A stretch of DNA of 64,000 nucleotides from a phage, in sequence record PZ445511.1, one strand, 5' to 3'. How positions within the stretch are numbered: the stretch's first letter is position 1; every line of letters begins with the position of its first letter. This document shows positions 1 through 64,000 of this stretch, piece by piece. Made by a program: the position numbers and the translations under genes. The notes under the pieces are model-generated. The model was not told the origin of the DNA, made no database searches, and worked only from the letters and a program-made list of their open reading frames with translations.

Positions 1-62
1 CACATATTTATTATATCTTGTTGTAATTACGGAATAATCACCTTCCTGCTCAATTGATACAA

Positions 63-86
63 ATGCCCGTAAAGCATATACGGGCA
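63..86 (-). terminator. Possible hairpin terminator downstream of DNA polymerase gene
   Basis: Inverted repeat tgcccgta...tacgggca just past the polymerase stop; weak U-tract. Confidence 0.3.
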
Positions 87-94
87 ATTTGAAA

Positions 95-2662
95 TCAAGC
101 ACCTAAAATCCTTTTCACATTATCCAGATCTTTACATACAGCAATAAACTTATCATCCTTGTACTTGCTGTGGTCTGGATGCTCTTTATCCATTGCAGCT
201 AACTTCTTATACTCGAAATCTGCATCGAGTAATACACCCTTAACATAACGAGTATATTCATCATCATCAATACAAGCGATTGATGGGTGTTGCTTCTTCA
301 TTTTACCACAAGAGTAGTCACGAGAACCACCTTTTTCAGAGTCAGAATCAATACCGATTGGGCAGCCAGGGATACTAATACCACGATCCTTCTGGATGTT
401 ACGAATCAGAATCTCGTTATACTGATCGATCAGATCTTCACGTACAATGGCAACCACGGAGTCGTGAACCAACATGACGATCTTCATCTCTTTTCCTAGA
501 CCCAAGGACAGGATTTCTTCATCAGCATCAATAGCCCCTAACAGGAGACTATCAGAAGATGCAGACTGAATGATTGCGTTAAATCCAGAACGGATTTCTT
601 CACCCTGAACACCACGATCTTCGGAATGGATGTTATGCAGACGACGCTTACGACCAAAGTGACTATAGATGAATCCAAAGTTCTTGATCTGATCGTGGCA
701 CTTATCAATCCAACGCTTAAGCTGAGGGAACTGACCGAAGTAAGTTTCGATATAGTCCTTCGCATCTGCAACGGTACATTCAACAAACGGTTCGCCTGTC
801 TTAGCGGCCTGTTCCAGAAGAGCTTCGTTAACAGAGTGAGCTACTTTCGCTGGGCCAGAACCATACAGAATACCGAAGGTAATTGCCTTAGCAGCCTGAC
901 GCAGAGCTGGGAACAGCTTCTTAACATCACGTGGTTCACAAGTCAGTTTAAATACCATGTGCGCGATGTTTGAGTGGAAGTCAGGATATTTATCAGGCTC
1001 ATTCTTCATGTTGATAAATACTTGTTGCATATTTCTGTCACCAGACAGAACAGCAGCATAGTAAACTTCCGCAGTTGTTAAGTCCCATGCGATTACACGG
1101 TATCCAGGAGGAGCTACTACACAACCCTTGATAATAGACTCATCACGTGGTAACTGTTGCAGGTTCAGCTTACCAGAAGAACTCAGACGACCAGAAGTAG
1201 TCATGTGTTCGTGGAAGCCGGTACGAATGCAACCATCTGCATCGATGCTCAGAAGAATCTTCTCAACATAAGTAGAGATCAGCTTAGTCAGCTTACGAAT
1301 CTCTAGCAGAGTTTTAGCAATCGGGTGCTGAGTTGCTAGTTCGTTCAGAGCTTCTGCGTTTGTAGAATCTGCACCTGTATCCGTCAGTTTACCAGTTGGA
1401 GTCAAACCAACATAATCAAACAGAAGAACACGGAGTTGCTTAACAGAGTTCGGGTTAAACGCTTCGTTCTGATCCTTCTCCAGCTGAACGACTTCTGGAT
1501 AAGTATACAGCTTCTCACGAGCCATATTTAATCGATGTGTCAACTGATACTGAGCTTCTTTCAAGCGATCAACGGAAATCGGTACACCACGATCTTCAAC
1601 ACGTTGCAGGAATACACAACCAGGCATCAGAACTTCGTAGTATAGACTGCAAAGCTTTTCGTTCTTCTCAATTTTTGGTAAGAAGAAGTTATGCAGACGC
1701 AGAGTAGCATCGGTATCTTTTGCAGCATATGGCCACATAATATCAAAAGGAATCAGATCATAGCTGAAATCCTCTTTTTTGATCTTATGTGCCTTGCAAT
1801 AATCATCCTTGAACTTATCCAGTTCAAAGTCATAGTCACCCATGTCAGTGTACTTCATAGCCAGAGATTTCAAGCCGTGAGTACCACGACGTTCATCGAG
1901 AACATAGTGTTGTAACATGGTATCGTGAAGTCTACGCTCTTTATGCGCTTTCTCAAAGGAAAGTCCTAGATGATAGGAATAAAAGTGCATATCGAACTTC
2001 AAGTTATGAAAAACGATCTGATGATTCTTGCTATCCAGAATTTTCTGGAGATAATGTACAGCTACTTCGGTGATGCTGTCAGAGTCAATATAGACACCCT
2101 GATACTCTTGGTGAGACATAGAAACACCAAGAAGATAACCATCACGAGCATACAGAGCTGAGGTTTCGGAGTCGAATGCGATAGGTCCGATAACCATGTT
2201 ATACACCATCTTGATGTATTCTTCAGCTTCGTCTGGATCAGTAATAGGACGATAATCACCAGCTTTTGCAATCTTCTCACGACCATTAATAATGTCGTGA
2301 ATACTTTCAACAGTAGCATCGAAAACTGGTTTCATTTCAGGTTTAAAGTGTAGCTGAGCTGGACTAATACTTGCAATCCAGTTGGCATAGCCACCATGCT
2401 CTACACGTTTACCAGTATAATCACCGATACCTTTCTTACCTGCGAAATACAGGAAAGGTTCAGCACCGACTAGCACAACAAAATCGTAATCGTTCGGATC
2501 GAACGGGTTATCTGGAGTTCCGATTGTAATATGCTTTTTCAGCAAACGACCAGATAACTTCTCGTTACACATATGGAATACATCAACTTCCTCACCATAA
2601 AGCTGGAAGTGTTTATCATAACGAGTGTTATTTAGAGCTTTATCAACTACTGCAATTTTCAA
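95..2662 (-). CDS. Family A DNA polymerase with 3'-5' exonuclease domain (T5-type replicative polymerase)
   Basis: 855 aa; Exo I motif FDSETSAL, motif B KAITFGILYGSG, motif C LVHDSVV; strong SD aaggag before ATG. Confidence 0.95.
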   Translation of the reverse strand: MKIAVVDKALNNTRYDKHFQLYGEEVDVFHMCNEKLSGRLLKKHITIGTPDNPFDPNDYDFVVLVGAEPFLYFAGKKGIGDYTGKRVEHGGYANWIASISPAQLHFKPEMKPVFDATVESIHDIINGREKIAKAGDYRPITDPDEAEEYIKMVYNMVIGPIAFDSETSALYARDGYLLGVSMSHQEYQGVYIDSDSITEVAVHYLQKILDSKNHQIVFHNLKFDMHFYSYHLGLSFEKAHKERRLHDTMLQHYVLDERRGTHGLKSLAMKYTDMGDYDFELDKFKDDYCKAHKIKKEDFSYDLIPFDIMWPYAAKDTDATLRLHNFFLPKIEKNEKLCSLYYEVLMPGCVFLQRVEDRGVPISVDRLKEAQYQLTHRLNMAREKLYTYPEVVQLEKDQNEAFNPNSVKQLRVLLFDYVGLTPTGKLTDTGADSTNAEALNELATQHPIAKTLLEIRKLTKLISTYVEKILLSIDADGCIRTGFHEHMTTSGRLSSSGKLNLQQLPRDESIIKGCVVAPPGYRVIAWDLTTAEVYYAAVLSGDRNMQQVFINMKNEPDKYPDFHSNIAHMVFKLTCEPRDVKKLFPALRQAAKAITFGILYGSGPAKVAHSVNEALLEQAAKTGEPFVECTVADAKDYIETYFGQFPQLKRWIDKCHDQIKNFGFIYSHFGRKRRLHNIHSEDRGVQGEEIRSGFNAIIQSASSDSLLLGAIDADEEILSLGLGKEMKIVMLVHDSVVAIVREDLIDQYNEILIRNIQKDRGISIPGCPIGIDSDSEKGGSRDYSCGKMKKQHPSIACIDDDEYTRYVKGVLLDADFEYKKLAAMDKEHPDHSKYKDDKFIAVCKDLDNVKRILGA

Positions 2663-2724
2663 ATTTAGTCTCCTTTTGGTAAGTAAGTATAACTTCAGTG
2701 TTTCTTCTCTAACTTACCAATATA

Positions 2725-3615
2725 TTATACCAAATCTTTGAGCGATTCGGCAACTAAAATTTCAATACGTTGAGCCAACATATCGATCTCTTCTTTATTT
2801 AAATCACCTGGGTCTTTGCCTTCTGGAAGAAGGAAGTTACCAACTATAGGTGTTAAACGTGTTTTTGTACGAATTAGCTTCGCTAGTGCTTGGGCAGCTT
2901 TATTACCAGAGGCATCATTATCTAGCAAGATAACAACTACTCTTACTCCAGCAATAATGTAAGGACTAAACTTATCCGCAATGTTATCAGATGTAAACTG
3001 ATGTGTACCAAAGCAGCAAGAAGCATAATCTACACCATTGTCTTCTAGATTTAACATATCAAAGATACCTTCAACTAGAACAAGAACTGGTGTATTATAT
3101 CGTACAGGGAAAATCGGTGGTGAAACTTGTTTTGGTTTTACTAAGTATTTAGGAGGGGCAGAACTGTTTATAGAACGTCCCAGGAATAGGATATTGCGTC
3201 CAACAGCATCTGTTATTGGGAATACAATTCTGCCTTCCCAGTCTGCTTGATGTTGGAAAGCAAAATATTTCTTCAAGGTCTTAGAACTGATACCTCGGAA
3301 ATCACCTTCGAAAAGGTAAGCAGATTCAGGAATTGCAAGATTCGTAGATCCATTCCTAATCTCTGAAATCTTTTTACGTACTTGTGACAATCTTGGGGAC
3401 TGTCTGTACTGAGTCTCATTAAAATAATGGTAAATGCTCGGTATTCCTCTACCGAAGCCACAGCTCAAGCAATGCATAATACCTGATTCAGGATCAATAC
3501 GCAAGCTTGGGTGTTTATCATCATGATCTGGATTGAGACAACAGATGAGGATGTCCCCACCTGTGTCTTTGTATTCAATGCCTTTCAGATCAAGTAGTTC
3601 TGTTATTCTACTCAT
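2725..3615 (-). CDS. DnaG-like DNA primase
   Basis: 296 aa; N-terminal zinc-binding CxxH...CxxC region, TOPRIM-like EGxxD and DxD motifs (VLVEGIFDML, LLDNDASG). Confidence 0.8.
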   Translation of the reverse strand: MSRITELLDLKGIEYKDTGGDILICCLNPDHDDKHPSLRIDPESGIMHCLSCGFGRGIPSIYHYFNETQYRQSPRLSQVRKKISEIRNGSTNLAIPESAYLFEGDFRGISSKTLKKYFAFQHQADWEGRIVFPITDAVGRNILFLGRSINSSAPPKYLVKPKQVSPPIFPVRYNTPVLVLVEGIFDMLNLEDNGVDYASCCFGTHQFTSDNIADKFSPYIIAGVRVVVILLDNDASGNKAAQALAKLIRTKTRLTPIVGNFLLPEGKDPGDLNKEEIDMLAQRIEILVAESLKDLV

Positions 3616-5135
3616 ATATCGCTGGCCTGTTCACCTGTTGAATTTTCAGCTTTGTCTTTCTTAGCACGTTTAGGTTGAGCTGGTTTATCCTTTTCAATAG
3701 GAATAACGAACTCAGCTTCCATTTGCGCAATATCTTCCATTGCTAGGTTGGTAGTGTTATCCATTCGCAGAGTTTCCCAGTTCATCTTAGGCATAAACTT
3801 CACACTATCAGAGGAACGAGTCTTAACGAAGTCAAACATAATAGCACCTTGACCATTATCAGCTTTTGCAGCATTAAGATTAGCAGCCATATCTGCGGAA
3901 TCAAGAATCCCTTTAGACATACGCGTTCTACCATCTTGGTCAATCTGATAAGGAGCAACACCAGCCACGTTATGTTTCTGGCAGATAGATTTGAAAGACG
4001 AACTAACAACCATCTGTTCTTTCCAGTCATACATGTCAATGGTCTTTGAATCTGGAAGTCTTGTTTGGTTAATATAGTCTAGAAGAGCTACAGTAACCTT
4101 ATCACCATACTTAGCAACTAGTTTATTTAATTCTACGTCAACCGTCGTAATAGACAGTTCAGGATCGTAAACGATGATCATAGGAGTGTGAAGTTCATAG
4201 CTTTCAAGGAGTTTACTTTCCATATCATAGAAGTCACTCATTTTAGCCATAGTGTACTGCTTAACGAAACTATCGAAAAGCTCTTCACCACCATTAAACA
4301 TTCTAGCCCTAGTTCTGGCTAATCTCAACAGAGCAGCACCTTCAAGAGTGTTATTACGCATTGCTAATGCAGATACTCCAGCTAACATAGCCAGATTACG
4401 TCTAAACACTTCGTGCTCTTTCATCTCAATTGAGAAATATGGAGCAATGTCTCCATTCAAATATTGCTGAACCTGTATGTTTGAACAGATAATGGATTTA
4501 CCAGTACCACGCCAACCACCAAGCAGTAACGTTTCTGTGCGAGCTAAACCAATTTGAGCGTCGAACTCATTACAAATACCAAGAGCGATCAAGTTCAGTT
4601 TGGTATCTTCTTCTCTCTGGAAAATACGCATTGTGTCCGCGTTGAATACCTTTCCAGTATTCGTTACTTTCTCTTCTAATTTTAAGTGAAGGGAGGCAAC
4701 TCGATTGAGAATTTCTCCCTGATCCAGCATTGTTAAATCTTGAAGCACGTCTGTTTCTAGAAGTTTCAGGAATAGATCCTGTGTATATTCAGCTTCTAGG
4801 ACTTCAAGTGCCTGTTCCATGCTCACTTCTGGAATTTGAGTGTTAGCTAAGACGACAAGAGCTTGAGAAAGGCGGGCGTTCCTATTGGCCTCAAGCATCA
4901 GTGCGTCAATGGACGGCATTGCGTTATATTTCTTATAATAATTCTGGACGGCTTGGTAAATTGAGGAGAAAGCGTCATTAAAATGATCTTTATGCAGTTT
5001 TGAGAATGTTTCCAATGCTATTTGCTTCTGTTCAGAAGCGAGAAGCATCTTCAACACTACAGCTTGCACGTTAAACAAGGTCATTCTCCTTTGCACGCTT
5101 TCGTGCCTTCTAAATGCAAAAAGGGGAAGGAGCAT
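3612..5135 (-). CDS. DnaB-like replicative DNA helicase
   Basis: 507 aa; Walker A-like GGWRGTGKS; 4-nt overlap (ATGA) with primase gene; start could instead be the internal Met at 5084. Confidence 0.8.
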   Translation of the reverse strand: MLLPLFAFRRHESVQRRMTLFNVQAVVLKMLLASEQKQIALETFSKLHKDHFNDAFSSIYQAVQNYYKKYNAMPSIDALMLEANRNARLSQALVVLANTQIPEVSMEQALEVLEAEYTQDLFLKLLETDVLQDLTMLDQGEILNRVASLHLKLEEKVTNTGKVFNADTMRIFQREEDTKLNLIALGICNEFDAQIGLARTETLLLGGWRGTGKSIICSNIQVQQYLNGDIAPYFSIEMKEHEVFRRNLAMLAGVSALAMRNNTLEGAALLRLARTRARMFNGGEELFDSFVKQYTMAKMSDFYDMESKLLESYELHTPMIIVYDPELSITTVDVELNKLVAKYGDKVTVALLDYINQTRLPDSKTIDMYDWKEQMVVSSSFKSICQKHNVAGVAPYQIDQDGRTRMSKGILDSADMAANLNAAKADNGQGAIMFDFVKTRSSDSVKFMPKMNWETLRMDNTTNLAMEDIAQMEAEFVIPIEKDKPAQPKRAKKDKAENSTGEQASDI

Positions 5136-5148
5136 AGCCCCCTCCCCT
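5118..5148 (-). terminator. Rho-independent terminator after the 255-aa gene; helicase ATG sits in its loop
   Basis: On minus transcript a 9-bp GC-rich stem (aggggaggg/ccttcccct) followed by UUUU. Confidence 0.5.
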
Positions 5149-5166
5149 TAGGTTTAATTTACCAGA

Positions 5167-5934
5167 TTATTCAGCAGCCGCAGCTTTTGCATCCAGTTTA
5201 GCACGCTTAGCGGCACCATCATAGTCCTTAGCAACCAGACCACGACGAGACAGCATAGATTTAACACCGCGCTCAGACTTACCAGTTTTCTCAGCGATCT
5301 CAGCAACAGTCATGTTAGCCAGATCCAGACCTTCTAACAGATCTTCACGAGTTTTAGCACTTGAAGTTTCCTGTACCGGCATAGCAGCGATACGACCTTC
5401 ACGAAGCAGGCTCAGAGCTTTACCACGGATCTGCTTAATATTGCGACCGAAGTGAGCAGCGATAGCTTCAATAGTAGCACCAGCAACAACCTGATTAACG
5501 AAATCAGTTTCTTCGTCAGGAGTGAAGGAACGAACAGCAGCAGTTTTTTCAGTTGGCTTAACAGAAGCAGTCATTTCCAGACTCAGGATCTTACCCTGTA
5601 CCTGCTTAGCACCGAACTGACCACCAGCTACAGCAGCAGCGATTTCAGCGTAAGTATACTGACCAGCATGAGCGTTCAGGAAATCAACCAGTTCAGCTTC
5701 CTGTTCAGGAGTCCACGGGGATTTCTGTACTTCGTTAGCTTTCTGTACTTCGAAACCTTCTTTACGCAGCTTAGAGCCAACAGAGCGAGCGGTAACGTCT
5801 TTACCAGTCTCGGTAGCCAGTTCAGCAGCGATAGCAGCTACTTGTTCTTGAGAGATTACAGCAACACCCAGAGCAGTGGCTTTTGCTTTCAGAGACTCGG
5901 TTACACCTTCTACGTTCCAGTTCAGTTTAGACAT
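5167..5934 (-). CDS. Putative DNA-binding replication protein (possible T5 D5-like)
   Basis: 255 aa, Ala/Lys/Glu-rich with internal repeats; sits between ligase and helicase genes; identity inferred from position only. Confidence 0.4.
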   Translation of the reverse strand: MSKLNWNVEGVTESLKAKATALGVAVISQEQVAAIAAELATETGKDVTARSVGSKLRKEGFEVQKANEVQKSPWTPEQEAELVDFLNAHAGQYTYAEIAAAVAGGQFGAKQVQGKILSLEMTASVKPTEKTAAVRSFTPDEETDFVNQVVAGATIEAIAAHFGRNIKQIRGKALSLLREGRIAAMPVQETSSAKTREDLLEGLDLANMTVAEIAEKTGKSERGVKSMLSRRGLVAKDYDGAAKRAKLDAKAAAAE

Positions 5935-6709
5935 TATTATTTTTCTCCAATAGTTCTTTAATCGACAGGATTTCTATCCCATTCGTTTCGGCTTTCTTAT
6001 AAGATGAGGAAGAACGTTTTGATTCATCCTCACAGATTAGGTATTTGACGTCTTTGGTAACGGACTTCTTGACCGTATATCCTAGACTTTCTAAATAGTT
6101 TGTTGCATCCGTTCGATTTGCAAAATCTTGCAAAGATCCGGTAATACAGATCGTGATTCCATTTGGCTGGGCAACTAAATCATCTGTAATGATGATGTCA
6201 GCTTTAGCACCTCGGATACCAGTTGAGAATTTCCACGGTAATTCAATAACATCCTTGCCTTGTGGGGAATTTAGCCAGGTTTTGTAATTTTCTCCAGCCT
6301 TGCCGTCAGCCTTCACATCGTGGAAGCTAGTGCAATTTTGGGACAGTTTCTTTGCTGCAACCTCTCCAATAAGAGGAATTCCTAAAGAACCGAGAACTGA
6401 ACCAAAGTCAATGTCTCCGCGAACCTTAGTATTTAACTCGCTAATCAATTTAGCGGCAACCTTGCTACCCACAGCTCCGACCAAATCTTCTTCGGTCAGG
6501 TAAAACAGTTCTGAGATCTTAGTCAGCTCCAGCTTCTCAATAGTTTTCGGGCCAAAGCCCTTTAACTTCATTTTTGTGCAGAAGTTCTCGATTAACTTAC
6601 TTGATTGCGCTGGACAGTTGGACTTATTCCTACAGAATAATTGCCCGTTGACAAGATCTAGCTTAGAACCACAAGAGGGACATTGTGTTGGAATTTCGAT
6701 TTTCATCAA
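5927..6709 (-). CDS. ligB: NAD-dependent DNA ligase, C-terminal subunit (Zn finger, HhH, BRCT)
   Basis: 260 aa; zinc-finger CPSCGSKL...CRNKSNC at N-terminus, HhH-like and BRCT-like C-terminus; separate ORF from adenylation domain. Confidence 0.8.
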   Translation of the reverse strand: MMKIEIPTQCPSCGSKLDLVNGQLFCRNKSNCPAQSSKLIENFCTKMKLKGFGPKTIEKLELTKISELFYLTEEDLVGAVGSKVAAKLISELNTKVRGDIDFGSVLGSLGIPLIGEVAAKKLSQNCTSFHDVKADGKAGENYKTWLNSPQGKDVIELPWKFSTGIRGAKADIIITDDLVAQPNGITICITGSLQDFANRTDATNYLESLGYTVKKSVTKDVKYLICEDESKRSSSSYKKAETNGIEILSIKELLEKNNNV

Positions 6710-6736
6710 ATTTCTTCCTTATCAATTTATATAAAT

Positions 6737-6765
6737 ATTATAGCAAGTATTTAAGCATTTAGCAA
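6737..6765 (-). promoter_or_regulatory. Sigma70 promoter for ligB (minus strand)
   Basis: Reverse complement reads ttgcta-17bp-tataat followed by conserved atttatataaattga leader. Confidence 0.6.
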
Positions 6766-6908
6766 CTACAATTTTAACTAACTTTGCTTACCCTCGCCAT
6801 AACTTTCTATCCCTCAACTGAATGATAATAGTATATACCTAAGCGGCGAAAATGTCAATAACCACTTTATAATTCCGACATGGTAAATGGGTAGCAAAGG
6901 GTTACGAA

Positions 6909-7880
6909 TTAGTCGTATACTCGCTCTACTATACAAGGGATTACACCACCAGCACGAATCACTCGAATCTGGCAACCGATCTCTAAATCGAGAGCGTTAA
7001 TATAATCAACGTTATTAAGAGTTGCTTTAACGATTGTGGCATCATCAATAATCACCGGTTCGAAATAACCAACTGGAGTTACTTTACCAGAAGCCCCTAC
7101 TTGCCATTCAACTTTAACAAGTGTGGTAATTTCGCCTTCTTCATCCTCTTTAATAGCAAATGCACCACGAGGAAATTTATTAGTCCAACCTTCACGGAAG
7201 AATTTATTGTTGTCGTTAATGCGAACAACTTTACCATCTGTCGGAATCCATTTAAAGAAGGAACGAACATTAACAACTGTCAAGAAGTTCTCATTCTCTA
7301 GCCAAAGCATATCTTTTAAATAGGCTTCTGTAATACCGACTGTTTCCGCTGAACACTGGATACCATATGCAACGAAGATTAAACCACCTTCACCAATACG
7401 TTGGATGAAATCATCGCTGTCTTTCAGGTTAATAGCACCCGAAGCGTAGTTACGTTTGTTCTCTACTTCTTTAGTAATTAGAACTTCACCAGTGATTTGA
7501 GTTGGTACTTTTTGGGAAATAGTTTTGGGGATGTTCAGCATTTTAACATTATGCGTTACATCATTCCCTAGAATACCGTTACCACGAGTTAACGCTTGAA
7601 CAAACTCACCATTAATATATAATAGAGAAATCGCACAACCATCTAACTTATCAGTTTCAACCTGACCAAGTGGGTTGAATGGAGCTTTATCACCACGATC
7701 GTAATAGACTTTCTGCAAAGAATACATACGATACAAATGAGGGATATCACCTTTCGGTCCGATTTCTTCCTCTAGTGGGAATCTTTTAATCAGACGATCA
7801 TATTCTTCGTCAGAGATTAAAGACATACCTTGATAATATGCTTCTTGACAGCGTTTAATAAATTCTTTTACATTAGTCAT
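6909..7880 (-). CDS. ligA: NAD-dependent DNA ligase, adenylation-domain subunit
   Basis: 323 aa; KxDG adenylation motif (ETDKLDGCAISL); N-terminal Ia-like region. Confidence 0.85.
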   Translation of the reverse strand: MTNVKEFIKRCQEAYYQGMSLISDEEYDRLIKRFPLEEEIGPKGDIPHLYRMYSLQKVYYDRGDKAPFNPLGQVETDKLDGCAISLLYINGEFVQALTRGNGILGNDVTHNVKMLNIPKTISQKVPTQITGEVLITKEVENKRNYASGAINLKDSDDFIQRIGEGGLIFVAYGIQCSAETVGITEAYLKDMLWLENENFLTVVNVRSFFKWIPTDGKVVRINDNNKFFREGWTNKFPRGAFAIKEDEEGEITTLVKVEWQVGASGKVTPVGYFEPVIIDDATIVKATLNNVDYINALDLEIGCQIRVIRAGGVIPCIVERVYD

Positions 7881-7911
7881 TTATTTATATCTCTCATCAA
7901 TTTATATAAAT

Positions 7912-7940
7912 ATTATATAACAAAACTGAGTCGAAAGCAA
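7912..7940 (-). promoter_or_regulatory. Sigma70 promoter for ligA (minus strand)
   Basis: Reverse complement ttgctt-17bp-tataat plus atttatataaattgatgagag leader. Confidence 0.6.
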
Positions 7941-7950
7941 GTACATTTAT

Positions 7951-7985
7951 AAAGAAAAAGCCAAGAATGCCTAGTTCTTGGCTTT
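7951..7985 (-). terminator. Rho-independent terminator (minus strand)
   Basis: Minus transcript hairpin gccaagaa...ttcttggc followed by UUUUU. Confidence 0.6.
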
Positions 7986-8276
7986 GAGTTCTTCAGCTCG
8001 TTTCTGTACTTCATGCAATACCTCGGATTCACTGAGGATTTGCGTAAAAGCGTAAAATAGCTGTGATGTAGTTTCTAGGGTATAAGGAAAAGAGAAGCCG
8101 GATTTCGTTGGAAACCACTCTCCAGTAATATCTTGGAGCCAGTAACGAATTCCCATGTATAGATTCCCACGAAATTCAGATACGGTTAGTCTTACTTGTT
8201 CCCCCTCCTTCTCCCAAAGCATGATGGACTGGTCGTCAACGTGTCCTTCATAGTTTTGATTTACCTGATCGCTCAT
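7971..8276 (-). CDS. Hypothetical protein
   Basis: 101-aa ORF in operon context; no recognisable motif. Confidence 0.5.
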   Translation of the reverse strand: MSDQVNQNYEGHVDDQSIMLWEKEGEQVRLTVSEFRGNLYMGIRYWLQDITGEWFPTKSGFSFPYTLETTSQLFYAFTQILSESEVLHEVQKRAEELKAKN

Positions 8277-8292
8277 TTACATATCCCAAATA

Positions 8293-8318
8293 CACAAAAA
8301 GCCCCATATAGGGGCTAA
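8293..8318 (-). terminator. Rho-independent terminator (minus strand)
   Basis: agcccc-tata-ggggct hairpin followed by U-run on minus transcript. Confidence 0.55.
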
Positions 8319-8326
8319 TTGGTTTC

Positions 8327-8623
8327 TTATCGGCCTACTGGAGAAGCACGATCTAACTCTGACTGGAGGCTCGTCACACGGCGAACTTTCGCAACAGGAA
8401 TAAAACGGAAGCTATCATTAGTACGAGAGAAAACGAGGATTTCATCTTCTTTCGGCTTACGGATGCGCTCACGTTTAATACGCTCAGCCAGGTATTTATC
8501 CTGAGCTGGATCAAATTCCATCGTACCCTGAAGGTACGTGGTTCCTTTCTGACGAAGTTTTTCGTAATGAAGATAAAACTCACCAAATTTTTCGCATTGA
8601 GCAATAATTTCAGCTTTGTTCAT
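8327..8623 (-). CDS. Hypothetical protein
   Basis: 98-aa ORF with SD aggaa upstream. Confidence 0.5.
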   Translation of the reverse strand: MNKAEIIAQCEKFGEFYLHYEKLRQKGTTYLQGTMEFDPAQDKYLAERIKRERIRKPKEDEILVFSRTNDSFRFIPVAKVRRVTSLQSELDRASPVGR

Positions 8624-8659
8624 AACTGTATTCCTTGTATTGGTGGATTTATCTAAGAT

Positions 8660-9070
8660 TTACTTAGTGATAGCTCGGATAGCTTCTGCCAGATGAGCAG
8701 CTGCTTTACCGGTCAGCTTGTCGATGATTGCGTCGTCCAGGAAGTCCGGTGCTAAGCCAGCATCAGAGAATGCAGAGCGAAGATCGGAGTGAGCCTGAGC
8801 TTTGGAAGTACGAGAACCACCAGAAGCTTTTTCTCCAGTAGATGCGCTTGATTTAGAAGTAGAGCCAGCAGCTTTCTTGATATACAGACCTGCTTTGGTC
8901 AGCTTCATACGAAAACCGTTCGGAGTTACACCATTTTCCTGAGCAATTTCGCTAACAATTTCCATGCTAACGCCCGGACGTTCATCTTCTGGGAATTGCT
9001 CCATACGAGCGACGTAGTCGGAAGACATTTTTTCGAACAGTTCATCAGTCCACTGAGTTGGAGTAGTCAT
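8660..9070 (-). CDS. Hypothetical protein
   Basis: 136-aa ORF directly downstream of a minus-strand promoter. Confidence 0.55.
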   Translation of the reverse strand: MTTPTQWTDELFEKMSSDYVARMEQFPEDERPGVSMEIVSEIAQENGVTPNGFRMKLTKAGLYIKKAAGSTSKSSASTGEKASGGSRTSKAQAHSDLRSAFSDAGLAPDFLDDAIIDKLTGKAAAHLAEAIRAITK

Positions 9071-9128
9071 ATTTTTCGATTTCCTTAATTAAGAATTAAA
9101 CAGAATAGTTCTTTCAAACTATGAGAAT

Positions 9129-9157
9129 ATTATATCAAGAATTACAGGATTAAGCAA
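9129..9157 (-). promoter_or_regulatory. Sigma70 promoter (minus strand)
   Basis: Reverse complement ttgctt-17bp-tataat. Confidence 0.55.
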
Positions 9158-9177
9158 CTGAAATTTTTCAGTAACTG

Positions 9178-9411
9178 CTACACATCTAGTTCAACGATCT
9201 CCCAATCGTCGGCCAGAGCTTCTTCTAGACTAAGATTAACTACTGTTACTATCGGGCGTACGCAGTGTATACTAGGCCACTCATATAGCTTAACAGTGTC
9301 ACTATCTACATCAAATTTTAACAAGAATGTAAAGTCTCGGGTGTTCTTCCAGCTATCTCGCTGGAGATATTTTACGTCTCCAGCTTTTAACAGATCAGTT
9401 AGTTTACTCAC
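9178..9411 (-). CDS. Hypothetical protein
   Basis: 77-aa ORF, 8-nt overlap with upstream gene. Confidence 0.45.
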   Translation of the reverse strand: MSKLTDLLKAGDVKYLQRDSWKNTRDFTFLLKFDVDSDTVKLYEWPSIHCVRPIVTVVNLSLEEALADDWEIVELDV

Positions 9412-10108
9412 GGCGTTTTCCTTTCTCTTTATCGAGTTTCAGTGCAGCTTTAACAGCTTCATTAACCAACGTGATAACTTCTTCACGGCCCCATTTAAAG
9501 CCAAGAGCTTTAACATCAACTCCCAGCTTTTCCAGATGTTTAACAGAAGCTAATTCGTAGTGCATATAGTGAACGTTCTGTTGTTTACCTTCTGATAACA
9601 ACCAAACACGATAGCAACCAACTGGGTTAGTCATTGCTTTCTTGATTTCACCAATACACTGATAGCCAGGAACCCAAACAAGTTCACCAACTTCAAATTC
9701 CTCTGCCATTGCATCATCAGGAATCAACGGAGGATTCAATGGATCAACAATATCATTTAAACGAAGCAGAGCACCATAACGTTCCAGAACAGATTTAATC
9801 ATCGCTACAGAACGATAGTTACGATCTGCGATTTCTTCAAAAGAATCACCAGAAAGATACTGTTCAATTACGTTTGCAAGCTCAACACCTTCAATCAGTG
9901 TTCCGCGCTTCTTCTTTTTCATTTCCGCAACCTGAACCTGACGATCCCTCCATTCCTCGATCATTCGTTCCATAGTTGGGTTAGAAGAAACACCGAGCAT
10001 TTCACATGCTGCTTTCTTAGTACCACCGTTCTCCAGATGTTCAATGACCTTTTTAAAGGTTTCATCAGGGATTTCATGGATAAGTTTCTTTCTACGAGAA
10101 CCAGCCAT
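9404..10108 (-). CDS. Putative DNA-binding protein with helix-turn-helix
   Basis: 234 aa; HTH-like segment KKAACEMLGVSSNPTMERMI near N-terminus. Confidence 0.5.
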   Translation of the reverse strand: MAGSRRKKLIHEIPDETFKKVIEHLENGGTKKAACEMLGVSSNPTMERMIEEWRDRQVQVAEMKKKKRGTLIEGVELANVIEQYLSGDSFEEIADRNYRSVAMIKSVLERYGALLRLNDIVDPLNPPLIPDDAMAEEFEVGELVWVPGYQCIGEIKKAMTNPVGCYRVWLLSEGKQQNVHYMHYELASVKHLEKLGVDVKALGFKWGREEVITLVNEAVKAALKLDKEKGKRRE

Positions 10109-10139
10109 ATTTAAACTCCTCTCTCAAATTTATGAATCT

Positions 10140-10168
10140 ATTATACAGAAAATTTTTCCTGAAAGCAA
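10140..10168 (-). promoter_or_regulatory. Sigma70 promoter (minus strand)
   Basis: Reverse complement ttgctt-17bp-tataat plus agattcataaatttgagag leader. Confidence 0.55.
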
Positions 10169-10176
10169 ATAAATTT

Positions 10177-10431
10177 TTACGATTCTTTGAGCAAAGAAGC
10201 AAGTTCAGCATAGACTTTATCTAACTCAAAGCCAATGCGAAGAGACACACGAGTCTTCCGTTGTTTAAGTAACCATATGGAGACGTTAGGGATGCCAGCG
10301 AGACGAGGTGGTACAACCCTACATAGTTTCTCCGCAGTATCGTAAACAGAAGTTTTACGTTCTTTTACGGGAAACTTCCTTGTTTCCCACTTTTTATTCT
10401 TCACTATCATTTCTAGCTCCCAATTCAGCAA
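10177..10431 (-). CDS. Hypothetical protein
   Basis: 84-aa ORF. Confidence 0.4.
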   Translation of the reverse strand: MLNWELEMIVKNKKWETRKFPVKERKTSVYDTAEKLCRVVPPRLAGIPNVSIWLLKQRKTRVSLRIGFELDKVYAELASLLKES

Positions 10432-13306
10432 GAGCTTCCTCGTGCATCTGACGTTCTTCGTCTGTCATAAACTTAACTGGAATCGGCATACATTCGATCT
10501 TACAGTAAGTTCTGTACCAGTCCACAATCTTTTCCGTATCCAGATCTTTACCGATACCCATCATGCCAAGATACATACGAGCATATTTTGGGTTAGCACT
10601 CTGACCTGTCTTAAGGAAGAAATCCTTCTTCTTATTCTTAAGAGCTTCAATAAACGGTTTGATTGTTACGTTTGAACACTTCTTGATATCTTCCCAGAAC
10701 ATATCGTGCATCTTATGGAAAAATGCAGCTCGATCATTCGGTTTATCCTTGATATACTGTTCAACATGTTCCACTGTTACATCTTTAATAGAATCCAGAT
10801 GATAATAGCGAACCAGAAGTAACTTGGCTTCATATGCATCTGCATGACGTGGTGCGCAGTATTCAGGAGTTGAGTGCAAAATAGCTTTGATTCGCTCTTC
10901 TGTATACTCTTTGCCTGCACCTTCGATAGTTCCCCAGCTTTCACTGAAAATATCAATAGTTGCACCTTGATCGAGAAGATAATAACGCAAAGTACTGGTA
11001 TAGTTTCTAGATTCCAGCTCACGACGACGTGCGTACAGTTGCTGAGCTAACTCAATCCAACCCTCGTCAATATTATATTGCTCGGAACCCGCAGAGAATC
11101 CACTCGTAGATTTATCAATAAAATAATAAATGTTCTGAGCACCACGGTCGCGCCTGATTGCTTGGAAACGCATGTTTGGCGCTTGGTTTGAGGTTCTAGT
11201 GATTACGAATACGTTATCAAAATAGTTAAAGTCAACACCACTCGTTACAGATGGACTACATAACAAACAATCAATCTGTTGATCAATTAGCTCATTAGTT
11301 GTATAATCCAGAATACGTCGAATATCTACGTCTGATGTAGAGTTTGAGTGAATTTCTTTAACTAACGCACCAGTATTACGACGTAATGCCATTCCCTTTT
11401 CATTCAGTTCATCCGGTCCACAGTCAGATACTAGGATTGATTTCTCACCCATCTCTAGAGATGTTTGAAGTGCGACCCAAATACTGGATTCATCAGGGAA
11501 TTCATAAGCATGAGCTTTCGCCAGCATTTTACGGTGATGATTATAGAATGCAACTGGTTTATCAAAATCAATCAAAGAACCATAGGCTTCAATCGTTTCT
11601 GCACTGATATCACCATCAGATAAGATCACCGTTTTAGCAGTAATAAGAATATCGCGAAGGACCTGTATACATTCACGACGGTTTTTAACAACCGGAGCGA
11701 ATAACAGATCATTCATTACTGCGTCACATTCATCAATAAAGATCGTATCAATCTGACCCACAAAGCTCTTGAACTTATGGATAGAGTGAATAGTTGAAGA
11801 CATACGATCAATGGCACCACGTTTGAAGTTCAGCATATCAACTGACTTATCATACTGACCAGCACCGAATTTCTTCGCGTTTGAAGATACAAGTGCCCTA
11901 GTATTCGTGATTGCAATAAAGTTTCCTGGAAGAACACCTGCATCTAGCCACTTAGTTACTGCTGTGGTTTTACCTGTACCAAGACTTGCCTTAACAAATG
12001 TTAAATGTCCTTTTGGTGGTACAATGTTAATTTTCAGGTATGGAACTTCTGGCGGTGAATCTGTGTCCAGACGCTTTAGTGGTACACCTTTTAAGTTGGG
12101 TGGAATCTCACGTTTGGAGTTATTCACAAAGGCTTTTAGAGCCTGCTTACGACCGTTATTAAAGTAATCTTGAATATTACGACTATTATCTTTAGTTGCA
12201 ATATATTCAGATAAAGCTGGTTTAATCTCACGTTCTAACCACGTAAAGTCAACACCATCTTCTAACGCTCTGTGATAAAGTTTTGGGATAATACGCAGGT
12301 ACACCCCATCCTCAGCTTCTTCTAGTTCGCTGATGGTTTCTTCCACTTTATCAGATGCAGCTTTCTTGCCTTTAATTTGGTCAAGTAAGGAGTAGAATTC
12401 TTCTTTAAACTCACCTCTAGTTGTTTCAAAGTCAACTAGGTTATTGGGTAGATTCACTTTCGAACCCTTAACATACACAAGACGTGGTTTATTCTCCGCT
12501 TTAAACGGATCGACTATACCATCATCAAACAAGGGATCTGCGAAATAGTGAAGCTGAACAGAAGAATAATAAGCTAAGTCAGCAATATCAAAGCCATACT
12601 TTTGCTTACTACTGTCATTGATAGATGTAAATAAGAACTTTAACTGTCCCTGCGTTACCTTGACATTAGATTCTAGCATTAAGTGCATTCGGATACCTGG
12701 TTTTAATCCAGCCGAAGACGATGCATGGGCAATAAACCCTGCATCAAGAGGAAACATATCCTCACTAATACTATTCAACATCTTAATAATATGACGTGCC
12801 ATGCCAACAAGATTAAACTTGTCATAGCCACCAGTATCTACAATACCATCCACGTCCATAGCGATAATATGACTAGGATTGGATACGTTAAAGTTTCCTC
12901 TGGTACGACGCACATTATCTTTTGGAGCTAGACATTTACCACGAATAGCTACAATATGCGGGTCTTTGGTAAGACGACGCATGATAGGTAACATTTCAGC
13001 AAGGTTTTGCGGGTCAAGTTCTTCAAGTACATCAAATTTGAAGGGCATGGAAGCTGGTTTACCTTCTGGATGCTCTTTAGAGAATCGCTTTGCAAAGGTA
13101 TAATCTTCCACTTTGATCTCTTTCCAGATGCCAGTGGCTTTATCTCTGGAAAATCCTGCGTGACCTTGTAGGATTGAGAACACAACAATACTCCTATGTT
13201 GGTTATTCGAATATCTTTCTTTAGGACTATTCAAAAGAATAGAACAACTATTACTACCATTTACACAAACATTAATCATCATCAAGCAGTATGAATAAGT
13301 TATCAT
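10394..13306 (-). CDS. Large SF2 helicase-domain protein (possible replication-origin-binding / initiator helicase)
   Basis: 970 aa; Walker A ASLGTGKTT and DExD-like FIDECDAV; N-terminal approx 90 aa low complexity, so true start may be the internal Met at 13048. Confidence 0.6.
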   Translation of the reverse strand: MITYSYCLMMINVCVNGSNSCSILLNSPKERYSNNQHRSIVVFSILQGHAGFSRDKATGIWKEIKVEDYTFAKRFSKEHPEGKPASMPFKFDVLEELDPQNLAEMLPIMRRLTKDPHIVAIRGKCLAPKDNVRRTRGNFNVSNPSHIIAMDVDGIVDTGGYDKFNLVGMARHIIKMLNSISEDMFPLDAGFIAHASSSAGLKPGIRMHLMLESNVKVTQGQLKFLFTSINDSSKQKYGFDIADLAYYSSVQLHYFADPLFDDGIVDPFKAENKPRLVYVKGSKVNLPNNLVDFETTRGEFKEEFYSLLDQIKGKKAASDKVEETISELEEAEDGVYLRIIPKLYHRALEDGVDFTWLEREIKPALSEYIATKDNSRNIQDYFNNGRKQALKAFVNNSKREIPPNLKGVPLKRLDTDSPPEVPYLKINIVPPKGHLTFVKASLGTGKTTAVTKWLDAGVLPGNFIAITNTRALVSSNAKKFGAGQYDKSVDMLNFKRGAIDRMSSTIHSIHKFKSFVGQIDTIFIDECDAVMNDLLFAPVVKNRRECIQVLRDILITAKTVILSDGDISAETIEAYGSLIDFDKPVAFYNHHRKMLAKAHAYEFPDESSIWVALQTSLEMGEKSILVSDCGPDELNEKGMALRRNTGALVKEIHSNSTSDVDIRRILDYTTNELIDQQIDCLLCSPSVTSGVDFNYFDNVFVITRTSNQAPNMRFQAIRRDRGAQNIYYFIDKSTSGFSAGSEQYNIDEGWIELAQQLYARRRELESRNYTSTLRYYLLDQGATIDIFSESWGTIEGAGKEYTEERIKAILHSTPEYCAPRHADAYEAKLLLVRYYHLDSIKDVTVEHVEQYIKDKPNDRAAFFHKMHDMFWEDIKKCSNVTIKPFIEALKNKKKDFFLKTGQSANPKYARMYLGMMGIGKDLDTEKIVDWYRTYCKIECMPIPVKFMTDEERQMHEEALAELGARNDSEE

Positions 13307-13678
13307 ACCTCAGTGCTGCGCTCTCTTAACTCTTATCCAGATCAGAACCTAGGTCATTGGCCGCTAAGCCAATTCTGATTGCCCTCACTATCCTATTGGT
13401 AGGTGGCTACTGGACGTGTCACCATTCGCTGCTCTTTTCGTTCGCACCCCCATATAAAGCTCTGCCTATATAACGAGCTAAATATGCACGGTTTGGATTT
13501 ACCTTTCCGAATTCAGGGTACGCAGATCACTTAATTGATAATTAACTAATGCAGTATAAACACTAGTAATAGTTAAAACAACCCTTAATGGGGCAGCCTA
13601 ACTGTTCCGTATTGCGGACTGTAAACAAGAAAAATTAGCAAAATCAATTTTTACTAATGTCTCTCAATTCAATATAAA

Positions 13679-13707
13679 TATTATATCAAGATTTTGAGCA
13701 TCCTGCA
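13679..13707 (-). promoter_or_regulatory. Sigma70 promoter (minus strand) giving approx 365-nt leader before the 970-aa ORF
   Basis: Reverse complement ttgcag-17bp-tataat. Confidence 0.5.
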
Positions 13708-13799
13708 AGTAAAATTTTTCCGAAGGTGCTATCAGTGTCTTTGAGCACAGAGAAAACCGAGCCAAAATGACTCGGTAATCAGGATTGGGCTAACGAAAA

Positions 13800-14195
13800 T
13801 CAATCATCATTTAGACCTGGGACATAGATCCCAATGCGATTTAATTGACCTTTAGCTTCTTCGAGAATATCTTCGGTGTACTCCCAAATATCATCTTCTA
13901 CTTGCAAAAGATAAGGGGATTCACCAGTTTCGGGGTCACGTGTAATGGCTAAGCCACGTGGATGGAATATAGAGAAGTTGAGGGCAACAATCAAGCCCAT
14001 GCTGGACAATTCATTCCAGTCAGCTTCCCAACCATCATCTTCATCTTCGTCCACAAAGACACCTACACTAGGGTCTGTTACAGAAGTAAACGGAAATGTT
14101 ACACTAACCTTGTCAACCCCCAACCAACGTGCAAGGAGCCCCTCAGCACGCTCTACCAAACTAGGATCTATCTGACGCCAAAATACTTGTTCCAT
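13800..14195 (-). CDS. Hypothetical protein, paralog of adjacent 142-aa gene
   Basis: 131 aa; shares GLxxALN, acidic WExxWxEL and C-terminal G(Y/I)xxPGL blocks with neighbour. Confidence 0.55.
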   Translation of the reverse strand: MEQVFWRQIDPSLVERAEGLLARWLGVDKVSVTFPFTSVTDPSVGVFVDEDEDDGWEADWNELSSMGLIVALNFSIFHPRGLAITRDPETGESPYLLQVEDDIWEYTEDILEEAKGQLNRIGIYVPGLNDD

Positions 14196-14204
14196 TCTGC
14201 CTCC

Positions 14205-14633
14205 TTAAGCAGTTAAACCTGGGATCATATACCCGAAACGACGAAGTTTCTGAATCCCCTCATTTACTTCCTCGGGCGAATATGACCAGCCCTCACTTTC
14301 ATTTACCTGGAAAGCAGGAGCTTCACCAGTGCGATAATTTACAATAAGACGGTGATTTGCAGGCATAAACAGCTTATGGTTCAAGGCAAAAACCAGACCC
14401 ATTTCATCGAGTTCTTTCCAGTCTACAATCTCTTCTACTCCCTCCCCTAAATCCACGCTAACTCCAATACACGGAGCTTCCTCTAGTGGGCCTTTAAAAG
14501 ACAGGAAGATATCGTTATTCTCACACCAAATCTTAAGCAGATTGATGGTTTCATTGTACATACCATTAGGGAGAGAACGCCAGAAGTTGAGGAGCATAGG
14601 ATTTACCTCTTTCATGAAAATATTATTGAACAT
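14205..14633 (-). CDS. Hypothetical protein, paralog of adjacent 131-aa gene
   Basis: 142 aa; tandem duplicate pair. Confidence 0.55.
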   Translation of the reverse strand: MFNNIFMKEVNPMLLNFWRSLPNGMYNETINLLKIWCENNDIFLSFKGPLEEAPCIGVSVDLGEGVEEIVDWKELDEMGLVFALNHKLFMPANHRLIVNYRTGEAPAFQVNESEGWSYSPEEVNEGIQKLRRFGYMIPGLTA

Positions 14634-14635
14634 GC

Positions 14636-15176
14636 TTATACCTTAAGTTTCTGAAGAGCCTTACACATTTCAAGATCTGGACTAAATTCCAGCATATAGC
14701 TTATAGCATTTAAATCTTGAAGGTTTATTCCAGTCCTGCCATTTACAATAACAGTAGGAAATTGGTACATCATAGCACCAGCATCATCTAGGACACACCA
14801 ATGCTTGAGCTTATATTTTTTCGACGAAACGTAAAACAGAATTACCCCGAGATAAACCACCTCCAGTAAAATCTGTTGTACCAAGGAAACGATCGATCAA
14901 ACCGAGCCCGGTCATAATCTGAACGTTCTCCATCTCATTTCGTACAGAAAACCATGAAGATACCCCAACAATCATTATTGGGGATGGCTTAAGAAAGTTC
15001 TGAAAAGCCTGGAGTAATGGCTTGTAAACCCAATCACCACCAAAGAATAGCTTCTCACTATCTGGAGCATGATGGTGAGAGATGCTCGAATTGAGCACCC
15101 CATCAATATCCAGGAAAATCACAGGAGTATTACTTATTTCCACCAGTAGCATCCCACGTCCAGACTTTAACTTCAT
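14636..15176 (-). pseudogene. HAD-superfamily hydrolase-like gene split across two frames (frameshift near 14811-14896)
   Basis: N-terminal ORF carries HAD motif I FLDIDGVLN; downstream overlapping ORF in another frame carries K...VLDD (motifs III/IV). Confidence 0.45.
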
Positions 15177-15296
15177 CAGTAAAAGGAACTGGAACCTTCA
15201 ATTCACCCTTACCCCCACATAACAGATAGGAACAGAGAATAAATGGTAATCATACCGATTAGGTTGACAAACCGTACTAGACCTTTCCAGATACCC

Positions 15297-15479
15297 TTAA
15301 AAATCTTCTTCACCATATTCTCCCTCCTTAATAAGGAACTCTTTCCATTCTGCTGTATCCTCATAGATAACGCAGAAATCATCACTCTTCCATGAGAAGT
15401 CATCAGTAGCAAATTCAAAACGGTAGCACCAACTACCGTCTGGCCATACTAAAAGATCACACATGCTTTTCTGGGACAT
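15297..15479 (-). CDS. Hypothetical small protein
   Basis: 60-aa ORF from internal Met (MSQKS...), overlaps end of Sir2-like gene. Confidence 0.3.
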   Translation of the reverse strand: MSQKSMCDLLVWPDGSWCYRFEFATDDFSWKSDDFCVIYEDTAEWKEFLIKEGEYGEEDF

Positions 15480-16308
15480 AAATATTTCCCTCCATAAAAG
15501 CTTCAACTTGATCAATAAAGTGTTTATTACCAAAAACTTCGGCAGCTCCAGCACGCCATACAGTAACACCACGTTTCTCATATTCAAGCTGTTCATCATA
15601 GCGAACTTGAGGGTTAACAACCATCATCTTAGTTCCACGACATACAGCAGGGAATAGTTCCCAGTTGAAGTCAATCACTTGGTTGCTACAACCTACTACA
15701 ATAACCATATCATTGCTAGTAAGTGTATCAAACAGGTTAATCTGACCCATATACCACGGAGCCGTCTCACCAAAGAATGTTACGTTTGGTTTTACCCATT
15801 CGTAATCTTCAGGAACAATTGCAGTGTATCCAACATCTTCGATGATTTGATTGCGACCCCGACGATAGATCACCTCTTTCAAGTACCCGTGAGCGTGAAT
15901 GATTTCATCACGAGGGATACCAGCACGTTCCAGAAGGTCATCAACGTTAGTAGTGAAGTTCTTCACGCTATCCGCACCATAACGCTGGAACCATTCTGCA
16001 ATTCGCAGATGGGCAATGTTAGGCTCAACAGTCTGTAATTCCTGACGACGCATGTTGTAGAACTCATGAGTCTTGAGATACAGATCGTTACCCTCTTCAT
16101 CAATGCCAGGGAAACGAGCACTGAAGTAGTTAGGATCATCTTCACCACAGAAGCGACGGAAGCCAGCTTCAAAGTTAGGCAAGCTACATACTTCCTCTAG
16201 ATCGTACTCATCCCACAAAGATTTTCCACTAGCAGTATCAGTACGGAAAGCACGAACACCACTATCAACACTTAAACCAGCACCACTAACAATGATTAGT
16301 CTACGCAT
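15457..16308 (-). CDS. Sir2-family (sirtuin-like) NAD-dependent protein
   Basis: 283 aa; N-terminal GAGLSxxSGxxxFR sirtuin NAD-binding motif and HG catalytic motif; no CxxC zinc module. Confidence 0.6.
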   Translation of the reverse strand: MRRLIIVSGAGLSVDSGVRAFRTDTASGKSLWDEYDLEEVCSLPNFEAGFRRFCGEDDPNYFSARFPGIDEEGNDLYLKTHEFYNMRRQELQTVEPNIAHLRIAEWFQRYGADSVKNFTTNVDDLLERAGIPRDEIIHAHGYLKEVIYRRGRNQIIEDVGYTAIVPEDYEWVKPNVTFFGETAPWYMGQINLFDTLTSNDMVIVVGCSNQVIDFNWELFPAVCRGTKMMVVNPQVRYDEQLEYEKRGVTVWRAGAAEVFGNKHFIDQVEAFMEGNIYVPEKHV

Positions 16309-16502
16309 TATACGATTCCTTGCTTGAATCCTTCGATGATATTTTGGAGCAGAATTGCTTCTTCTGGGCGAACCTTCTCTTGCTTAATAAGCATATCCAA
16401 ACCAGCAATACAGGTAGCTACTCCAGCATTATACCCAGCATTCCACTGCTCCATGAGCATATTTTCTAAATTACTTTTTAGATTCTGATTCAAGAAGTCC
16501 AT
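16308..16502 (-). CDS. Hypothetical protein
   Basis: 65-aa ORF from Met with SD ggagg; stop overlaps Sir2-like start (TAATG). Confidence 0.4.
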   Translation of the reverse strand: MDFLNQNLKSNLENMLMEQWNAGYNAGVATCIAGLDMLIKQEKVRPEEAILLQNIIEGFKQGIV

Positions 16503-16674
16503 AAAGTTTTTCCTCCAATTCCATAATACGATTTTCGTAAGAAGCACGCAGCTTCTCGATGGACAAAGCACGAACTGTAACTTCATCTGAATTGATCGCT
16601 AGCTGAGCTAGATCTTCTGTTTCCATACGTCCGTTGTAAATTAAGCGATATTTAAGATGTTTTACGTTTTTCAT
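16471..16674 (-). CDS. Hypothetical protein
   Basis: 67-aa ORF. Confidence 0.4.
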   Translation of the reverse strand: MKNVKHLKYRLIYNGRMETEDLAQLAINSDEVTVRALSIEKLRASYENRIMELEEKLYGLLESESKK

Positions 16675-16683
16675 TCTTGTTCC

Positions 16684-16965
16684 TTAGTTCTGTACTGTAA
16701 ATTCATTCTTATCACAGTGAGCATAATAATACCCATACATACGATAAATTTTCACAGCCTTAGTAGACCCCTTCGATTCTTCATAATCAATCCAGAGCCA
16801 CTTGTCTTTACCTACATAATGTACCCGAAACTTCTTAACTTTCTTATCATTCCATGTTGCAACAACACGACGATAATCAAATCCGCCCAACCAATCTAGA
16901 GCCTTACGTTCTTCACTAGGCTCTCCAAGATGGGAAACATCTACTTTCGGAAGCAATTCGCTCAT
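16684..16965 (-). CDS. Hypothetical protein
   Basis: 93-aa ORF directly downstream of minus-strand promoter. Confidence 0.5.
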   Translation of the reverse strand: MSELLPKVDVSHLGEPSEERKALDWLGGFDYRRVVATWNDKKVKKFRVHYVGKDKWLWIDYEESKGSTKAVKIYRMYGYYYAHCDKNEFTVQN

Positions 16966-16993
16966 AGCTTTCTCCTCTCAAATTTATAAATCA

Positions 16994-17022
16994 ATTATAC
17001 ATAAGTTTTAGCTCGAAAGCAA
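16994..17022 (-). promoter_or_regulatory. Sigma70 promoter (minus strand)
   Basis: Reverse complement ttgctt-17bp-tataat plus tgatttataaatttgagag leader. Confidence 0.55.
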
Positions 17023-17025
17023 ATA

Positions 17026-17058
17026 AAATAAAAGCCAGGTCGACTAGCAACCTGGCTG
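17026..17058 (-). terminator. Rho-independent terminator after nrdD
   Basis: Minus transcript hairpin agccaggt...acctggct followed by UUUUAUUUU. Confidence 0.6.
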
Positions 17059-17063
17059 ATTCA

Positions 17064-18938
17064 TTATTTAGCGCGAATGTCTTGATGTTTCACTCGACCC
17101 ATAACCTCATGTTGTTTACCTGGGTTAAACGGACGAGCACCTGGATTTCCAAGATATCCACAAACTCGACGAGTTACCTCAAGAGTCTCAGGATCATGAT
17201 TGCCACAAATTGGGCATTTGAAACCATCCTCAGAAGCTATAGTTTCACCCAAGAACCCACATTCCCCACAAGAGTCTACTGGAGTATTAATACCGAAGTA
17301 ATGAACTTTACTTGCAGCATAGTTAATAACCCATTCCAGTGCATCAGGGAATCGTTTCATATCAGGCAATTCCACATAGGAAATGCACCCACCAGAAGCA
17401 ATTGGGGTAAAGTTAGACTCATAATCGAACTTCACGTTCGGAGCAACCTTACGCTCCACATCAAGGTGATGAGAGTTAGTGTAATATCCTTTAACCAGAA
17501 TATCTTCATGCTCTGGGAAATACTCACGATCTAGACGACAGAAGCGATCACATAGAGATTCAGATGGTGTAGCATACAGACTATACCCTAATTGAGTCTC
17601 TTCCTTCTTCTGATCAGCACGATCACGCATGTATTGTAGCACACGTTGAACGAACTTGATACAGGATTCAGACATTGTATCTACATCTTTACCAAACATG
17701 AACTGTAACATTTCGTGGCAGCCAATATATCCTAGAGATACAGAAGCACGCTTGTAGAAATGATCAAATACATATTCATCTGGCCCCAGACGTAATCCAA
17801 AGGCTCCTGACATATAGAGGATGGGCGCAGCTTTAGCTTGAATGTACTTTAAGCGATCAACCCTCCACTCCAATGCTTTTAACGCGGTATCCACACGCAG
17901 CTCAAGCAGATCGAAGAATAGATCAATATTACCTTCCGCTTCGATAGCAATTCGAGGTAGGTTTACAGAAACAACGCCTAAGTTGTTACGACCAGAAGTT
18001 TCACCATCTTCCGCAGCAGCCAGGAATGAACGACAGCCCATAGAGACTTTGTAGTCTCCCGTAACTTCTACAACCTTATCATAACTGATGTAGTCAGGAT
18101 ACATACGTTCAGCAGTACATTTCATAGCTAACTTCTTGATATCATAGTTAACATCACCAGGTTTCATGTTTACGCCATCACGCAAAACAAATACCAGTTT
18201 AGGGAAGATAGCTGTACGTTTATTGATACCCAAACCATCCATACGCACTTCTAGGATTGCTTTCTGTACAAGACGTGCTTCCCAAGAAGTTCCTAGACCA
18301 AACCCAAAGGTAATAAACGGACTTTGACCATTAGAGTTGAACATCGTATTGATTTCATACTCCAGGCCCTGACAGGCATCGTAAACTTCTTTCTCAGTCA
18401 TTTCCGTAGCCATTACAGATGCTTTAGCTTCATCCTTAGTCCAACGCTTTGCAAACGCATGATTCTTATCATAAGACTTACGAACATAAGGAGCCAATAC
18501 TTCATCTAATCGGTCTACAGAAGTACCCCCATATTGATGTGAACTAACCTGAGTGATAATCTGAGCTGTGATAGCAGCCGCAGTAGTAATAGAGTTTGGT
18601 GTACTGATTTCAGCATTACCAACCTTCATACCATTCTTCAACATATCTTCCAAAGCAACCAGGCAACAGTTAGTCATACCTAACGCAGCGTAATCAGCAT
18701 CATGGAAGTGAATATCACCAATCATGTGAGCATTTCGAATCTGGATTGGCATTTCTTCCAGAATCAGATGTTTACTCAATTCCCCTGCAAGCATGTCCCT
18801 TTGTGTAGGGAAACGTTCGCTTGGTTTGTTCGCATTATTAAAGAGTAGCTCTTCATCTGCTGATCCTTCGATAATTTCTTTGCAGTTTCGAATTAAGGAC
18901 TGCACTCCTTTATACTTTAGTTCTTCATTGAGATTCAT
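17064..18938 (-). CDS. nrdD: Anaerobic ribonucleoside-triphosphate reductase (class III RNR)
   Basis: 624 aa; C-terminal glycyl-radical motif RVCGYLG and Cys-rich zinc ribbon CGECG...CPICG; strong SD AAGGAGG. Confidence 0.9.
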   Translation of the reverse strand: MNLNEELKYKGVQSLIRNCKEIIEGSADEELLFNNANKPSERFPTQRDMLAGELSKHLILEEMPIQIRNAHMIGDIHFHDADYAALGMTNCCLVALEDMLKNGMKVGNAEISTPNSITTAAAITAQIITQVSSHQYGGTSVDRLDEVLAPYVRKSYDKNHAFAKRWTKDEAKASVMATEMTEKEVYDACQGLEYEINTMFNSNGQSPFITFGFGLGTSWEARLVQKAILEVRMDGLGINKRTAIFPKLVFVLRDGVNMKPGDVNYDIKKLAMKCTAERMYPDYISYDKVVEVTGDYKVSMGCRSFLAAAEDGETSGRNNLGVVSVNLPRIAIEAEGNIDLFFDLLELRVDTALKALEWRVDRLKYIQAKAAPILYMSGAFGLRLGPDEYVFDHFYKRASVSLGYIGCHEMLQFMFGKDVDTMSESCIKFVQRVLQYMRDRADQKKEETQLGYSLYATPSESLCDRFCRLDREYFPEHEDILVKGYYTNSHHLDVERKVAPNVKFDYESNFTPIASGGCISYVELPDMKRFPDALEWVINYAASKVHYFGINTPVDSCGECGFLGETIASEDGFKCPICGNHDPETLEVTRRVCGYLGNPGARPFNPGKQHEVMGRVKHQDIRAK

Positions 18939-18967
18939 TACACCCTCCTTCTCTAATTAAGACTACT

Positions 18968-18996
18968 ATTATAACTCATTCGAAGGCGGATGTCAA
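18968..18996 (-). promoter_or_regulatory. Consensus sigma70 promoter for nrdD
   Basis: Reverse complement is exact ttgaca-17bp-tataat. Confidence 0.65.
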
Positions 18997-19188
18997 CAAT
19001 ATTTTACCATAAAGTTCTGTAACATGATCTGAGTCAAAAAATTTTATTTGCCAACCTCTATTAAAAATAGTATAATCACACGCCCGTGTACGCGATATAA
19101 AATGATTATCTAGTACCATACATCTCCCAATAAAAGCAAGTAAATTTTTTATTTAAAAGCAATATCATGGGTTTATTTAAAATTATAC

Positions 19189-19217
19189 TTGCTTTTTGCT
19201 GTAAACCTTGTTATAAT
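19189..19217 (+). promoter_or_regulatory. Sigma70 promoter for phoH operon
   Basis: ttgctt-17bp-tataat with A/T-rich upstream region. Confidence 0.6.
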
Positions 19218-19293
19218 ATATTTGTAAGTTGATAAACAAGATCTCTTTGTTGATCCTCTGTTAGAAGCGAAGTACACTATAGGAGTGTTATTT

Positions 19294-20046
19294 ATGGGAA
19301 AAGCACGTCAAAAAAGAGAGAACCGCAATGGTTCAAGAAAGCGTGGCAACAAGTATGAGAGTAACGTAATTCAAGCAGATTTCTCTGGTGATTACGCCAA
19401 TCCAGTTGCTAAATCCCTAGTTGGTAAAAACCGTGAGCAAAAATCATATATCAATATGATCAAGAACAACACAGTGACTGTGGGTATTGGTGAACCAGGT
19501 ACTGGTAAAACCTTTATTCCGTCCGTTCTTGCAGCTCAGGAACTCGTAGACATTCACTCAGATATTGAGCAAGTGATCCTCGTGCGTCCGAACGAACCTC
19601 TAGGTAAATCTCTTGGTATGCTCCCAGGTGATCTGGCAGAAAAGCTAGAGCCTTGGTTGGAACCAATAGCCGATGGCATGAAATGGGCAATCGGTGATCA
19701 CGCCTACAAAGGATATGTCGAACGTCAGAAAATTAAATTCCTGGCTATCGAACATGCCCGTGGCCGAACTTTCAACAACTCCTATGTAATTGTCGATGAA
19801 GCTCAGAATATCTCCGTTGAAGCAATGATCTGTCTCCTGACTCGTGTAGGACAAGATTGTCGTTTAATTATCTGTGGGGATATAGCGCAGAAAGACATCA
19901 AGGGTGATTCAGGTCTAGCACTTCTTATGGAAGTCTATGAGAAGTATGAAAACTCTCCTTTCTCTATGATCGAACTGATCGACAACGTTCGCTCACCAGA
20001 GTCTAAAGCATTCTACGATATCTTTAAGGATATGGGGAAGGTGTAA
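19294..20046 (+). CDS. phoH: PhoH-like ATPase
   Basis: P-loop GEPGTGKTF and DEAQN motif; start set to ATG 8 nt after aggag (track GTG start overlaps the RBS). Confidence 0.85.
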   Translation: MGKARQKRENRNGSRKRGNKYESNVIQADFSGDYANPVAKSLVGKNREQKSYINMIKNNTVTVGIGEPGTGKTFIPSVLAAQELVDIHSDIEQVILVRPNEPLGKSLGMLPGDLAEKLEPWLEPIADGMKWAIGDHAYKGYVERQKIKFLAIEHARGRTFNNSYVIVDEAQNISVEAMICLLTRVGQDCRLIICGDIAQKDIKGDSGLALLMEVYEKYENSPFSMIELIDNVRSPESKAFYDIFKDMGKV

Positions 20047-20047
20047 T

Positions 20048-20290
20048 ATGGGAAACGTCGTACATCTGCACCGCAAAACTAAGATTCACCGTACTTCACT
20101 GAGTGCTGCTAATATGATTACACGTAAGGAAGGGGAAGAAAGTCCTAAGACTACCCTAGCGTGGAAAATTGTAGCCTCTAATCCAAATCGGCCTTTTAAT
20201 TATAACGAATTGAGTACTTCTATAGACATTCTTATGGCTAAGGAAATACGACAGAAACTAACTGATATGACCGATAAACTTAAATGGTAA
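20048..20290 (+). CDS. Hypothetical protein
   Basis: 80-aa ORF translationally coupled to phoH. Confidence 0.5.
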   Translation: MGNVVHLHRKTKIHRTSLSAANMITRKEGEESPKTTLAWKIVASNPNRPFNYNELSTSIDILMAKEIRQKLTDMTDKLKW

Positions 20291-20297
20291 GACAGAC

Positions 20298-20330
20298 GAG
20301 CCTGGGTATGAAAATATCCGGGCTCTTTTT
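20298..20330 (+). terminator. Rho-independent terminator
   Basis: gagcc...ggctc hairpin followed by TTTTT. Confidence 0.6.
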
Positions 20331-20346
20331 ATCTGTAAAATTGTAC

Positions 20347-20375
20347 TTGCAAAATGACCCAAAACAAAGTAGAAT
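20347..20375 (+). promoter_or_regulatory. Sigma70 promoter for nrdA
   Basis: ttgcaa-17bp-tagaat. Confidence 0.5.
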
Positions 20376-20413
20376 ATTTCCTAAATCCTGATAACTACAA
20401 AAAGGAAAGCCAA

Positions 20414-22744
20414 ATGAGCCATCGCATCGAAAAAGTAATTAAACGTGACGGTACTGTTCAGGACTTTGCTCCTGAAAAACTCAATGATTGGGCTGCATGG
20501 GCATGTAAAGATACTGACGTAAGTTGGTCTGCCGTAGTTATGGCTGCCCTGAAAAATCTACCCAAAGGTGTTGTAGACTCCGATACACTCCAAGATGTGT
20601 TAATTAAAGCCGCTGAAGGTCTTATCAAAGACAACCCAGCATATGATACTGTAGCAAAGGAATTACGTCTTGCGCAGATGCGTAAACGCCTATATGATTC
20701 CTTTGAACCTCCTTCTCTGCGTTTCTTCCACGATCATATGATTCGTGTTGGCGCCTGGGAAGACATGAGTGCATGGATTAGCGATGATCAGTTTGATGCT
20801 CTGAATCAAGTTATTGATCATGATCGCGATCGTTTATTCACCAGTGGTGGACTGAAACAGTTCTTCGACAAGTATTCCCGTCGTAATATTGCAACTGGTG
20901 AAATTTATGAAACCCCGCAGTTTGCCTACATGGGTATGGCAATGGCGATGTTATCTCAACCTAACTGGACAATTCTCGATGCAATCGACCTCTACAACGC
21001 AATGTCACTCCATAAAATCAACGTGCCGACTCCACCTCTCGTGGGTCTTAGGAGCAGCGACCGCGGTTTTGCTTCTTGTTGTCTTGTTGATAGTACTGAT
21101 ACCCTCGATTCAATCGACACAGCCGAGCACATCGTCTTCAAAATGGTCGCAGCCAGAGCGGGAATCGGGTATCATCTTGAAAGCCGATCAATTGCTGATC
21201 CGGTGCGAAATGGGGCATTCCCGCATTCCGGAAAACTGCCATATTATCGACACATTGACCGATCAGTAAAAGCTAACACTCAGCAAACCCGTGGTGGTTC
21301 TGCTACTGTGTCTTACCCATACTTCGATCCTGAAATCATTCAGTTGATGCAGGTTAAGCAGCAACGTGCTACAGACGAGAATAAAATCGATAAGATGGAT
21401 TACTCTCTGAGCTTTAACAACCTTCTGTTAAAACGTTACCTGAAAAATGAAGATATTACGCTAATGTCCTACTTCTACGCACCAGAAGTTCATGAAGCGT
21501 TTTATGGCGAAGATGAGGCTAAGTTTGAAGAAATCTACGTGGCAGCGGAGAAACGTGTGGCATCTCTTACAAAGATCGACCACGAAGGAAAAACAATTCC
21601 AGCAGCTCCTAGAATCTCTGCAAAAGAAATCCTAGATACTTGGTTACGTATCCGTATGGAAACAGGGCGTATGTATGCTCATCACATTGGTGAATCTAAC
21701 CGTCATGGTAACTTCCTTGACCCGATTCGTATGACCAACCTTTGTGTTGAAATTACTCAGCCAACCCGTCCATTCCATCACATTACGGAGCTGTATAAGA
21801 CCCAAGATCAGTTAGACGATATGCGTCCAGAAGATATTGGTGAAGTATCTCTGTGTAACTTAGGTGGTGTTGTACTAGGTCGTATGGAATCTCTGGCTGA
21901 ATGGGAGAAAACTTGCTACATTCTTCTGAAATTCGTTGATACAATCATCGAGATTCAGGATTACCCATTCCCAACTATGGAGTACACGGCTAAGAAACGT
22001 CGTAACGTTGGTATTGGTCTGATGAACGCAGCAGGTGCAATGGCAGCCGAAGGTTTGGCTTACGAAGGTGTTGAAGCCCGTAACTGGATTCACCGTGAAG
22101 CTGAAAAGCTGTCCTACTTCCTACATAAAGCCTCTGTACGTCTGGCTAAAGAACAAGGTGCATGTGACTGGTTTAATCGTACTAAACCATCCAAAGGAAC
22201 TCTGGTAATCGACACGTACAAGAAAACTGTTGATGAACTGGTAACTGTAGGTCTAGAAATGGATTGGGAATCTCTGCGTGCAGATATTCTGAAATATGGT
22301 ATGCGCAACTCTGTTCTGACTGCTCAGATGCCGGGTGAAAGTTCCTCTGTACTGCTAGGTGTTACTAACTCTATCGAGCCGCCTCGTAAGATTGTATCTA
22401 TCAAGGGTAGTGCAGTTAATAAAGTAATTGCAATTGCTCCAGGTGCAACCGATTGGGATACATTAATGAGTTATAAACTGGCTTATGATGTAGATCGTAT
22501 CGAGTGGATCAAATGGGTAGCAACCATGCAGAAATTCTTCAGTCAGTCTATCAGTACGAATATGTACTATGACTACACCAAGTTTGAGAATGAAATCATT
22601 CCTGGTCCAGTAGTAGTTCGTGATTTCATGACTGCTGTTAAGTACGGCTGGAAAACTTGGTACTACGCTAACTTCAACACTGAAAATGGTGGTGGAGCTG
22701 GTGAAGAAGCAGCAGGTTGTGCATCAGGTGGTTGTAACCTATAA
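20414..22744 (+). CDS. nrdA: Ribonucleoside-diphosphate reductase large subunit (class Ia)
   Basis: ATP-cone at N-terminus, catalytic NLCVEI motif, C-terminal Cys pair; start moved to ATG after aaaggaaag RBS (track start lies inside the promoter). Confidence 0.9.
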   Translation: MSHRIEKVIKRDGTVQDFAPEKLNDWAAWACKDTDVSWSAVVMAALKNLPKGVVDSDTLQDVLIKAAEGLIKDNPAYDTVAKELRLAQMRKRLYDSFEPPSLRFFHDHMIRVGAWEDMSAWISDDQFDALNQVIDHDRDRLFTSGGLKQFFDKYSRRNIATGEIYETPQFAYMGMAMAMLSQPNWTILDAIDLYNAMSLHKINVPTPPLVGLRSSDRGFASCCLVDSTDTLDSIDTAEHIVFKMVAARAGIGYHLESRSIADPVRNGAFPHSGKLPYYRHIDRSVKANTQQTRGGSATVSYPYFDPEIIQLMQVKQQRATDENKIDKMDYSLSFNNLLLKRYLKNEDITLMSYFYAPEVHEAFYGEDEAKFEEIYVAAEKRVASLTKIDHEGKTIPAAPRISAKEILDTWLRIRMETGRMYAHHIGESNRHGNFLDPIRMTNLCVEITQPTRPFHHITELYKTQDQLDDMRPEDIGEVSLCNLGGVVLGRMESLAEWEKTCYILLKFVDTIIEIQDYPFPTMEYTAKKRRNVGIGLMNAAGAMAAEGLAYEGVEARNWIHREAEKLSYFLHKASVRLAKEQGACDWFNRTKPSKGTLVIDTYKKTVDELVTVGLEMDWESLRADILKYGMRNSVLTAQMPGESSSVLLGVTNSIEPPRKIVSIKGSAVNKVIAIAPGATDWDTLMSYKLAYDVDRIEWIKWVATMQKFFSQSISTNMYYDYTKFENEIIPGPVVVRDFMTAVKYGWKTWYYANFNTENGGGAGEEAAGCASGGCNL

Positions 22745-22751
22745 TAAAAAC

Positions 22752-22777
22752 AAGGAGATCTTCGGGTCTCCTTTTTT
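22752..22777 (+). terminator. Rho-independent terminator after nrdA
   Basis: ggagatc-UUCG-ggtctcc hairpin followed by TTTTTT. Confidence 0.65.
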
Positions 22778-22791
22778 CTTTGAAATTTTAC

Positions 22792-22820
22792 TTGCTAATC
22801 GCTACCAGATTTGCTATAAT
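22792..22820 (+). promoter_or_regulatory. Sigma70 promoter for nrdB
   Basis: ttgcta-17bp-tataat. Confidence 0.6.
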
Positions 22821-22851
22821 ATTCCTGAAATAGTGAGAAAGAGGAAAATCA

Positions 22852-23997
22852 ATGACTACTTTACTAAACCTGAATTGGGATCATACTAACGCTGACCTTT
22901 TCCTGGGCGATTCTCTTGGTATCGCAGATTACGTTCGTGTAGCACATCCTGAACTTGAGCGTCTAGCACTTCTGCAACGTTCTCAATTTTGGACTGAAAC
23001 TGAAATCAGTCTGGAAGCTGATAAGAAACAATGGCCAAACCTCCCGCGTGATATCCAGGAAATTACTCTCCTGAACTTAGCATGGCAAACTCAAACAGAT
23101 TCTTTCATTAGTCGTGCTCCTGAGGCAGCTATTATGCCACTTGTAAGCCGTCCTGAATTGGAAGGTATGCTCAAGCAGTGGAGCTACTTCGAAGATCTAC
23201 ATAGCCGTGCGTATAGTAACATTATTCGTAACGTTCTGACTGACCCAGCAGAATTTATTGATTCTGTAACTAAAAACCAAGAAGCATTTGCACGTATCGC
23301 AGATTCTGTTGAACTGTTTGATGAATTGTATCTGTTAGGTCAGTATTTCCTTGCAGTACGTGATCATCAGGGTGATAATACTTATCCAGAAACTGAGTTC
23401 CCTGAAGTTAAACGTGAAACTCAGGCTAAACTGTTAGACGCTTACTTTGCAATCTACGGTCTGGAAGCAATGCAGTTCTACGCATCCTTTGCATGTACCT
23501 TTGCTCTAGCAGAGAACGATATTCTGCAAGGTATTGCTAAGAACCTGCAATTAATCGCTAAAGATGAAGCTCTACATACTCAAATGTCTAAAGCTATCAT
23601 CCAGATTATGTTCCAGCAGTTTGATAAAGATCTGGTAGATGAAGCATTAGCTAAAGCACCAGCACAACTCCTAAAAACTCTGAAAACTGAGATTGAATGG
23701 GGCCACTTTATCTTTAAAGGCCGCAGTCTGATTGGTTTGAACGCAGAATTGCTTGAAGAATACCTTTACTTTGTAGGACGTAACGCATTTATGCACATTG
23801 GTGTAGAATGGCCAAGCCACTTACCTGTAATTACTAAGAACCCTATTCCGTGGATTATGAACTGGTTGGATACTACATCTTTACAACCTGCTCCACAAGA
23901 GATTCAGATTGGTGCAGCGTACCGTGTAGGTCAAGTAACTGAAACCTCTGCTGATACTCTGAAAGATCTTGGCAACGAATTTGAGGATATGTTCTAA
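22852..23997 (+). CDS. nrdB: Ribonucleoside-diphosphate reductase small subunit
   Basis: 381 aa; ferritin-like di-iron ligands (E..H pairs) and radical-site Tyr region. Confidence 0.85.
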   Translation: MTTLLNLNWDHTNADLFLGDSLGIADYVRVAHPELERLALLQRSQFWTETEISLEADKKQWPNLPRDIQEITLLNLAWQTQTDSFISRAPEAAIMPLVSRPELEGMLKQWSYFEDLHSRAYSNIIRNVLTDPAEFIDSVTKNQEAFARIADSVELFDELYLLGQYFLAVRDHQGDNTYPETEFPEVKRETQAKLLDAYFAIYGLEAMQFYASFACTFALAENDILQGIAKNLQLIAKDEALHTQMSKAIIQIMFQQFDKDLVDEALAKAPAQLLKTLKTEIEWGHFIFKGRSLIGLNAELLEEYLYFVGRNAFMHIGVEWPSHLPVITKNPIPWIMNWLDTTSLQPAPQEIQIGAAYRVGQVTETSADTLKDLGNEFEDMF

Positions 23998-24527
23998 TGA
24001 TAGCAGCAATCTATGCAACTGGGCCGAATGGGGAGTTCGGCCTCAATGGTAAGCTCCCCTGGGGTTCTTTCAAAGAAGAACTAGATATCTTCTATGCTAC
24101 ATTGGATTCTCTGGCACCTGACAATATTATTGTAGGAGCAGGAACTTGGTTAGCATTCCCTGAGACTCTGCAAAAAAGAATACTAGGAGATTCTGACCTA
24201 TTTATTTATGCAAATAGACCACTACCGAACTCTATAAGATCAGCTACACGCATAAGCAACATTGGATACCGTCTGCCTGATTTTCTCAAGGAAGAGGTAA
24301 CTGTAGTATTAGGGGGAGCAACTCTGCTTCTTGAAATGTATGTCAAAAATCATCTAGATATGGCGTATATCTCTACTGTTACTTCAGCCACACCATTATC
24401 TGCTGATGTACATCTGCATCATCATATTACTTTAACTAATTCAATGGCAACTAGAATGGACTATGTGGCAGGACAGAATGCAGATAAAACGCTTTCATTC
24501 TTACAAGAATTGGTGATATTTAAATGA
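23997..24527 (+). CDS. Dihydrofolate reductase
   Basis: 176 aa; N-terminal [14 protein letters not shown]...LPW motif typical of DHFR; overlaps nrdB stop. Confidence 0.75.
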
Positions 24528-25378
24528 AGCAATATATTGAAACTGGAAAACGTATTCTTGAAGAGGGTGTATGGGTAACGAATCCTAGAACAGGGGTTCG
24601 TTGCCTAACCATTATTGATGCAGACTTTACCTTTAACGTAGGAGCAGGAGAACTGCCGCTAGTAACTACTCGTAAAGCATTTGCTAAACAAGCAATAATG
24701 GAAATGATCGGATATCTACGTGGGTACGACTCAGCAGCACAATTCCGCACTATTGGTGTTAATACATGGAATGCTAATGCAAATGAAAATATTGCCTGGC
24801 TAGGTAATCCATTCCGTAAAGGCGAGGATGATATGGGACGAGTCTATGGTGTTCAAGGACGTCATTGGACTAATTCTGATGGTATGGTATTTGATCAGTT
24901 AGCCAAAGTCTACCATAATTTGAAAAGAGGGATTGACGATCGTGGAGAAATTTTAACTTTTTGGAACCCTGGGGAATTTCGTAAAGGATGCCTACGTCCG
25001 TGTATGCATACCCATCAATTCTCTATTTTAGGTGATACACTATACCTAAACTCTTTCCAGAGGTCTAATGATTTCTTGCTGGGCCAAGTATTTAATATGG
25101 TGCAATGCTATGCACTTCTAGCTATTATGGCACAGATTACAGGTCTTAAGCCAGGTATTGCTCGTCAAAAGATTATTAATCTTCATATCTATGAAGATCA
25201 GTATAATGTTCTGATGGAGCACAAGCAATTCGATCGTGAACCTTTTGCACCTCCTACTTTAGAAATCAATCCAAATATTAGAACTTTGGATGATGTATTA
25301 ACGTGGGTAAGTAAGGATGATTTTACTGTTCGTGGCTATGAACACCATCCTGCTATTGCATATCCATTTACGGTGTAA
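24524..25378 (+). CDS. thyA: Thymidylate synthase
   Basis: 284 aa; catalytic Cys region [10 protein letters not shown] and conserved C-terminal blocks; ATGA overlap with DHFR gene. Confidence 0.85.
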
Positions 25379-25381
25379 CAT

Positions 25382-25735
25382 ATGTTAATTATACTATTAT
25401 TTGTCATATTCTTTCTAAAACATTTTATGGCCGATTATCCACTCCAAACACCATATATGCTAAGAAAGACGCATAAAATAGGGTGGAAACTTCCATTATT
25501 AACCCATTCGCTAGTACATGCTGGATTAACATTTGCAATTCTAATCCTATTCACATCACCAGGAATGTCTATAGCTTTAGCTATTATGGAATTAATTCTA
25601 CACTTTATTATAGATTATTGGAAAGCACAACGCTGTAAATACGCTATAAGCGATGCTAAGTTTTGGATAGCTTTAGGATTTGATCAGTTACTGCATTATC
25701 TGACATACGCCCTAATAATCTTGATTATAATCTAA
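25382..25735 (+). CDS. Hypothetical integral membrane protein
   Basis: 117 aa with multiple hydrophobic helices. Confidence 0.5.
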   Translation: MLIILLFVIFFLKHFMADYPLQTPYMLRKTHKIGWKLPLLTHSLVHAGLTFAILILFTSPGMSIALAIMELILHFIIDYWKAQRCKYAISDAKFWIALGFDQLLHYLTYALIILIII

Positions 25736-25740
25736 TTCAA

Positions 25741-25767
25741 ATAGCCCTTCGGGGCTATTATATTTAA
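25741..25767 (+). terminator. Rho-independent terminator
   Basis: tagccc-TTCG-gggcta hairpin then T-rich run. Confidence 0.55.
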
Positions 25768-25774
25768 ATTTCAT

Positions 25775-25803
25775 TTGCTTACTGAGTGAAATTCAAATAT
25801 AAT
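25775..25803 (+). promoter_or_regulatory. Sigma70 promoter
   Basis: ttgctt-17bp-tataat. Confidence 0.55.
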
Positions 25804-25827
25804 ATATTTTATAAATTGGAGACACTT

Positions 25828-26082
25828 ATGGGACTCTTTAAAAAGAAAGTTTATTTAACACAAAGTCAAGAACGCAGGTTCTTAGCTCTGTCTCAGTATT
25901 ACCATTTACCTTTCGATCATTTCATAGAACGGGCGTTAGAACAATTCCTAGAAAAGGAATTAAGGGCAATTAGACCTGAACCGCCAAGAGCACCAAATGA
26001 TGCACAGAGAGGTCATCCACATATCCCACCTATGCCGCCAGTTCCACCAGCGACTAGGGTCATTATAGAAGGTGAAAAATAA
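25828..26082 (+). CDS. Hypothetical protein
   Basis: 85 aa from ATG after ggagac; Pro-rich C-terminus. Confidence 0.5.
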   Translation: MGLFKKKVYLTQSQERRFLALSQYYHLPFDHFIERALEQFLEKELRAIRPEPPRAPNDAQRGHPHIPPMPPVPPATRVIIEGEK

Positions 26083-26351
26083 TGTCTATTCTTTTATCTG
26101 CTTTAGAAGCAAAACAAAATACTATTGCTAGTATTAAAAAGGAAGTAATTGACTTAGAGTCACTTATTGCCGTAGAGATTGACAAAGCCATCAAAGATAA
26201 AGAATTTAACTGTCACATCCAGGGATTGACTGAATATTCAGAAAATGCTAGAAATAGCGTCATGCAAAAACTTAGCAAACTAGGTTATGTTGTGGAAGCT
26301 AAGTATGAGCAACGTGAAGGTTTTTGGCTTGAAATTGATTGGAGCAAATAA
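26082..26351 (+). CDS. Hypothetical protein
   Basis: 89-aa ORF translationally coupled. Confidence 0.5.
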   Translation: MSILLSALEAKQNTIASIKKEVIDLESLIAVEIDKAIKDKEFNCHIQGLTEYSENARNSVMQKLSKLGYVVEAKYEQREGFWLEIDWSK

Positions 26352-26827
26352 TGTCGGTTTTCCACATATATACAGATGGTGCATGTAAGGGCAATCCTGG
26401 TTTAGGTGCGTGGGGATTCGTTGTCTATAATGATAATGATGATCGTATTGGCTCTAAATCTGGCTTCAGCCATAAAACTACTAATAACGAAATGGAACTT
26501 ACTGCAATTGTTGAAGTTCTTCGTTGGTCTACTAAGAAAGATAATCGTCCAGTAATTATCTACACTGATTCTGCTTACTGCAAAAATGGTATGGAGAGTT
26601 GGGTATTTGCCTGGCAAAAGAAAGGATGGAAAAAAGCAGATGGTGAGGCCCCTCTTAATCTAGAACTATGGAAAGAGGCATTTTCTTTACTACAGAAATA
26701 TATAAACTTCCATGACACTACGCCTACTTTTATAAAAGTCAAAGGTCACTCAGGGGACCCTAGAAATGATGAAGTAGATGCTCTATGTAACACAGTTATA
26801 ACAGAGCAAGAATTAGCTGATATATAA
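26339..26827 (+). CDS. Ribonuclease H
   Basis: 162 aa; RNase H1 motifs YTDGAC...GxGxAxWG and TDSxY. Confidence 0.8.
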   Translation: MEQIMSVFHIYTDGACKGNPGLGAWGFVVYNDNDDRIGSKSGFSHKTTNNEMELTAIVEVLRWSTKKDNRPVIIYTDSAYCKNGMESWVFAWQKKGWKKADGEAPLNLELWKEAFSLLQKYINFHDTTPTFIKVKGHSGDPRNDEVDALCNTVITEQELADI

Positions 26828-26829
26828 TT

Positions 26830-27342
26830 ATGCTAACACAAGAAATTCTCAAGCAATTGCTAGATTATGATCCACTATCCGGTATTTTTACATGGAAAAC
26901 TAGAGATCCCGATAAGGGAGGATTTAATAAGCAATTTGCAGGTAAAGTAGCTGGAACCAAAAAATCTGGATATATCAGAATACAGATTAACGGAAAACCA
27001 TACGATGCCCATAGACTAGCCTTCTTATTTATGGAGGGCTATATACCAGAGCTGATAGACCATAAAGACAGAGTGGGAACAAACAACGCTTGGGACAATC
27101 TTAGAAAAGCTACTGATAGTCAAAATGCTGCAAACCAATCCGTCCGATCTACTAATATTTCTGGATATAAAAATGTATCCTGGGATAAGGCTAGAAATAA
27201 ATGGTTAGTTAATATCATGAAGGATGGTAAAACTATATATGGTGGTAGATTCTCTGAATTAGAGGATGCAGTAAATGCTGCCAATACTCTACGTTTGTCT
27301 TTATTTGGTAGCTTTGCTCTTTACGAAGAATTTATAAAATAA
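26830..27342 (+). CDS. HNH homing endonuclease (HNH_3 plus AP2-like DNA-binding domain)
   Basis: 170 aa; AHRLAFLF...DHKDR...NN..NLR motif followed by SGYKNVSW AP2-like region. Confidence 0.75.
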   Translation: MLTQEILKQLLDYDPLSGIFTWKTRDPDKGGFNKQFAGKVAGTKKSGYIRIQINGKPYDAHRLAFLFMEGYIPELIDHKDRVGTNNAWDNLRKATDSQNAANQSVRSTNISGYKNVSWDKARNKWLVNIMKDGKTIYGGRFSELEDAVNAANTLRLSLFGSFALYEEFIK

Positions 27343-27355
27343 ATTAAAAATTCAC

Positions 27356-27384
27356 TTGCTTAAAGCCCTCGAATTTAGTATAAT
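27356..27384 (+). promoter_or_regulatory. Sigma70 promoter
   Basis: ttgctt-17bp-tataat. Confidence 0.55.
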
Positions 27385-27411
27385 ATTCGTATTGAAAGTG
27401 AGGAGGGCTTT

Positions 27412-27690
27412 ATGCGAATTTACAACTCAAATTCATTAGGATTTAAACCTTTGAGAAAACGCGCACAATCTCCGCGTCAGATCAGAAAGGCAAATATTGG
27501 TGAGCCAGAAACTAGGCTTCCACCACCTCCGGAGCAACGTCTAGTTTACTTAGACGAAGAATTAGCCGAAAGGGAACGTAAAGCTCAAGAAGAAATTGAG
27601 CGCAAGAAACTGTGTACTGCTCCTGCATATAACAAGGGTGGTTATCAGTACGTTTCCAGTGAGGAACAAGCTAAGATGATCGGCAGATAA
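27412..27690 (+). CDS. Hypothetical protein
   Basis: 92-aa ORF after SD gaggagg. Confidence 0.55.
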   Translation: MRIYNSNSLGFKPLRKRAQSPRQIRKANIGEPETRLPPPPEQRLVYLDEELAERERKAQEEIERKKLCTAPAYNKGGYQYVSSEEQAKMIGR

Positions 27691-27706
27691 TTTTTAAAAA
27701 ATTCAT

Positions 27707-27735
27707 TTGCTAAACGCTTCAAAATTTCGTATAAT
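27707..27735 (+). promoter_or_regulatory. Sigma70 promoter
   Basis: ttgcta-17bp-tataat with A-rich UP-like region. Confidence 0.6.
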
Positions 27736-27773
27736 ATATCTCATAAATTGATCAACAAAAAGGAAAACAAATA

Positions 27774-28289
27774 ATGGCTAAGCAGAAAAACGCAAAAACT
27801 CAGGCAGCTCCGGCAGTTAAAACTTTCGCTCAGACCGAAGCCAATCGTAAGGCTCGTCTGGAACGTCATCTGCGTGAGCATCCTACTGATGCTCAGGCTC
27901 AGACTGCCCTGAAGTCTGCGGCTCCGGTTCGCCAGAAGCCGAAGGCCAAGAACTCTACTCGCGCAACTGCTAAGCAGGTTGTGTTCATCAAGGGTGAAGG
28001 TCATAAGTCTGTACCTGTAACTCTGAGCTTTAATGGCGGTGCTGAGATGTTCGCCCGCAACGGTATGGCTCTGAAAGACTACGAAAAAGCAGTCAATCAG
28101 AAGCGTAAGCCAATGGCTGACGTAATGCGTGAATCCCGTGGACAGTTTGGCTCCGTTAAACCGAATATTTTCGGTGTAGAGTATAGCCGTGACAACGTTC
28201 GCGCTCTGTGCTACGGTATAGGTATTAAGTTTACTGGTGCTTCTGATCGTAAATCCGCTAAACCTACTCGTAAGCGTAAAGCGAAGTAA
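27774..28289 (+). CDS. Basic Lys/Ala-rich protein of unknown function
   Basis: 171 aa; codon usage enriched in gct/cgt/ctg unlike neighbours; antisense 190-aa ORF judged spurious. Confidence 0.6.
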   Translation: MAKQKNAKTQAAPAVKTFAQTEANRKARLERHLREHPTDAQAQTALKSAAPVRQKPKAKNSTRATAKQVVFIKGEGHKSVPVTLSFNGGAEMFARNGMALKDYEKAVNQKRKPMADVMRESRGQFGSVKPNIFGVEYSRDNVRALCYGIGIKFTGASDRKSAKPTRKRKAK

Positions 28290-28350
28290 TGATTGATGGG
28301 GCGAAAGCCCCATATACTAACTCTTTCTCTGACTAATCAAGGATATTTTT

Positions 28351-28566
28351 ATGTTCTCTAAGAAACCACGTTCCGTTACTGAAATCGTTGCTTCCTTTAC
28401 CACTATTACTGATGAACTTCAAGCTCGTATTGAAGCTGACCAGAAAACTGCTGCTGATATTCAGAAACAGCAGGAAGAACTCGCTCTGAAACTGGCTGAA
28501 ACCAATAAGAGTGAAAAATCTGCTCAAACTATTAAGGAAAATATCCTTAAACTGCTGGGCAAGTAA
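28351..28566 (+). CDS. Hypothetical coiled-coil protein
   Basis: 71-aa ORF. Confidence 0.5.
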   Translation: MFSKKPRSVTEIVASFTTITDELQARIEADQKTAADIQKQQEELALKLAETNKSEKSAQTIKENILKLLGK

Positions 28567-28607
28567 TTTAAATCAGGGGGCGAAAGCCCCTCTTATTTGG
28601 AGAAACT

Positions 28608-28820
28608 ATGCGTAACTTCGTTGCAAAGAATGATTTTAACCGTGCTAGCACTCACAAGTCTGCTAGAGACTACACTCGTCTTTCTAAACATGAGCTTCTA
28701 GAAGAAATCATGGAAGAAAACTGGGATGTTAGTGAAAATGGAACAGACCTGTTTGAAGAAGAGGAACTTCCTCTGAAAGACCCCAAACAGTGGGAGTCTA
28801 TTAAAGAGACAGCTCTTTAA
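28608..28820 (+). CDS. Hypothetical protein
   Basis: 70-aa ORF with SD ggag. Confidence 0.5.
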   Translation: MRNFVAKNDFNRASTHKSARDYTRLSKHELLEEIMEENWDVSENGTDLFEEEELPLKDPKQWESIKETAL

Positions 28821-28850
28821 TAGTTTTCTACAACAATAAAGGACATAATT

Positions 28851-29552
28851 ATGAAATTCAAGCCCTTTGGTATGCTGGACATTGAATCTCTAGGTACTCC
28901 AGGAAATTGCGGTACTACTCATATTGCAATGCCTTCTTTCGCTTTTGTAGCGATGCACGGAATTGATAAAGATCCTGATCTGGTATTCGTTACTCTAGAC
29001 GTTCAAGATCAGCTTAATGCGGGTGCTAAGGTAACTGCCTCTACTATTGCATTCTGGATGGATCAAGCTAAAAACAGTCCATCTGCGCTCCATATTATGG
29101 AGGCTCTAAATGGTCGTAATCCTAAACTGATTGCCTTCCGTGATGGTAAGCATCACTGCACTAATGACGTAGGCTCTAATTATGCTGCCTTCTCTATGGC
29201 TCAGAACATTATGGAATTGTCTCTAGGAGATAATGCTCTGTATTATGGCAATGGCCCAGAGTTTGATATGACAATCTACTCTGCAAATACGTTCCATGCC
29301 GGAACCCATGAAGAAATAGTTCCGTGGAAATTCTGGAACTTAGGTAACGTTCGATCTTTCCGTAATCAGTGGATGCAAGCTGGTTATAGCTATAAAGATC
29401 TAGAAGCCGAAGGTGCTAGCTGGGCAAAAGCTAAAATGGAAAAGATGGACACCATTCGTTATGGAATCTATCCTGTGAAGCATGATCCAGCATTCGATGC
29501 TTTAGTTGAAAGTTATTGTGTAGCCGTCATGATCGAAAAAATCAAAATTTGA
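28851..29552 (+). CDS. DEDDh-family 3'-5' exonuclease (DnaQ-like)
   Basis: 233 aa; Exo I-like LDIESLG near N-terminus and Exo III-like H..D (VKHDPAFDA) near C-terminus. Confidence 0.55.
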   Translation: MKFKPFGMLDIESLGTPGNCGTTHIAMPSFAFVAMHGIDKDPDLVFVTLDVQDQLNAGAKVTASTIAFWMDQAKNSPSALHIMEALNGRNPKLIAFRDGKHHCTNDVGSNYAAFSMAQNIMELSLGDNALYYGNGPEFDMTIYSANTFHAGTHEEIVPWKFWNLGNVRSFRNQWMQAGYSYKDLEAEGASWAKAKMEKMDTIRYGIYPVKHDPAFDALVESYCVAVMIEKIKI

Positions 29553-29553
29553 T

Positions 29554-29582
29554 TTGCTTTCAGCTCCAAAATTCTGTATAAT
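29554..29582 (+). promoter_or_regulatory. Sigma70 promoter
   Basis: ttgctt-17bp-tataat. Confidence 0.55.
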
Positions 29583-29622
29583 ATATTCATAAATTTGAGA
29601 GAACAACAAAAGGAAAATAATT

Positions 29623-29805
29623 ATGCCAGTATCTAAAAACGTCCGTAAAAATGGTAAAGTAGCAAAACGTAACCTGGGTCTGCGTCGTATGGCTGAGCGT
29701 CAGTCCGGCATCCAGAAAATCTTTAATGTGCTGAATCGCGCCAACCCGAATATTGATAACAGTTCTGATACTGTTCTGCGCACTCTGCTAGCAATCGGTC
29801 TGTAA
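29623..29805 (+). CDS. Hypothetical small basic protein
   Basis: 60-aa ORF with SD aaggaaa. Confidence 0.5.
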   Translation: MPVSKNVRKNGKVAKRNLGLRRMAERQSGIQKIFNVLNRANPNIDNSSDTVLRTLLAIGL

Positions 29806-29858
29806 TAGACCATTTTTAAAACAAATTCAAATCTCAAACTTCATATAAGGAAGAAATA

Positions 29859-30497
29859 ATGACTACTCGTATCTCTAAAACTCGTGCTCTGGCAACTATC
29901 AAGTCTCTAGAAGCTAAAATCCGTAAAGCTACTGAACAACAGCTTTTGATTGCTGTTGGTGAAGGTAAGGATAAGAACCAAGTTGTAGTTGGCGCTGCAA
30001 TCGAAGTAGATGCTCTGTCTACTCGTATTAAGACTGATTTCCAGTCTCTGTTGGATATGATGTCCCAGCGTGATCATCTGAAAGCAGCGCTGATCAAGAG
30101 CAATGCTGAAACTGTTGTAGAGATCGGTTCCCGATCTATGACTGTTGCGGAAGCAATCGAAGCTAAGCGTTCTATGGAACTCAAAGCTCAGTTGCTGGCT
30201 AACATGCGTAAGCAGTTCCATGCTGCTACTGTTAAGTTTAACACTCAGAAGGCTCAGTTTGATAACAAGTATGAGCGTTTGCAGGATACCATGGCTACCC
30301 GCGACAAGAAGACTTCTGAGGATGAAGTTAAGATGCAGCTTAACCTGCTGGAACTCAAGAACACTCCGTTCCTGATCGATCCGCTGGAGCTGGAAAAGCT
30401 GATCAAGCAACACGACGAAGAATACCAGGATTTTGCAACCAACGTTGACTTTGTTCTGTCTGAGTCCAACGCCTCTACTTTTATCGAAGTAGAGTAA
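29859..30497 (+). CDS. Hypothetical protein
   Basis: 212-aa ORF with SD aaggaag; high-expression-like codon usage. Confidence 0.6.
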   Translation: MTTRISKTRALATIKSLEAKIRKATEQQLLIAVGEGKDKNQVVVGAAIEVDALSTRIKTDFQSLLDMMSQRDHLKAALIKSNAETVVEIGSRSMTVAEAIEAKRSMELKAQLLANMRKQFHAATVKFNTQKAQFDNKYERLQDTMATRDKKTSEDEVKMQLNLLELKNTPFLIDPLELEKLIKQHDEEYQDFATNVDFVLSESNASTFIEVE

Positions 30498-30887
30498 TGA
30501 TTTAAAAGACTAGTAAATCGGTAGACGAAAGCCCAAGCATCTTACCTCGCAGCAGCGGTTGAAATACGAGGTTAAATAAGACCGCTGACCATACTATAAA
30601 GTATAATCTATTGGAGATTATCTTAATTTATTTTTCGGCAGATGTTGCATCTGTCAAAATAAAACAAGACGTCGTTGGTAGTACCAACACAACTTCAAAG
30701 ATCAACGCTCAAGTATGAAAGCTGAAAAGTTAAAAGCACTCAAACTTCTAACCTTCTAAAGCTAAAAGATGCAAAGTATTCGTTGATGATTCAAACCCTA
30801 GATCAAAGGTACATGGCTCATAAGATATGGCCTGTGGCGCCTCTAGGCTGTTTATCGGTTTACTAGTTTCACAATTTAAAAATGTAT

Positions 30888-30916
30888 TTGCTAATTAGTT
30901 TAGTTTTCTGTATAAT
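30888..30916 (+). promoter_or_regulatory. Sigma70 promoter
   Basis: ttgcta-17bp-tataat. Confidence 0.55.
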
Positions 30917-30946
30917 ATATTTTTAAATTGATGAGACGAGGCTATT

Positions 30947-31210
30947 ATGATTTTTCATATTCTTATTGATGATGTGCGTAACCTTCATGGAATGGACATT
31001 ATAATTCGAACCCCCGAAGCCGCTGTTGAGTTTCTGAATAAAACCGATACCACAGGTCATTTCGTTTATATGGATAACGATCTGGCTGTAGATGATATGG
31101 AAGGTTATCAAATTCTTCGTTTACTCCTAGAATTTGGTCAGAGACCCAAGAAAGTGGTACTAGTAACCTCGAACCCTTCGTCTAAGAGACCATGCGTAAT
31201 GATCTCTTAG
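30947..31210 (+). CDS. Hypothetical protein
   Basis: 87-aa ORF after promoter and gagacgagg RBS. Confidence 0.5.
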   Translation: MIFHILIDDVRNLHGMDIIIRTPEAAVEFLNKTDTTGHFVYMDNDLAVDDMEGYQILRLLLEFGQRPKKVVLVTSNPSSKRPCVMIS

Positions 31211-31268
31211 ACGAAGGGTATCAAGAAAGCCCTAATCGTATTGAGTACGATTGGCCGGAGTAAATAAA

Positions 31269-31718
31269 ATGAAGGCAGCTTTGCTTTTAATAGCTGCCCT
31301 AACCTATAGCTTCAATAGTCATGCTACCTACGACGCTAAACAGATTGATTGCATTGCAAAAAATGTCTATTTTGAGAGCCGAGGTGAGGGCACGAAGGGA
31401 ATGGTTGCAGTTGCACAGGTCACCAAAAACCGTGTTAACTCTGGTACATTCCCGGATTCTTACTGTAAAGTAGTATATCAGTCTAACCAGTTCTCTTGGG
31501 TATCTAAGAGACCAAAAGTTGATAAAACCGATGCGGCTTGGCAAACTGCTAAGAATGTAGCTAGAGTGATATACTACGTTGATTTACCCCATGATCCAAC
31601 ATATGGAGCGTTATACTTCCATAGTGGTAAAGAAAAGCCGTACTGGACGAAAACGTTCAAGAAAACAACTAAAATTCAAGGCCACACGTTCTATAAGCCT
31701 GTGACTAAGAAAATTTAA
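31269..31718 (+). CDS. Secreted SleB-like cell-wall hydrolase
   Basis: Signal peptide MKAALLLIAALTYSFNSHA; conserved SleB/Hydrolase_2-like block NVYFESRGEG...VTKNRV...FP...C...QFSW. Confidence 0.6.
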   Translation: MKAALLLIAALTYSFNSHATYDAKQIDCIAKNVYFESRGEGTKGMVAVAQVTKNRVNSGTFPDSYCKVVYQSNQFSWVSKRPKVDKTDAAWQTAKNVARVIYYVDLPHDPTYGALYFHSGKEKPYWTKTFKKTTKIQGHTFYKPVTKKI

Positions 31719-31726
31719 AAATTCAA

Positions 31727-31755
31727 TTGCTTTAAGCCTTAAAATTCTGTATAAT
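31727..31755 (+). promoter_or_regulatory. Sigma70 promoter
   Basis: ttgctt-17bp-tataat. Confidence 0.55.
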
Positions 31756-31787
31756 AACTGTATAAATTGATGAGAGGAAAGCGAACA

Positions 31788-31958
31788 ATGAAAACCTTAG
31801 TAATTATTGGTGTTAATACTCATGGTATTCGTACTACGAAAACAGTTAAAACTACTAACATTGCTGAAATTACTACAAATCCTAAGAAGTTTGATTTCGC
31901 CAAAGTCTCAGCAGTTATGACAGAACAATCTTTTAACCAAGCACTGGGAATTAAATAA
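31788..31958 (+). CDS. Hypothetical protein
   Basis: 56 aa from ATG after gagagg RBS. Confidence 0.45.
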   Translation: MKTLVIIGVNTHGIRTTKTVKTTNIAEITTNPKKFDFAKVSAVMTEQSFNQALGIK

Positions 31959-32401
31959 TGGAAGAGAATATTCTAGATGTTTTGCGTAGGGCTTTGCAGG
32001 AATCCAAGTTTGATGGTTCTGATAAAGAAGTAGCTAAAAGCTACCAGACCATAATCGGAGATCTTCAGCGTGTTGATAAAGACTTCATTACTTCTGAACA
32101 GTTTATATCTTATCTAAAAGCTCAACTGAAAAGCATTAATCAGACGAAAGCTAAACTTCACAGTCAAGATCTTGATAATTATAGCTTGCAGTCTGCTCAG
32201 TATGAATATATACTGAACAAATGGTTACAGCAGTATTTGCCTCCTCAGCTATCTGATTCTGAGATTCGCAAATACTTCGCAGAATTAGTTAAGCTGAATC
32301 CTGGGATTACAAAGGGTATGCTGATGAAAGCGATTAAGGAAGAGTTTCCTGGTCGTTACGACGGTGGCATTGCTGCTCAGGTTGCTGGCGAATTTAATTA
32401 A
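31958..32401 (+). CDS. GatB/YqeY-domain protein
   Basis: 147 aa; C-terminal YqeY-like block NPGITKGMLMKAIKEEFPGRYDG. Confidence 0.55.
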   Translation: MEENILDVLRRALQESKFDGSDKEVAKSYQTIIGDLQRVDKDFITSEQFISYLKAQLKSINQTKAKLHSQDLDNYSLQSAQYEYILNKWLQQYLPPQLSDSEIRKYFAELVKLNPGITKGMLMKAIKEEFPGRYDGGIAAQVAGEFN

Positions 32402-32409
32402 AAATTAAT

Positions 32410-32438
32410 TTGCTAAACGCTTCAAAATTCTGTATAAT
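32410..32438 (+). promoter_or_regulatory. Sigma70 promoter; downstream HNH ATG sits 7 nt after the -10
   Basis: ttgcta-17bp-tataat; ATG at 32445 with no Shine-Dalgarno. Confidence 0.5.
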
Positions 32439-32444
32439 ATATTC

Positions 32445-32927
32445 ATGAAAAGGAAAGAATACCCTACTAAAGAAATACTTGAAAAATATTTTGTAGCTGA
32501 TCCTGATAATGGGATACTATATAGGAAAACAAAGAAAGGTTTGAAAGAGTGTTGTGCCAATAATAAGAAATCACATCCAGATGTGGGATTTCAGGGCGAC
32601 ACCTATCAACTGCATGTCTTATTATTTATTATGTACTATGGATATAGGCCTGAAGAAGTAGATCATAAGGATACTAATCCTAGAAATAATAGGAAAAATA
32701 ATCTAAGGGACGCCTCTAGATCGCAAAATAATGCGAATAGAAACCAACAATGCAATAATACTTCTGGGTACAAAGGAGTAAGTTGGGAAGGCTCTTCCTG
32801 GAGATACCAAGTAAGACATGAAGGAAAAAATTACAGTAAAAGAGGGTTTAAAACTGCGGAAGAGGCTTTCGAGGCCTCTAAGATATTAAGAGAATCCTTA
32901 CATAAAGAATTTACTAACTTTGGTTAG
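32445..32927 (+). CDS. HNH homing endonuclease (HNH_3 plus AP2-like domain)
   Basis: 160 aa; VDHKDTNPRNN...NLR and SGYKGVSW motifs; paralog of 26830 and 37805 genes. Confidence 0.7.
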   Translation: MKRKEYPTKEILEKYFVADPDNGILYRKTKKGLKECCANNKKSHPDVGFQGDTYQLHVLLFIMYYGYRPEEVDHKDTNPRNNRKNNLRDASRSQNNANRNQQCNNTSGYKGVSWEGSSWRYQVRHEGKNYSKRGFKTAEEAFEASKILRESLHKEFTNFG

Positions 32928-32965
32928 TAATAGTGGGGTGCCGAAACCACTTATGTAACAACACT

Positions 32966-33037
32966 GCCGTCCTAGTATAATAGGTATTATTAGGGCTTCA
33001 CCGCCTGAAGATGTGGGTTCGAGTCCCACGGTCGGAA
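32966..33037 (+). other. tRNA-like element (canonical T-arm, non-canonical anticodon arm, no CCA)
   Basis: gtgggTTCGAGTcccac T-arm plus 6-of-7 acceptor pairing; 5-nt loop where anticodon loop should be. Confidence 0.3.
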
Positions 33038-33499
33038 AGAGTTGGATAACTGGTGCTTCTAATGGCGAAGCAATCGCAGGCAGTTGCGCACTGCCAAAAC
33101 CACGCGGTAGTTGGTTCCAGGCTAACCAACCACTCTTGAAAAGTATATACTACGGTTTTGCTTGTTCAGGAAGCTTCGCATCGAAAATCGGAGGTGCGAT
33201 TTTATCAGACCGCGTGGAGGACGTCTCTCCGTTAAGTGACGAAAAGTGGGACGATTCAGGTAGAGCTGGATATGGAACACCTATACATATGCGGAGTGCG
33301 CACAAAGCATATTGCGGTGGTACTAAACGAAATTAGGAGTCATGACCTGCACAAGTTTAGTATGTCATAACCGATGTACATTCAGTACAAAAACCACTGA
33401 AGCTAAGATAGATAGTCACCTTGACTTAAACTGGAAGATATTGTCTGACGGAAGGGCTGCAGAGCTTAATCTGAGGGGGCTGACCCTACCTACCGTCGG

Positions 33500-33539
33500 G
33501 TATCTTTAAGAGTTCTTACGAGAACTCTTAAAGATACCT
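33500..33539 (+). other. Perfect 18-bp inverted repeat hairpin with TACG loop
   Basis: ggtatctttaagagttct / agaactcttaaagatacc, exact complement, 18 nt upstream of the next ORF. Confidence 0.8.
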
Positions 33540-33557
33540 AAACATTAAGGAATACTG

Positions 33558-34067
33558 ATGAATCTAGGAACTACTTGTATATTTGATCACAGAGAAATGT
33601 GTTGCCCACATATTCTGTATGTAGTTCACTTTGCAGAACGTCTTACTCTGGATGAAGCTCGTGAGAAAATGGGTGGAATTACTGGATATGATTTCCGTGA
33701 AGGTGAATACTTTAGCATTGCTCTTGATTACATTGACAATACCCGTCTCTATCATCTAGTGCAGCTAGGGGAAGAAACTGATGAAGTGAAAATGGCGAAA
33801 GATACTCTACGTCGTTATCGTCCTCAGATTCTAGAACGTACACTTCGTGGAGAACGTAGTGACCCATTGTTCTTGAAGTGCTATGACGCAGATGTTAATG
33901 AGTATCTAGGACAGCAACGGTTTTACACTGAAATCAAAGAGTTTGTTCGTGAAAAATACGACGCTCTACTAATTGATTCCAGAGCACGACGTGCAGCTAA
34001 AAATGCTGAGAAATCTGCTAAAGCAGCACTAGAAAGCCAAACCAAACTGAACGAAATCGTTAAGTGA
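33558..34067 (+). CDS. Hypothetical protein
   Basis: 169-aa ORF after aaggaa RBS. Confidence 0.55.
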   Translation: MNLGTTCIFDHREMCCPHILYVVHFAERLTLDEAREKMGGITGYDFREGEYFSIALDYIDNTRLYHLVQLGEETDEVKMAKDTLRRYRPQILERTLRGERSDPLFLKCYDADVNEYLGQQRFYTEIKEFVREKYDALLIDSRARRAAKNAEKSAKAALESQTKLNEIVK

Positions 34068-34075
34068 TCTAATTT

Positions 34076-34150
34076 CGGGGTGTAGTCTAAGGGATAGGCA
34101 GGAGTCTTCTAAATTCCTTTATGCAGGTTCGAATCCTGTCACCTCGGCCA
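34076..34150 (+). tRNA. tRNA-Arg (anticodon TCT)
   Basis: Acceptor cggggtg/cacctcg, anticodon loop cttctaa, T-arm gcaggTTCGAATcctgt, CCA encoded. Confidence 0.8.
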
Positions 34151-34176
34151 ATCTTATTACCTGTTAGGAAAATAAA

Positions 34177-34377
34177 ATGAAAACACGATATATAGTAAAA
34201 GTAGTAGGTGAACATTCGCAAGTAAATACCACGGATGTTACAGCACTAGCATTTGAGGTAGTCTCCGGTATAGTCATATTTCATAATGGGGATATCAAAG
34301 CTCCTGAATTTGCTGTGGATGCTGGCCTGTTTATTTCTGCAACTAAAGTAACTGTAGTAGCTAACTCTTCTAAATAA
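34177..34377 (+). CDS. Hypothetical protein
   Basis: 66-aa ORF just upstream of SPFH gene. Confidence 0.45.
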   Translation: MKTRYIVKVVGEHSQVNTTDVTALAFEVVSGIVIFHNGDIKAPEFAVDAGLFISATKVTVVANSSK

Positions 34378-34388
34378 TAAGGAAATAT

Positions 34389-35333
34389 ATGTTTACTAAA
34401 AACACTAAAGAACTGACTTCTGAGCAAAAAGTAATTCGTACTATTAAACGTTGGGGTGTTGGTGCTGCTATTAGTCTTGGTGCTCTTATTCTGGCTCTCA
34501 ATTCCTATACAGTTGTTCAGGATGGTACTGTTAAGACCCAAACCTTCCTGGGTAAAGTTAGCCCTAATCCTGTATTGCCAGGCTTCCATATTGTTAACCC
34601 ATTTGCTTCTTTTGATACTTTTAGTACGAAAGATATTTCCATGAAACTGGATAAACTTCAGGTTCCTAGCCAGGATAAGTTTAAGTCCACTGTTGACATT
34701 ACCGTTATGTTGCAGTTTGATGGTGCTAAAGCTCCTATGAACCGTGTTAACGCAGGTACTCAGGATCAAGCTCTGAACAAGTACGTTGAAGAGAAGATGC
34801 TGTCTACGATTCGTGAGTTTGGTAAGTCTGTACCAAAAGCACAAGATCTGTTCGACGCTAAGATTCAGGCTCAACTGCAAACCGCTATTCAGCAAGAAGT
34901 AGAAGAGTATGCGCGTCCTTATGGTTACACCGTTAAGCAAGTATTCCTTCAGGATATTACTCTGCCACCGGTAATCATGGAACAGGTACAGAACACCAAA
35001 GTTCGTGAAGAACAAGTTAACGCTGCAAAAGCTGAACTGGCTCGTGTTGAACAAGAAGCACAGCAGAAAGTTAAGCAAGCTGAGGCGGATCGTTCCGCTC
35101 GTGAAAACATGGCAGTAGCTAACGAACGTGACGCAGATGCTAAACTGTACGCAGCTAAGAAAGAAGCTGAAGCTAACGCCGCTCTGCAACGTACCATTAC
35201 TCCTGAAATGATTCGTTGGAAGCAGCTGGAAGTTGAAATGCTTCGTGCTGAAAAATACCAAGGTGGTGTACCACAGACTGTTGTCGGTACTGGCTACGAT
35301 GGTCAAATGATCATGGATATGCGTAACAAGTAA
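34389..35333 (+). CDS. SPFH/band-7 (stomatin/prohibitin-like) membrane protein
   Basis: 314 aa; N-terminal TM helix, SPFH core, long Ala/Gln/Glu coiled-coil C-terminus. Confidence 0.7.
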   Translation: MFTKNTKELTSEQKVIRTIKRWGVGAAISLGALILALNSYTVVQDGTVKTQTFLGKVSPNPVLPGFHIVNPFASFDTFSTKDISMKLDKLQVPSQDKFKSTVDITVMLQFDGAKAPMNRVNAGTQDQALNKYVEEKMLSTIREFGKSVPKAQDLFDAKIQAQLQTAIQQEVEEYARPYGYTVKQVFLQDITLPPVIMEQVQNTKVREEQVNAAKAELARVEQEAQQKVKQAEADRSARENMAVANERDADAKLYAAKKEAEANAALQRTITPEMIRWKQLEVEMLRAEKYQGGVPQTVVGTGYDGQMIMDMRNK

Positions 35334-35346
35334 TAGTTACACGTAA

Positions 35347-35383
35347 TCTTCGAACCAAGCCCGCGTTTCCTTCGAGAGCGCGG
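35347..35383 (+). terminator. Rho-independent terminator
   Basis: aagcccgcg...cgcgggctt hairpin then TTTCTATATTT. Confidence 0.6.
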
Positions 35384-35537
35384 GCTTTTCTATATTTAAG
35401 GCAAAAGAAAAAGCCCATAAGTTATTCAACTAAGGTCTTTAGTATTTAATTCTTTAGAATCATATACTATTATTGCAGCAACAACGTGCTAACCTTAAGT
35501 GCCCTGCGATTTTCCTCTAAAAAGTTAAAAAATTCGA

Positions 35538-35566
35538 TTGCTTGAATGCTAAATTCTCTGTATAAT
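35538..35566 (+). promoter_or_regulatory. Sigma70 promoter for nadR-pnuC
   Basis: ttgctt-17bp-tataat; leader identical to the one at 37402-37437. Confidence 0.6.
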
Positions 35567-35596
35567 ATATTTATAAATTTGAGAGAGGAATCAAAT

Positions 35597-36652
35597 ATGA
35601 TTAAGACTGGTCTAGTAATTGGTAAGTTCGCACCATTAACGCGTGGTCATATTAACCTAATAAACACAGCAGCAACTATGTGTGAACGAGTTATTGTTGT
35701 AGTTAGTCATGATAATCGTTGGCTGGATAAGCAGAACACACGTGATAAGGAAGTATTACAGTTAAAGAATCGACTTCGTTGGTTAGAACAAACTTACGCG
35801 GATATTGAGCACATTTCGGTAGAGTACATTATTGAAGATGATATTCCTGAATATCCGAATGGTTGGCCGGAATATGCTAGAATCCTTAATGAAAATTACG
35901 GACATTTGCCTGAGATCACCGTTTTCTCTAGCGAACTAGACTATGATGCAGAATATAAGAAATATCTGCCGAAGTTTGGTCATTATATTGTAGATTCTGA
36001 TCGGACTCGTGTTCCAATCTCAGCTACAATGATTCGTAATGATCTTATGAAGTATTGGGAGTTTCTTCCTAGCGTAGTTCGTAAAGATTACGTGCGTAAG
36101 GTTGTAATCATTGGGACTGAAAGCTCGGGAAAGACTACTTTAACAAAATACCTTGCGAAGCTATACAACACTTCGTGGGTAGAAGAATATGGTCGAACGT
36201 ATTGTGAAGTTGATCTAGTTGGTAACGAAAATCTGCTTACCAGCGAAGATTATAGTAAAATTGCGTTCAGACACAAAGAGCTAGAGTTTGAAGCAGAACG
36301 TACTGCAAATAAGATCATGTTTGTGGATACAAATGCTTTTATTACTGAGTTCTACCACAGACTTTATGAACATAGTAAGAATCCTGTGGTTACAGCAATT
36401 GCAAAAGAAGAACATTATGATTTAGTAATTGTTCTAGCGCCTACTGTCAAGTGGGTAGATGATGGTTTACGTATTAACTCCGATCGTTCAATTACTTCTG
36501 AACTATTCGAGCAGATGAAGAAAGAATTTCCAAATCAGTTCCCTGAAGGGCGTACTGTTTACATCGACTCTCCGGACTACAAAGTTCGTATGGACGAAGC
36601 AGTAAACGCAGTAGACTGGCTGATTCATCACTTTAACGTTGGAGAGTTTTAA
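35597..36652 (+). CDS. nadR: NadR-type bifunctional NMN adenylyltransferase / ribosylnicotinamide kinase
   Basis: N-terminal nucleotidyltransferase GKFAPLTRGH (HxGH-class), C-terminal P-loop GTESSGKTTL kinase; start set after gagagagg RBS. Confidence 0.75.
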   Translation: MIKTGLVIGKFAPLTRGHINLINTAATMCERVIVVVSHDNRWLDKQNTRDKEVLQLKNRLRWLEQTYADIEHISVEYIIEDDIPEYPNGWPEYARILNENYGHLPEITVFSSELDYDAEYKKYLPKFGHYIVDSDRTRVPISATMIRNDLMKYWEFLPSVVRKDYVRKVVIIGTESSGKTTLTKYLAKLYNTSWVEEYGRTYCEVDLVGNENLLTSEDYSKIAFRHKELEFEAERTANKIMFVDTNAFITEFYHRLYEHSKNPVVTAIAKEEHYDLVIVLAPTVKWVDDGLRINSDRSITSELFEQMKKEFPNQFPEGRTVYIDSPDYKVRMDEAVNAVDWLIHHFNVGEF

Positions 36653-36653
36653 T

Positions 36654-37331
36654 ATGACTAACTATCTCGTAAATGACTTTAAAAACTGGAAACCTCTGGA
36701 ATATCTGTGGCTGTTCATAGCGGTTGTCTTCATTAGTTTAGCAAACTATAATGGTACAGCTCTAGATTGGGCTACTGCAATAACCAATGTGGTTTGTGTT
36801 ATTCTGGTTGCAAAAGGACGTATTTCCAACTATATTTGGGGCTTAGTGGGTGTTCTTACATATGGTATTACAGCTTTAAACGCAGATCTTTATGGTAACG
36901 CTGCACTAAACCTGCTATACTACGTTCCTATGCAGTTTTATGGAATGTACTTATGGCATAAAAATAAGCCAAGTAATCTGCCAGATGTTCCAACTAAGGT
37001 TCTGACTAAAGCCCAAGCTCTGCTGACTCTAGGGATTCTAGCAGTAGCCACGTTAGGGTATGGTAGTTTCTTAGCTACTACGGCTGATCCATTTCCAATG
37101 TTGGATGCATTTACTGCTGTAGGTAGTGTGATCGCTATGTGGCTTATGGTTAAGCAATATGCCGAGCAGTGGCTGATCTGGATTGCTATTAACATTGGTA
37201 CTGTGTACATTTGGCTTGTAACTGCTCAATCTACAGGTGCATCTTATGCAATCCTAGCAATGTGGCTAGTATTCTTAGGTAACTCTATTATAGGAGCCTA
37301 TAAAGGATACTTTGTACGCGTTAACAAATAA
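36654..37331 (+). CDS. pnuC: PnuC-like nicotinamide riboside transporter
   Basis: Multi-helix membrane protein with conserved W/Y-rich PnuC-like blocks; coupled to nadR. Confidence 0.65.
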   Translation: MTNYLVNDFKNWKPLEYLWLFIAVVFISLANYNGTALDWATAITNVVCVILVAKGRISNYIWGLVGVLTYGITALNADLYGNAALNLLYYVPMQFYGMYLWHKNKPSNLPDVPTKVLTKAQALLTLGILAVATLGYGSFLATTADPFPMLDAFTAVGSVIAMWLMVKQYAEQWLIWIAINIGTVYIWLVTAQSTGASYAILAMWLVFLGNSIIGAYKGYFVRVNK

Positions 37332-37338
37332 AGTAGTT

Positions 37339-37364
37339 ATAGCCCTCGCTTAGAGGGCTATTAT
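37339..37364 (+). terminator. Hairpin terminator after pnuC
   Basis: atagccctc-gctta-gagggctat, weak U-tract. Confidence 0.45.
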
Positions 37365-37378
37365 ACAGAAATTTTCAC

Positions 37379-37407
37379 TTGCTTAATATAGAAAATTTCT
37401 GTATAAT
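37379..37407 (+). promoter_or_regulatory. Sigma70 promoter
   Basis: ttgctt-17bp-tataat; -10 plus leader plus RBS duplicated from nadR promoter. Confidence 0.6.
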
Positions 37408-37437
37408 ATATTTATAAATTTGAGAGAGGAATCAAAT

Positions 37438-37734
37438 ATGAAACGCATTGTACTTGCATTGACTCTAGTATCTACTTCTGTATTTGCTGCTCCACAACAG
37501 GAACTTTGTCAAGTTCAAGTTTGTAATAAGCTAGAACGATTTACTCTAGACATTTGGTCCCACATTAAAGATAATATGGGTGAACAGTGTTTTGATATTG
37601 TTCTGCCAAAAGAACAAGCTGTTCCTGGGGCTGTTCTCAGCTCAGAATCACGTTGGTGGCAAGGTTCTTCTATCAACCCAACTAAGAAGTCAGTGACACG
37701 TATCAAACAAGTATATCAGTGCAACGTTCAGTAA
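37438..37734 (+). CDS. Secreted Cys-containing protein
   Basis: Signal peptide MKRIVLALTLVSTSVFA then mature domain with 4 Cys. Confidence 0.55.
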   Translation: MKRIVLALTLVSTSVFAAPQQELCQVQVCNKLERFTLDIWSHIKDNMGEQCFDIVLPKEQAVPGAVLSSESRWWQGSSINPTKKSVTRIKQVYQCNVQ

Positions 37735-37742
37735 AATTTCAC

Positions 37743-37771
37743 TTGCTTAATGCCGAAATTTTCTGTATAAT
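37743..37771 (+). promoter_or_regulatory. Sigma70 promoter
   Basis: ttgctt-17bp-tataat. Confidence 0.55.
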
Positions 37772-37804
37772 ATATTCATAAATTTGGAAGATTAGGAACT
37801 ATTT

Positions 37805-38314
37805 ATGTTAGACTATGAGTCTATACTTTATAGATTCCGTTTAGAAGATGGTGTACTGGTGTGGAATCCGCTCTCCGGAAACTCCAGAGAGGAGAAGATA
37901 TTTAATACTAAGTTTGCCAATAAACCTGCGGGATCTTTGCACAAAAGCTCTGGGTATATCAGAGTTAACGTTGATCACCAAGATTACTTAGCTCATATCA
38001 TAGTATTTATACTATGATATGGGTATAGGCCGGAAATGGTTGATCATAAAGACTGCAATAAGTTAAATATACATCCTTTAAATTTAAGAGCAGCGGATAG
38101 TACCACTAATACTCATAATGCTAGTAAATCTTCTAGGAATACTAGCGGATTTAAGGGAGTATCCTACCACAAAGCATCTGGTCAGTGGCAGGGTAGAATA
38201 ATGTTTAAAGGTAAGTCATACTCCGCAGGGCTGCACAGTACTCCTGAAGCAGCAAATGAAGCTCTAATTCAACTGAGAGAGAAACTTCATGGGGAATATG
38301 CCCGAAATAATTAA
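37805..38314 (+). pseudogene. HNH homing endonuclease interrupted by in-frame TGA at 38015-38017
   Basis: Reading continues in the same frame across TGA: ...AHIIVFIL-stop-YGYRPEMVDHKDC..., matching the paralog sequence FIMYYGYRPEEVDHKD. Confidence 0.55.
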
Positions 38315-38403
38315 GGAAGAATAGCATAACGGTATTGCAGCAGATTGCTAATCTGTCGGTTTGAAACATAGCCTTGTGGGTTCGATTCCCACTTCTTCCG
38401 CCA
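38315..38403 (+). tRNA. tRNA-Ser (anticodon GCT), class II
   Basis: Acceptor ggaagaa/ttcttcc, anticodon loop ttgctaa, long variable arm, T-arm gtgggTTCGATTcccac, CCA. Confidence 0.75.
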
Positions 38404-38408
38404 AATTT

Positions 38409-38486
38409 GGTTCTCAAGCTCATTTGGTATGAGCCGTCGCCTCATAAGCGAAAGGTAGGTAGGTTCGAATCCTCCGGGAGCCACCA
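38409..38486 (+). tRNA. tRNA with CAT anticodon (Met or Ile2)
   Basis: Acceptor ggttctc/gggagcc (two G-U), D-arm gctc...gagc, anticodon loop ctcataa, T-loop TTCGAAT, CCA; A at position 8. Confidence 0.65.
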
Positions 38487-38635
38487 GATAACTAGGAGAC
38501 TTTATGTCACGCTTTCACGAAATTAAGCAAGAACTAGAAGAATGTATGTGTACTGAATGTTGGGGTTCTGGCACTTAATGTTCCAGTGACTGGATTCCCT
38601 GATTGGCTGCAAGGTTACGAACTCTAACAAAATTT

Positions 38636-38721
38636 GGATCTGTGGTGGAATTGGCAATACACACCATGCTTAAAACGTGGCGCTTAAATGATTGAGGGTT
38701 CGAGCCCCTCCAGATCCACCA
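38636..38721 (+). tRNA. tRNA-Leu (anticodon TAA), class II
   Basis: Acceptor ggatctg/cagatcc, anticodon loop cttaaaa, 13-nt variable arm, T-arm gagggTTCGAGCccctc, CCA. Confidence 0.75.
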
Positions 38722-38737
38722 AATTAAGGAAGTAAAA

Positions 38738-38860
38738 ATGAAATCTATTAAGAAAGCTATTCGTGAACTTATCCGTTGTCGCTTCCATAACATCAAGGCT
38801 TCAACTAATGGTACTACTTACGATCGCTATGATCCTAAGTTTGGCTTACATTCTAAATAA
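38738..38860 (+). CDS. Hypothetical small protein
   Basis: 40-aa ORF with aaggaag RBS. Confidence 0.35.
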   Translation: MKSIKKAIRELIRCRFHNIKASTNGTTYDRYDPKFGLHSK

Positions 38861-38873
38861 CTGGAGAAAACAA

Positions 38874-39080
38874 ATGGCTAATCCTGAAATTACGGCACAA
38901 CGTTTTATGCTGAAAGGAATTATTGCTGAAGCAGGCGTGACACAAGAAGTGGAAGATTTCCATAAGCAGTTCCTAAATATTCTCACTCAAGCCAAAGAGC
39001 TAGGAGAGAAAGAACATGGCGCGGCTATTATGGCAATCACATTGGTTGGGCTTGATCTGGCAGAAGAATCAGGAGTTTAA
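38874..39080 (+). CDS. Hypothetical protein
   Basis: 68 aa from ATG after ggagaaa RBS. Confidence 0.45.
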   Translation: MANPEITAQRFMLKGIIAEAGVTQEVEDFHKQFLNILTQAKELGEKEHGAAIMAITLVGLDLAEESGV

Positions 39081-39110
39081 CTTCTCCAAGCAGAAATTTT
39101 AAAAATGTAC

Positions 39111-39140
39111 TTGCTTTTTACTTAAGATTTCTGCTATAAT
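39111..39140 (+). promoter_or_regulatory. Sigma70 promoter
   Basis: ttgctt-18bp-tataat. Confidence 0.5.
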
Positions 39141-39169
39141 AGTTATATAAGTTGATGAGAGGAATCAGA

Positions 39170-39445
39170 ATGTTAAAACGTTTTGCAGCAACTGGTATTG
39201 AAAGCTCAGTATGTAAATCCTGGGGTGGTTGGGAAGGTGAGATCGAGTGGCTTTATTTCTACAATGTAGAACTTCTTCCAGAGATCAAAGCTCAATGTAT
39301 TGAGGCTGGTATGGCTCCTGATGCTACGGCTGATGTTGAAATCAGCATGAATAAGCTAGAGGGTCGAGTAGTCACTGTTACTGATGAAGGTGAAGAGGTA
39401 TTCGAACTTCCATTCACTTTGAAAGTCACTCCTTCATTTGATTAA
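39170..39445 (+). CDS. Hypothetical protein
   Basis: 91 aa from ATG after gagagg RBS. Confidence 0.5.
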   Translation: MLKRFAATGIESSVCKSWGGWEGEIEWLYFYNVELLPEIKAQCIEAGMAPDATADVEISMNKLEGRVVTVTDEGEEVFELPFTLKVTPSFD

Positions 39446-39483
39446 CTGATACAGCACTTGAGCAAGTTCTTTAAAATTTGACT

Positions 39484-39512
39484 TGCTCAAGTGCCTTAAA
39501 ACTTGATATAAT
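39484..39512 (+). promoter_or_regulatory. Sigma70 promoter for tRNA transcription unit; -35 lies inside a 13-bp inverted repeat
   Basis: ttgctc-17bp-tataat; approx 124-nt leader before tRNA-Tyr. Confidence 0.55.
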
Positions 39513-39636
39513 AGTTACCTAATTTGGAAACATATCTGAATGAGAAGTAATTAAGCGAGTTGCTTTGAGGGATAAAGTCAGGATAGCCGGAAATATTCCA
39601 CCTTGAGTTTAACCGACTTACTTTTCATTCAAATAT

Positions 39637-39717
39637 GGGGGATTGGCTCAGTGGCGACGGCGCCTGGCTGTAGACCGGGTATATCACGCGGAGGTTCGAG
39701 TCCTCCATCCCCCACCA
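39637..39717 (+). tRNA. tRNA-Tyr (anticodon GTA)
   Basis: Acceptor gggggat/atccccc, anticodon stem cctgg/ccggg with loop ctgtaga, extended variable region, T-arm ggaggTTCGAGTcctcc, CCA. Confidence 0.7.
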
Positions 39718-39725
39718 AAATTAAT

Positions 39726-39800
39726 GCACCTATCGTCTAATGGTTAGGACATCAGGATTTCAATCTGAGAATTGAACTCCGATTCTCCGTGGGTGTGCCA
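39726..39800 (+). tRNA. tRNA-Glu-like (anticodon TTC) with degenerate T-arm
   Basis: Good acceptor, D- and anticodon arms (loop atttcaa); T-arm tgaac/tccgatt/ctccg pairs poorly; CCA encoded. Confidence 0.45.
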
Positions 39801-39809
39801 ATTAATAAT

Positions 39810-39880
39810 TGGGGTACACATAGGTTGCTAGTGGGCCTCCAAAACCCATGAAAAGGTTTCGAATACCTTTACCCCTGCCA
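39810..39880 (+). tRNA. tRNA-Trp-like (anticodon CCA) with truncated D-arm
   Basis: Canonical T-arm aaggtTTCGAATacctt and CCA; anticodon loop ctccaaa with C31-A39 mismatch; U1-U72 mismatch; only 15 nt for the D region. Confidence 0.35.
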
Positions 39881-39886
39881 ATATTT

Positions 39887-39961
39887 GCACCTTTAGCTGA
39901 GATGGATTAGCGCTTGCCTGAAGAGCTTGAGAGGTTCGTTCAATTCGAACAGGGTGCACCA
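39887..39961 (+). tRNA. tRNA-Phe (anticodon GAA), weak anticodon stem
   Basis: Acceptor gcacctt/agggtgc, D-arm gctg...tagc, anticodon loop ctgaaga, T-arm gttcgTTCAATTcgaac, CCA. Confidence 0.55.
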
Positions 39962-39978
39962 ATTTGAAGGAGATGCTG

Positions 39979-40251
39979 ATGCATCCTGAAAACTTCTTTA
40001 TATACTGTACTAGTCCTTTGCTTAAACGCCGGATTAATAAAGTATATCACTACAGAGCTAGTCAACAGCCTTATGTTTATGATTCTAGTGGAGATCATAT
40101 TCCACTTGAGCAACTAGGGACTGATTATATGGTTTTGAAGCACTTTAATGAGGCGAAGATCTCTAGCGTTCATAACCGACAAAACTCTAAAACGTGGTGG
40201 CATAAGAAGCGTAAGAAAGGCATCAAATTTCTTAAAAATGTAGTTGCTTAA
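39979..40251 (+). CDS. Hypothetical protein
   Basis: Track ORF begins at TTG 39964 abutting the tRNA; ATG at 39979 has aggag at proper spacing. Confidence 0.45.
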   Translation: MHPENFFIYCTSPLLKRRINKVYHYRASQQPYVYDSSGDHIPLEQLGTDYMVLKHFNEAKISSVHNRQNSKTWWHKKRKKGIKFLKNVVA

Positions 40252-40272
40252 ATCCTTAAAGTTCTGTATAAT
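40244..40272 (+). promoter_or_regulatory. Sigma70 promoter
   Basis: ttgctt-17bp-tataat overlapping upstream stop codon. Confidence 0.55.
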
Positions 40273-40300
40273 TATTACATAAATTGAACTGGAGAACTAG

Positions 40301-40489
40301 ATGAAAGCACCTAAACCGAAATTAGTTAAGTTCGACTGCTGTGATACTGAAATCTTATTTACTAAGTTTGGTGAATTTAAGATGTGTGAATGTGGAACAT
40401 GTGGTTACGATCATGGTGATGGATATTATTGCAGAACCCTAGGGCCTTCTGAACTAATCCACTTCTCATGGCCGGAAAGTAAAGAATAA
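40301..40489 (+). CDS. Hypothetical Cys-rich small protein
   Basis: 62 aa with CC...CxC...CxxC pattern; ggagaa RBS. Confidence 0.5.
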   Translation: MKAPKPKLVKFDCCDTEILFTKFGEFKMCECGTCGYDHGDGYYCRTLGPSELIHFSWPESKE

Positions 40490-40491
40490 TA

Positions 40492-40567
40492 CGACCGTTG
40501 GCTGAATGGCTTAGGCGGAGGCCTGCAAAACCTCCTTATGTGAGTTCGAATCTCATGCGGTCGTCCA
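40492..40567 (+). tRNA. tRNA-Cys (anticodon GCA)
   Basis: Acceptor cgaccgt/gcggtcg, anticodon loop ctgcaaa (C31-A39), T-arm gtgagTTCGAATctcat, CCA. Confidence 0.65.
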
Positions 40568-40719
40568 ATTTGCTGAAAGAATTGTTAAATCAATTCAGGC
40601 ACGCGTAGGAACACTGCCTCAGTAATTGAAAGATGAGGCACGGTTTGGAGAGGTATGCCGCTACACGCTACGGTGCTAACTCCGTCTAGGTGAAAATCCT
40701 AGTCAGCAATATAAATTTA

Positions 40720-40802
40720 GGGTCGTTAGCCAAGCGGTTTGGCGGTGGACTGTTAATCCATGTCGAAAGACAACGTAGGTTCGAATCCTACACGGCCCGC
40801 CA
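40720..40802 (+). tRNA. tRNA with GTT anticodon (Asn) and unusual 13-nt variable arm
   Basis: Acceptor gggtcgt/acggccc, D-arm gcca...tggc, anticodon loop ctgttaa, variable gtcgaaagacaac, T-arm gtaggTTCGAATcctac, CCA. Confidence 0.65.
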
Positions 40803-40905
40803 TATTCTATGTAGGATTAAGTAAACCGGTAGCCAACCAGCTATCATTACTGATATCGAATTCAGTCACAGATACCATTTTTCACTAACAACTGAGGAAA
40901 TAGAT

Positions 40906-41091
40906 ATGACAACTCGTGCAATTGCTCGACTAGAAGCTGATCGTGATAATCTGATTAATAATATTAAGGTTCGTGGTAATATTATTAAGGCTCTGAAAGC
41001 TGAACTTCTTGAAGAACTTCAAGGTCAAGTAGAGCGTCGTGAAGCTCTAAAAGAGGTTGAGGAAGCTATCGAAAAACTCAAGGCTGAATAA
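40906..41091 (+). CDS. Hypothetical coiled-coil protein
   Basis: 61-aa ORF with gaggaaa RBS. Confidence 0.5.
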   Translation: MTTRAIARLEADRDNLINNIKVRGNIIKALKAELLEELQGQVERREALKEVEEAIEKLKAE

Positions 41092-41094
41092 ATT

Positions 41095-41676
41095 ATGCAC
41101 GGAATATCCTTACCCATTCCAGGGTTTGAGGAGTACTTAGTAAGTTTGGATGGGTTAGTATTTAGTATCAAATCAAACAAAATACTAACCCCAATAACCA
41201 GTAATTATGGATACTTATCTATACGTCTCCATAAAAATGGTCAACAGAGAAATACCGGTGTACATAGGATTTTAGCATGTGCATTTAAGAAATTACCAAG
41301 TCTAGACTCTGAACTAGAAGTTGACCATATTAACACAGACATTACTTATTGGGGTCTTAATAACTTACAAGTGCTCACAAAAGAGCAGCATCTAGAAAAG
41401 ACTTTAAAAGATAAAGGATTTAGTAAACTAAATCATGATAATTGTTGTAAGGATTGTGGTAAAGCTATTTCTTTAAAAGCTGAAAAATGTCAGGAGTGCT
41501 CTTCACATAAACCAAAAGATATCTCTATAACTAAAGAAATAATCGAGGTTACAGTAAGAGAGCTAGGCTGGTCAGGTGCAGGGAGAAAGTTAAATTATTC
41601 AGATAATGGGTTGCGTAAAAGATACACTTCTTTAGGAGGCAATCCTAAAGAACTTAAAAAGTTAAAGGTACTATAG
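41095..41676 (+). CDS. HNH homing endonuclease (NUMOD4-like N-terminus, HNH core, C-terminal zinc ribbon)
   Basis: 193 aa; GFEEYLVSLDG, VHRILA...VDHINTD...NL, CCKDCGK...CQEC. Confidence 0.7.
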   Translation: MHGISLPIPGFEEYLVSLDGLVFSIKSNKILTPITSNYGYLSIRLHKNGQQRNTGVHRILACAFKKLPSLDSELEVDHINTDITYWGLNNLQVLTKEQHLEKTLKDKGFSKLNHDNCCKDCGKAISLKAEKCQECSSHKPKDISITKEIIEVTVRELGWSGAGRKLNYSDNGLRKRYTSLGGNPKELKKLKVL

Positions 41677-41741
41677 TCTAACGGTTAGGATACTCCCCTG
41701 TCACGGGAGAGGTAGGGTTTCGATTACCCTTAGTACCGCCA
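41667..41741 (+). tRNA. tRNA-Asp (anticodon GTC)
   Basis: Acceptor ggtacta/tagtacc, anticodon stem ctccc/gggag loop ctgtcac, T-arm agggtTTCGATTaccct, CCA; 5' end overlaps HNH gene stop. Confidence 0.8.
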
Positions 41742-41747
41742 AATTAT

Positions 41748-41824
41748 ACATCCATAGCTCAACTGGTCAGAGCTACCGCCTCTTAAGCGGAGGGTTGAAG
41801 GTTCAAGTCCTTCTGGGAGTACCA
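41748..41824 (+). tRNA. tRNA-Lys (anticodon CTT)
   Basis: D-arm gctc...gagc, anticodon loop ctcttaa, T-arm gaaggTTCAAGTccttc, CCA; one acceptor mismatch. Confidence 0.65.
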
Positions 41825-42027
41825 AACAAATAGAGTAAAGGCTACAGTAGGTGCACCCTTACGGACTGCTACACCGGACTCTATTCATTAACAAACATTC
41901 TAGCGTGGTGGAGAGGGGACACCAGCTGTGCGAGGGTAGAAGCTTGTTCGATTCAAGTGAAAGAATGGTTCTCGTAAATCCGCAGCAGTGATAGTAGGTT
42001 CAAGTCCTACCTAGATTGACTTATTAT

Positions 42028-42101
42028 GCGTTCGTAGTTAAAAGGTATAATTTTTGGTTGCCAACCAGAAGTTGAGGGTTCGATTCCCTCCGACCGCACC
42101 A
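42028..42101 (+). tRNA. tRNA-Gly (anticodon GCC)
   Basis: Acceptor gcgttcg/cgaccgc (one mismatch), anticodon loop ttgccaa, T-arm gagggTTCGATTccctc, CCA. Confidence 0.7.
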
Positions 42102-42351
42102 AATTTAGGGTTCTGCTTCCTAGAGAACGGACTCCTAGATAAACAAGGCGATGAGTTTCCGGCCGGTTCTAGTCGCTGAAAATCCTCCCGACCAGGTAGG
42201 TGTAGGTAAACGAAAGTTTACTTATTGAGTAGGTTCCGATAGATCGGCGGATCTATTCTGGCATTTAAGAGAAGTCTCGCAAACTTCTTTGTCAGCAGAG
42301 CGTTTGAAGCGTGAGGTGGCCTACACAATAAGTAAATTTATTAAAAACTCA

Positions 42352-42381
42352 TTTGCTATTTCACTTAATTCTCTTTATAAT
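42352..42381 (+). promoter_or_regulatory. Sigma70 promoter for tRNA transcription unit
   Basis: ttgcta-18bp-tataat directly upstream of tRNA-Pro. Confidence 0.55.
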
Positions 42382-42413
42382 ATATCTTATAAAGTGAGTT
42401 AACAAAGAATATT

Positions 42414-42491
42414 CTCCGTGTAGCTCAGTTTGGCCAGAGCGTTCCGTTTGGGGCGGTAGGGTCGGGGGTTCAAATCCTCCCACGGAGACCA
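42414..42491 (+). tRNA. tRNA-Pro (anticodon TGG)
   Basis: Acceptor ctccgtg/cacggag, D-arm gctc...gagc, anticodon loop tttgggg (G37), T-arm gggggTTCAAATcctcc, CCA. Confidence 0.75.
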
Positions 42492-42497
42492 AACAAT

Positions 42498-42575
42498 TGC
42501 GGGTTAGATCTCTGGTAGAGATCGCTAGTCTCATAAGCTAGAAAGAGGTAGGTTCGATTCCTACACCCGCTTCCA
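42498..42575 (+). tRNA. tRNA with CAT anticodon (Met-type; unpaired 1-72, possibly initiator-like)
   Basis: Anticodon stem ctagt/gctag loop ctcataa, T-arm gtaggTTCGATTcctac, CCA; position 1 U opposite U72. Confidence 0.6.
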
Positions 42576-42594
42576 ATTTAATAGAGGATACGAA

Positions 42595-42759
42595 ATGAAA
42601 TTATTTCGATTGGTAGTAAGTGATAGACGGTCTAGCAAAGATCGTTCGAAGTATACCTTAGCCCATTATGGGAAAGATGAAAATGAAGTAATGGCTGAAT
42701 TTGGTATTAATCATCGCTACTTAGAAGTTTACTCTATTAAGGAAGTTTATCCGTATTAA
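42595..42759 (+). CDS. Hypothetical small protein
   Basis: 54-aa ORF with agagga RBS between two tRNAs. Confidence 0.4.
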   Translation: MKLFRLVVSDRRSSKDRSKYTLAHYGKDENEVMAEFGINHRYLEVYSIKEVYPY

Positions 42760-42837
42760 GGGTCGTTAGCTCAATTGGTTAGTAGCACTTGCCTTTTAAG
42801 CAATAGGTTGAAGGTTCGAGTCCTTCACGACCCACCA
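42760..42837 (+). tRNA. tRNA-Lys (anticodon TTT)
   Basis: Acceptor gggtcgt/acgaccc, anticodon loop cttttaa, T-arm gaaggTTCGAGTccttc, CCA. Confidence 0.75.
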
Positions 42838-42846
42838 AATTACTTT

Positions 42847-42920
42847 GCTCGGTTAGTTTAATGGGAGAACCCCGTCTTTACACGGCGGTTGCGATAGTTC
42901 GATTCTATCACCGAGTACCA
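42847..42920 (+). tRNA. tRNA-Val (anticodon TAC)
   Basis: Acceptor gctcggt/accgagt, anticodon stem ccgtc/ggcgg loop tttacac, T-arm gatagTTCGATTctatc, CCA. Confidence 0.75.
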
Positions 42921-42939
42921 ATTAACTCAAAATAAGGAA

Positions 42940-43299
42940 TTGCAAATGCAATTATCAAGCAAGATTCAAGGCTATTTTGGTCATGTAACAATGGAGTTCG
43001 CTATCTCTAAAGGTTGGGATTTCGAGCAAGATCTAGCTGAGTTCTACAAAGATATTGATCTGAACGTACCATACATGGGACTCTCCACTGGTCAAGAGAT
43101 CACAGAAGGCGATGTGTTCAAGGCAAGTCAAGGTGAGGTAACACCTAATTTTGCCAAGTTCTGGTTAGGACTTACTTTGAAGGAAGATGCACCAGAGGAT
43201 GGTGTGGTTATGCAGAGTATGCACTCTGGAAGCTCTGATTACCTTTTCGTTAGCGACGTTAAGGAACTACAAGAAATCGCTAAAAATGTACTTGCTTGA
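42940..43299 (+). CDS. Hypothetical protein
   Basis: 119-aa ORF (TTG start per track; internal ATG 6 nt later) after aaggaa RBS. Confidence 0.5.
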   Translation: MQMQLSSKIQGYFGHVTMEFAISKGWDFEQDLAEFYKDIDLNVPYMGLSTGQEITEGDVFKASQGEVTPNFAKFWLGLTLKEDAPEDGVVMQSMHSGSSDYLFVSDVKELQEIAKNVLA

Positions 43300-43320
43300 T
43301 GCTTAATTTCTTGTTATAAT
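43292..43320 (+). promoter_or_regulatory. Sigma70 promoter overlapping upstream stop codon
   Basis: ttgctt-17bp-tataat then gatgagga-GAAA-tcctcatc hairpin in leader. Confidence 0.55.
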
Positions 43321-43582
43321 ATTTATATAAATTGATGAGGAGAAATCCTCATCAAAGTTCACTAAGGTATTAGCTCGACCTAGGGCTGGCTGCCAAAAAG
43401 CACAATTGCAATTAGACCCCTAATGGCGGGGGATACTTTGCAATAAGTTCTAGATTAGTCCACTAGATTCAGTGGCAACTGAATAGTGTATCGGGTTTGT
43501 GAAGAGCGGTTATCCTCTACTGGCTAATGTCTGAGGGTAATACGCACACCGAGCTAATAGCCTTAGTAAACTTAAAGATTTT

Positions 43583-43661
43583 GGGGAATGGGTCTGCTTG
43601 GAGTGGACACCTCGCTTGCACCGAGGATATCAGAAGAGTTCGAATCTCTTATTCTCCACCA
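43583..43661 (+). tRNA. tRNA-Ala-like (anticodon TGC), G3-U70 present, 7-nt variable loop
   Basis: Acceptor ggggaat/attctcc with G3-U70, anticodon stem cctcg/cgagg loop cttgcac, T-arm aagagTTCGAATctctt, CCA. Confidence 0.55.
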
Positions 43662-43666
43662 AATTC

Positions 43667-43742
43667 GGGGTCATAGGTTATTTGGTTAAACTTACTGCCT
43701 TGCAAGCAGTGGAACTCAGTTCAATTCTGAGTGACTCCACCA
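43667..43742 (+). tRNA. tRNA-Ala (anticodon TGC)
   Basis: Acceptor ggggtca/tgactcc with G3-U70, anticodon stem actgc/gcagt loop cttgcaa, T-arm ctcagTTCAATTctgag, CCA. Confidence 0.7.
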
Positions 43743-43761
43743 AACAAATTAAGGAAATAAT

Positions 43762-43980
43762 ATGGTATTCTTAGCAGCCTCTGTAGTTCTTGCAGCTTTA
43801 GCACTAGCTATCTATTTTAGAACTATTAAAGATTTAGCTAAAGAAAAGAAAACTTTCTTTACTGATTATTCTTGGGGCGCTCCATATAACGTCCGCTTTA
43901 TCAGCTTAGAAGCTATGCTGATAATGGTATTCAGTGGCATAGGTTCCATTGTTGCAGGGTTACTATTTATTTCTAACTAA
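43762..43980 (+). CDS. Hypothetical small membrane protein
   Basis: 72 aa with two hydrophobic helices; aaggaaa RBS. Confidence 0.5.
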   Translation: MVFLAASVVLAALALAIYFRTIKDLAKEKKTFFTDYSWGAPYNVRFISLEAMLIMVFSGIGSIVAGLLFISN

Positions 43981-43987
43981 ATAAAAT

Positions 43988-44068
43988 GGGGATGTGGCGA
44001 AATTGGCAGACGCGCTAGATTTAGGTTCTAGTCTTCGGGTGTGGGTTCGAGTCCCTCCATCCCTACCA
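43988..44068 (+). tRNA. tRNA-Leu (anticodon TAG), class II
   Basis: Acceptor ggggatg/catccct, anticodon stem ctaga/tctag loop tttaggt, long variable arm, T-loop TTCGAGT, CCA. Confidence 0.7.
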
Positions 44069-44084
44069 AACATTGGATTAACTC

Positions 44085-44261
44085 ATGATGAAAACTCCTA
44101 TAACTGATATCTGGTTAGCTGTTAATACATCAACTAAAGAGTATGTGTTTATAGAGTATGGTCAGAGGTATGACCAAAAGATGTATAATCTCATACTTCC
44201 AGTATCTGCTAATGAAGTTTATGATTTAATCCTGAGATCTACGGAAGAGCAAATCGATTAG
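44085..44261 (+). CDS. Hypothetical small protein
   Basis: 58-aa ORF; 3' end overlaps tRNA-Ser(GGA). Confidence 0.35.
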   Translation: MMKTPITDIWLAVNTSTKEYVFIEYGQRYDQKMYNLILPVSANEVYDLILRSTEEQID

Positions 44262-44335
44262 GTGACGAAAACCGCTTGGAAAGTGGCTGACTTGTTAAAG
44301 CAGGCTTGAGAGTTCGAATCTCTCTTCTTCCGCCA
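44243..44335 (+). tRNA. tRNA-Ser (anticodon GGA), class II
   Basis: Acceptor ggaagag/ttcttcc, anticodon loop ttggaaa, approx 20-nt variable arm, T-arm gagagTTCGAATctctc, CCA. Confidence 0.55.
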
Positions 44336-44356
44336 AACAACTAATAGGGAATATAA

Positions 44357-44599
44357 ATGAAAGTCAAGATTATGATGTTGGATTTAGCTAATGATAAGTT
44401 TTTCTTGCGTCATACATTCCCTAGTAAGCAAGCTTTAGAGTTTCATATCAAGTACGCAATGGGCATGAAACTTCCTGAGCGAGAAATATTTGATAAAGCA
44501 TGTGATACTGGAGTTATTTATGTATGGCAAACAACCTATCATGATAATCCAGAAGATCTTCGAAAAGAAGTAGAACAAATACTAGAAGATAGTACGTAG
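44357..44599 (+). CDS. Hypothetical protein
   Basis: 80-aa ORF; 3' end overlaps tRNA-Ser(TGA). Confidence 0.45.
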   Translation: MKVKIMMLDLANDKFFLRHTFPSKQALEFHIKYAMGMKLPEREIFDKACDTGVIYVWQTTYHDNPEDLRKEVEQILEDST

Positions 44600-44673
44600 T
44601 GGTATGTAACCGGTCTTGAAAACCGGCCCGCTGTAGTGATACGGTGATGGTTCGACTCCATTATCTTCTGCCA
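44584..44673 (+). tRNA. tRNA-Ser (anticodon TGA), class II
   Basis: Acceptor agaagat/atcttct, anticodon stem ccggt/accgg loop cttgaaa, long variable arm, T-arm gatggTTCGACTccatt, CCA. Confidence 0.7.
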
Positions 44674-44998
44674 AATCTTGAAGTATGCCGGAATCGGTAG
44701 ACGGGGCTTCCTAAAGGGCGTAAGGGGAACATCCACTCCTCATAAGATACCCGAAAACGAGGCTGAGATAACTGGTCTATCTCGTGAAGGTTCGAGTCCT
44801 TCTGCTTCTTGATATTCATCAATGGCTCAAAGTGTAACGGTGCTATTTGATGCTCTTAGTAAGACTTTCCCGACATGCGTTCGGGAGTAAGCTGCTAAGG
44901 CTAGAGTAGAAGAGTTTCGGAGAGCCGCCACAATTGAAGTCTTTAGAATGGGTATCGCCCTTTAGCCCCTCCGAAAGGGATAACTAGAGATTTCAATT

Positions 44999-45075
44999 GT
45001 GGCTATATCATAATTGGTTAATGATCCTGATTGTGAATCAGGCCTATGTGGATTCGAATTCCACTAGCCACCCCA
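44999..45075 (+). tRNA. tRNA-His (anticodon GTG)
   Basis: Acceptor gtggcta/tagccac, discriminator C, anticodon stem cctga/tcagg loop ttgtgaa, T-arm gtggaTTCGAATtccac, CCA. Confidence 0.75.
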
Positions 45076-45081
45076 AATATT

Positions 45082-45156
45082 GCGTCCTTATTTCAACGGA
45101 AAGAATGTAAAGCTACGAACTTTACGATCGGGGTTCGATTCCCTGAGGATGCACCA
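45082..45156 (+). tRNA. tRNA-Arg (anticodon ACG)
   Basis: Acceptor gcgtcct/aggatgc, anticodon stem taaag/cttta loop ctacgaa, T-arm cggggTTCGATTccctg, CCA. Confidence 0.75.
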
Positions 45157-45180
45157 ATTAACTTAAACAGGAAATAAAAT

Positions 45181-45381
45181 ATGGCTGATTTCTGCAAAGA
45201 ATGCTCTATTGATATGTGGGGCAGAGATACTGGTGATCTTTCTGGTCTGATTACAGAAGCCGAAGTTAAAGAAGGCTATGGTGCTGTTGTAATCTGTGAA
45301 GGTTGTGGCATTATCCGTGTTGATCATAATGGTAAACGTCTAGAAGAACCTGATCCAATCGCCACGGTTCCTGTAGAATAA
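45181..45381 (+). CDS. Hypothetical zinc-ribbon-like small protein
   Basis: 66 aa with CxxC...CxxC; ggaaataaaat upstream. Confidence 0.5.
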   Translation: MADFCKECSIDMWGRDTGDLSGLITEAEVKEGYGAVVICEGCGIIRVDHNGKRLEEPDPIATVPVE

Positions 45382-45388
45382 AAATTAT

Positions 45389-45464
45389 TGGGATGTAGAT
45401 CAATTGGTAGATCGTCGGCCTCTGACTCCGAAGGTTCCACGTTCGATCCGTGGCATCCCAGCCA
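45389..45464 (+). tRNA. tRNA-Gln (anticodon CTG)
   Basis: U1-A72 acceptor tgggatg/catccca, D-arm gatc...gatc, anticodon loop ctctgac, T-arm ccacgTTCGATCcgtgg, CCA. Confidence 0.7.
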
Positions 45465-45470
45465 AACAAT

Positions 45471-45546
45471 TGGAGAGTAGTGTAACGGTTAGCACAACGG
45501 CCTTTGACTCCGTTAATGGTAGGTTCGATTCCTCCTTCTCCAGCCA
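45471..45546 (+). tRNA. tRNA-Gln (anticodon TTG)
   Basis: U1-A72 acceptor tggagag/ttctcca, anticodon loop ctttgac, T-loop TTCGATT, CCA. Confidence 0.7.
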
Positions 45547-45552
45547 ATTTAT

Positions 45553-45627
45553 GCGTGATTAGTTCAGTGGCTAGAATAACTGGCTTCCAACCAGTAGACA
45601 CGAGTTCGACTCTCGTATCCCGCACCA
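45553..45627 (+). tRNA. tRNA-Gly (anticodon TCC)
   Basis: Anticodon stem actgg/ccagt loop cttccaa, T-arm acgagTTCGACTctcgt, CCA; one acceptor mismatch. Confidence 0.7.
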
Positions 45628-45643
45628 AATATAAGGAAACGTT

Positions 45644-45865
45644 ATGGACGTTTTTGAGTTTCGTAATAAAAATCCTAATAGACGAGTTTTAATTATTGGT
45701 GAAACATACCGAGCTTATGAACAGGAAGACGGTTCGGTTTTATTAAATGATGAAAAGCAAGGCTATAGCTTTCATCCAGAAGAAACATATGAAGAATTTC
45801 GTACTAAGTTTCTTTTACCAGACTGGCTAGCAATAGCTGAGCAAAGAGAACCCGAAGAGGGCTGA
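45644..45865 (+). CDS. Hypothetical protein
   Basis: 73-aa ORF with aaggaaa RBS. Confidence 0.5.
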   Translation: MDVFEFRNKNPNRRVLIIGETYRAYEQEDGSVLLNDEKQGYSFHPEETYEEFRTKFLLPDWLAIAEQREPEEG

Positions 45866-46032
45866 TAATCTAAAGCTAAAGGTTGATAAGCAAATGAAGT
45901 GTGTTGAGGTTGAGTTGGGTGAAGAACGTTTAAAACTCTCATTCGAATTTCTACAGCAGTTGGCTATGACAGTAATGTCTGATAAGTCCCTTATATTTGA
46001 AAAAGAAATCCCGTTGAAATAATGGGTTTATT

Positions 46033-46107
46033 GCTCCTAAAGCATTGCTGGCGATGCAGTTGCCTTGTAAGCATCTGAACCGGGTTCGATTCCAGGTGGG
46101 AGCACCA
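46033..46107 (+). tRNA. tRNA-Thr (anticodon TGT)
   Basis: Acceptor gctccta/tgggagc, D-arm gcat...atgc, anticodon loop cttgtaa, T-loop TTCGATT, CCA. Confidence 0.65.
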
Positions 46108-46123
46108 AATTTAAAAAATTCAT

Positions 46124-46152
46124 TTGCCTTCTCTCTTATTTCTTGTTATAAT
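46124..46152 (+). promoter_or_regulatory. Sigma70 promoter
   Basis: ttgcct-17bp-tataat. Confidence 0.5.
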
Positions 46153-46182
46153 ATTTATATAAATTAATTAGAGGGAAACCAA

Positions 46183-46476
46183 ATGAAACGTTATCTTTCT
46201 GTCGTGTTCCAAACTGGTGGTCAACGCTACACTTATGAATTTCCTGAGTCCTGGAAAATTAAAGAAGGTGATCAAGTTGTTGTATTAACACCTCGTGAAG
46301 GCTTCAAAGTAGTAACGGTTAAACAAGTATTTCCAAAAGATCACGAACCATCTAAGTCTATTCAGTACAAGATGATTCACGGTCTGGTACGAAAAGTACC
46401 TAGAACAGAAGTCGAAGTAGATAAAACTGGGGGAGTTAAGTATCAATATACATCCTACTTAGACGAGATGATGTAA
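46183..46476 (+). CDS. Hypothetical protein
   Basis: 97-aa ORF with gagggaaa RBS. Confidence 0.55.
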   Translation: MKRYLSVVFQTGGQRYTYEFPESWKIKEGDQVVVLTPREGFKVVTVKQVFPKDHEPSKSIQYKMIHGLVRKVPRTEVEVDKTGGVKYQYTSYLDEMM

Positions 46477-46676
46477 TGAGAATTACTTTCACAGAAAAGA
46501 TTATGTGTAATGGTGTTATGATCATTACAGCGTGGGACGGTAAATTGTGGTGTAACGTATCTGGTCTAAAGCCAGAAGATCAAACACCTGAAAACATCCG
46601 CAAAGTAAAGCGAAAAATGGCGGAACGTGCCCAACTTCCAGGTGCTCCAAGAAATGGAGGCTATTTTTCAACCTAA
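46476..46676 (+). CDS. Hypothetical protein
   Basis: 66-aa ORF, ATGA-coupled. Confidence 0.45.
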   Translation: MRITFTEKIMCNGVMIITAWDGKLWCNVSGLKPEDQTPENIRKVKRKMAERAQLPGAPRNGGYFST

Positions 46677-46677
46677 T

Positions 46678-46753
46678 GCTCCGATAGTTCAACAGGTTAG
46701 AACAGGCGACCGATAATCGTCAAATCTTGGTTCGATCCCAAGTCGGAGTACCA
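46678..46753 (+). tRNA. tRNA-Ile (anticodon GAT)
   Basis: Acceptor gctccga/tcggagt, D-arm gttc...gaac, anticodon stem ggcga/tcgtc loop ccgataa (C33), T-arm cttggTTCGATCccaag, CCA. Confidence 0.65.
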
Positions 46754-46759
46754 AATTAT

Positions 46760-46835
46760 AGTTAGTTGGCAGAACGGTTATGCACCTCCTTCATACGGAG
46801 CGACTACAGTGGTTCAACTCCACTACTAACTACCA
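46760..46835 (+). tRNA. tRNA with CAT anticodon (Met or Ile2)
   Basis: Acceptor agttagt/actaact, anticodon loop ttcatac, T-arm agtggTTCAACTccact, CCA. Confidence 0.6.
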
Positions 46836-47018
46836 AAGATAAGATCAGGCCTTTGTGCCAGATCTCTGTGTTTATTAAACTGAATGGGACTATCAATCCA
46901 CAAGCCGGACTACGAGCGATTATCGGGTATTCACTTAATAAACAGCCTGCCTCCCAGTTTTTATCTTGCTTCTGGGTTAACAAAAAGCTGAGCCAAATTC
47001 TAACATCAGGGAGATCTA

Positions 47019-47387
47019 ATGAAAGCATATCAAAGTCTTAAGTCTGGCGTAATTAACATTGTTCATAACAATCAGATCATTCAACTATATTCTAAAGATG
47101 GTAAACTTAAACAGAAAGTTCTAGTCGAAGATCTAGAAGGTATCACACCTCACTTTGACCCTGAGGCCTTTCGCATTGTAGATGTGGAAGTGGTTCCTCA
47201 AGTCGAGGGTGGTCAGCACCTAAATGTCAATGTGTTAAGCCGTGATCAGCTTTTGGATGCACAGAAACATCCTGAAAAATATCCTCAGTTGACCATCCGT
47301 GTCTCTGGCTATGCTGTTCGATTTAACGCATTGACGCGTGAACAACAGAACGACGTTATTAGTCGTACATTTACTCAGGCGATATAA
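47019..47387 (+). CDS. grcA: Autonomous glycyl-radical cofactor (GrcA/YfiD-like)
   Basis: 122 aa; C-terminus [12 protein letters not shown]...[28 protein letters not shown] closely resembles the glycyl-radical domain (RVSGY). Confidence 0.75.
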
Positions 47388-47468
47388 TGGGGTTTGGATA
47401 CGATTTCTCCCAGCTACGCAAGGTAGTCGAGCAAACTCCATTTATCTCCCAAGTTTTAGGAGAAATGT

Positions 47469-47768
47469 GTGGATCGAGCATTAAGACGCCATCACCGGCA
47501 ACGTGTGAAAAACAATCGCAAAAAGTATTGGACAGTCTTCCCACATGAAGAAAGTCCTAAGCGGTTAGGCATTATCACTACCACTCCTTGCATCTGTTCT
47601 TGTTGGATGTGTGGGAATCCTCGCAAATACTATAAGAATAGTAAAGCAGGTATGAAAATCTCGGAGATTAAAAAGATGGGTGCAATGATTATGGGCATCA
47701 CCTTTACAGGCGGTATCTCTGATGAATTCGACGGTTTTGTAACTCAGGATATTGTCGAAATTATCTAA
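47469..47768 (+). CDS. Hypothetical Cys-rich basic protein
   Basis: 99 aa (GTG start after aggag); CICSCWMCGNP cluster. Confidence 0.45.
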   Translation: MDRALRRHHRQRVKNNRKKYWTVFPHEESPKRLGIITTTPCICSCWMCGNPRKYYKNSKAGMKISEIKKMGAMIMGITFTGGISDEFDGFVTQDIVEII

Positions 47769-47778
47769 TTAATAATAA

Positions 47779-47815
47779 ACCCCAGCTATTGAATAGGTAG
47801 TCTGGGGTTTTCTTG
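47779..47815 (+). terminator. Rho-independent terminator
   Basis: accccag...ctggggt hairpin followed by TTTCTTGT. Confidence 0.6.
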
Positions 47816-47832
47816 TATGTAGGATTTTCGAA

Positions 47833-48018
47833 ATGAAAATTTTTAAAGTGAACTATAGCGGCCTGTGGTTAGGTGGTAAAGCTATTGTCGTTGCAGAAAC
47901 TGCAGAAGAAGCAATCGAACTGGCTAGAAACCATAGAAGTTCTATAGAATTCGAGGATGTGACAGTAGAAGAACTCCCGAGCAGTGGGGTAGTATACAAC
48001 GACAACGGAGATTACTGA
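47833..48018 (+). CDS. Hypothetical protein
   Basis: 61-aa ORF. Confidence 0.45.
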   Translation: MKIFKVNYSGLWLGGKAIVVAETAEEAIELARNHRSSIEFEDVTVEELPSSGVVYNDNGDY

Positions 48019-48076
48019 TGTTATATTTTGAAGTTCGCCCACATTAAGTTAATTTAAAAGACTTAATGGAGGTAAT

Positions 48077-48472
48077 ATGAGCCGTACATATCGTAAACAA
48101 TCTGGTGATCGTCACTGGCGTGATGCACATCGTTCTACTTATAATTTTCATAGCACTAATATCCGTATTCCGTATATCTACACGGATAGGGATGGTAAGC
48201 AGTGGAAGTATTATCAAGTTCGATCCAATGAAGCATGGGCTAAAACTTGGGATGAAATTGAGAAGGAGATTCAGGAAAATATCATCCGTAACGAGAAGAA
48301 AGATGGGCACTGGTGGGATTCTGTTAGTAGGAATGTTAAGTGGCATTCTAACAAAATGGTTCGTCATGGAAACCGTCGTGAACTTCACCGTGTGATGAAA
48401 GATCCAGAAAATTACGACTATAATCGTGATCATGACCTGCGTAAGCGTGGGTTATGGTGGGTTTACGACTAA
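48077..48472 (+). CDS. Hypothetical Trp/Arg-rich protein
   Basis: 131-aa ORF with ggaggtaat RBS. Confidence 0.55.
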   Translation: MSRTYRKQSGDRHWRDAHRSTYNFHSTNIRIPYIYTDRDGKQWKYYQVRSNEAWAKTWDEIEKEIQENIIRNEKKDGHWWDSVSRNVKWHSNKMVRHGNRRELHRVMKDPENYDYNRDHDLRKRGLWWVYD

Positions 48473-48489
48473 TTTCATAAATAATTCAT

Positions 48490-48518
48490 TTGCTAAAACC
48501 CTCTCCTTTTGATATAAT
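48490..48518 (+). promoter_or_regulatory. Sigma70 promoter
   Basis: ttgcta-17bp-tataat. Confidence 0.55.
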
Positions 48519-48548
48519 ATTTATATAAATTGATGAGAGGGCTTTGAA

Positions 48549-48821
48549 ATGAAAGAAGCAGAAATTAATGAAATGGCTAGAATATTCATCGTTTCCTATA
48601 TGCAAGGCAGTTGCAATAGTTTATTCGAGTCTGCTATAGTATTTCAGGAAATGTTAGCCGAGAAAGGCGTACATATGGAAGATACTGAAATTGAAGATCT
48701 TCTAATGGAAACTTGTAGTAGTGCTGAAGTCTTCCAGTGTGGTAACTGTAATTGGTGGTGTCCAGAGCATGATCGTTCTGAAGAAGGTTCCTACTGTTCC
48801 GATTGTGAAGGAGAAGAATAA
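48549..48821 (+). CDS. Hypothetical Cys-rich acidic protein
   Basis: 90 aa; CGNCNWWCPEH and CSDC motifs. Confidence 0.55.
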   Translation: MKEAEINEMARIFIVSYMQGSCNSLFESAIVFQEMLAEKGVHMEDTEIEDLLMETCSSAEVFQCGNCNWWCPEHDRSEEGSYCSDCEGEE

Positions 48822-49120
48822 TGAATAAGTTTATTATTGCTCTAGTAATTTCAGCAGTTAGTTTCGGTTCTCTGGCATCTACCAAAGTTTCTATGAAAAA
48901 TGGTAATGTTAAAGTTCAGCAGAATGGCATTACCACCGAATATGGTAAAGTACGTGATGTAAAAGAACGTAATGGCAAAGTAGAAATATATACTAATAAA
49001 AACTTCTCTACTCCGGCTGTTACTGTTAGTAAACGTGGTGAAATCACTACTCAACGTACTAATAGTTCTGATTCTTTTACTTGCCGTTATGACTGCGGCT
49101 TTGAAGGTGAAGATGAGTAA
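48821..49120 (+). CDS. Hypothetical secreted protein
   Basis: 99 aa with N-terminal signal peptide MNKFIIALVISAVSFGSLA. Confidence 0.5.
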   Translation: MNKFIIALVISAVSFGSLASTKVSMKNGNVKVQQNGITTEYGKVRDVKERNGKVEIYTNKNFSTPAVTVSKRGEITTQRTNSSDSFTCRYDCGFEGEDE

Positions 49121-49532
49121 TTTAGACCCTAGAATTAAACATGCAGTTGAAGAAATCCAAGATCAAATCGATGAGGATTTCACTGTTTGGTCAAGATTTG
49201 GTAATGGTGAAGGTTGTCAGCTTTATAACATGAAAATGGGTATCTCGATTGAACTTAGTATCAATCCCGAGGGTAACGTAGAAGCCCAACCCATGTTCAG
49301 TGTTCCAGGCTTCTCTGGATTTGTTATGGGCATGAAACTATGTCTACCAAATAAACATCTTTACCGTGTTATCTGTCAGCTAGAAACAATTAAACATTTC
49401 TTGCCAGAAGATAACATTAATGACTACTATCATGAAGTTGTAGCAGCTTACATGATGAAAGAACGCAAACGTCGGAGAGCAGAACGTGAAAGAGCTAAAT
49501 CTCAACAGTCTAGTACAGATTCCAGCAACTGA
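49113..49532 (+). CDS. Hypothetical protein
   Basis: 139 aa from ATG overlapping upstream stop. Confidence 0.45.
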   Translation: MSNLDPRIKHAVEEIQDQIDEDFTVWSRFGNGEGCQLYNMKMGISIELSINPEGNVEAQPMFSVPGFSGFVMGMKLCLPNKHLYRVICQLETIKHFLPEDNINDYYHEVVAAYMMKERKRRRAERERAKSQQSSTDSSN

Positions 49533-49782
49533 TGCTGTACTAGACTTCCCCAAGCAGGAACATATTAAGTTCTGGACTAACTATGCAGAACAGTACGAAG
49601 AAACTTCTAGTGCAATAACATTCGCGGATAAACGAATAGCTGAGTATACAGATCCTAGAGTTAAAAATGGTATGATTACCTTACCACTTTGGGATGTAAT
49701 GGAAAAGTTTGGTAAAGATTTGTGCCCAGGTTGTATACCATTGTTTGTTACTATTCTAATTGACGAAAAGGATCTTAAATGA
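49486..49782 (+). CDS. Hypothetical protein
   Basis: 98-aa ORF, GTG start, overlaps upstream gene; start uncertain. Confidence 0.35.
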   Translation: MKELNLNSLVQIPATDAVLDFPKQEHIKFWTNYAEQYEETSSAITFADKRIAEYTDPRVKNGMITLPLWDVMEKFGKDLCPGCIPLFVTILIDEKDLK

Positions 49783-50063
49783 TTATCTCTCCATTTGCTT
49801 TGTGGTTTGTTATTGGTGCAGTTGTCGCGATTTACAGTCTGATTGATGATCTGTATATCTCTAAAAATAAAGATGTTATTCTTTATGTTATAAACAAATA
49901 TCGTCCGCCAGAATTAACAGAATTTGACGATGAAAAGATGTTCAAATTCATTATGTCAGGTATGCTTATTATGGACACCTTGTTCGGGCCAGTAGCTACT
50001 TATTTCTTCTTACGTAAAACTCGTAAGATGAAAAAGTTCCGTGCTGAAATGCAGAGCAAGTAA
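49779..50063 (+). CDS. Hypothetical membrane protein
   Basis: 94 aa with two hydrophobic segments. Confidence 0.5.
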   Translation: MIISPFALWFVIGAVVAIYSLIDDLYISKNKDVILYVINKYRPPELTEFDDEKMFKFIMSGMLIMDTLFGPVATYFFLRKTRKMKKFRAEMQSK

Positions 50064-50179
50064 AGAACTCGCGTAGGACCGAGTTGCGTCACCTGCAACT
50101 GTTACGGATAAGGGAGTCGTGCCCCTTAGTGCGGTAAGTGGTGAGTTGGTCGCTGACCTCAACTTTAACTGGAGATATC

Positions 50180-50527
50180 ATGAGCTTTATTTTATTCATT
50201 GTAGCAGCATGGTTTATTATTGGTTTAGGCTATGCTATTGCAGTTATTCGTCATCTGGATGAATATTCTGCTGAATGGTTTATTAAGTACCTACGTTTAG
50301 ACGATCAAGAACACGAGTTCGACAGTGCTGAGGAAAGACAGGCTGTCCAGTCAATGACTCCCAAAGAATGCTTGCTTTACATGCGTGTAATTGGTTTCTT
50401 TGGACTGTTGGTAGCGGGGCCGTTAGGTCTTACTATTGCTCCCTACAAAGAAGTTGTTGACGACATTAAACTATGGAGAACCGCTGGATCGCTACGTCGT
50501 GCTAGAGAATTAAGTAAACAAGAGTGA
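50180..50527 (+). CDS. Hypothetical membrane protein
   Basis: Start moved to ATG after ggagat RBS; two TM helices. Confidence 0.5.
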   Translation: MSFILFIVAAWFIIGLGYAIAVIRHLDEYSAEWFIKYLRLDDQEHEFDSAEERQAVQSMTPKECLLYMRVIGFFGLLVAGPLGLTIAPYKEVVDDIKLWRTAGSLRRARELSKQE

Positions 50528-50561
50528 TGATAATCACCTCCTAGCAAGAATAATAATGACA

Positions 50562-50597
50562 AAGCCCAGCCTGCAATTTTGCGACTGGGCTATTTTT
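50562..50597 (+). terminator. Rho-independent terminator
   Basis: gcccag...ctgggc hairpin followed by TATTTTT. Confidence 0.6.
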
Positions 50598-50612
50598 GTA
50601 ATAAAATTTCAG

Positions 50613-50641
50613 TTGCTCAGATGCCACAAGTATTGTATAAT
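50613..50641 (+). promoter_or_regulatory. Sigma70 promoter
   Basis: ttgctc-17bp-tataat. Confidence 0.55.
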
Positions 50642-50672
50642 ATGTTTATAGATTGAGGCAAAAGGATAATTT

Positions 50673-51371
50673 ATGAGAATCATTTCAAAGTTCAATGATG
50701 TATACGATTTGCAGAATAGTTTATTTGATCCAGATCGTGTCTGGGAGCGTAAAACTGAAGAGCTGCTAGTAAAAGTAACTGACGATGTAGAAAAGAATAT
50801 CGTTCATAATCGTCAGGTGTTTCGTGAGGGTTCCTTATCCTTCCGTGGTGACTTCGAATACTCAGTAAATCCACTGTTTATTGCAGGTGAAGTTTACTGG
50901 TTACATGAACTGTCCTGCTGGCATCCAGCATTCAGTTTCAAAACGTTCAACATCGATGCTGTGTTCGATAAAATGGAAGAAATGGGATTACATGCCCGTT
51001 CTTACTTACTAGATAAGAATCGTGGTGATGTTCGTGAAACCATGCGAGATATGTTGGTTGAAGCAAAACCTAAAGCAGAACGTATCTTATCTGAACTGCG
51101 CGTACCAATTGCATATGTGAAAGGTATTAAGAAGAACGATAACGATGATGTTCGTAACTTCGTAATTCAGACAAACATTCGTTTCCATCAGTCAGGTATT
51201 CCGTGGCAGGAAATTGAAAGTAACTTATACCGTTTACACCAAGTTCTCGAACAGTATATTTTCGGTGTACTAGGAACTGGTGAGCCTGATATGATTACCG
51301 TATCAGATAAAGACAGGTTAGCAGCACATGGATTTGATACAAAAACTTCTTTCAGGAATATGGCAAGGTAA
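50673..51371 (+). CDS. Hypothetical protein
   Basis: 232-aa ORF with aaaagga RBS. Confidence 0.6.
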   Translation: MRIISKFNDVYDLQNSLFDPDRVWERKTEELLVKVTDDVEKNIVHNRQVFREGSLSFRGDFEYSVNPLFIAGEVYWLHELSCWHPAFSFKTFNIDAVFDKMEEMGLHARSYLLDKNRGDVRETMRDMLVEAKPKAERILSELRVPIAYVKGIKKNDNDDVRNFVIQTNIRFHQSGIPWQEIESNLYRLHQVLEQYIFGVLGTGEPDMITVSDKDRLAAHGFDTKTSFRNMAR

Positions 51372-51777
51372 GTGGTATATCCTGGGAGCTGGTCTTGCGA
51401 TAGGTATCGGATTCGGTGCTTATCACTTAGTAAATAAGGTTGAAACTCTAGCTGGGGATCTTGCAGTTGCGGCTAAAAAGATCTCCACTCTAGAGACTTC
51501 CCTTAATAAGGTGAAAACTGAAAGTGAACTTCGGGAGACTCGAATGAACCAGTATTTCACAATGAATAATATTTCGCAAGCAGATCTAGACAAAAAGATT
51601 AAGCAGTTAGATAAAGCTCTTAATCGTCAAGATGTTATCGCTGCAAAGCCTGGATTGGTAACATTAATTGCTAAAAAGCAGAATAAAGAGTTCGAGGAAA
51701 GATTAGCGTGTTTAACTGGAAACTTGGAGTACTGCTCGCAGCCGCAATCACAATCACAGGCTGTGCAGAAGAAATAA
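51328..51777 (+). CDS. Putative i-spanin-like type II membrane protein
   Basis: 149 aa; N-terminal TM helix then coiled-coil periplasmic region; next gene starts inside its 3' end. Confidence 0.4.
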   Translation: MDLIQKLLSGIWQGKWYILGAGLAIGIGFGAYHLVNKVETLAGDLAVAAKKISTLETSLNKVKTESELRETRMNQYFTMNNISQADLDKKIKQLDKALNRQDVIAAKPGLVTLIAKKQNKEFEERLACLTGNLEYCSQPQSQSQAVQKK

Positions 51778-52061
51778 AACCAGAGCCATCCCATGAGTTA
51801 AAGCAAGCTCATATCGATTGGCCTAAAGGACTTCAGCCTTGTAGTTTTGATTTCAAATTCGAAAAGAAATTAGCTACAAATGGTGAAGATGGCGTAGTAG
51901 TTGTTGTACCTTACAAAGATTGGAATGCAAAAGCAAAATGCGAGGAAGCAGTTTACTCTTACATTTCACGACTGACCGGTATGGTTTGCTTCTATCGTCA
52001 GGATTTACAAGAAAAACGTTGCTTAGTTTATTATCCACCCATTACAAATAGGAAAGATTAA
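51708..52061 (+). CDS. Putative outer-membrane lipoprotein (o-spanin-like)
   Basis: GTG start after gagga; lipoprotein signal with lipobox ITGC; embedded in another frame in upstream gene. Confidence 0.4.
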   Translation: MFNWKLGVLLAAAITITGCAEEIKPEPSHELKQAHIDWPKGLQPCSFDFKFEKKLATNGEDGVVVVVPYKDWNAKAKCEEAVYSYISRLTGMVCFYRQDLQEKRCLVYYPPITNRKD

Positions 52062-52813
52062 TGTCAGTATTAGTCGGTTTACATGGTGAGGCTGGTGCGG
52101 GAAAAGATACTGTTGCAAAATTAATGATTGACTGGTGTAATGACACGTTCCCAACGTGTTTATCCCGTCGTTATAGTTTTGCTAAACCCGTTTACGAACT
52201 TGCATCCGTAATCCTCGGGGTAACTCCAGAGTTTCTGGGAGAGCGCAGGGGAAAAGAGATTGACCAATGGTTTACGATCACACAATCTCAATTGGAGCGA
52301 GCTAGAGACGTATGGTTTAAGTATGGTATCGATAAGTTTGAGGACTTCTCGTACGTTTGGCCGATTTTTGAAGGAAAATACCTTGATCCTCAGCAGTTAA
52401 TTGGGCAAGCTGATGATGCGCTGTATAGCGTGTTTATCTCCCCAAGAAAAATGCTACAGCTTGTAGGTACTGAGTTAGGAAGGCAGCTGGTGCATGAACG
52501 CATTTGGCTCATAATTCTGGAGCAATCCATCGATAAAGACGACCCAGACGTCGCAATCGTTACCGATGTGCGTTTCCCCAATGAGGGAGAGCTAATCATG
52601 GAAACCAATACTCTAGATATGGATTCCATGCTTATTAAGGTTGAATCTGGTATTACTAATAAGTATCGCATCGAGACAGATCATCCGTCTGAAAGCGGTA
52701 TTCCTGAAAAATACATTTCTCATAAATTTGAGAATACCTTCAACGGACTTGATGCACTTCGTACCGATGTGTACCACTTCTGTGACTTAGAGCTAGAACC
52801 ACTAGTTGGATAA
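52061..52813 (+). CDS. Deoxynucleoside monophosphate kinase
   Basis: 250 aa; P-loop GEAGAGKDT and DVRFPNE block similar to phage dNMP kinases. Confidence 0.6.
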   Translation: MSVLVGLHGEAGAGKDTVAKLMIDWCNDTFPTCLSRRYSFAKPVYELASVILGVTPEFLGERRGKEIDQWFTITQSQLERARDVWFKYGIDKFEDFSYVWPIFEGKYLDPQQLIGQADDALYSVFISPRKMLQLVGTELGRQLVHERIWLIILEQSIDKDDPDVAIVTDVRFPNEGELIMETNTLDMDSMLIKVESGITNKYRIETDHPSESGIPEKYISHKFENTFNGLDALRTDVYHFCDLELEPLVG

Positions 52814-52825
52814 TTAAGGATCACT

Positions 52826-53425
52826 ATGACTAATAAGAAAGAAGAAAAGACTAACTTGTTTCACACTGTTCGCCAATCTAACGAATATACCTTTTTCTTT
52901 GATGAAGAATTAGGCTCACCGGATGAGTATCGTGACCTATCCATGATACTTATGCAGGCTGGTGAAGAAGATGAAATTAATCTGATGATTAATGGGCCTG
53001 GTGGTTACGTTGATACTGCTGCACAACTATCTAACCTAATCGCTAACTGTCGTGGAACGGTTATTGGACACCTGCTCGGTCCTAGTGCTTCTGCTTACTG
53101 TACAATCTTCCTGTCTTGCCACGGTTGGGTTGTACATCCACATGCTACGCTTATGGGACATACGTTCTCTGGCGGATTCTGCGAGAAAGGTCAAGAAATC
53201 AAGAAAGCCTATGAATCCTACAACCAGTTTGTAGAAGATATGATGCTAGATATTTACTTTCCGTTCTTCTCTGTCGACGAAATCGAGGATATGGTAAAAG
53301 AGAATAAGAATATCTATCTCAACAGCAAAGAAATCAATAAGCGTATTGAAATTTTGGCGAATTATCGTAAAGAGCAGTGTAGTAAAGCTCAAGCCCCGCA
53401 TCCAGAAGAACATGGAGAAGTGTAA
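52826..53425 (+). CDS. ClpP-like serine protease
   Basis: 199 aa; INGPGGYV motif resembling ClpP INSPGG. Confidence 0.5.
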   Translation: MTNKKEEKTNLFHTVRQSNEYTFFFDEELGSPDEYRDLSMILMQAGEEDEINLMINGPGGYVDTAAQLSNLIANCRGTVIGHLLGPSASAYCTIFLSCHGWVVHPHATLMGHTFSGGFCEKGQEIKKAYESYNQFVEDMMLDIYFPFFSVDEIEDMVKENKNIYLNSKEINKRIEILANYRKEQCSKAQAPHPEEHGEV

Positions 53426-53434
53426 GTAGTTTTA

Positions 53435-53468
53435 AGCCAGAGTTTAACGACTCTGGCTTTTCTTTTGC
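53435..53468 (+). terminator. Rho-independent terminator
   Basis: agccagag...ctctggct hairpin followed by TTTCTTTT. Confidence 0.6.
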
Positions 53469-53528
53469 CTAAAATTCTTCTTGACAACGACAAAAAATTG
53501 TGCTCCAGAAGTGATCTTAAAAAACACA

Positions 53529-53557
53529 TTGTAATTTTACTCTAGAATTAGTATAAT
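53529..53557 (+). promoter_or_regulatory. Putative sigma70 promoter for lysis genes
   Basis: ttgtaa-17bp-tataat; a ttgaca without matching -10 lies 40 nt upstream. Confidence 0.4.
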
Positions 53558-53581
53558 GGTAGTGGTTAGAGGAGGTTACAA

Positions 53582-54238
53582 GTGGAAAAGTTTATACAAC
53601 TATTAACGATACTGCTACAAGAAGCGAAAGATCCAGCTTCGCTACTAAAACGTCTGCTAACTATCTTAGTTGCTGTCATTATTTTCTTGTTTATAAGTAA
53701 CACTAGCGAGGTGATGTCATTTTTAAAGACTTTCTCCACGTCTTCGGTTTTACAGGATGTTCAAACCCAAAGGATAGATAACTTTCCTAATGTAGCACGA
53801 GAAAAGAGTATGGTTCTTTTCTCCCAGACTGGTGCGGATGCCGTTTTTGTAGTAAAGTATAAACCAGATGCTATAAATGATTATTCAAACATTATTGCAT
53901 GGGAAAGCAATGCGCAATTGGATAGGGCTGACTTGGCCGATAAAGCAGTAAACAAGACGTCTGAACTTTATAGACGTCACCTGGAAGGCTTTAACTATGC
54001 TGCGGATTTAAGTGTAAAAGTAAATAAATATACGGGGTCAAATATACCAGCGTTTAAGAACATTACTTTTAATTACGTCTACACTTGTCCATATTTCAAC
54101 CTAAATAATATCTATGCTGGATACATAGGTATTGCATGGAAGGATAAACCCGTAGATACAGCTGATTCGGAACAATTTAATGAGTACTTAGCAAAGCTCT
54201 GTTCCCCACAACGGAGATCATTAGGTAGATCTATATGA
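53582..54238 (+). CDS. Holin
   Basis: 218 aa; N-terminal TM segment, GTG start with aggagg SD, immediately upstream of and overlapping endolysin gene. Confidence 0.6.
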   Translation: MEKFIQLLTILLQEAKDPASLLKRLLTILVAVIIFLFISNTSEVMSFLKTFSTSSVLQDVQTQRIDNFPNVAREKSMVLFSQTGADAVFVVKYKPDAINDYSNIIAWESNAQLDRADLADKAVNKTSELYRRHLEGFNYAADLSVKVNKYTGSNIPAFKNITFNYVYTCPYFNLNNIYAGYIGIAWKDKPVDTADSEQFNEYLAKLCSPQRRSLGRSI

Positions 54239-54648
54239 GTTTTAAATTTGGTAAAAATAGCGAAAAACAATTAGCAACTGTTAAGCCCGAGCTACAGAAG
54301 GTAGCTCGTAGGGCTTTAGAATTATCTCCATATGATTTCACAATCGTACAGGGTATTCGTACAGTAGCACAAAGTGCCCAAAACATTGCTAATGGTACTT
54401 CATTTTTGAAAGACCCTAGCAAAAGTAAGCATGTAACTGGAGACGCTATCGATTTTGCACCATATATTAATGGTAAGATTGATTGGAAAGATCTGGAAGC
54501 ATTTTGGGCTGTTAAGAAGGCTTTTGAACAAGCTGGTAAGGAACTTGGTGTCAAACTTCGTTTTGGTGCCGACTGGAATAGTTCTGGTGATTATCATGAT
54601 GAGATCGATCGTGGTACTTACGACGGTGGTCACGTAGAATTAGTCTGA
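54235..54648 (+). CDS. Endolysin, zinc-dependent L-alanyl-D-glutamate peptidase (M15-like)
   Basis: 137 aa; H...D...H metal-ligand pattern (SKHVTGDAIDF ... DGGHVE). Confidence 0.75.
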   Translation: MSFKFGKNSEKQLATVKPELQKVARRALELSPYDFTIVQGIRTVAQSAQNIANGTSFLKDPSKSKHVTGDAIDFAPYINGKIDWKDLEAFWAVKKAFEQAGKELGVKLRFGADWNSSGDYHDEIDRGTYDGGHVELV

Positions 54649-54658
54649 TAATAAATCA

Positions 54659-54682
54659 AGGCGGGGTAATTCCCGCCTTTTA
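54659..54682 (+). terminator. Rho-independent terminator after endolysin
   Basis: aggcggg...cccgcct hairpin followed by TTT. Confidence 0.55.
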
Positions 54683-54723
54683 AAGCAAAGGGGGCTTTAA
54701 AAACTTAATGATAGGAGAAAGCC

Positions 54724-55140
54724 ATGTTTGCAGAACTATTCACCATGATATTACTAGGAATATGGAAAATAAGCCTAGTAGTTTTCATCTTAATGATAAT
54801 TCTCACTGTTGTCGCACTAGTTACCCAAAATGATACATTAAAGAAAGTCGTTCATGGGCTAGAGTATATAATTATGGGCACATTCGGCGTTTGCAAATGC
54901 AACTGCCAGAGGAATACGAAATATTGTTGGCTTTGGATGGAGTTAGAGAACTGCATCACAGTAGCCTTGGCTGTCTCATTCGGTATGATTCTTATGGCCC
55001 TTACTCTAGCATTGATACCACTAATGTTAGCTGGGGGAGTCACGGCTTATTTCACCCTTTTCTCCCCTATACTTATGTATTCAATATACCCAATAACTAT
55101 GTACTTAGTTAGGAAGAGATTCCCACATCAAGCACACTAA
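54724..55140 (+). CDS. Hypothetical membrane protein
   Basis: 138 aa with several hydrophobic helices. Confidence 0.5.
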   Translation: MFAELFTMILLGIWKISLVVFILMIILTVVALVTQNDTLKKVVHGLEYIIMGTFGVCKCNCQRNTKYCWLWMELENCITVALAVSFGMILMALTLALIPLMLAGGVTAYFTLFSPILMYSIYPITMYLVRKRFPHQAH

Positions 55141-55153
55141 TATAAAAAAGTAG

Positions 55154-55182
55154 TTGACTTTCCGCTGAAATTTTTATATAAT
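55154..55182 (+). promoter_or_regulatory. Sigma70 promoter
   Basis: ttgact-17bp-tataat. Confidence 0.55.
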
Positions 55183-55215
55183 ATTTGTATAAATTGAATC
55201 AGAGGAGTTTCACAA

Positions 55216-55626
55216 ATGTCAGATCGTTACTATACTCAGATGGCTAACCATTACAATATGGCTCCGTATGAATTGAACATCGCATTACGTGACCTCGATT
55301 CACCAGAGCGTGCAAAACTTGAGAAAAAGGCGGGAATTCGTATGTCTAGCAAGGGCAAGAAACTTACTCGTATTGACTTAAATACCATGCTAATGGAAGA
55401 GCTTGGCGTGAATATTGAAGGTCAGAAGTTGCCTCTCAATGTTCTTGAAACGATGCTGGATAAAGTCAAGAAGAAAACCTATAAGAAAGTACAAGTACCG
55501 GAAGGCAGGCTAAAAGCCCCTTATCAAGCTGCTGTATCCGAGTGCTTAGGTGCTACCTTAGATCTTAGCACTGCAACTGTCAAGGTAATGAAAGGCTTTT
55601 TGGAGGCCATTAATAAACATGAGTAA
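55216..55626 (+). CDS. Hypothetical protein
   Basis: 136-aa ORF with gaggag RBS. Confidence 0.6.
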   Translation: MSDRYYTQMANHYNMAPYELNIALRDLDSPERAKLEKKAGIRMSSKGKKLTRIDLNTMLMEELGVNIEGQKLPLNVLETMLDKVKKKTYKKVQVPEGRLKAPYQAAVSECLGATLDLSTATVKVMKGFLEAINKHE

Positions 55627-55909
55627 ATTAATATATCTATTAAAAGGTTCCACTTGCAACCCATGTAAACTTTTCGAGCCTGTATTCGATAAAGTAGTAC
55701 AGGGCTACAGTCTAGAAGTTCATAAAGAGACTGATAATACAGAACTTATGCAGAAGTTCGGTGTTAGACAAGTTCCTGTAGTAGTTCTAGCAGATCGTCT
55801 ACCGAATGGTCGTGTGGAAGCCAACCACATTCTGATTGGTCGTCAGCTTCGTAAGGAAACTATGCACGATGCAATCAAAAACTTCCTGGAAGATAATCCA
55901 GAAGATTAA
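55619..55909 (+). CDS. Thioredoxin/glutaredoxin-like protein
   Basis: 96 aa; CxxC active site STCNPCK near N-terminus. Confidence 0.55.
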   Translation: MSKLIYLLKGSTCNPCKLFEPVFDKVVQGYSLEVHKETDNTELMQKFGVRQVPVVVLADRLPNGRVEANHILIGRQLRKETMHDAIKNFLEDNPED

Positions 55910-55918
55910 TAAATCCAA

Positions 55919-55946
55919 CCCAGATCTTAGCTGATCTGGGTTTTTC
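55919..55946 (+). terminator. Rho-independent terminator
   Basis: cccagatc-ttagct-gatctggg followed by TTTTT. Confidence 0.65.
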
Positions 55947-55951
55947 TTTAT

Positions 55952-55980
55952 TTGCTAAACGCTTAAAATTTTGATATAAT
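55952..55980 (+). promoter_or_regulatory. Sigma70 promoter
   Basis: ttgcta-17bp-tataat. Confidence 0.6.
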
Positions 55981-56011
55981 ATACCTATAAACTTGAGAAA
56001 GGAACCAGATA

Positions 56012-56875
56012 ATGAAAAAAGAATTTAACCTGCATGAAATGTTAGTAGTACCAGACGATGTTAACCTGTTCTTCGTAGGAGATATTCACGGCTGTAATGA
56101 TATGCTGGAAGATGCTCTTAAACTAGCAGGATATAAAGAGAAGCGTGACTATGTTGTCTGTGTTGGCGACTTAATTGACCGTGGCCCGCAGAACTTACAG
56201 GTTCTAGCCAAATTCTTATATAACCCACGCTTCCGCAGCGTTCGTGGCAACCATGATCAGTTTATGATTGCTGGTGACTACGCCAACTGGATGTATAATG
56301 GTGGAATGTGGGCAATGAATGATCTGGATACCGATACAATTAAAGGTATCGCAGAAGATATGGCAGTTAAAATGCCAGTATTCATGACTGTACTCCATCG
56401 TGGCAAGAAATACGGTGTTGTTCATGGTGGAATACCATTCCAATATAAAGATGCGGGATTCGATGTACATACACCTAATTGGGACGATATTATTGATCAT
56501 ATCGCTGCAAGTGAAAATGATCCTAATGACCATCCTAGTTATTATATTGAACCATATTTGTGGGATCGTGATGTAATTCAGGAAATTGGTTTTCATCTAT
56601 CTAAGCAAGGTGCAGAACATCCTTATTTCCAGCGTTATACAGGCTTTAAAGATGAATTGACGGTGGAAGTACCAGAAGTTGAAAGTGTGGATTTCGTATT
56701 CCACGGCCACACTGGTGTTCCTTACCCGATTCTATATAAGAACCGTGTTTATCTTGATACTGGCGGTGTTTTCAACGGGCAGTTGACGGTTGCGCAAGTT
56801 AATGATGAAGCCGGTAAAATCATGACATTTACCACAGATAAAAATGATAGCTGTGGTGTACAGAGGATTCTATAA
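56012..56875 (+). CDS. Ser/Thr protein phosphatase (calcineurin-like, PPP family)
   Basis: 287 aa; GDIHG, GDLIDRG and RGNHD motifs. Confidence 0.8.
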   Translation: MKKEFNLHEMLVVPDDVNLFFVGDIHGCNDMLEDALKLAGYKEKRDYVVCVGDLIDRGPQNLQVLAKFLYNPRFRSVRGNHDQFMIAGDYANWMYNGGMWAMNDLDTDTIKGIAEDMAVKMPVFMTVLHRGKKYGVVHGGIPFQYKDAGFDVHTPNWDDIIDHIAASENDPNDHPSYYIEPYLWDRDVIQEIGFHLSKQGAEHPYFQRYTGFKDELTVEVPEVESVDFVFHGHTGVPYPILYKNRVYLDTGGVFNGQLTVAQVNDEAGKIMTFTTDKNDSCGVQRIL

Positions 56876-57243
56876 TGGAACGTGAAGAACGTTATGTAGT
56901 AATAAAGTTGTCTGATATTGAGAAAGCCCTAGAATTAGGGCATATCACTCAAAGCAACTTTACCACTTTGGAACATATCTTATCCAAACTGTGGTATAGT
57001 CGAGCACAACGTGGAAAAGAGGATCTCAAAACCGTTGTGGTAGAGCATGACTGGCCAGAGTATGAAGAAGTCTGGAAAATGCTAGAGAATCGTGTTGATT
57101 TTGAGCAAGCACGACAAGAAGAACTTGACAAAGGATATCAAGAAGCAAAAGAACATCATGAGATTCATGATGAAATATTCAAACTTCGTGGTATTAGTAG
57201 TTATTGTCAGGGTTGGAATAAATATGCGGAGGAAGTTCTGTAA
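56875..57243 (+). CDS. Hypothetical protein
   Basis: 122-aa ORF, ATGA-coupled. Confidence 0.5.
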   Translation: MEREERYVVIKLSDIEKALELGHITQSNFTTLEHILSKLWYSRAQRGKEDLKTVVVEHDWPEYEEVWKMLENRVDFEQARQEELDKGYQEAKEHHEIHDEIFKLRGISSYCQGWNKYAEEVL

Positions 57244-57761
57244 TGAAAGTTTATTTTTGGAGCGACCTACACTTAGGGCATGTTAATATCCCTAAGTTTC
57301 GAACTATGTTCTCTAGTATGGAAGAGCACGACGAATTTATCATGGATACTATTACGTCTATGAAGGATAAACGTACTGTATTTTTCATTTTAGGGGACGC
57401 ATTTGTATCTAGAAAGGGTCTGGAGAAGTTTGAAAAACTATTTAGCAATGTTAGGACTACTTTAGTTCTGGGGAACCACGATTTGGAACGAGAAGGCTTA
57501 TCTTTTACAGACTTAGTAGGTGTAGTAGATAATGTGCAGTCTTTAGTTAAATATAAGAACTTCTGGCTTTCTCATGCCCCCGTGCACCCAGGAGAGTTAA
57601 GGGGTAAAAAGAATTTACATGGGCATACTCACTTTGAATTAATGGGAGATCCACGTTACATTAACGTTTGTGTTGAGTATGCAAAGTCGCCTGTACGATT
57701 AGAAGATATTATGAGTGGTAAGTATACTTCTCATGATAAAACTAGCTGGATGTTGGAATGA
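57243..57761 (+). CDS. Calcineurin-like metallophosphoesterase
   Basis: 172 aa; DLHLGH, GDAF and GNHD motifs. Confidence 0.65.
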   Translation: MKVYFWSDLHLGHVNIPKFRTMFSSMEEHDEFIMDTITSMKDKRTVFFILGDAFVSRKGLEKFEKLFSNVRTTLVLGNHDLEREGLSFTDLVGVVDNVQSLVKYKNFWLSHAPVHPGELRGKKNLHGHTHFELMGDPRYINVCVEYAKSPVRLEDIMSGKYTSHDKTSWMLE

Positions 57762-58225
57762 TATGGATACAAATTACAGAATATCCTAACTATGCTGTAT
57801 CAGAAGATGGTGAAGTTAAGAATATATCACGAGGTAGACTTTTAACTCCCCATATAGATAGAGATGGATATGTTATTTATACACTATATAACAAGGGTAA
57901 ACCTAAAAAGTTAAAAGCCCATAGATTAGTCGCGCAATACCATCTAGATTTACCAGATAACTGGGAAAACCTACCTGTTAATCACAAGGATGGGGATAAG
58001 CAGAATAACCATAAATCTAATGTAGAATGGTCTACTATACTGGAAAATAATAGACATGCTAGAATTAATGGGTTAACTACAGATGCGCTTACAGTAGAAC
58101 AAGTATGGGAAATTAGAAGTCTGCTTATACAAGGCAGATCTAATACCGAAATTGCCAAAATCTATAAAGTAGATCAGTCTACTATCAGTAATATAAAGAC
58201 AGGAAGAACGTGGAATTATGTTTGA
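57758..58225 (+). CDS. HNH homing endonuclease with C-terminal HTH
   Basis: 155 aa; NUMOD4-like YPNYAVSEDGEV, HNH AHRLVA...NHKDGDKQNN, C-terminal sigma-r4-like HTH. Confidence 0.7.
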   Translation: MIWIQITEYPNYAVSEDGEVKNISRGRLLTPHIDRDGYVIYTLYNKGKPKKLKAHRLVAQYHLDLPDNWENLPVNHKDGDKQNNHKSNVEWSTILENNRHARINGLTTDALTVEQVWEIRSLLIQGRSNTEIAKIYKVDQSTISNIKTGRTWNYV

Positions 58226-58327
58226 TTTTGATGGCATGGCTCGTGAGATATTTATAGCAATAGGGATAGTAGTTCTTATCTCTTTCTTTACGGGCCTAGG
58301 CTTAGGCCTTTTATTTTAAAACTTCAT

Positions 58328-58356
58328 TTGCTAAAATGCTTAGTTTTCTGTATAAT
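58328..58356 (+). promoter_or_regulatory. Sigma70 promoter
   Basis: ttgcta-17bp-tataat. Confidence 0.55.
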
Positions 58357-58387
58357 TACTTTATAAATTGATGAGAAGGAATCAAAA

Positions 58388-58819
58388 ATGCAAAAGATTG
58401 ATAAAGCACTTTTAATCGCAACAGCAGATAAGTTTGAGCAAGTTAAAACTACTTTTAAGGCAGTCTTTCAGTCCTATGTTCAAGACAAATCGAACCCGAT
58501 TTCTGAGCGTTTGATGATGTGGGAATGTTTTACTTGCAATGCTCTGCTAATTTCCGATTATAGGGGAGAAGTATCTGAGGAATTGCAGGAGATCTTTATT
58601 AATGAAGATACTCCACGCTATCAGTTAGTGAACTTCCAGGATCTAGCCGAGCAAGTTATTCCAGATGATCTTTGGGACAAGTATTACGGTGATCCTGAAG
58701 AAGATGGTATGGAACCTGAGAAGTGCATCGAACTGATCTGTAAGGATTATCCTGAAATTGCTGAGAAATTTGAGTTAGTATTTGCTTCGGAGTTCTCAGG
58801 TTTCGTTAACGATTGGTAA
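58388..58819 (+). CDS. Hypothetical protein
   Basis: 143-aa ORF with gaagga RBS. Confidence 0.55.
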   Translation: MQKIDKALLIATADKFEQVKTTFKAVFQSYVQDKSNPISERLMMWECFTCNALLISDYRGEVSEELQEIFINEDTPRYQLVNFQDLAEQVIPDDLWDKYYGDPEEDGMEPEKCIELICKDYPEIAEKFELVFASEFSGFVNDW

Positions 58820-58832
58820 ATAAATAATTTAC

Positions 58833-58861
58833 TTGCTAAATGTCCAGAAATCTTATATAAT
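58833..58861 (+). promoter_or_regulatory. Sigma70 promoter
   Basis: ttgcta-17bp-tataat. Confidence 0.55.
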
Positions 58862-58893
58862 ATATTTATAAATTAATGAGAGAGGAAGTTCAA

Positions 58894-59154
58894 ATGGAAA
58901 ACATGACTAAAACTGAAATGGCAAACGTATTGGCTATCCTGCTGGACATGCAAGGGTTTGAAGGTCAGCTCATGAAGATGTCTATTCCGGCAATGAAAAA
59001 GATGTATGATTCTCTGAACAAGAATGCTATGGCATTCAACCTAGCAAAACAGGAAGCACGTTTTGCGAAAGAGCATCAGGCAACTGCCGAACGTCGTGCA
59101 GCATCTTTTGAGCGTGAAGTTAAGCAACTGAAAGGTAAGAAAAATGGAAGCTAA
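58894..59154 (+). CDS. Hypothetical protein
   Basis: Start moved to ATG after agaggaag RBS (track start lies in promoter). Confidence 0.5.
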   Translation: MENMTKTEMANVLAILLDMQGFEGQLMKMSIPAMKKMYDSLNKNAMAFNLAKQEARFAKEHQATAERRAASFEREVKQLKGKKNGS

Positions 59155-59286
59155 ACTAGCTATATTAGTAGTATTAGCTTTCCAAGCAATGGTATTAGGA
59201 TTTATTCATGGTAAAGTGTCCCATTTAGAGAATTCAGTGAAGGAATTAAAAGTAGAAATGTGCAAAAATATCCCAGATAATGAAAA

Positions 59287-59583
59287 ATGCAGGAGCACTT
59301 AATGATTACAGAAATTTTAATTGGATTGCTGGTTCTTACTACTTTAGCAGCAATTGGAGGAATCATTGGCATTCTTAATGCTAGTAAAAATATGGAAGCA
59401 ATGAAGGCTACCAACAATGCGCTTTGGGAAAAATATATAGCTGCGGAAAAAGATATCGAGGACACACAAAGACGTTCAGATCTTCTTAAAGAAAAGCTAA
59501 AGAATGTTGAAACTCTTGTTGGTAACACTAAACTTCCTATTAAAGTCCTGCGCGCTCAGGTAATCACGGAGATTAAGAAATGA
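59287..59583 (+). CDS. Hypothetical membrane-anchored coiled-coil protein
   Basis: 98 aa with N-terminal hydrophobic helix. Confidence 0.45.
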   Translation: MQEHLMITEILIGLLVLTTLAAIGGIIGILNASKNMEAMKATNNALWEKYIAAEKDIEDTQRRSDLLKEKLKNVETLVGNTKLPIKVLRAQVITEIKK

Positions 59584-59825
59584 TGTTAATTATCTTAGCT
59601 TTTTATCTGGTTATTGTTGGTGTTCTGGTTACTAAGTATCACACCTGGACTCCGAAGAACGTTGGTAAAGTAGCACTGTTTGTTCTGCCAGTTCCTATCA
59701 TCATCGTTGCAATGCTGTTCACGATGTTGGCCGGTAAAGTGACAAAAACTGACGTTAAACGCATTGTAGACGAACTACAGCAATCTTCTGACATGATCGA
59801 GGATATTCTGAAAGATGAAGCTTAA
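59580..59825 (+). CDS. Hypothetical membrane protein
   Basis: 81 aa, ATGA-coupled. Confidence 0.45.
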   Translation: MMLIILAFYLVIVGVLVTKYHTWTPKNVGKVALFVLPVPIIIVAMLFTMLAGKVTKTDVKRIVDELQQSSDMIEDILKDEA

Positions 59826-60147
59826 TTTTAGTGAATTAACCCTGCTGGACGAGTTTCTAGGTTTTGTTACTGAACGTGGGTTTATTAACGTAGACCACCA
59901 GACACTAGAAGTCCTTCAATCTATCCAGAATAAAACTAAAACAGATCTGGAAGACTTATGGCGACCGCTTTCTGAGTTAACTCCTCTTAATATGAAAGTG
60001 ATTGTTAAAAATATTGAAACTGGTGAAGAACGTGAGATGGTTCGTAAAGAACTGGCTAATAGTTATTCTCCAGAGTCCCTAGTGATGCATCATGACGATG
60101 AACCAGAAACACTTTGGACAGCCCATTATATTTGGCGTCTGCCTTGA
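59815..60147 (+). CDS. Hypothetical protein
   Basis: 110-aa ORF. Confidence 0.45.
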   Translation: MKLNFSELTLLDEFLGFVTERGFINVDHQTLEVLQSIQNKTKTDLEDLWRPLSELTPLNMKVIVKNIETGEEREMVRKELANSYSPESLVMHHDDEPETLWTAHYIWRLP

Positions 60148-60246
60148 TTGATTTAACAACTGTTACGGCAATCTTAATCTTCGGTTTAGTGGTTGCAGTT
60201 TTCATAATCGTTGAGCAGGCCAAAGTAATACGGAGACTTAAAAACA

Positions 60247-60447
60247 ATGCTAAGACTTCTTAGTTCCAAGCTCTCCCAATCCATTTGGGAGTATTTTATA
60301 ATTCTACCAGCTTTTATGTTAAGTTGTGCAATCATTAACATTATGTATCAAGAAGCTGGTTGGACAGTCCAAGATTTCCACATTTCACAAGTTCTTCCCT
60401 TCATGTATGAAGGCGTTATCGCAGCAATAAATGGAGTTCGTAAATGA
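60247..60447 (+). CDS. Hypothetical small membrane protein
   Basis: 66-aa ORF. Confidence 0.4.
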   Translation: MLRLLSSKLSQSIWEYFIILPAFMLSCAIINIMYQEAGWTVQDFHISQVLPFMYEGVIAAINGVRK

Positions 60448-60911
60448 CAGCACTGCAAAGATTACAAAATTACTGGTTTGATGGCCAATTTAATGATTTA
60501 TTCATCCAGTTGTTTGTCGAAACGAATGGACGCTTTAACTACCGCTTCTTTAATACCTTCCATGAAACGAAGTTCTCACATACAGAGATTAATGCGGCGA
60601 TTCAAGATCTCACCGGTTCTAAGGTAGTTCCTTATCGTGATGTAGATTTTGCACCTGACTGTTTTGGTTTTGAACTGTTCAAGAAAGCATATAAGTTCGG
60701 TAAGTTTGAAAATGCACGACATTGGGTTCATGACTTCTGGTATAATACCGATATCGTTCCTAGCCGTGTACTGATCCTCAACTGGATTGCTAAACAACAT
60801 CCGCCGAAAGCACAATCGGCATTCCTTCCAACTGATACAGGAAACCTTTACCATGACACAAAAGAAAAATCCAGTGCTAGAGCAGATGAAGCAGTTGGAG
60901 AAGCAGATTGA
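60444..60911 (+). CDS. Hypothetical protein
   Basis: 155-aa ORF, ATGA-coupled. Confidence 0.5.
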   Translation: MTALQRLQNYWFDGQFNDLFIQLFVETNGRFNYRFFNTFHETKFSHTEINAAIQDLTGSKVVPYRDVDFAPDCFGFELFKKAYKFGKFENARHWVHDFWYNTDIVPSRVLILNWIAKQHPPKAQSAFLPTDTGNLYHDTKEKSSARADEAVGEAD

Positions 60912-61236
60912 GGAAGGAAGCGTTGATGGGCAGTCAATTGTCAATCATGCTTTCGATCTTACAGTAGGATGTGCTAATCCGCTGGTGGCAGGTGAAACAA
61001 CAGATATTCTTGGGCTTTTAATGGCTGTTGGCCAGTTAATTGAGATTACCAAAGAAGAGTTAGACAAGGATGAAGAAGTAACTGTTCATGATGTTCTTGG
61101 TGCTCTAGATCTGATTGTTAATGCTTATGCCTATAAACGCCGCCACTCAATTGATGAATATCTAGTTTCTCGAGAGATTACCGAATCTCTTCTGGAAACT
61201 GCTGATATGGCCTTAAACGGCAAGCAACTTCACTAA
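60853..61236 (+). CDS. Hypothetical protein
   Basis: Overlaps upstream gene; start uncertain (track 60787, internal Met 60853). Confidence 0.35.
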   Translation: MTQKKNPVLEQMKQLEKQIEEGSVDGQSIVNHAFDLTVGCANPLVAGETTDILGLLMAVGQLIEITKEELDKDEEVTVHDVLGALDLIVNAYAYKRRHSIDEYLVSREITESLLETADMALNGKQLH

Positions 61237-61242
61237 TCCTAG

Positions 61243-61272
61243 AGGCCAGGACTTAATTGTTCTGGCCTTTCG
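61243..61272 (+). terminator. Rho-independent terminator
   Basis: ggccag...ctggcc hairpin followed by TTTCGTG. Confidence 0.5.
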
Positions 61273-61290
61273 TGTATACAGGAATATAAC

Positions 61291-61488
61291 ATGAAATCAC
61301 TAGATAATTACTTAAAGGCTAAATACAGTCCTATAGAAGATCAATCTGCTGTAACTTGTGAAATAAGTCGAAATAATACATTACGATTAGCTCAAAAAGG
61401 TGGAGGAGCATCCGCCAGCATTATTTGGCTATCCGAAGAACAAGCAAAAGACTTGTACCATAAGCTAGACAAGTTATTTAATAAGTAA
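61291..61488 (+). CDS. Hypothetical protein
   Basis: 65-aa ORF. Confidence 0.45.
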   Translation: MKSLDNYLKAKYSPIEDQSAVTCEISRNNTLRLAQKGGGASASIIWLSEEQAKDLYHKLDKLFNK

Positions 61489-61489
61489 T

Positions 61490-62008
61490 ATGAGAGATAA
61501 AATAAACGAATTACTTTATGAGGAAGCACTACAATTCCCCATAAATAGATTCACTAAATCAGATGGATCTATTAATAGAACTAAACTCAAACAACTTCAT
61601 CCAGACTTCCAGCAAGATGCACTTAATCTAATCTTTATTAGAAGATCTGTAGAAGCACATGGCAAGTTCTTTGGGTATGAAAGAGTTAAGTATAGAACTA
61701 TGCAACAGCAGGTTGAGATCTATTGTCCAGATCATGACGGTTACTTCCTGCAAACTGCACGATCTCACTTAGAAGGACATGGTTGCCGATTATGTGCTCA
61801 TAAAGTTGTGACACGCTTAACAGAATATGGAGTGTACACCGTACCAGCACCTTTCCACAAATTTGTAGTTGACGGTGAGCATATAATTTGGTATAATAAA
61901 GATCAAAAGTTAAAACAGGAGTTAAAGAAAGATGGAGTACGTAGTCTGGTCAAACCCATTAGCTCTACTCTCCCACAAACTGTTCAAGACGACGTGGGGA
62001 AGGCATGA
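61490..62008 (+). CDS. Hypothetical protein
   Basis: 172 aa; CxxH...CxxC cluster. Confidence 0.5.
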   Translation: MRDKINELLYEEALQFPINRFTKSDGSINRTKLKQLHPDFQQDALNLIFIRRSVEAHGKFFGYERVKYRTMQQQVEIYCPDHDGYFLQTARSHLEGHGCRLCAHKVVTRLTEYGVYTVPAPFHKFVVDGEHIIWYNKDQKLKQELKKDGVRSLVKPISSTLPQTVQDDVGKA

Positions 62009-62217
62009 AGTCTTTATAGATACAAATCCTTATCCAAATAGCCCTCCATTAGTTCCTACATTATTTAAGGTAAAAATTGATGGTAAAGAATATTTACTAG
62101 ATTCTTTTGGGCATGAGTTTGTAATAGAAGCTGTAGAAAATAATAGTATCTCTATGCGTGAAGTAATTAATAGAGCAGCCACCTTTGATAAGAGTTGGAT
62201 GTTAATCTGGGGTTAAT

Positions 62218-62451
62218 ATGGAAATTATAGTAAGTGTCTTAGTAGTTATGTTATTCATCGTAATACTCGTATCTTTCGCTATTATGCGTAGAGCTAGAGA
62301 ACTAGCAGCAGATCTAACAAAGTTACGTGGCGAAGTAGCTGGTTTTAAACTACAACGTGAAGCTCTCAAGTTATTCGTGGCTCAAGGTAGCCTAGAACAT
62401 AAAGCGGAAGACTTTATCGTATATCTTAAACATTACATGGGAATCAAATAA
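62218..62451 (+). CDS. Hypothetical membrane protein
   Basis: 77 aa with N-terminal TM helix. Confidence 0.45.
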   Translation: MEIIVSVLVVMLFIVILVSFAIMRRARELAADLTKLRGEVAGFKLQREALKLFVAQGSLEHKAEDFIVYLKHYMGIK

Positions 62452-62636
62452 TGGAAACATTACTTCTTGTATTACTAGGCGGCTCACTCTTAACCATCCT
62501 AGGCTTGATAATTGTGTGCAGTCGCCTCAATACTAAGAATCTAGAGTTAATCTGTGAGAATGAAATTCTCAATAATGAACTCTTTCAATATAACATCGCA
62601 GCTCATAAACTGTTAGACAAACTGGAGAATATATAA
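62451..62636 (+). CDS. Hypothetical membrane protein
   Basis: 61 aa, ATGA-coupled. Confidence 0.4.
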   Translation: METLLLVLLGGSLLTILGLIIVCSRLNTKNLELICENEILNNELFQYNIAAHKLLDKLENI

Positions 62637-63241
62637 TGTTTACACAACAACCTATTCAAGTAGTACCGGATCATGAACTGAACACATGGGATTATAGCTT
62701 TAAAGATTTAACTGCTACTGTACAATTCAAATCTATGAAGCTAACATTTGCACACAATGACCTTAGAGCATGTAAAGATCTTGAGGGTAAGCTCGAAGAT
62801 GCTCGCAAGATTTTTGGTAAGGCTCGCATCCCGGCGGATAATCTGATTAATGCACTGATCGATGCAGGATACAAACTCGTGAAGACTGAGGTGAACCGCC
62901 CGAGTACTACAACTATTCCTCGTAATGACCCTTGGCATATTACTGCACTGACTAATTCTGATAAAAGATTAATGTCGGATATGCACAATGTTCCTTGTGG
63001 TGGCGTGGTAAGCAATACGCAATCATATAAGTTTGGGGAGGATTGCAGTCCTTCTGTACAATTGAAACATACTCAAGAAGCTCTTGAATCTGATATGCGA
63101 AGCGTAGCACCAGCGGATACTGGAGTTTCTAGGAACTCATACACCATTCATCTGAGTACACCATCTAGTAGAAATGAGAGCTTTGCTGATGCAGTTATGG
63201 AAGCTCTTGTTGATCTGACTAATAGTAAGGGTTTTAATTAA
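62636..63241 (+). CDS. Hypothetical protein
   Basis: 201-aa ORF. Confidence 0.55.
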   Translation: MFTQQPIQVVPDHELNTWDYSFKDLTATVQFKSMKLTFAHNDLRACKDLEGKLEDARKIFGKARIPADNLINALIDAGYKLVKTEVNRPSTTTIPRNDPWHITALTNSDKRLMSDMHNVPCGGVVSNTQSYKFGEDCSPSVQLKHTQEALESDMRSVAPADTGVSRNSYTIHLSTPSSRNESFADAVMEALVDLTNSKGFN

Positions 63242-63591
63242 TGGAACTAGTTACTGAATTTACTATAGGCCACTGCAAGGTGGCTTTTCTTAATGAAAAG
63301 TCTTTTAATAACGAAGAAACTATTGGGATCTTTGAAATTAAGGAGGATGAATATGAACGTGTGGAAAGGCTAGCGTATTTATTCTTTGCTGATGGTCATT
63401 TAATGAATGATCTCAAAGAGCTAGTATTTAGGCTGCCAAAAGATATACCTTTCACAGCTAGAAACATGTCTCATATTGTTGCTCAACTAAATCTAATATG
63501 GATTAAATTAGATCCCGCTATAGATAGAGTCATAACATTAAAAGAAAGACCAGTTAAAAAATTTACAGGTGATCAAGCCTGTGATATCTAG
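63241..63591 (+). CDS. Hypothetical protein
   Basis: 116-aa ORF, ATGA-coupled. Confidence 0.5.
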   Translation: MELVTEFTIGHCKVAFLNEKSFNNEETIGIFEIKEDEYERVERLAYLFFADGHLMNDLKELVFRLPKDIPFTARNMSHIVAQLNLIWIKLDPAIDRVITLKERPVKKFTGDQACDI

Positions 63592-63667
63592 TAATAAAGC
63601 ATGAGCCTCTACGGAGGCTCTAAAATAAAAAGAAGGTCACAATGACCTTAAAAACGAGATATAACTA

Positions 63668-64000
63668 ATGTATAACTTTAAAGATAAACTAAGACAAAAT
63701 GCTGGTAAAGGAAAAGCTAAAGAGAACAATAATATTCCTAGTGCTAAAATATTATCTTTTCCTGAACTAACACAGGAAGAAAAAGATAAACTAGCATTTA
63801 TGTTCGATGCACTTATAGGATTAAGTGGACGCCTATATTCCACTCTTAGTATTAATGAGAAACGTCTAGTAGAGATGTTCTGCAAACGTTATCAAGTTAC
63901 TTCAAAAGGTAACTCTTATAAAGAAGGTGAAAAAGCATTCACAGTCTTAAAAATCAGTGCGTATGCACATCGTTTCTTAGTTTATGGATTACAGATGGAA
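63668..64000 (+). CDS. Hypothetical protein, 3' end beyond window
   Basis: Open frame from ATG 63668 to window end; antisense 82-aa ORF judged less likely. Confidence 0.4.
   Translation, partial: MYNFKDKLRQNAGKGKAKENNNIPSAKILSFPELTQEEKDKLAFMFDALIGLSGRLYSTLSINEKRLVEMFCKRYQVTSKGNSYKEGEKAFTVLKISAYAHRFLVYGLQME

What the first reader, a model, noticed from the sequence alone, without database searches (positions are those of the whole stretch)
41095..41741. HNH endonuclease gene abutting and overlapping a tRNA gene
The 193-aa HNH gene ends 10 nt inside tRNA-Asp. Other HNH genes flank the array at 32445 and 37805, and small ORFs overlap tRNA-Ser genes at 44243 and 44584. This fits free-standing homing endonucleases inserted next to tRNA genes that they may target in related phages.
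Basis: partly seen in the sequence, partly recalled or inferred. Interest (0 to 1): 0.5.

Follow-up and report, generated by a model that had tools for sequence, protein, structure and literature searches.

The report
Mobile HNH nuclease–tRNA-Asp cassette
In this T5-like Salmonella phage a selfish nuclease gene related to T5's F-TflI and F-TflII runs straight into a tRNA-Asp gene, and the two travel together as a 647-bp mobile unit that replaces a very different tRNA-Asp gene in related phages; this is a well-documented new example of a known kind of element.

Summary
ORF 41095-41676 (193 aa) ends with TAG at positions 8-10 of tRNA-Asp (41667-41741), a 10-nt overlap.

The window is an Epseptimavirus, about 99.9% identical to Salmonella phage S147. 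The protein is a full-length paralogue of T5 F-TflII (43% identity) and F-TflI (38%). Its model matches I-HmuI, its catalytic and zinc residues are invariant, and dN/dS is 0.07-0.15.

The HNH gene and its tRNA-Asp (the "W" allele) occur as one block in 58 phage records at 97.7-99.7% identity (80% in SSP1). The borders are sharp: neighbouring genes fall to 61-80% identity. About 353 records instead carry a different "S" tRNA-Asp (about 66% identical, sharing only the anticodon arm) with no HNH. Dead S/W chimeras, HNH-deletion scars and one metagenomic contig with the HNH inside an S-type tRNA-Asp record recombination at this site.

Reading into the next tRNA is a family trait: 9 of 9 intact paralogue/tRNA pairs in annotated records. 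It is also true of most other nuclease genes in these arrays (15/17 against 6/28 other ORFs).

Cleavage of the S allele and throttling of expression by tRNA processing remain inferences. This is a new member of a known kind; interest is moderate.

The parts
41095..41676 (+). Free-standing HNH homing-endonuclease gene (193 aa). Predicted domains in order: NUMOD4-type N-terminal DNA-binding sheet, HNH motif, Cys4 zinc ribbon, C-terminal helix-turn-helix. Paralogue of T5 F-TflII and F-TflI.
41667..41741 (+). tRNA-Asp(GUC), the 'W' allele. It travels with the HNH gene and is the only tRNA-Asp in the window.
   Evidence: 63.1 bits. The allele is about 66-68% identical to the common S allele. It is found full-length in 66 records, 58 of them with the HNH.
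41667..41676 (+). The 10-nt overlap. The last residues (K)VL and the stop TAG of the HNH ORF are encoded by tRNA positions 1-10. RNase P cleavage at 41666/41667 would remove the stop codon from the mRNA.
   Evidence: The processing consequence is an inference; the literature precedent is.
41089..41099 (+). Left border of the cassette: DUF7337 stop TAA, then ATT, then the ATG of the HNH. 'AAATTATGC' matches the leader plus the first two bases (GC) of the S-type tRNA-Asp at empty sites.
40906..41091 (+). DUF7337 gene (61 aa), the conserved left flank present in both HNH-plus and HNH-minus phages.
   Evidence: It is 76-80% identical in S124 and mar003J3, where the HNH is 97-99% identical.
41748..41824 (+). 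tRNA-Lys(ctt), the right flank just outside the cassette.
   Evidence: It is 61% identical in S124 and mar003J3, against 99-100% for tRNA-Asp.
32445..32927 (+). A second intact HNH endonuclease gene of a different family (PHROG_99; HNH_3 plus an AP2-like domain). It ends 38 nt before a weak tRNA-like gene.
37805..38314 (+). HNH-AP2 gene of the PHROG_99 family, split by an in-frame stop at 38015-38017 (a Tyr codon in the intact paralogue). A decaying nuclease gene that ends exactly at tRNA-Ser(gct) 38315.
44357..44599 (+). Conserved 80-aa ORF of unknown function (PHROG_32148) that ends 16 nt inside tRNA-Ser(tga) 44584-44673.
44085..44261 (+). Conserved 58-aa ORF (PHROG_11405) that ends about 16 nt inside a tRNA-Ser(gga)-like gene at about 44246-44335.

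Best explanation
Bases 41095-41741 form one mobile module: a free-standing HNH homing-endonuclease gene of the T5 F-TflI/F-TflII family, fused at its 3' end to its own tRNA-Asp allele (W).

**Shown**
- The gene is intact and under purifying selection.
- The module occurs as a unit with sharp borders in some T5-like phages. It is allelic to a bare, very different tRNA-Asp (S) in most others.
- Recombinants and deletion derivatives exist.
- HNH and tRNA have no promoter or terminator between them, so they sit on one transcript.

**Inferred**
- During co-infection the enzyme, probably a strand-specific nickase like I-HmuI and F-TflII, cuts the S-type tRNA-Asp gene of an HNH-less phage.
- Recombinational repair then copies the HNH together with the W allele. 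W keeps tRNA-Asp function but differs at the D, T and acceptor arms, and so is not cut.
- Because the ORF has no stop codon of its own, RNase P maturation of tRNA-Asp severs the stop from the mRNA. Each transcript then yields either a mature tRNA or full-length nuclease, which keeps nuclease levels low. The fusion also leaves no homologous spacer in which recombination could separate the nuclease from its resistant allele.
For: - **Identity.** BLASTP gives 43% identity to F-TflII (E 4e-42) and 38% to F-TflI (E 2e-30) over the full length. The AF2 model has pLDDT 88, and the top PDB match is I-HmuI 1U3E (E 1.8e-7, probability 1.0). Residues D77, H78, N90 and H99, the Cys ribbon and the DNGLRK-Y helix are invariant or nearly so across 17 homologues. 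dN/dS is 0.065-0.15.
- **Mobility.** The 647-bp unit is whole in 58 records at 97.7-99.7% identity (80% in SSP1). The S allele is in 353 records, and none of the 40 sampled rows shows an HNH under the match. In S124 and mar003J3 the HNH is 97-99% and tRNA-Asp 99-100% identical, while DUF7337 is 76-80% and tRNA-Lys 61%. Empty sites in Sepoy, fuchur, S126, Stitch and T5 show the DUF7337 stop, about 9 nt, then the S tRNA.
- **Recombination footprints.** smaug carries an S 5' half joined to a W 3' half, and K38 the reverse; neither is recognised as a tRNA. NR01 and PS3-1 keep W with remnants of the HNH 3' end or the window-type DUF7337 tail, so they are deletion derivatives. Metagenomic contig L021 has 29 nt of the S 5' half, then the HNH, then a W 5' half plus anticodon arm plus an S-like 3' end.
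- **Old linkage.** A 63%-identical homologue (L023) also ends 10 nt inside a W-type tRNA-Asp, in a different left context.
- **Family trait.** Paralogues end 8-23 nt inside tRNA-Gln, Ser, Gly, Pro, Lys, Ile and Met. The tRNA alleles linked to nuclease genes are 58-77% identical to most alleles that lack one. For overlap, nuclease ORFs score 15/17 against 6/28 for other ORFs, p about 1e-5.
- **Literature.** PMC2330249 proposes that tRNA processing separates the T4 segB ORF from its stop codon, and suggests similar control for the T5 F-Tfl enzymes. F-TflII is reported to make single-strand breaks.
- **Transcript.** No promoter or terminator consensus lies between the HNH and the tRNA on the + strand.
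Against: - No cleavage or nicking data exist for this protein. The target, and the resistance of W, are inferred from allele patterns only.
- The primary F-Tfl paper (PMID 15456135) was not available, so its mapped sites could not be compared.
- The anticodon arm is the only homology between S and W. Crossovers there are expected whether or not the break is nearby.
- The L021 footprint is a single metagenomic contig.
- Some non-nuclease ORFs also end inside tRNAs (44085, 44357, Sepoy_103).
- One relative (L022) sits after tRNA-Asp and has its own TAA stop 2 nt before tRNA-Lys, so stop-in-tRNA is not obligatory.
- The Pfam HNH_3 score is below the gathering cut-off.
- Complete cross-tabulation of all roughly 480 genomes was not possible, because result lists are capped.
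Confidence: 0.75

Rival explanations
1. The gene is a mobile HNH endonuclease, but the overlap with tRNA-Asp has no function. In a tightly packed array an inserted ORF simply runs on until it meets the TAG that most tRNAs carry at positions 8-10.
For: - Most tRNAs in the array carry TAG at positions 8-10.
- ORFs throughout the array stop within 0-10 nt of the next tRNA.
- Non-nuclease ORFs at 44085, 44357 and Sepoy_103 also overlap tRNAs.
- The relative in L022 has its own stop.
Against: - Nine of 9 intact family paralogue/tRNA pairs, at different tRNAs and in different reading frames (overlaps of 8, 10, 14 and 23 nt), lack a stop codon of their own.
- Nuclease ORFs overlap far more often than other ORFs in the same arrays (15/17 against 6/28).
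- An analogous arrangement in T4 segB has been linked to processing.
Confidence: 0.3
2. The S/W tRNA-Asp dimorphism is maintained by selection from host tRNA-targeting defences or by translational needs. The HNH gene merely hitch-hikes beside the W allele and targets something else, or nothing.
For: - Many tRNAs in these arrays exist as highly divergent alleles even without an adjacent nuclease gene (Cys, Pro, Tyr, Ala).
- T5-like phage tRNAs are implicated in evading tRNA-cleaving defences.
- W looks more canonical than S: it has U8 and G2:C71, read directly from the sequences.
Against: - The block border coincides exactly with HNH plus tRNA-Asp.
- W without HNH is rare (about 8 of 66), and the NR01 and PS3-1 cases carry HNH deletion scars.
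- The anticodon arm, the usual target of anticodon nucleases, is the one part that does not differ between S and W.
- The same link between a nuclease gene and a divergent allele recurs at about 10 other tRNAs.
Confidence: 0.15
3. The nuclease has been domesticated for a phage function, such as generating recombinogenic nicks or amplifying the tRNA/anti-defence region as reported for T4/T6 SegB, rather than acting mainly as a selfish homing element.
For: - There is strong purifying selection (dN/dS 0.07-0.15).
- The linkage to tRNA-Asp is old (L023).
- SegB promotes segmental amplification of a tRNA locus under defence pressure.
Against: - The gene is absent from about 85% of related phages.
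- Degraded copies of the family and of other nuclease genes are common: misterkot, AhSzw-1 and window 37805-38314.
- The patchy distribution and near-identical copies across species fit a selfish element.
Confidence: 0.1

Closest known systems
T5 F-TflII (hegD, T5.061) and F-TflI (hegC, T5.064), H-N-H endonucleases of the T5 tRNA gene region (Akulenko et al. 2004, PMID 15456135)
   Same: - Full-length homology: 43% and 38% identity.
- Same length (193-194 aa) and same domain order.
- Same genomic niche in the tRNA array.
- Same layout, with the ORF ending inside the next tRNA: tRNA-Gln(CUG) by 23 nt and tRNA-Ser(GGA) by 14 nt.
   Different: - It is a paralogue, not an orthologue: it sits before tRNA-Asp, where T5 itself has an empty S-type site.
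- Its specificity is presumably different.
- Its activity is untested.
I-HmuI (PDB 1U3E), the intron-encoded HNH nicking homing endonuclease of Bacillus phage SPO1
   Same: - Best structural and sequence match in the PDB.
- N-terminal DNA-binding sheet followed by a beta-beta-alpha-metal HNH core.
- Modular, extended architecture with a C-terminal helix-turn-helix.
   Different: - The window's gene is free-standing, not intron-encoded. Only tRNA families reach Rfam gathering scores across 30000-49000.
- It has an extra Cys4 zinc ribbon.
- Only about 113 residues align.
T4 SegB, a GIY-YIG homing endonuclease in the T4 tRNA gene cluster (PMC2330249)
   Same: - A free-standing nuclease gene embedded in a phage tRNA cluster.
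- It cleaves tRNA genes of a related phage and drives preferential inheritance of the tRNA region.
- tRNA maturation cuts the transcript between the last sense codon and the stop codon.
   Different: - An unrelated nuclease fold (GIY-YIG, not HNH).
- It makes double-strand breaks.
- In T4 the ORF abuts the tRNA rather than borrowing its stop from inside it.
T5orf172 (GIY-YIG-like) nuclease genes of T5-like phages, such as T5.069
   Same: - Same arrays and same layout: they end 10-24 nt inside tRNA-Asn, tRNA-Lys and tRNA-Glu.
- They are linked to divergent tRNA alleles.
   Different: A different protein family.

Membership tests
F-TflI/F-TflII family (T5 hegC/hegD) | Full-length sequence homology to F-TflII and F-TflI | tested here: met
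   BLASTP gives 43% identity (E 4e-42) and 38% identity (E 2e-30), covering about residues 6-189. The names come from the AY543070 annotation.
F-TflI/F-TflII family (T5 hegC/hegD) | NUMOD4 plus HNH_3 domain architecture with an intact HNH motif | tested here: met
   NUMOD4 scores 24.2 bits against a cut-off of 23.4. HNH_3 scores 18.5, below its cut-off of 24.8. However, D77, H78, N90 and H99 are invariant in 17 homologues, and the fold matches I-HmuI.
F-TflI/F-TflII family (T5 hegC/hegD) | Location in the tRNA gene cluster of a T5-like phage, directly 5' of a tRNA gene | tested here: met
F-TflI/F-TflII family (T5 hegC/hegD) | Site-specific single-strand (nicking) endonuclease activity | not testable with these tools
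   Known only second-hand for F-TflII. The primary paper is not held.
Free-standing homing endonuclease gene (intronless homing) | Presence/absence polymorphism at the same locus among close relatives | tested here: met
   58 records carry the cassette and about 353 have the S-type empty site. Both states occur within the genus Epseptimavirus.
Free-standing homing endonuclease gene (intronless homing) | The element is more conserved than its flanks and has discrete borders, a sign of recent horizontal spread | tested here: met
   HNH plus tRNA-Asp is 97-100% identical, against 61-80% for the adjacent DUF7337 and tRNA-Lys in S124 and mar003J3.
Free-standing homing endonuclease gene (intronless homing) | The enzyme cleaves the allele that lacks it, and its own allele is resistant | not testable with these tools
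   Indirect evidence only: S and W differ everywhere except the anticodon arm, and L021 shows a possible break footprint.
Free-standing homing endonuclease gene (intronless homing) | Biased inheritance in mixed infection that depends on the nuclease | not testable with these tools
   Requires phage crosses.
I-HmuI-like intron-encoded HNH endonucleases | Beta-beta-alpha-metal fold with an N-terminal DNA-binding sheet | tested here: met
   AF2 pLDDT 88.3. Foldseek against 1U3E gives E 1.8e-7 over 113 columns at 32% identity.
I-HmuI-like intron-encoded HNH endonucleases | Encoded within a group I intron | tested here: not met
   Only tRNA families reach Rfam gathering scores across 30000-49000. 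The ORF lies between a protein-coding gene and a tRNA, and at empty sites there is no split host gene.

The most novel reading that the evidence does not exclude
The tRNA arrays of T5-like phages may be built largely from 'nuclease plus tRNA' cassettes. In this reading, each homing endonuclease (of the HNH F-TflI/II type, the T5orf172 type and others) carries its own cleavage-resistant tRNA allele fused to its 3' end. It overwrites the sensitive allele in rival phages, so nuclease drive, not translation or host defence, would be the main engine of tRNA allele turnover and of dead chimeric tRNAs. Having the stop codon inside the tRNA would be a selected device that couples nuclease dosage to RNase P processing and makes nuclease and immunity allele inseparable.
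Probability: 0.35. Interest if true: 0.55.

Novelty: new member of a known kind. Interest (0 to 1): 0.38.

Why it matters
- **A concrete test system.** It gives a sequence-defined donor and recipient pair (HNH plus W against S tRNA-Asp) for testing intronless homing by an HNH nickase in T5-like phages. These phages are widely used for biocontrol and as models for tRNA-based escape from defence.
- **Explains local mosaicism.** It accounts for mosaic structure, broken tRNA genes and annotation problems in these genomes. The overlapping HNH ORF is often left unannotated.
- **A wider hypothesis.** If the cassette principle holds across the array, selfish nucleases shape which tRNA alleles phages carry. 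That would bear on current work on phage tRNAs as anti-defence tools.

Tried and rejected
1. **Primary paper.** I tried to read Akulenko et al. 2004 (PMID 15456135) to compare the mapped F-Tfl cleavage sites. It is not held, so only secondary statements were used.
2. **Small ORFs as HNH remnants.** I considered that ORFs 44085 and 44357 were remnants of an F-TflI-like gene. Rejected: both are full-length matches to PHROGs of unknown function.
3. **Group I intron.** I considered an intron context, as for I-HmuI. Rejected: only tRNA families reach Rfam gathering scores, and the empty sites show no split gene.
4. **Pseudogene or chance ORF.** Rejected by dN/dS of 0.07-0.15 and invariant catalytic residues.
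5. **IMG/VR scans.** They returned only 2 and 13 loci, mostly already-known isolates. They added three more family examples but no population sample.
6. **KKP_3822 as a W-without-HNH case.** The region between the HNH start codon and the tRNA is G/T-rich junk, probably an assembly artefact, so it was not used.
7. **Dedicated promoter or terminator.** The consensus scan found none on the + strand between the HNH and the tRNA.
8. **Full cross-tabulation.** A complete table of HNH, S and W across all records was not possible, because result lists are capped at 60 rows.

Full report
**1. What is in the window**

ARAGORN finds 28 tRNA genes on the + strand between 32965 and 46835, and Rfam confirms them. 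ORF 41095-41676 (+, 193 aa) ends with TAG at 41674-41676. tRNA-Asp(GUC) starts at 41667, so the overlap is 10 nt and the stop codon occupies tRNA positions 8-10.

Megablast shows the window is a T5-like phage (Demerecviridae, Epseptimavirus). It is about 99.9% identical to Salmonella phage S147 over 40600-42200. No promoter or terminator consensus lies between the ORF and the tRNA on the + strand. The ATG follows the stop of the upstream DUF7337 gene by 3 nt, so the ORF and the tRNA are part of one polycistronic transcript.

**2. What the protein is**

- **Family hits.** Pfam gives NUMOD4 (24.2 bits, above cut-off) and HNH_3 (18.5 bits, below cut-off). PHROG_59 "HNH endonuclease" scores 1.2e-22. 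The only solved relative by sequence is I-HmuI, 1U3E (2e-4).
- **Structure.** An AlphaFold2 model built on 17 homologues has mean pLDDT 88.3. Its only significant PDB match is I-HmuI (E 1.8e-7, probability 1.0, 113 columns, 32% identity).
- **Named relatives.** In the Ksenzenko-lab annotation of T5 (AY543070), the two closest T5 proteins are hegD (F-TflII) and hegC (F-TflI). BLASTP gives 43% identity (E 4e-42) and 38% (E 2e-30) over essentially the full length.
- **Conserved residues.** D77, H78, N90 and H99, the cysteines C118, C121, C132 and C135, and a C-terminal D-N-G-L-R-K-x-Y helix are invariant or nearly so.
- **Selection.** dN/dS against diverged copies is 0.065-0.15, so this is a functional gene.
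- **Activity.** F-TflII is reported second-hand to make single-strand breaks. The primary paper was not available.

**3. Presence/absence and the unit that moves**

- **Two alleles.** A query made by joining the two flanks finds contiguous "empty sites" in Sepoy, fuchur, phage 1-19 and SLAM_phiST45. Alignments show the DUF7337 stop, about 9 nt, then a tRNA-Asp. That tRNA-Asp (the S allele) is a different gene version from the one in the window (the W allele). The two are about 66-68% identical and share only the roughly 21-nt anticodon stem-loop; the acceptor, D and T arms all differ.
- **Counts.** S occurs full-length in 353 phage records, and none of the 40 sampled rows has an HNH under it. 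W occurs full-length in 66 records. The whole 647-bp HNH plus W block occurs in 58 records, at 97.7-99.7% identity, or 80% in Tequintavirus SSP1.
- **Sharp borders.** In S124 and mar003J3 the HNH is 97-99% identical and tRNA-Asp 99-100%. The adjacent DUF7337 is 76-80% and the adjacent tRNA-Lys(ctt) 61%.
- **Exact replacement.** At the left border, "AAATTATGC" equals the S-site leader plus the first two tRNA bases. The cassette therefore replaces the S tRNA-Asp precisely.
- **Conclusion.** The mobile unit is the HNH plus its own tRNA-Asp, exactly the interval 41095-41741.

**4. Footprints of recombination and decay**

- **Chimeras.** smaug, with phagemcphageface and JLBYU43 showing the same 3' W fragment, carries an S 5' half joined to a W 3' half. 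Kenya-K38 and K45 carry the reciprocal W 5' / S 3' chimera. The crossovers lie in the shared anticodon arm, the acceptor stems no longer pair, and ARAGORN does not call a tRNA in the two loci examined, smaug and K38.
- **Deletion derivatives.** NR01 has W without the HNH but retains the last 11-12 nt of the HNH ORF directly after the DUF7337 stop. PS3-1 retains a duplicated window-type DUF7337 tail. Both look like microhomology deletions of the HNH.
- **A possible break site.** Metagenomic contig L021 (72%-identical HNH) has 29 nt of the S-type 5' half (27 of 29 matching). The HNH follows, then a W 5' half, the anticodon arm and a decayed S-like 3' end. That is an HNH plus W 5' insertion inside an S-type tRNA-Asp at about position 29/30. 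I read it cautiously as a possible footprint of the break site; it is a single contig.
- **Age of the linkage.** L023 (63% identical) also ends 10 nt inside a W-type tRNA-Asp although its left neighbour is tRNA-Glu, so the linkage is old.
- **An exception.** L022 (68% identical) sits after a W-like tRNA-Asp and has its own TAA stop 2 nt before tRNA-Lys.

**5. The overlap is a family trait**

- **Why one overlap means little.** Most tRNAs carry TAG at positions 8-10, and ORFs in this array generally stop within a few nt of the next tRNA.
- **Within the family.** Every intact F-TflI/II-type paralogue examined in annotated phage records lacks a stop codon of its own and ends inside the next tRNA: Asp 10 nt, Gln 23, Ser(gga) 14, Gly 8, Pro 8, Lys(ttt) 10, Ile 10 and Met 10. 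IMG/VR adds Gln 49, Pro 30 and Ser(gct) 2.
- **Other nuclease families.** They behave the same way: T5orf172 genes end in Asn 24, Lys 10 and Glu 15, and other HNH genes in Leu 6, Ala 10 and Ser 5.
- **Statistics.** Across unique ORF/tRNA pairs, 15 of 17 nuclease ORFs end inside the tRNA against 6 of 28 other ORFs (Fisher p about 1e-5). The counts are not phylogenetically independent.
- **Linked alleles.** tRNA alleles linked to a nuclease gene are typically 58-77% identical to alleles that lack one.
- **Decay.** Degraded family copies exist in misterkot and AhSzw-1. The window's own 37805-38314 HNH-AP2 gene carries an in-frame stop. Both fit the invasion-decay-loss cycle of selfish nuclease genes.

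**6. Mechanism**

*Shown:* this is a selected, intact HNH gene. It forms a discrete module with its own tRNA allele, the module is allelic to a bare S tRNA-Asp, and recombinants and deletion derivatives exist.

*Inferred:*
- The enzyme nicks or cuts the S-type tRNA-Asp gene of co-infecting HNH-less phages.
- Repair copies the HNH plus W.
- W is resistant because recognition needs the D-arm or acceptor sequences that differ.

For the overlap, I favour the idea already proposed for T4 SegB and the F-Tfl enzymes (PMC2330249). RNase P cleavage at 41666/41667 removes the stop codon, within codon 191. Processed transcripts then become non-stop mRNAs, which limits nuclease synthesis. The fusion also prevents recombination from separating the nuclease from its immune allele. 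The neutral alternative, tight packing plus the built-in TAG, remains possible at about 0.3.

**7. Comparison and novelty**

This is a new paralogue of a described family (F-TflI/II), at a tRNA site that is empty in T5 itself. It works like T4 SegB-type intronless homing but with an I-HmuI-like HNH nickase. I found no description of the "nuclease plus own tRNA allele" cassette or of the S/W dimorphism in the searchable library. T5-like genome papers only note that homing endonucleases are the main source of local differences. I rate it a new member of a known kind, with moderate interest. The array-wide cassette model is the most novel reading still open.

Noticed in passing
window 37805-38314: An HNH-AP2 endonuclease gene of the PHROG_99 family, paralogous to 32445-32927. 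An in-frame stop at 38015-38017 splits it, where the intact paralogue has Tyr. The downstream piece ends exactly at the first base of tRNA-Ser(gct) 38315.
   Followed up: partly
window 44246-44335: A tRNA-Ser(gga)-like gene that default ARAGORN and Rfam gathering scores miss. It has a 1-nt insertion in the D-loop relative to mar003J3 and S124, and a relaxed ARAGORN run finds it. It may be impaired.
   Followed up: partly
window 39726-39797: An Rfam tRNA hit (35.2 bits) between tRNA-Tyr and tRNA-Phe that ARAGORN does not call. Relatives have tRNA-Glu or tRNA-Trp at this position, so it is probably a degenerate tRNA.
   Followed up: no
window 32965-33038: A weak tRNA (Rfam 33 bits) that ARAGORN calls 'tRNA-SeC' with anticodon TCA, which would read UGA. 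It lies 38 nt after the HNH gene at 32445-32927.
   Followed up: no
window 33558-34067: A 169-aa ORF with no Pfam or PHROG hit, ending 8 nt before tRNA-Arg(tct). It is about the size of a nuclease gene but is unclassified.
   Followed up: no
window 43583-43661 and 43667-43742: Two tandem tRNA-Ala(tgc) genes that are highly divergent from each other. Each matches a different allele class seen singly in other T5-like phages, so both alleles are resident here.
   Followed up: no
L008 (smaug) about 1471-1551; L009 (Kenya-K38) about 1505-1580 and 1122-1204: Dead chimeric tRNA genes. smaug has an S 5' / W 3' tRNA-Asp and K38 has a W 5' / S 3' tRNA-Asp. K38 also has a tRNA-Asn whose 3' end, from the T-loop onward, comes from the fuchur-type allele that is linked to a T5orf172 nuclease gene.
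   Followed up: partly
L021 (Logan DRR623198) 1449-1477 and 2054-2130: A 29-nt 5' fragment of an S-type tRNA-Asp lies directly upstream of an HNH homologue. A hybrid W/S tRNA remnant lies downstream. This is a possible footprint of nuclease-gene insertion into its target.
   Followed up: partly
L004 (S126) 2445-2516: A tRNA with the body of tRNA-Gly(gcc), but with anticodon GTC and an extra T, annotated as a second tRNA-Asp.
   Followed up: no
L015 (T5 AY543070) record 29344-29419: The tRNA-Gln(CUG) overlapped by F-TflII is flagged as a pseudogene in the T5 annotation. The notes say that several T5 tRNAs, including tRNA-Ser2 next to F-TflI, cannot be converted to suppressors. tRNAs linked to nuclease genes are therefore not always functional.
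   Followed up: no
L010 (KKP_3822) about 1260-1500: After the HNH start codon, the gene is replaced by about 250 nt of G/T-rich low-complexity sequence before a W-type tRNA-Asp. This is probably an assembly or sequencing artefact.
   Followed up: no
Phage records listed: In many GenBank records (for example RA40, PMBT36, MET_P1_137_112, mar003J3, EH1 and EH3) the HNH ORF is not annotated at all, or is called a hypothetical protein. This is probably because it overlaps the tRNA.
   Followed up: no

Follow-up and report, generated by a model that had tools for sequence, protein, structure and literature searches.

A predicted stand-alone glycyl-radical domain of the GrcA/YfiD type encoded at the end of the tRNA-gene cluster of a T5-like phage

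Results

The sequence analysed (the window) is a 64,000 nt stretch of phage DNA (PZ445511.1). In the 1.5 kb surrounding the gene described here it shares 99.9% identity with the T5-like Salmonella phage S147 (Demerecviridae, Markadamsvirinae, Epseptimavirus), and the ends of the window correspond to positions ~32501 and ~96691 of the S147 genome. The gene (nt 47019–47387, plus strand) is an ATG-to-stop open reading frame of 122 codons, the ortholog of T5.056 and of the same kind as Vs.6 (Y06I) of phage T4 and GrcA (YfiD) of E. coli. A Shine-Dalgarno sequence, AGGGAGA (nt 47008–47014, plus strand), can be read 4 nt 5' of the start codon, and T5 shows the identical CAGGAGATCTAATG context at the Shine-Dalgarno of its own ortholog. 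ARAGORN called 28 tRNA genes in the window, and the GrcA-like gene lies where the large cluster that they form ends. The cluster is opened by a tRNA-SeC with anticodon TCA (nt 32965–33038, plus strand; ARAGORN call, with tRNA-Sec annotated in S147), which may read UGA or act like a suppressor, unless the call is wrong.

The probable start of the transcription unit is a sigma-70-like promoter (TTGCCT-17-TATAAT with an extended −10 TG; nt 46124–46152, plus strand), found at the place of the annotated T5 promoter P11, to which it is equivalent by position only. Directly 5' of the GrcA-like gene are tRNA-Ile(GAT) and tRNA-Met(CAT) (nt 46678–46835, plus strand), which are probably co-transcribed with it and have the identical order in T5. 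The last gene of the unit, directly downstream, specifies a cysteine-rich protein of 99 aa (nt 47469–47768, plus strand; PHROG 4499), the homolog of T5.055. It is followed by an intrinsic terminator (nt 47779–47815, plus strand) in which the hairpin ACCCCAG...CUGGGGU precedes UUUUCUU (dG −18.7 kcal/mol, z −3.7), and which is homologous to the annotated rho-independent terminator after T5.055. The corresponding T5 gene order is P11, T5.058, tRNA-Ile, tRNA-Met, T5.056, T5.055, terminator. The 99 aa protein has a basic N-terminus and a cysteine cluster, PCICSCWMCGNPRK, that fits the pattern CxxxCxxC, and in T5 as in the window phage its gene lies next to the glycyl-radical one. The leader between tRNA-Met and the ATG (nt 46836–47018, plus strand) is 183 nt long, compared to 13 nt in T5, and varies in length among relatives, in which it is present in full or from nt 31, nt 101 or nt 144. 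The 183 nt leader gave no Rfam match, and its predicted folding was not above that of shuffled sequences (z +0.5).

The initial annotation of this DNA, made by reading the sequence, had noted a close resemblance of the C-terminal 60 residues to the glycyl-radical domain of GrcA/YfiD, including the motif RVSGYAV. Formal alignment with E. coli GrcA bears this out: 49 of the 61 C-terminal residues are identical to GrcA, and 47 of the 61 (77%) to PflB residues 698–758. The domain comprises residues 61–122 (nt 47199–47384, plus strand), equivalent to PflB 698–759 and GrcA 66–127, and Pfam PF01228 (Gly_radical) matches residues 62–103 with an E-value of 3.9e-18 (66.4 bits, the cut-off being 22.2). 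RVSGYAV occupies residues 94–100 (nt 47298–47318), and its glycine, Gly97 (codon ggc, nt 47307–47309, plus strand), is where the radical is predicted to reside and corresponds to GrcA G102 and PflB G734. This glycine is conserved, as had been expected: it is invariant across 44 aligned phage and bacterial homologs, and the 25-residue block around it is nearly all invariant in the same alignment. The residues ahead of it (61–96) align with the strand and helix segment of PflB 698–733.

BLASTP with E. coli GrcA gave 74% identity over residues 51–122 of the phage protein (E 1e-37); the GrcA query was itself validated over its full length against NCBIfam TIGR04365 (234 bits). Among PDB sequences the best match was E. 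coli GrcA/YfiD (6owr_A, E 2.5e-29), with the PflB C-terminus (1cm5/1h16, E 1.6e-26) in second place. From end to end, the protein matches PHROG 1209 (E 5.7e-47, residues 1–122 on profile positions 1–121 of 121). The GrcA equivalog model TIGR04365 matched residues 54–121 only and scored 118.3 bits, below its cut-off of 170, because the N-terminal half of the phage protein is unlike that of bacterial GrcA. At 122 aa, with a C-terminal PF01228 domain of the formate-lyase type, the product has the size and domain content of a small stand-alone protein and is, as judged from its sequence, a GrcA/YfiD-type stand-alone glycyl-radical domain. A further tblastn match to GrcA (nt 55766–55882, E ~0.02) lies inside a 96 aa ORF (nt 55619–55909) that corresponds by position to an S147 gene annotated as thioredoxin, and was treated as a chance similarity.

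The N-terminal half (residues 1–60; nt 47019–47198, plus strand) presents a different picture. Its first 50 residues show no similarity to GrcA that is detectable by BLASTP, in which the alignment covers residues 51–122 only, and MAFFT sets the N-termini of the phage protein and GrcA in a loosely shared pattern that lacks statistical support. The N-terminus of T4 Vs.6 can be aligned with it, both proteins having MKAYQ and DPE.F in common. A model made with AlphaFold2 from 42 homologs (mean pLDDT 75) predicts a beta-sheet in this half, with strands at residues 2–6, 12–16, 19–26, 29–36 and 51–54 (pLDDT 82–85 for residues 2–54), together with two helices and a hairpin (92–95 / 98–101) that carries Gly97 at its tip. 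The closest Foldseek match to the model was YfiD (6OWR; E 2.7e-6, TM-score 0.74 on the target), and crystal structures of pyruvate formate-lyase (PFL) came next. In the viral structure library, matches to the model were limited to other phage GrcA-like proteins.

Homologs were detected by tblastn in 1584 of 50,697 phage records, spread over T5-like, T4-like, jumbo and Vibrio/Aeromonas phages. At a threshold of at least 80% identity there were 440 such records, which matches the 441 that carry a T5-type major capsid protein at the same threshold; the gene is thus near-universal among the enterobacterial T5-like phages and in effect belongs to their core genes. Proteins that are 98–99% identical have already been deposited as 'glycyl radical cofactor', and the labels found among relatives also include 'autonomous glycyl radical cofactor', 'pyruvate formate-lyase', '2-ketobutyrate formate-lyase', 'acetyltransferase-related protein' and 'ribonucleotide reductase subunit'. 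Comparison with the T5 gene (88% nucleotide identity) gave dS 0.58, dN 0.038 and dN/dS 0.065, with values of 0.10 for the N-terminal and 0.026 for the C-terminal half. The low ratio in both halves indicates purifying selection and not a decaying gene fragment. At the DNA level the 3' half of the gene shows ~75% identity to E. coli pflB/tdcE, and such DNA is present in all 5426 complete E. coli genomes; the ~75% matches were annotated as pflB or tdcE among the matches listed. A closer copy of the 3' half was found in none of the 5426, and recent capture from the host was rejected on the grounds that the DNA identity to pflB/tdcE is only ~75%.

Several known proteins are useful for comparison. 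T4 Vs.6 (annotated as GrcA) is 51% identical over residues 1–122 (E 4e-38), with the shared MKAYQ start and DPE.F motif. Like the window protein, a member of PHROG 1209, it is phage-encoded, has ~120 aa and an identical glycine loop, and comes without a dedicated phage activase. The two differ in that T4 belongs to the Straboviridae and the window phage to the Demerecviridae, where the gene has a different genomic setting, inside a tRNA cluster; and while the C-terminal half of Vs.6 hardly differs from E. coli GrcA, that of the T5 type mixes GrcA-like and PflB-like positions. E. coli GrcA/YfiD (P68066; NMR structure 6OWR) is likewise a stand-alone radical domain with the RVSGYAV glycine, but NMR shows its N-terminal half to be disordered, while a beta-sheet is predicted for the phage counterpart. 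T5.056 ('putative acetyltransferase-related protein', IPR001150) is an ortholog of equal length (122 aa) in the same gene order, and differs from the window protein at nine amino acids, seven of them within residues 1–60; further orthologs occur in Epseptimavirus and Tequintavirus. Of PflB (759 aa), only the last ~60 residues are represented in the phage protein. The barrel and the catalytic Cys418/Cys419 of PflB are absent, so the protein is not a formate-lyase despite the 'pyruvate formate-lyase' labels carried by some relatives. A literature search for a paper dealing specifically with the T5-type protein found none.

A second glycyl-radical protein in the window, NrdD (nt 17064–18938, minus strand), had also been recognised in the initial annotation, and is genuine: it matches NF006732 with 840 bits, and its radical motif RRVCGYLG and the cysteine pairs CGECG...CPICG are intact when read in translation. 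The NF006732 match begins at model position 89, and the phage enzyme is read as a form without the N-terminal ATP-cone. Two NrdD types occur in T5-like phages, one in ~390 records at a minimum identity of 80% and a DT57C-like type at ~60%. The GrcA-like protein has no similarity to the NrdD of the window (best BLASTP E = 11), and the two genes are 28 kb apart on opposite strands.

The window had been described as free of an NrdG-like activase, and this holds there and, on a wider search, for the remainder of S147, a near-identical genome. Using E. coli NrdG and PflA queries that had been validated beforehand, tblastn found no homolog of either in the window or the remaining S147 genome (best E 0.2–0.9). 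Scanning the same sequences for CxxxCxxC gave no activase-sized ORF with the motif; the only ORFs of at least 90 aa that contained it were the 99 aa T5.055 homolog and an unannotated minus-strand frame at nt 60579–60944. The T5.055 homolog was considered as an activase and rejected, being too short for a radical-SAM protein and having no Pfam or NCBIfam match. No activase is annotated in S147, nor beside nrdD in DT57C.

A further candidate was an ORF of 93 aa (nt 16684–16965, minus strand; PHROG 7953) directly downstream of nrdD, the position of nrdG in nrdDG operons. It shows a short similarity to E. coli NrdG residues 87–122 (GKDKWLWIDY versus GKDIWVWTGY), with E 2e-4 in pairwise BLASTP and ~0.2–0.35 in tblastn. 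Cluster cysteines are lacking, neither Pfam nor NCBIfam models support it, and the ORF was set aside as an nrdG remnant; the similarity is either a chance one or the trace of a very degraded nrdG, and probably the former.

Other features of this part of the genome include an additional hypothetical ORF of 223 aa in Salmonella phage rutana (MT074468, nt 65798–66469) that abuts the start of nrdD. It is missing from the window, where the nrdD–phoH intergenic region is nt 18939–19284, and is probably a mobile insertion, for example a homing endonuclease. An ORF at nt 15457–16308 (minus strand) corresponds to the gene annotated in relatives as a Sir2-family NAD-dependent deacetylase; DT57C and T5 annotate their own copy as defective or truncated. 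A NadR-type nicotinamide-nucleotide adenylyltransferase and a PnuC-like transporter, both annotated in S147, fall by offset at nt ~35760–37490 (plus strand) of the window. This NAD-related gene set suggests phage manipulation of NAD+ metabolism.

Discussion

A spare-part role of stand-alone glycyl-radical domains has been validated for PFL only, and YfiD and T4 Y06I are the sole proteins for which this was done (PMC8683613; PMC13450708). Both are reported to take a radical from the PFL-activating enzyme (PFL-AE), to bind PFL that has been cleaved by oxygen and to restore it (Wagner et al. 2001, BBRC 285:456, as described in PMC8683613 and PMC12338860), and the radical of GrcA G102 passes to C419 of PflB (PMC12338860). 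By analogy with these two proteins, from which the function is carried over, we infer activation by host PflA, PflB as the target and a benefit to the phage. The likely explanation of the gene is, in our assessment, that it supplies a spare radical domain for host PflB which is activated by host PflA and sustains fermentation in the infected cell. Host PflB is favoured as the target over the phage NrdD because the domain is of the formate-lyase type, has no similarity to NrdD and has a precedent in T4 Y06I.

Under this proposal the gene would be transcribed early, within the tRNA-gene cluster, and the radical-SAM enzyme PflA of the host would abstract a hydrogen from Gly97 of the 14 kDa phage protein. 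The C-terminal domain would then replace the radical domain of PflB, and possibly also that of TdcE, after oxygen cleavage at Gly734. Gly97 would hand the radical to Cys419 of PflB, and the conversion of pyruvate into acetyl-CoA plus formate, with ATP gained via acetate, could be kept going under microaerobic, gut-like conditions. Early in infection by a T5-like phage the host genome is silenced and broken down. With its genome degraded, the infected cell could not re-make the 85 kDa PflB or its own GrcA, which provides a rationale for a phage-encoded copy. Against such a benefit it can be said that the host already owns GrcA, and the gain from the phage copy is one that we infer.

The initial annotation had offered two alternatives, either a replacement radical domain or dependence on a host activase. 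These are not alternatives, as a spare part needs activation in its turn, which, on the model of T4 Y06I, would come from host PFL-AE (PflA). The implied link to the phage NrdD is not supported. A spare radical domain for NrdD might be expected in a phage that encodes this oxygen-sensitive glycyl-radical enzyme and in which no NrdG was found, yet the domain is of the PflB/TdcE type and gives E = 11 against NrdD, which has its own RRVCGYLG C-terminus with cysteine pairs. The distance of 28 kb and the opposite strands of the two genes, together with the validation of spare parts for formate-lyases only (PMC13450708), make this reading highly improbable. That the gene is the functionless, decaying remains of a pflB or grcA taken from a host is barely credible. 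The gene is located in the tRNA-gene region, which tolerates deletions in laboratory T5 mutants, but the ORF is intact and preceded by a good Shine-Dalgarno, a dN/dS of 0.065 at a dS of 0.58 is not that of a decaying sequence, and the number of records (~440) matches that of the T5-type capsid. An identity of just ~75% to the host genes, hence no recent capture, points the same way.

Two other readings concern what the protein does to the host enzymes. The main client could be TdcE (2-ketobutyrate formate-lyase), or PflB that is intact and not yet activated, with the N-terminal half directing the choice. The 3' half of the gene is equally close to tdcE and pflB, purifying selection acts on the phage-specific N-terminal half, for which a structured state is predicted, and GrcA rescues full-length PflB G734A in vivo, bringing back formate production (PMC12338860). 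T4 Y06I, however, has the same MKAYQ type of N-terminus and is reported to rescue cleaved PFL (PMC8683613), and the present data indicate no preference for TdcE; we regard a main client of this kind as unlikely. A decoy or modulator, soaking up PflA or occupying PflB and so damping or redirecting host fermentation, would be in keeping with the frequent use of host-domain mimics by phages and with an N-terminal half unlike that of GrcA. We hold this to be very unlikely, as the catalytic-loop residues and the radical glycine are all invariant, which a pure decoy would not need, the dN/dS of the C-terminal half is as low as 0.026, and the T4 homolog reportedly restores activity (PMC8683613).

With a spare part for PflB as the preferred reading, the N-terminal beta-sheet is one respect in which, going by the structural model, the phage type may differ mechanistically from YfiD. 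Residues 1–60 of YfiD are disordered by NMR, yet important for activation and for the binding of cleaved PFL (PMC8683613), and a predicted beta-sheet in the phage protein in place of this disordered half means that targeting could differ. One may go further and propose that the N-terminal half of the T5/T4 type is a folded beta-domain which gives a different targeting and lets the phage take control of host formate-lyase activity after shut-off, beyond the mere repair of oxygen damage. Such targeting might involve docking on intact or not-yet-activated PflB or TdcE, or a more efficient recruitment of host PflA. The dN/dS of 0.10, the pLDDT of ~83 and the restriction of matches to phage GrcA-like proteins are consistent with this proposal, which we nevertheless consider quite unlikely.

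Autonomous glycyl-radical cofactors from phages have a record going back to 2001 (T4 Y06I), a kind of gene that the initial annotation had not recognised here; the T5 ortholog is in GenBank as T5.056, and neither the existence nor the likely role of the T5-type gene will surprise a specialist. What remains of interest is the N-terminal half, which is conserved and possibly folded, how widely the gene is spread, and the dependence on two host activases. It is a metabolic helper gene that is widespread over unrelated phage groups and often mislabelled, only one phage version of which (T4 Y06I) has been tested biochemically. T4 also encodes an NrdG for its NrdD. In T4-like relatives an activating protein is annotated beside nrdD, and the window phage has no such gene. 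The T5-like phages carry two glycyl-radical proteins and no activase, and in the absence of their own enzyme NrdD and the GrcA-like protein presumably must rely on NrdG and PflA of the host, respectively. Such a dependency would be relevant to phages used for the biocontrol of Salmonella and E. coli under gut-like, low-oxygen conditions.

What the first reader, a model, noticed from the sequence alone, without database searches (positions are those of the whole stretch)
51328..54648. Spanin-like overlapping gene pair separated from holin-endolysin by kinase and protease genes
A type-II membrane coiled-coil protein and an embedded lipoprotein gene (lipobox ITGC, other frame) resemble an i-spanin/o-spanin pair. 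They lie about 1.5 kb upstream of the holin and endolysin, with dNMP kinase and a ClpP-like protease in between, giving a non-contiguous lysis module.
Basis: inference. Interest (0 to 1): 0.35.

Follow-up and report, generated by a model that had tools for sequence, protein, structure and literature searches.

The report
Known T5-type spanin gene pair
This is the already described two-protein "spanin" system that T5-like phages use to break the bacterial outer membrane at lysis, sitting in its usual place about 1.5 kb upstream of the holin and endolysin genes; it is real but ordinary.

Summary
The window is a T5-like Salmonella phage of the genus Epseptimavirus; 51000-55000 is 100% identical to phage S147.

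- **The gene pair.** 51328-51777 encodes a 149-aa protein with one N-terminal membrane segment and a helical periplasmic part. 51708-52061 encodes a 117-aa lipoprotein precursor (lipobox ITG|C19).
- **One correction.** The genes share 70 nt, and the lipoprotein gene runs 284 nt past the first gene's stop. The architecture is "overlapped", not "embedded".
- **The neighbours.** dNMP kinase, a Clp-like protease, a terminator-like hairpin and a promoter-like site follow. Then come a T4-type class III holin and an M15 endolysin.

- GenBank and RefSeq records already call these genes i-spanin and o-spanin.
- They fall in PHROGs 739 and 812 together with T4 PseT.3 and PseT.2.
- Kongari et al. 2018 list a "T5 family" of spanins, including EPS7, that overlaps by 70 bp.
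- The same gene order occurs in five other Demerecviridae lineages.

The o-spanin keeps the two C-terminal cysteines that are essential in T4 PseT.2. Demerecviridae members carry four more periplasmic cysteines, two of them in the i-spanin tail encoded inside the overlap. No functional test exists for this family.

The parts
50673..51371 (+). Upstream 232-aa ORF of unknown function (phrog_4243). It overlaps the i-spanin start by 44 nt and is probably the first gene of the same transcription unit.
   Evidence: T5 has a putative promoter annotated just upstream of its orthologue T5p046.
51328..51777 (+). i-spanin gene (149 aa). It has an N-terminal membrane anchor at about residues 17-35, a helical, heptad-patterned periplasmic domain, and a C-terminal CLTGNLEYC motif (C128, C136).
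   Evidence: phrog_739 E=2e-37. Hydropathy. Heptad a/d occupancy 7 of 8 in residues 37-64, reached by 8 of 500 shuffles. The profile's only PDB hits are coiled coils. A low-confidence AF2 model is helical over residues 2-129. Aligns with T4 PseT.3.
51708..52061 (+). o-spanin gene (117-aa precursor). It has an SPII signal with lipobox ITG|C19, Ala at +2 (not Asp, so outer-membrane sorting is expected), and periplasmic Cys at 45, 78, 94 and 105.
   Evidence: phrog_812 E=7e-30. Lipobox regex. Alignment with T4 PseT.2, where C19, C94 and C105 are invariant. Annotated o-spanin with the same start in phage TrudiRoth.
51708..51777 (+). 70-nt region read in two frames. The i-spanin tail ACLTGNLEYCSQPQSQSQAVQKK* and the o-spanin signal peptide MFNWKLGVLLAAAITITGCAEEI are encoded on the same bases, offset by 2 nt.
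   Evidence: The same 70-bp overlap is reported for T5 in PMC6139136.
52061..52813 (+). Deoxynucleoside monophosphate kinase (dnk, 250 aa). Its ATG overlaps the o-spanin stop (TAATG). It is not a lysis gene.
   Evidence: PF21448 and phrog_139. Orthologue of T5 dnk, T5p042.
52826..53425 (+). Clp-like serine protease homologue (199 aa). It has no signal peptide or membrane segment, and its role is unknown.
   Evidence: PF00574 E=3e-7, phrog_1827 E=3e-88, NCBIfam ClpP-related below cut-off. No hydrophobic segment.
53434..53459 (+). Terminator-like hairpin (11-bp stem followed by TTCTTTTG) 9 nt after the protease stop.
   Evidence: A terminator is annotated at the equivalent place in Klebsiella phage Sugarland.
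53529..53557 (+). Sigma-70-like promoter (TTGTAA-17-TATAAT) upstream of the holin, followed by a strong AGAGGAGG ribosome-binding site.
   Evidence: A putative promoter is annotated at the equivalent place in T5. The number of promoter-like sites in the region is not above chance (15 found against 14.7 expected), so this rests on position and on the T5 annotation.
53582..54238 (+). Class III (T4 gpt-type) holin, 218 aa, with a single membrane segment at about residues 20-38 and a large periplasmic domain.
   Evidence: PF11031 E=8e-111. 28% identity to T4 T, E=2e-22. Hydropathy. PMC12894885 states that T5 hol is a gpt homologue.
54235..54648 (+). Endolysin, 137 aa, M15-family peptidase (T5-type L-alanyl-D-glutamate peptidase). 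It overlaps the holin stop by 4 nt.
   Evidence: Peptidase_M15_4 and phrog_465 E=5e-54. Annotated as endolysin or L-alanyl-D-glutamate peptidase in related records.
54658..54679 (.). GC-rich inverted repeat (AAGGCGGGGTAATTCCCGCCTT) 10 nt after the endolysin stop. It is a probable end of the holin-endolysin unit.
   Evidence: The scan scored it on the minus strand; the T-run on the plus strand is short (TTTTAAAG).

Best explanation
51328-52061 encodes the two-component spanin of a T5-like (Epseptimavirus) phage. It belongs to the published T5 spanin family and is a diverged relative of T4 PseT.3/PseT.2.

Shown here from sequence:
- One protein has a single N-terminal membrane anchor and a helical, heptad-patterned periplasmic domain.
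- The other is a lipoprotein precursor with Cys19 as the acylated residue and Ala at +2, so outer-membrane sorting is expected.
- The two genes share 70 nt.

Inferred by homology and from the lambda/T4 model:
- The two proteins bind through their C-terminal periplasmic parts and form a bridge across the periplasm, held within the peptidoglycan mesh.
- When the class III holin (53582-54238) triggers, the M15 endolysin (54235-54648) degrades the wall. The freed complexes then cluster, change conformation and fuse the inner and outer membranes, which completes lysis.
- o-spanin C94 and C105 correspond to T4 PseT.2 C87 and C98, which are both essential and form disulfides. They probably play the same part here.
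- The family-specific extra cysteines (o-spanin C45/C78, i-spanin C128/C136) probably add further disulfides.

The spanin genes are most likely transcribed with the upstream 232-aa ORF, dnk and the Clp-like protease as one unit. The holin-endolysin pair forms a second unit with its own promoter. The 'split' lysis module is therefore the fixed ancestral gene order of Demerecviridae, and the kinase and protease probably play no part in lysis.
For: - Identity: 51000-55000 is 100% identical to Salmonella phage S147 and eleven other listed records.
- Annotation: RefSeq calls the two genes Rz-like spanins, and TrudiRoth calls them i-spanin and o-spanin with the same coordinates as found here.
- Family: phrog_739 and phrog_812 hits match those of T4 PseT.3 and PseT.2.
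- BLASTP to the T4 proteins gives E=5e-6 and E=2e-7.
- The lipobox Cys and the CxYRxxLxExxC motif are invariant across 8 sequences. KPGLV is shared with T4 PseT.3.
- Literature: a T5 spanin family that includes EPS7 and overlaps by 70 bp. T4 PseT.3/PseT.2 complement lambda Rz/Rz1, and both PseT.2 cysteines are essential.
- Topology and heptads. The only PDB hits of the i-spanin profile are coiled coils.
- Gene order i-spanin/o-spanin, dnk, Clp-like, holin, endolysin is kept in T5, Sugarland, DU_PP_V, KKP_3711 and Proteus VTCCBPA139.
- A terminator-like hairpin and a promoter-like site lie between the protease and the holin. They match a terminator annotated in Sugarland and a promoter annotated in T5.
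Against: - I found no functional test of any T5-family spanin. Function rests on homology of 23-32% identity to T4 and on sequence signatures.
- The charge bias around the membrane segment is weak, so N-in topology is inferred rather than shown.
- The structure models were built from single sequences and have low confidence (pLDDT 55 and 62).
- Promoter-like and terminator-like sites are no more frequent in this region than in shuffled sequence, so the two-operon layout is inferred.
- The i-spanin has two cysteines and the genes overlap. On both points it differs from the T4 archetype.
Confidence: 0.92

Rival explanations
1. The kinase and/or the Clp-like protease belong functionally to an extended lysis module. 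For example, the protease could set lysis timing by degrading a holin regulator, which would explain why they have stayed between spanins and holin throughout the family.
For: The order spanins, dnk, Clp-like, holin, endolysin is kept in six lineages whose spanins are only 23-47% identical. The function of the protease is unknown.
Against: dnk is a nucleotide-metabolism enzyme family (PF21448). The protease has no signal peptide or membrane segment. A terminator-like hairpin and a promoter-like site separate it from the holin. Demerecviridae genomes are broadly collinear, so conserved order alone says little. T4 has homologous holin and spanins at unlinked positions with no such neighbours.
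Confidence: 0.05
2. The pair is not a spanin. The lipoprotein would be a surface-modifying or superinfection-exclusion lipoprotein (like T5 Llp or Cor), and the membrane protein would be an unrelated early protein that happens to overlap it.
For: No experiment has been done on this family. T5-like phages do encode other lipoproteins. The genes lie in an early-type gene block rather than next to the endolysin.
Against: Both partners are homologous to the T4 pair that complements lambda Rz/Rz1. The pairing and adjacency of both genes is kept in every lineage examined. The two cysteines essential in T4 PseT.2 are invariant.
Confidence: 0.03

Closest known systems
T5 spanin family of Kongari et al. 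2018 (T5 T5p044/T5p043; EPS7, SPC35, DT57C and others)
   Same: The architecture is the same: overlapped, 70 nt shared. The o-spanin is 90% and the i-spanin 84% identical to the T5 proteins. The neighbours are the same: dnk, Clp-like protease, holin, endolysin. EPS7, the name-giving phage of this genus, is listed in the family.
   Different: The first ~15 residues of the i-spanin differ from T5. In T5 an HNH endonuclease gene (T5p045) abuts the i-spanin start. Here the 232-aa ORF overlaps the start by 44 nt. Shivani and phiR201 have the pair split by a homing endonuclease gene; this window does not.
T4 PseT.3 / PseT.2 two-component spanin
   Same: They share PHROGs 739 and 812. The shared motifs are KPGLV in the i-spanin and CxYRQxLxExxC at the o-spanin C-terminus, with both cysteines kept. 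The o-spanin is large and predicted to be structured (strand-helix-strand in a low-confidence model, as described for PseT.2). Both systems work with a gpt-type holin, and in both the spanin genes are not adjacent to the holin.
   Different: T4 is classed as 'separated' (the T4 record shows a 4-nt junction overlap), whereas here 70 nt are shared. T4 PseT.3 has no cysteine, whereas this i-spanin has C128 and C136 in a C-terminal extension absent from T4. The o-spanin has two further cysteines (C45, C78) absent from T4. Identity is only 23-32%. The endolysin partner differs (M15 peptidase here).
Lambda Rz / Rz1
   Same: The same functional kind: an inner-membrane anchored helical protein plus an outer-membrane lipoprotein, with periplasmic cysteines in both subunits.
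   Different: No detectable sequence similarity; there are no Pfam hits for either protein. Rz1 is fully embedded in Rz, short and proline-rich. Here the o-spanin is about 98 aa when mature, has 7 Pro in the 117-aa precursor, and is only partly overlapped. The lambda genes sit directly after the endolysin gene.

Membership tests
Two-component spanin (i-spanin + o-spanin) | i-spanin has a single N-terminal transmembrane segment with the bulk of the protein in the periplasm | tested here: met
   One hydrophobic segment at residues 17-35 and none elsewhere. Orientation is inferred from K6/K15 and from homology, not shown.
Two-component spanin (i-spanin + o-spanin) | i-spanin periplasmic domain is predominantly alpha-helical with coiled-coil propensity | tested here: met
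   Heptad a/d LIVM occupancy of 0.875 in residues 37-64, reached by 8 of 500 shuffles. The profile hits only coiled-coil PDB chains. The AF2 single-sequence model is helical over 2-79, 84-99 and 108-129, at low confidence.
Two-component spanin (i-spanin + o-spanin) | o-spanin has a signal peptidase II signal with a lipobox and no Asp at +2 (outer-membrane sorting) | tested here: met
   MFNWKLGVLLAAAITITG|CAEE: lipobox ITGC at residues 16-19, +2 = Ala. Cys19 is invariant in 8 of 8 homologues.
Two-component spanin (i-spanin + o-spanin) | The two genes are adjacent, in an embedded, overlapped or separated arrangement | tested here: met
   Overlapped: 70 nt shared, with the o-spanin running 284 nt beyond the i-spanin stop.
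Two-component spanin (i-spanin + o-spanin) | Periplasmic cysteine(s) available for homotypic intermolecular disulfides | tested here: met
   i-spanin C128 and C136; o-spanin C45, C78, C94 and C105. All are conserved within Demerecviridae. Disulfide formation itself is not testable here.
Two-component spanin (i-spanin + o-spanin) | Required for outer-membrane disruption; complements lambda Rz/Rz1 | not testable with these tools
   Needs genetics. I found no published test for the T5 family.
T5 spanin family (Kongari 2018) | Sequence membership and a 70-bp overlapped architecture | tested here: met
   90% and 84% identity to T5 T5p043 and T5p044. The 70-nt overlap equals the published value.
T4 PseT.3/PseT.2 family (PHROG 739/812) | Significant sequence similarity of both subunits | tested here: met
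   The same PHROGs are hit by both pairs. BLASTP gives E=2e-7 and 5e-6.
T4 PseT.3/PseT.2 family (PHROG 739/812) | Two conserved C-terminal cysteines in the o-spanin (T4 C87/C98, both essential) | tested here: met
   C94 and C105 align with them and are invariant.
T4 PseT.3/PseT.2 family (PHROG 739/812) | i-spanin without periplasmic cysteines; genes classed as separated | tested here: not met
   The i-spanin has C128 and C136, and the genes share 70 nt. It is therefore a relative of the T4 archetype and does not share its organisation.
Lambda Rz/Rz1 (embedded spanins) | o-spanin gene wholly inside the i-spanin gene; sequence similarity to Rz/Rz1 | tested here: not met
   The o-spanin extends 284 nt past the i-spanin stop. 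Neither protein has a Pfam hit.
Class III (gpt-type) holin | PF11031 membership, one transmembrane segment, large C-terminal periplasmic domain | tested here: met
   PF11031 E=8e-111 over residues 3-217. One hydrophobic segment at residues 20-38. 28% identity to T4 T.

The most novel reading that the evidence does not exclude
The conserved placement of the spanin genes in one early transcription unit with dnk and a cytoplasmic Clp-like protease could reflect functional coupling. The protease might control lysis timing, or spanin or holin levels, in T5-like phages. Separately, the Demerecviridae-specific CxxGNxxxC loop at the i-spanin C-terminus is encoded on the same bases as the o-spanin signal peptide. 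It could give this T4-type spanin a lambda-like covalent i-spanin dimer, making a hybrid disulfide architecture.
Probability: 0.07. Interest if true: 0.35.

Novelty: already known. Interest (0 to 1): 0.08.

Why it matters
It matters little beyond correct annotation. The spanin pair of T5-like phages is catalogued in the literature and in PHROGs, and it is named in many GenBank records.

Three practical points follow.
- Many records still label these genes 'hypothetical protein' or omit the o-spanin.
- RefSeq S147 starts the o-spanin at a CTG (51732), which cuts off the signal peptide's n-region. The GTG at 51708 is the better start.
- The family shows how a T4-type holin and spanin set has been combined with a different endolysin, and with extra cysteines, in siphoviruses. 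No wet-lab test of this family was found.

Tried and rejected
- Pfam and NCBIfam scans of both spanin proteins gave no meaningful family. There were only sub-threshold FtsL and HetF coiled-coil noise hits.
- Sequence searches of the PDB with family profiles found no solved homologue. The o-spanin gave only signal-peptide noise, and the i-spanin gave only generic coiled coils.
- Single-sequence AlphaFold2 models of both proteins had low confidence (pLDDT 54.7 and 62.2). I used them for secondary structure only and did not pass them to fold search.
- The alignments I built contain sequences from fetched loci, and the tool's stated input rule turns such jobs away. I therefore did not attempt alignment-based structure prediction.
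- I did not spend the large protein-database searches (search for homologous proteins, the search of protein representatives) or the contig scans, because the phage collection, PHROGs and the literature already settled identity.
- The 2024 paper on the T5 holin/endolysin operon (doi 10.1007/s11274-024-04063-2) is not in the held library, so its transcription data could not be checked.
- Promoter and terminator scans are not enriched over shuffles, so I treated the sites as positional hints only.
- I rejected 'embedded' as the architecture.
- I rejected the idea that non-contiguity is unusual, because T4 has the same trait.


Full report
**What the window is.** A megablast of 51000-55000 against the phage collection found 461 records, 428 of them covering at least 80% of the query. 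Twelve of the listed records are 100% identical, including Salmonella phage S147 (NC_048012; Demerecviridae, Markadamsvirinae, Epseptimavirus). The window is therefore a T5-like phage. It also carries a block of 28 tRNA genes and the replication and nucleotide-metabolism genes typical of this group.

**The observation.** The ORF list and the sequence confirm each element.
- 51328-51777 (ATG, 149 aa) has one hydrophobic segment at about residues 17-35 and a charged, Leu/Lys/Ala/Glu-rich remainder.
- 51708-52061 (GTG, preceded by GAGGA at a 9-nt spacing, 117 aa) begins MFNWKLGVLLAAAITITG|CAEE. That is a positively charged n-region, a hydrophobic core, lipobox ITGC and Ala at +2.
- The two genes share 70 nt, offset by 2 nt, and the second runs 284 nt beyond the stop of the first. 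In the field's terms this is 'overlapped', not 'embedded'.
- From the o-spanin stop to the holin start is 1,520 nt. This stretch holds a dNMP kinase (52061-52813; PF21448, phrog_139) and a Clp-like protease (52826-53425; PF00574, phrog_1827).
- The holin (53582-54238) is a T4 gpt-type class III holin: PF11031 at E=8e-111, one membrane segment, and 28% identity to T4 T at E=2e-22.
- The endolysin (54235-54648) is an M15 peptidase.

**What it is.** Both proteins hit PHROGs annotated 'Rz-like spanin': phrog_739 at E=2e-37 and phrog_812 at E=7e-30. T4 PseT.3 and PseT.2 hit the same two PHROGs. Direct BLASTP gives E=5e-6 and E=2e-7.

I aligned six Demerecviridae lineages (this window, T5, Sugarland, DU_PP_V, KKP_3711 and Proteus VTCCBPA139) with two T4-like phages.
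- In the o-spanin, the lipobox Cys and two C-terminal cysteines (C94 and C105 here) are invariant, within a CxYRxxLxExxC motif.
- The i-spanins share a KPGLV-type motif.
- Kongari et al. 2018 (PMC6139136) report that T4 pseT.3/pseT.2 complement a lambda Rz-am Rz1-am lysogen. They also report that PseT.2 C87 and C98, the counterparts of C94 and C105, are both essential.
- The same paper lists a 'T5 family' of i- and o-spanins: T5, EPS7, Stitch, SPC35, AKFV33, FFH1, DT57C, My1, phiR201 and Shivani. It states that the T5 genes overlap by 70 bp, the value found here.

GenBank records identical or nearly identical to the window already name the genes. RefSeq S147 says 'Rz-like spanin' twice. TrudiRoth says i-spanin and o-spanin with the same boundaries I derive. 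Routine Epseptimavirus genome papers mention them too. The finding is correct but already known.

**How it most likely works.** Three things are shown from sequence: the membrane anchor, the lipoprotein signal and the shared coding region. The mechanism below is inferred from homology and from the lambda/T4 model.
- The i-spanin sits in the inner membrane, and its helical periplasmic domain reaches towards the outer membrane. Support for the helical, coiled-coil character comes from heptad occupancy of 7 of 8 in residues 37-64 (reached by 8 of 500 shuffles), from coiled-coil-only PDB hits, and from a helical but low-confidence model.
- The mature o-spanin is acylated at Cys19 and sorted to the outer membrane.
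- The two proteins pair through their C-terminal parts, and the intact murein holds them in place.
- After the holin triggers and the endolysin degrades the wall, the complexes fuse the two membranes.
- A low-confidence model of the o-spanin gives strand-helix-strand-strand. This resembles the beta-alpha-beta description of PseT.2 and places C94 and C105 on adjacent strands.

**Differences from T4.**
- The Demerecviridae i-spanins carry a C-terminal extension with two conserved cysteines (CLTGNLEYC here; C128 and C136). T4 PseT.3 lacks this extension.
- The o-spanins carry two further conserved cysteines (C45 and C78).
- The i-spanin extension is encoded in the overlap. Its Cys128 codon (TGT, 51709-51711) overlaps the o-spanin GTG start (51708-51710).
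- The i-spanin 'TGN' and the o-spanin 'NWK' are encoded on the same bases, and both are conserved in the family. This probably explains why the n-region of a signal peptide is unusually conserved here. That last point is my inference.

**The split layout.**
- The order 232-aa ORF, i-spanin/o-spanin, dnk, Clp-like protease, holin, endolysin recurs in T5, Sugarland and KKP_3711. DU_PP_V and the Proteus phage keep the order from the spanin pair onwards.
- An 11-bp-stem hairpin with a T-run follows the protease stop (53434-53459), and a TTGTAA-17-TATAAT site precedes the holin (53529-53557). A terminator is annotated at this place in Sugarland and a promoter in T5.
- A paper on the 'T5 holin/endolysin operon' is cited, but it could not be read.
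- I conclude that spanins and holin-endolysin lie in separate neighbouring transcription units. This step is inferred, because such motifs are not enriched over shuffles.
- Separation of spanins from holin and endolysin is not exceptional. In T4 the holin t lies near 160 kb and pseT.3/pseT.2 near 135 kb, and Kongari et al. note the same.

**Rivals.**
- A role of the kinase or protease in lysis cannot be excluded, but nothing beyond conserved order supports it (about 5%).
- A non-spanin role for the pair is very unlikely, given that both partners are homologous to a pair with demonstrated function (about 3%).

**Verdict.** Novelty: already known. Interest is low (0.08). The only open point is that this family has, as far as I could find, not been tested experimentally.

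Noticed in passing
window 31251-31718 (+): A second peptidoglycan hydrolase gene lies about 20 kb from the lysis genes. It encodes a 155-aa protein with an N-terminal signal-like segment and a SleB-type Cell Wall Hydrolase domain (PF07486, E=4e-26). S147 annotates it as 'endolysin', and a 2026 Epseptimavirus paper calls it 'another endolysin'. Its role relative to the M15 endolysin is unclear.
   Followed up: partly
window 51708 vs 51732: There is an annotation inconsistency. RefSeq S147 starts the o-spanin at 51732 (a CTG), which removes the MFNWKLGV n-region of the signal peptide. TrudiRoth and the sequence context (GAGGA 9 nt upstream) favour the GTG at 51708. Many related records label one or both spanins 'hypothetical protein' or do not annotate the o-spanin at all.
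   Followed up: yes
window 51328-51372 vs L004 3130-3670 (T5): The first ~15 residues of the i-spanin differ between this phage and T5. In T5 an HNH endonuclease gene (T5p045) is inserted directly upstream of the i-spanin. Here the 232-aa ORF overlaps the i-spanin start by 44 nt. Homing-endonuclease traffic seems to reshape both ends of the spanin locus; compare the GIY-YIG insertion between the spanins in Shivani and phiR201.
   Followed up: partly
window 54724-55140 (+): A 138-aa protein with at least two strongly hydrophobic segments sits immediately downstream of the endolysin. It is conserved (phrog_5944, E=1e-81) and a 417-nt ORF sits at the same position after the endolysin in T5 (T5p038). 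It has no Pfam or NCBIfam hit. A membrane protein next to a T-type holin could be a lysis regulator; I did not examine this.
   Followed up: no
window 34389-35333 (+): A 314-aa SPFH/Band 7 domain protein (PF01145, E=3e-19) with an N-terminal hydrophobic segment. S147 annotates it as 'lipoprotein'.
   Followed up: partly
window 32965-33038 (+): A tRNA-like gene with anticodon TCA, which reads UGA. ARAGORN calls it tRNA-SeC, and it scores only 33 bits in Rfam (gathering score 29). It could be an opal suppressor or a degenerate tRNA.
   Followed up: no
window 39726-39797 (+): Rfam finds a weak tRNA match (35.2 bits) that ARAGORN did not report, just after tRNA-Tyr. It is possibly a degenerate or unusual tRNA. 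The tRNA block spans 32.9-46.8 kb and holds 28 ARAGORN calls.
   Followed up: no
window ~19000-22000: The GC skew changes sign here (negative before about 20 kb, positive after). This coincides with the switch from minus-strand replication genes to plus-strand genes at about 19 kb in the S147 annotation.
   Followed up: no
window 32445-32927 and ~26850-27360, ~41100-41680 (+): Several HNH homing-endonuclease genes are scattered among the tRNA and early genes (HNH_3, E=1e-11 for 32445-32927; the others per the S147 annotation).
   Followed up: no
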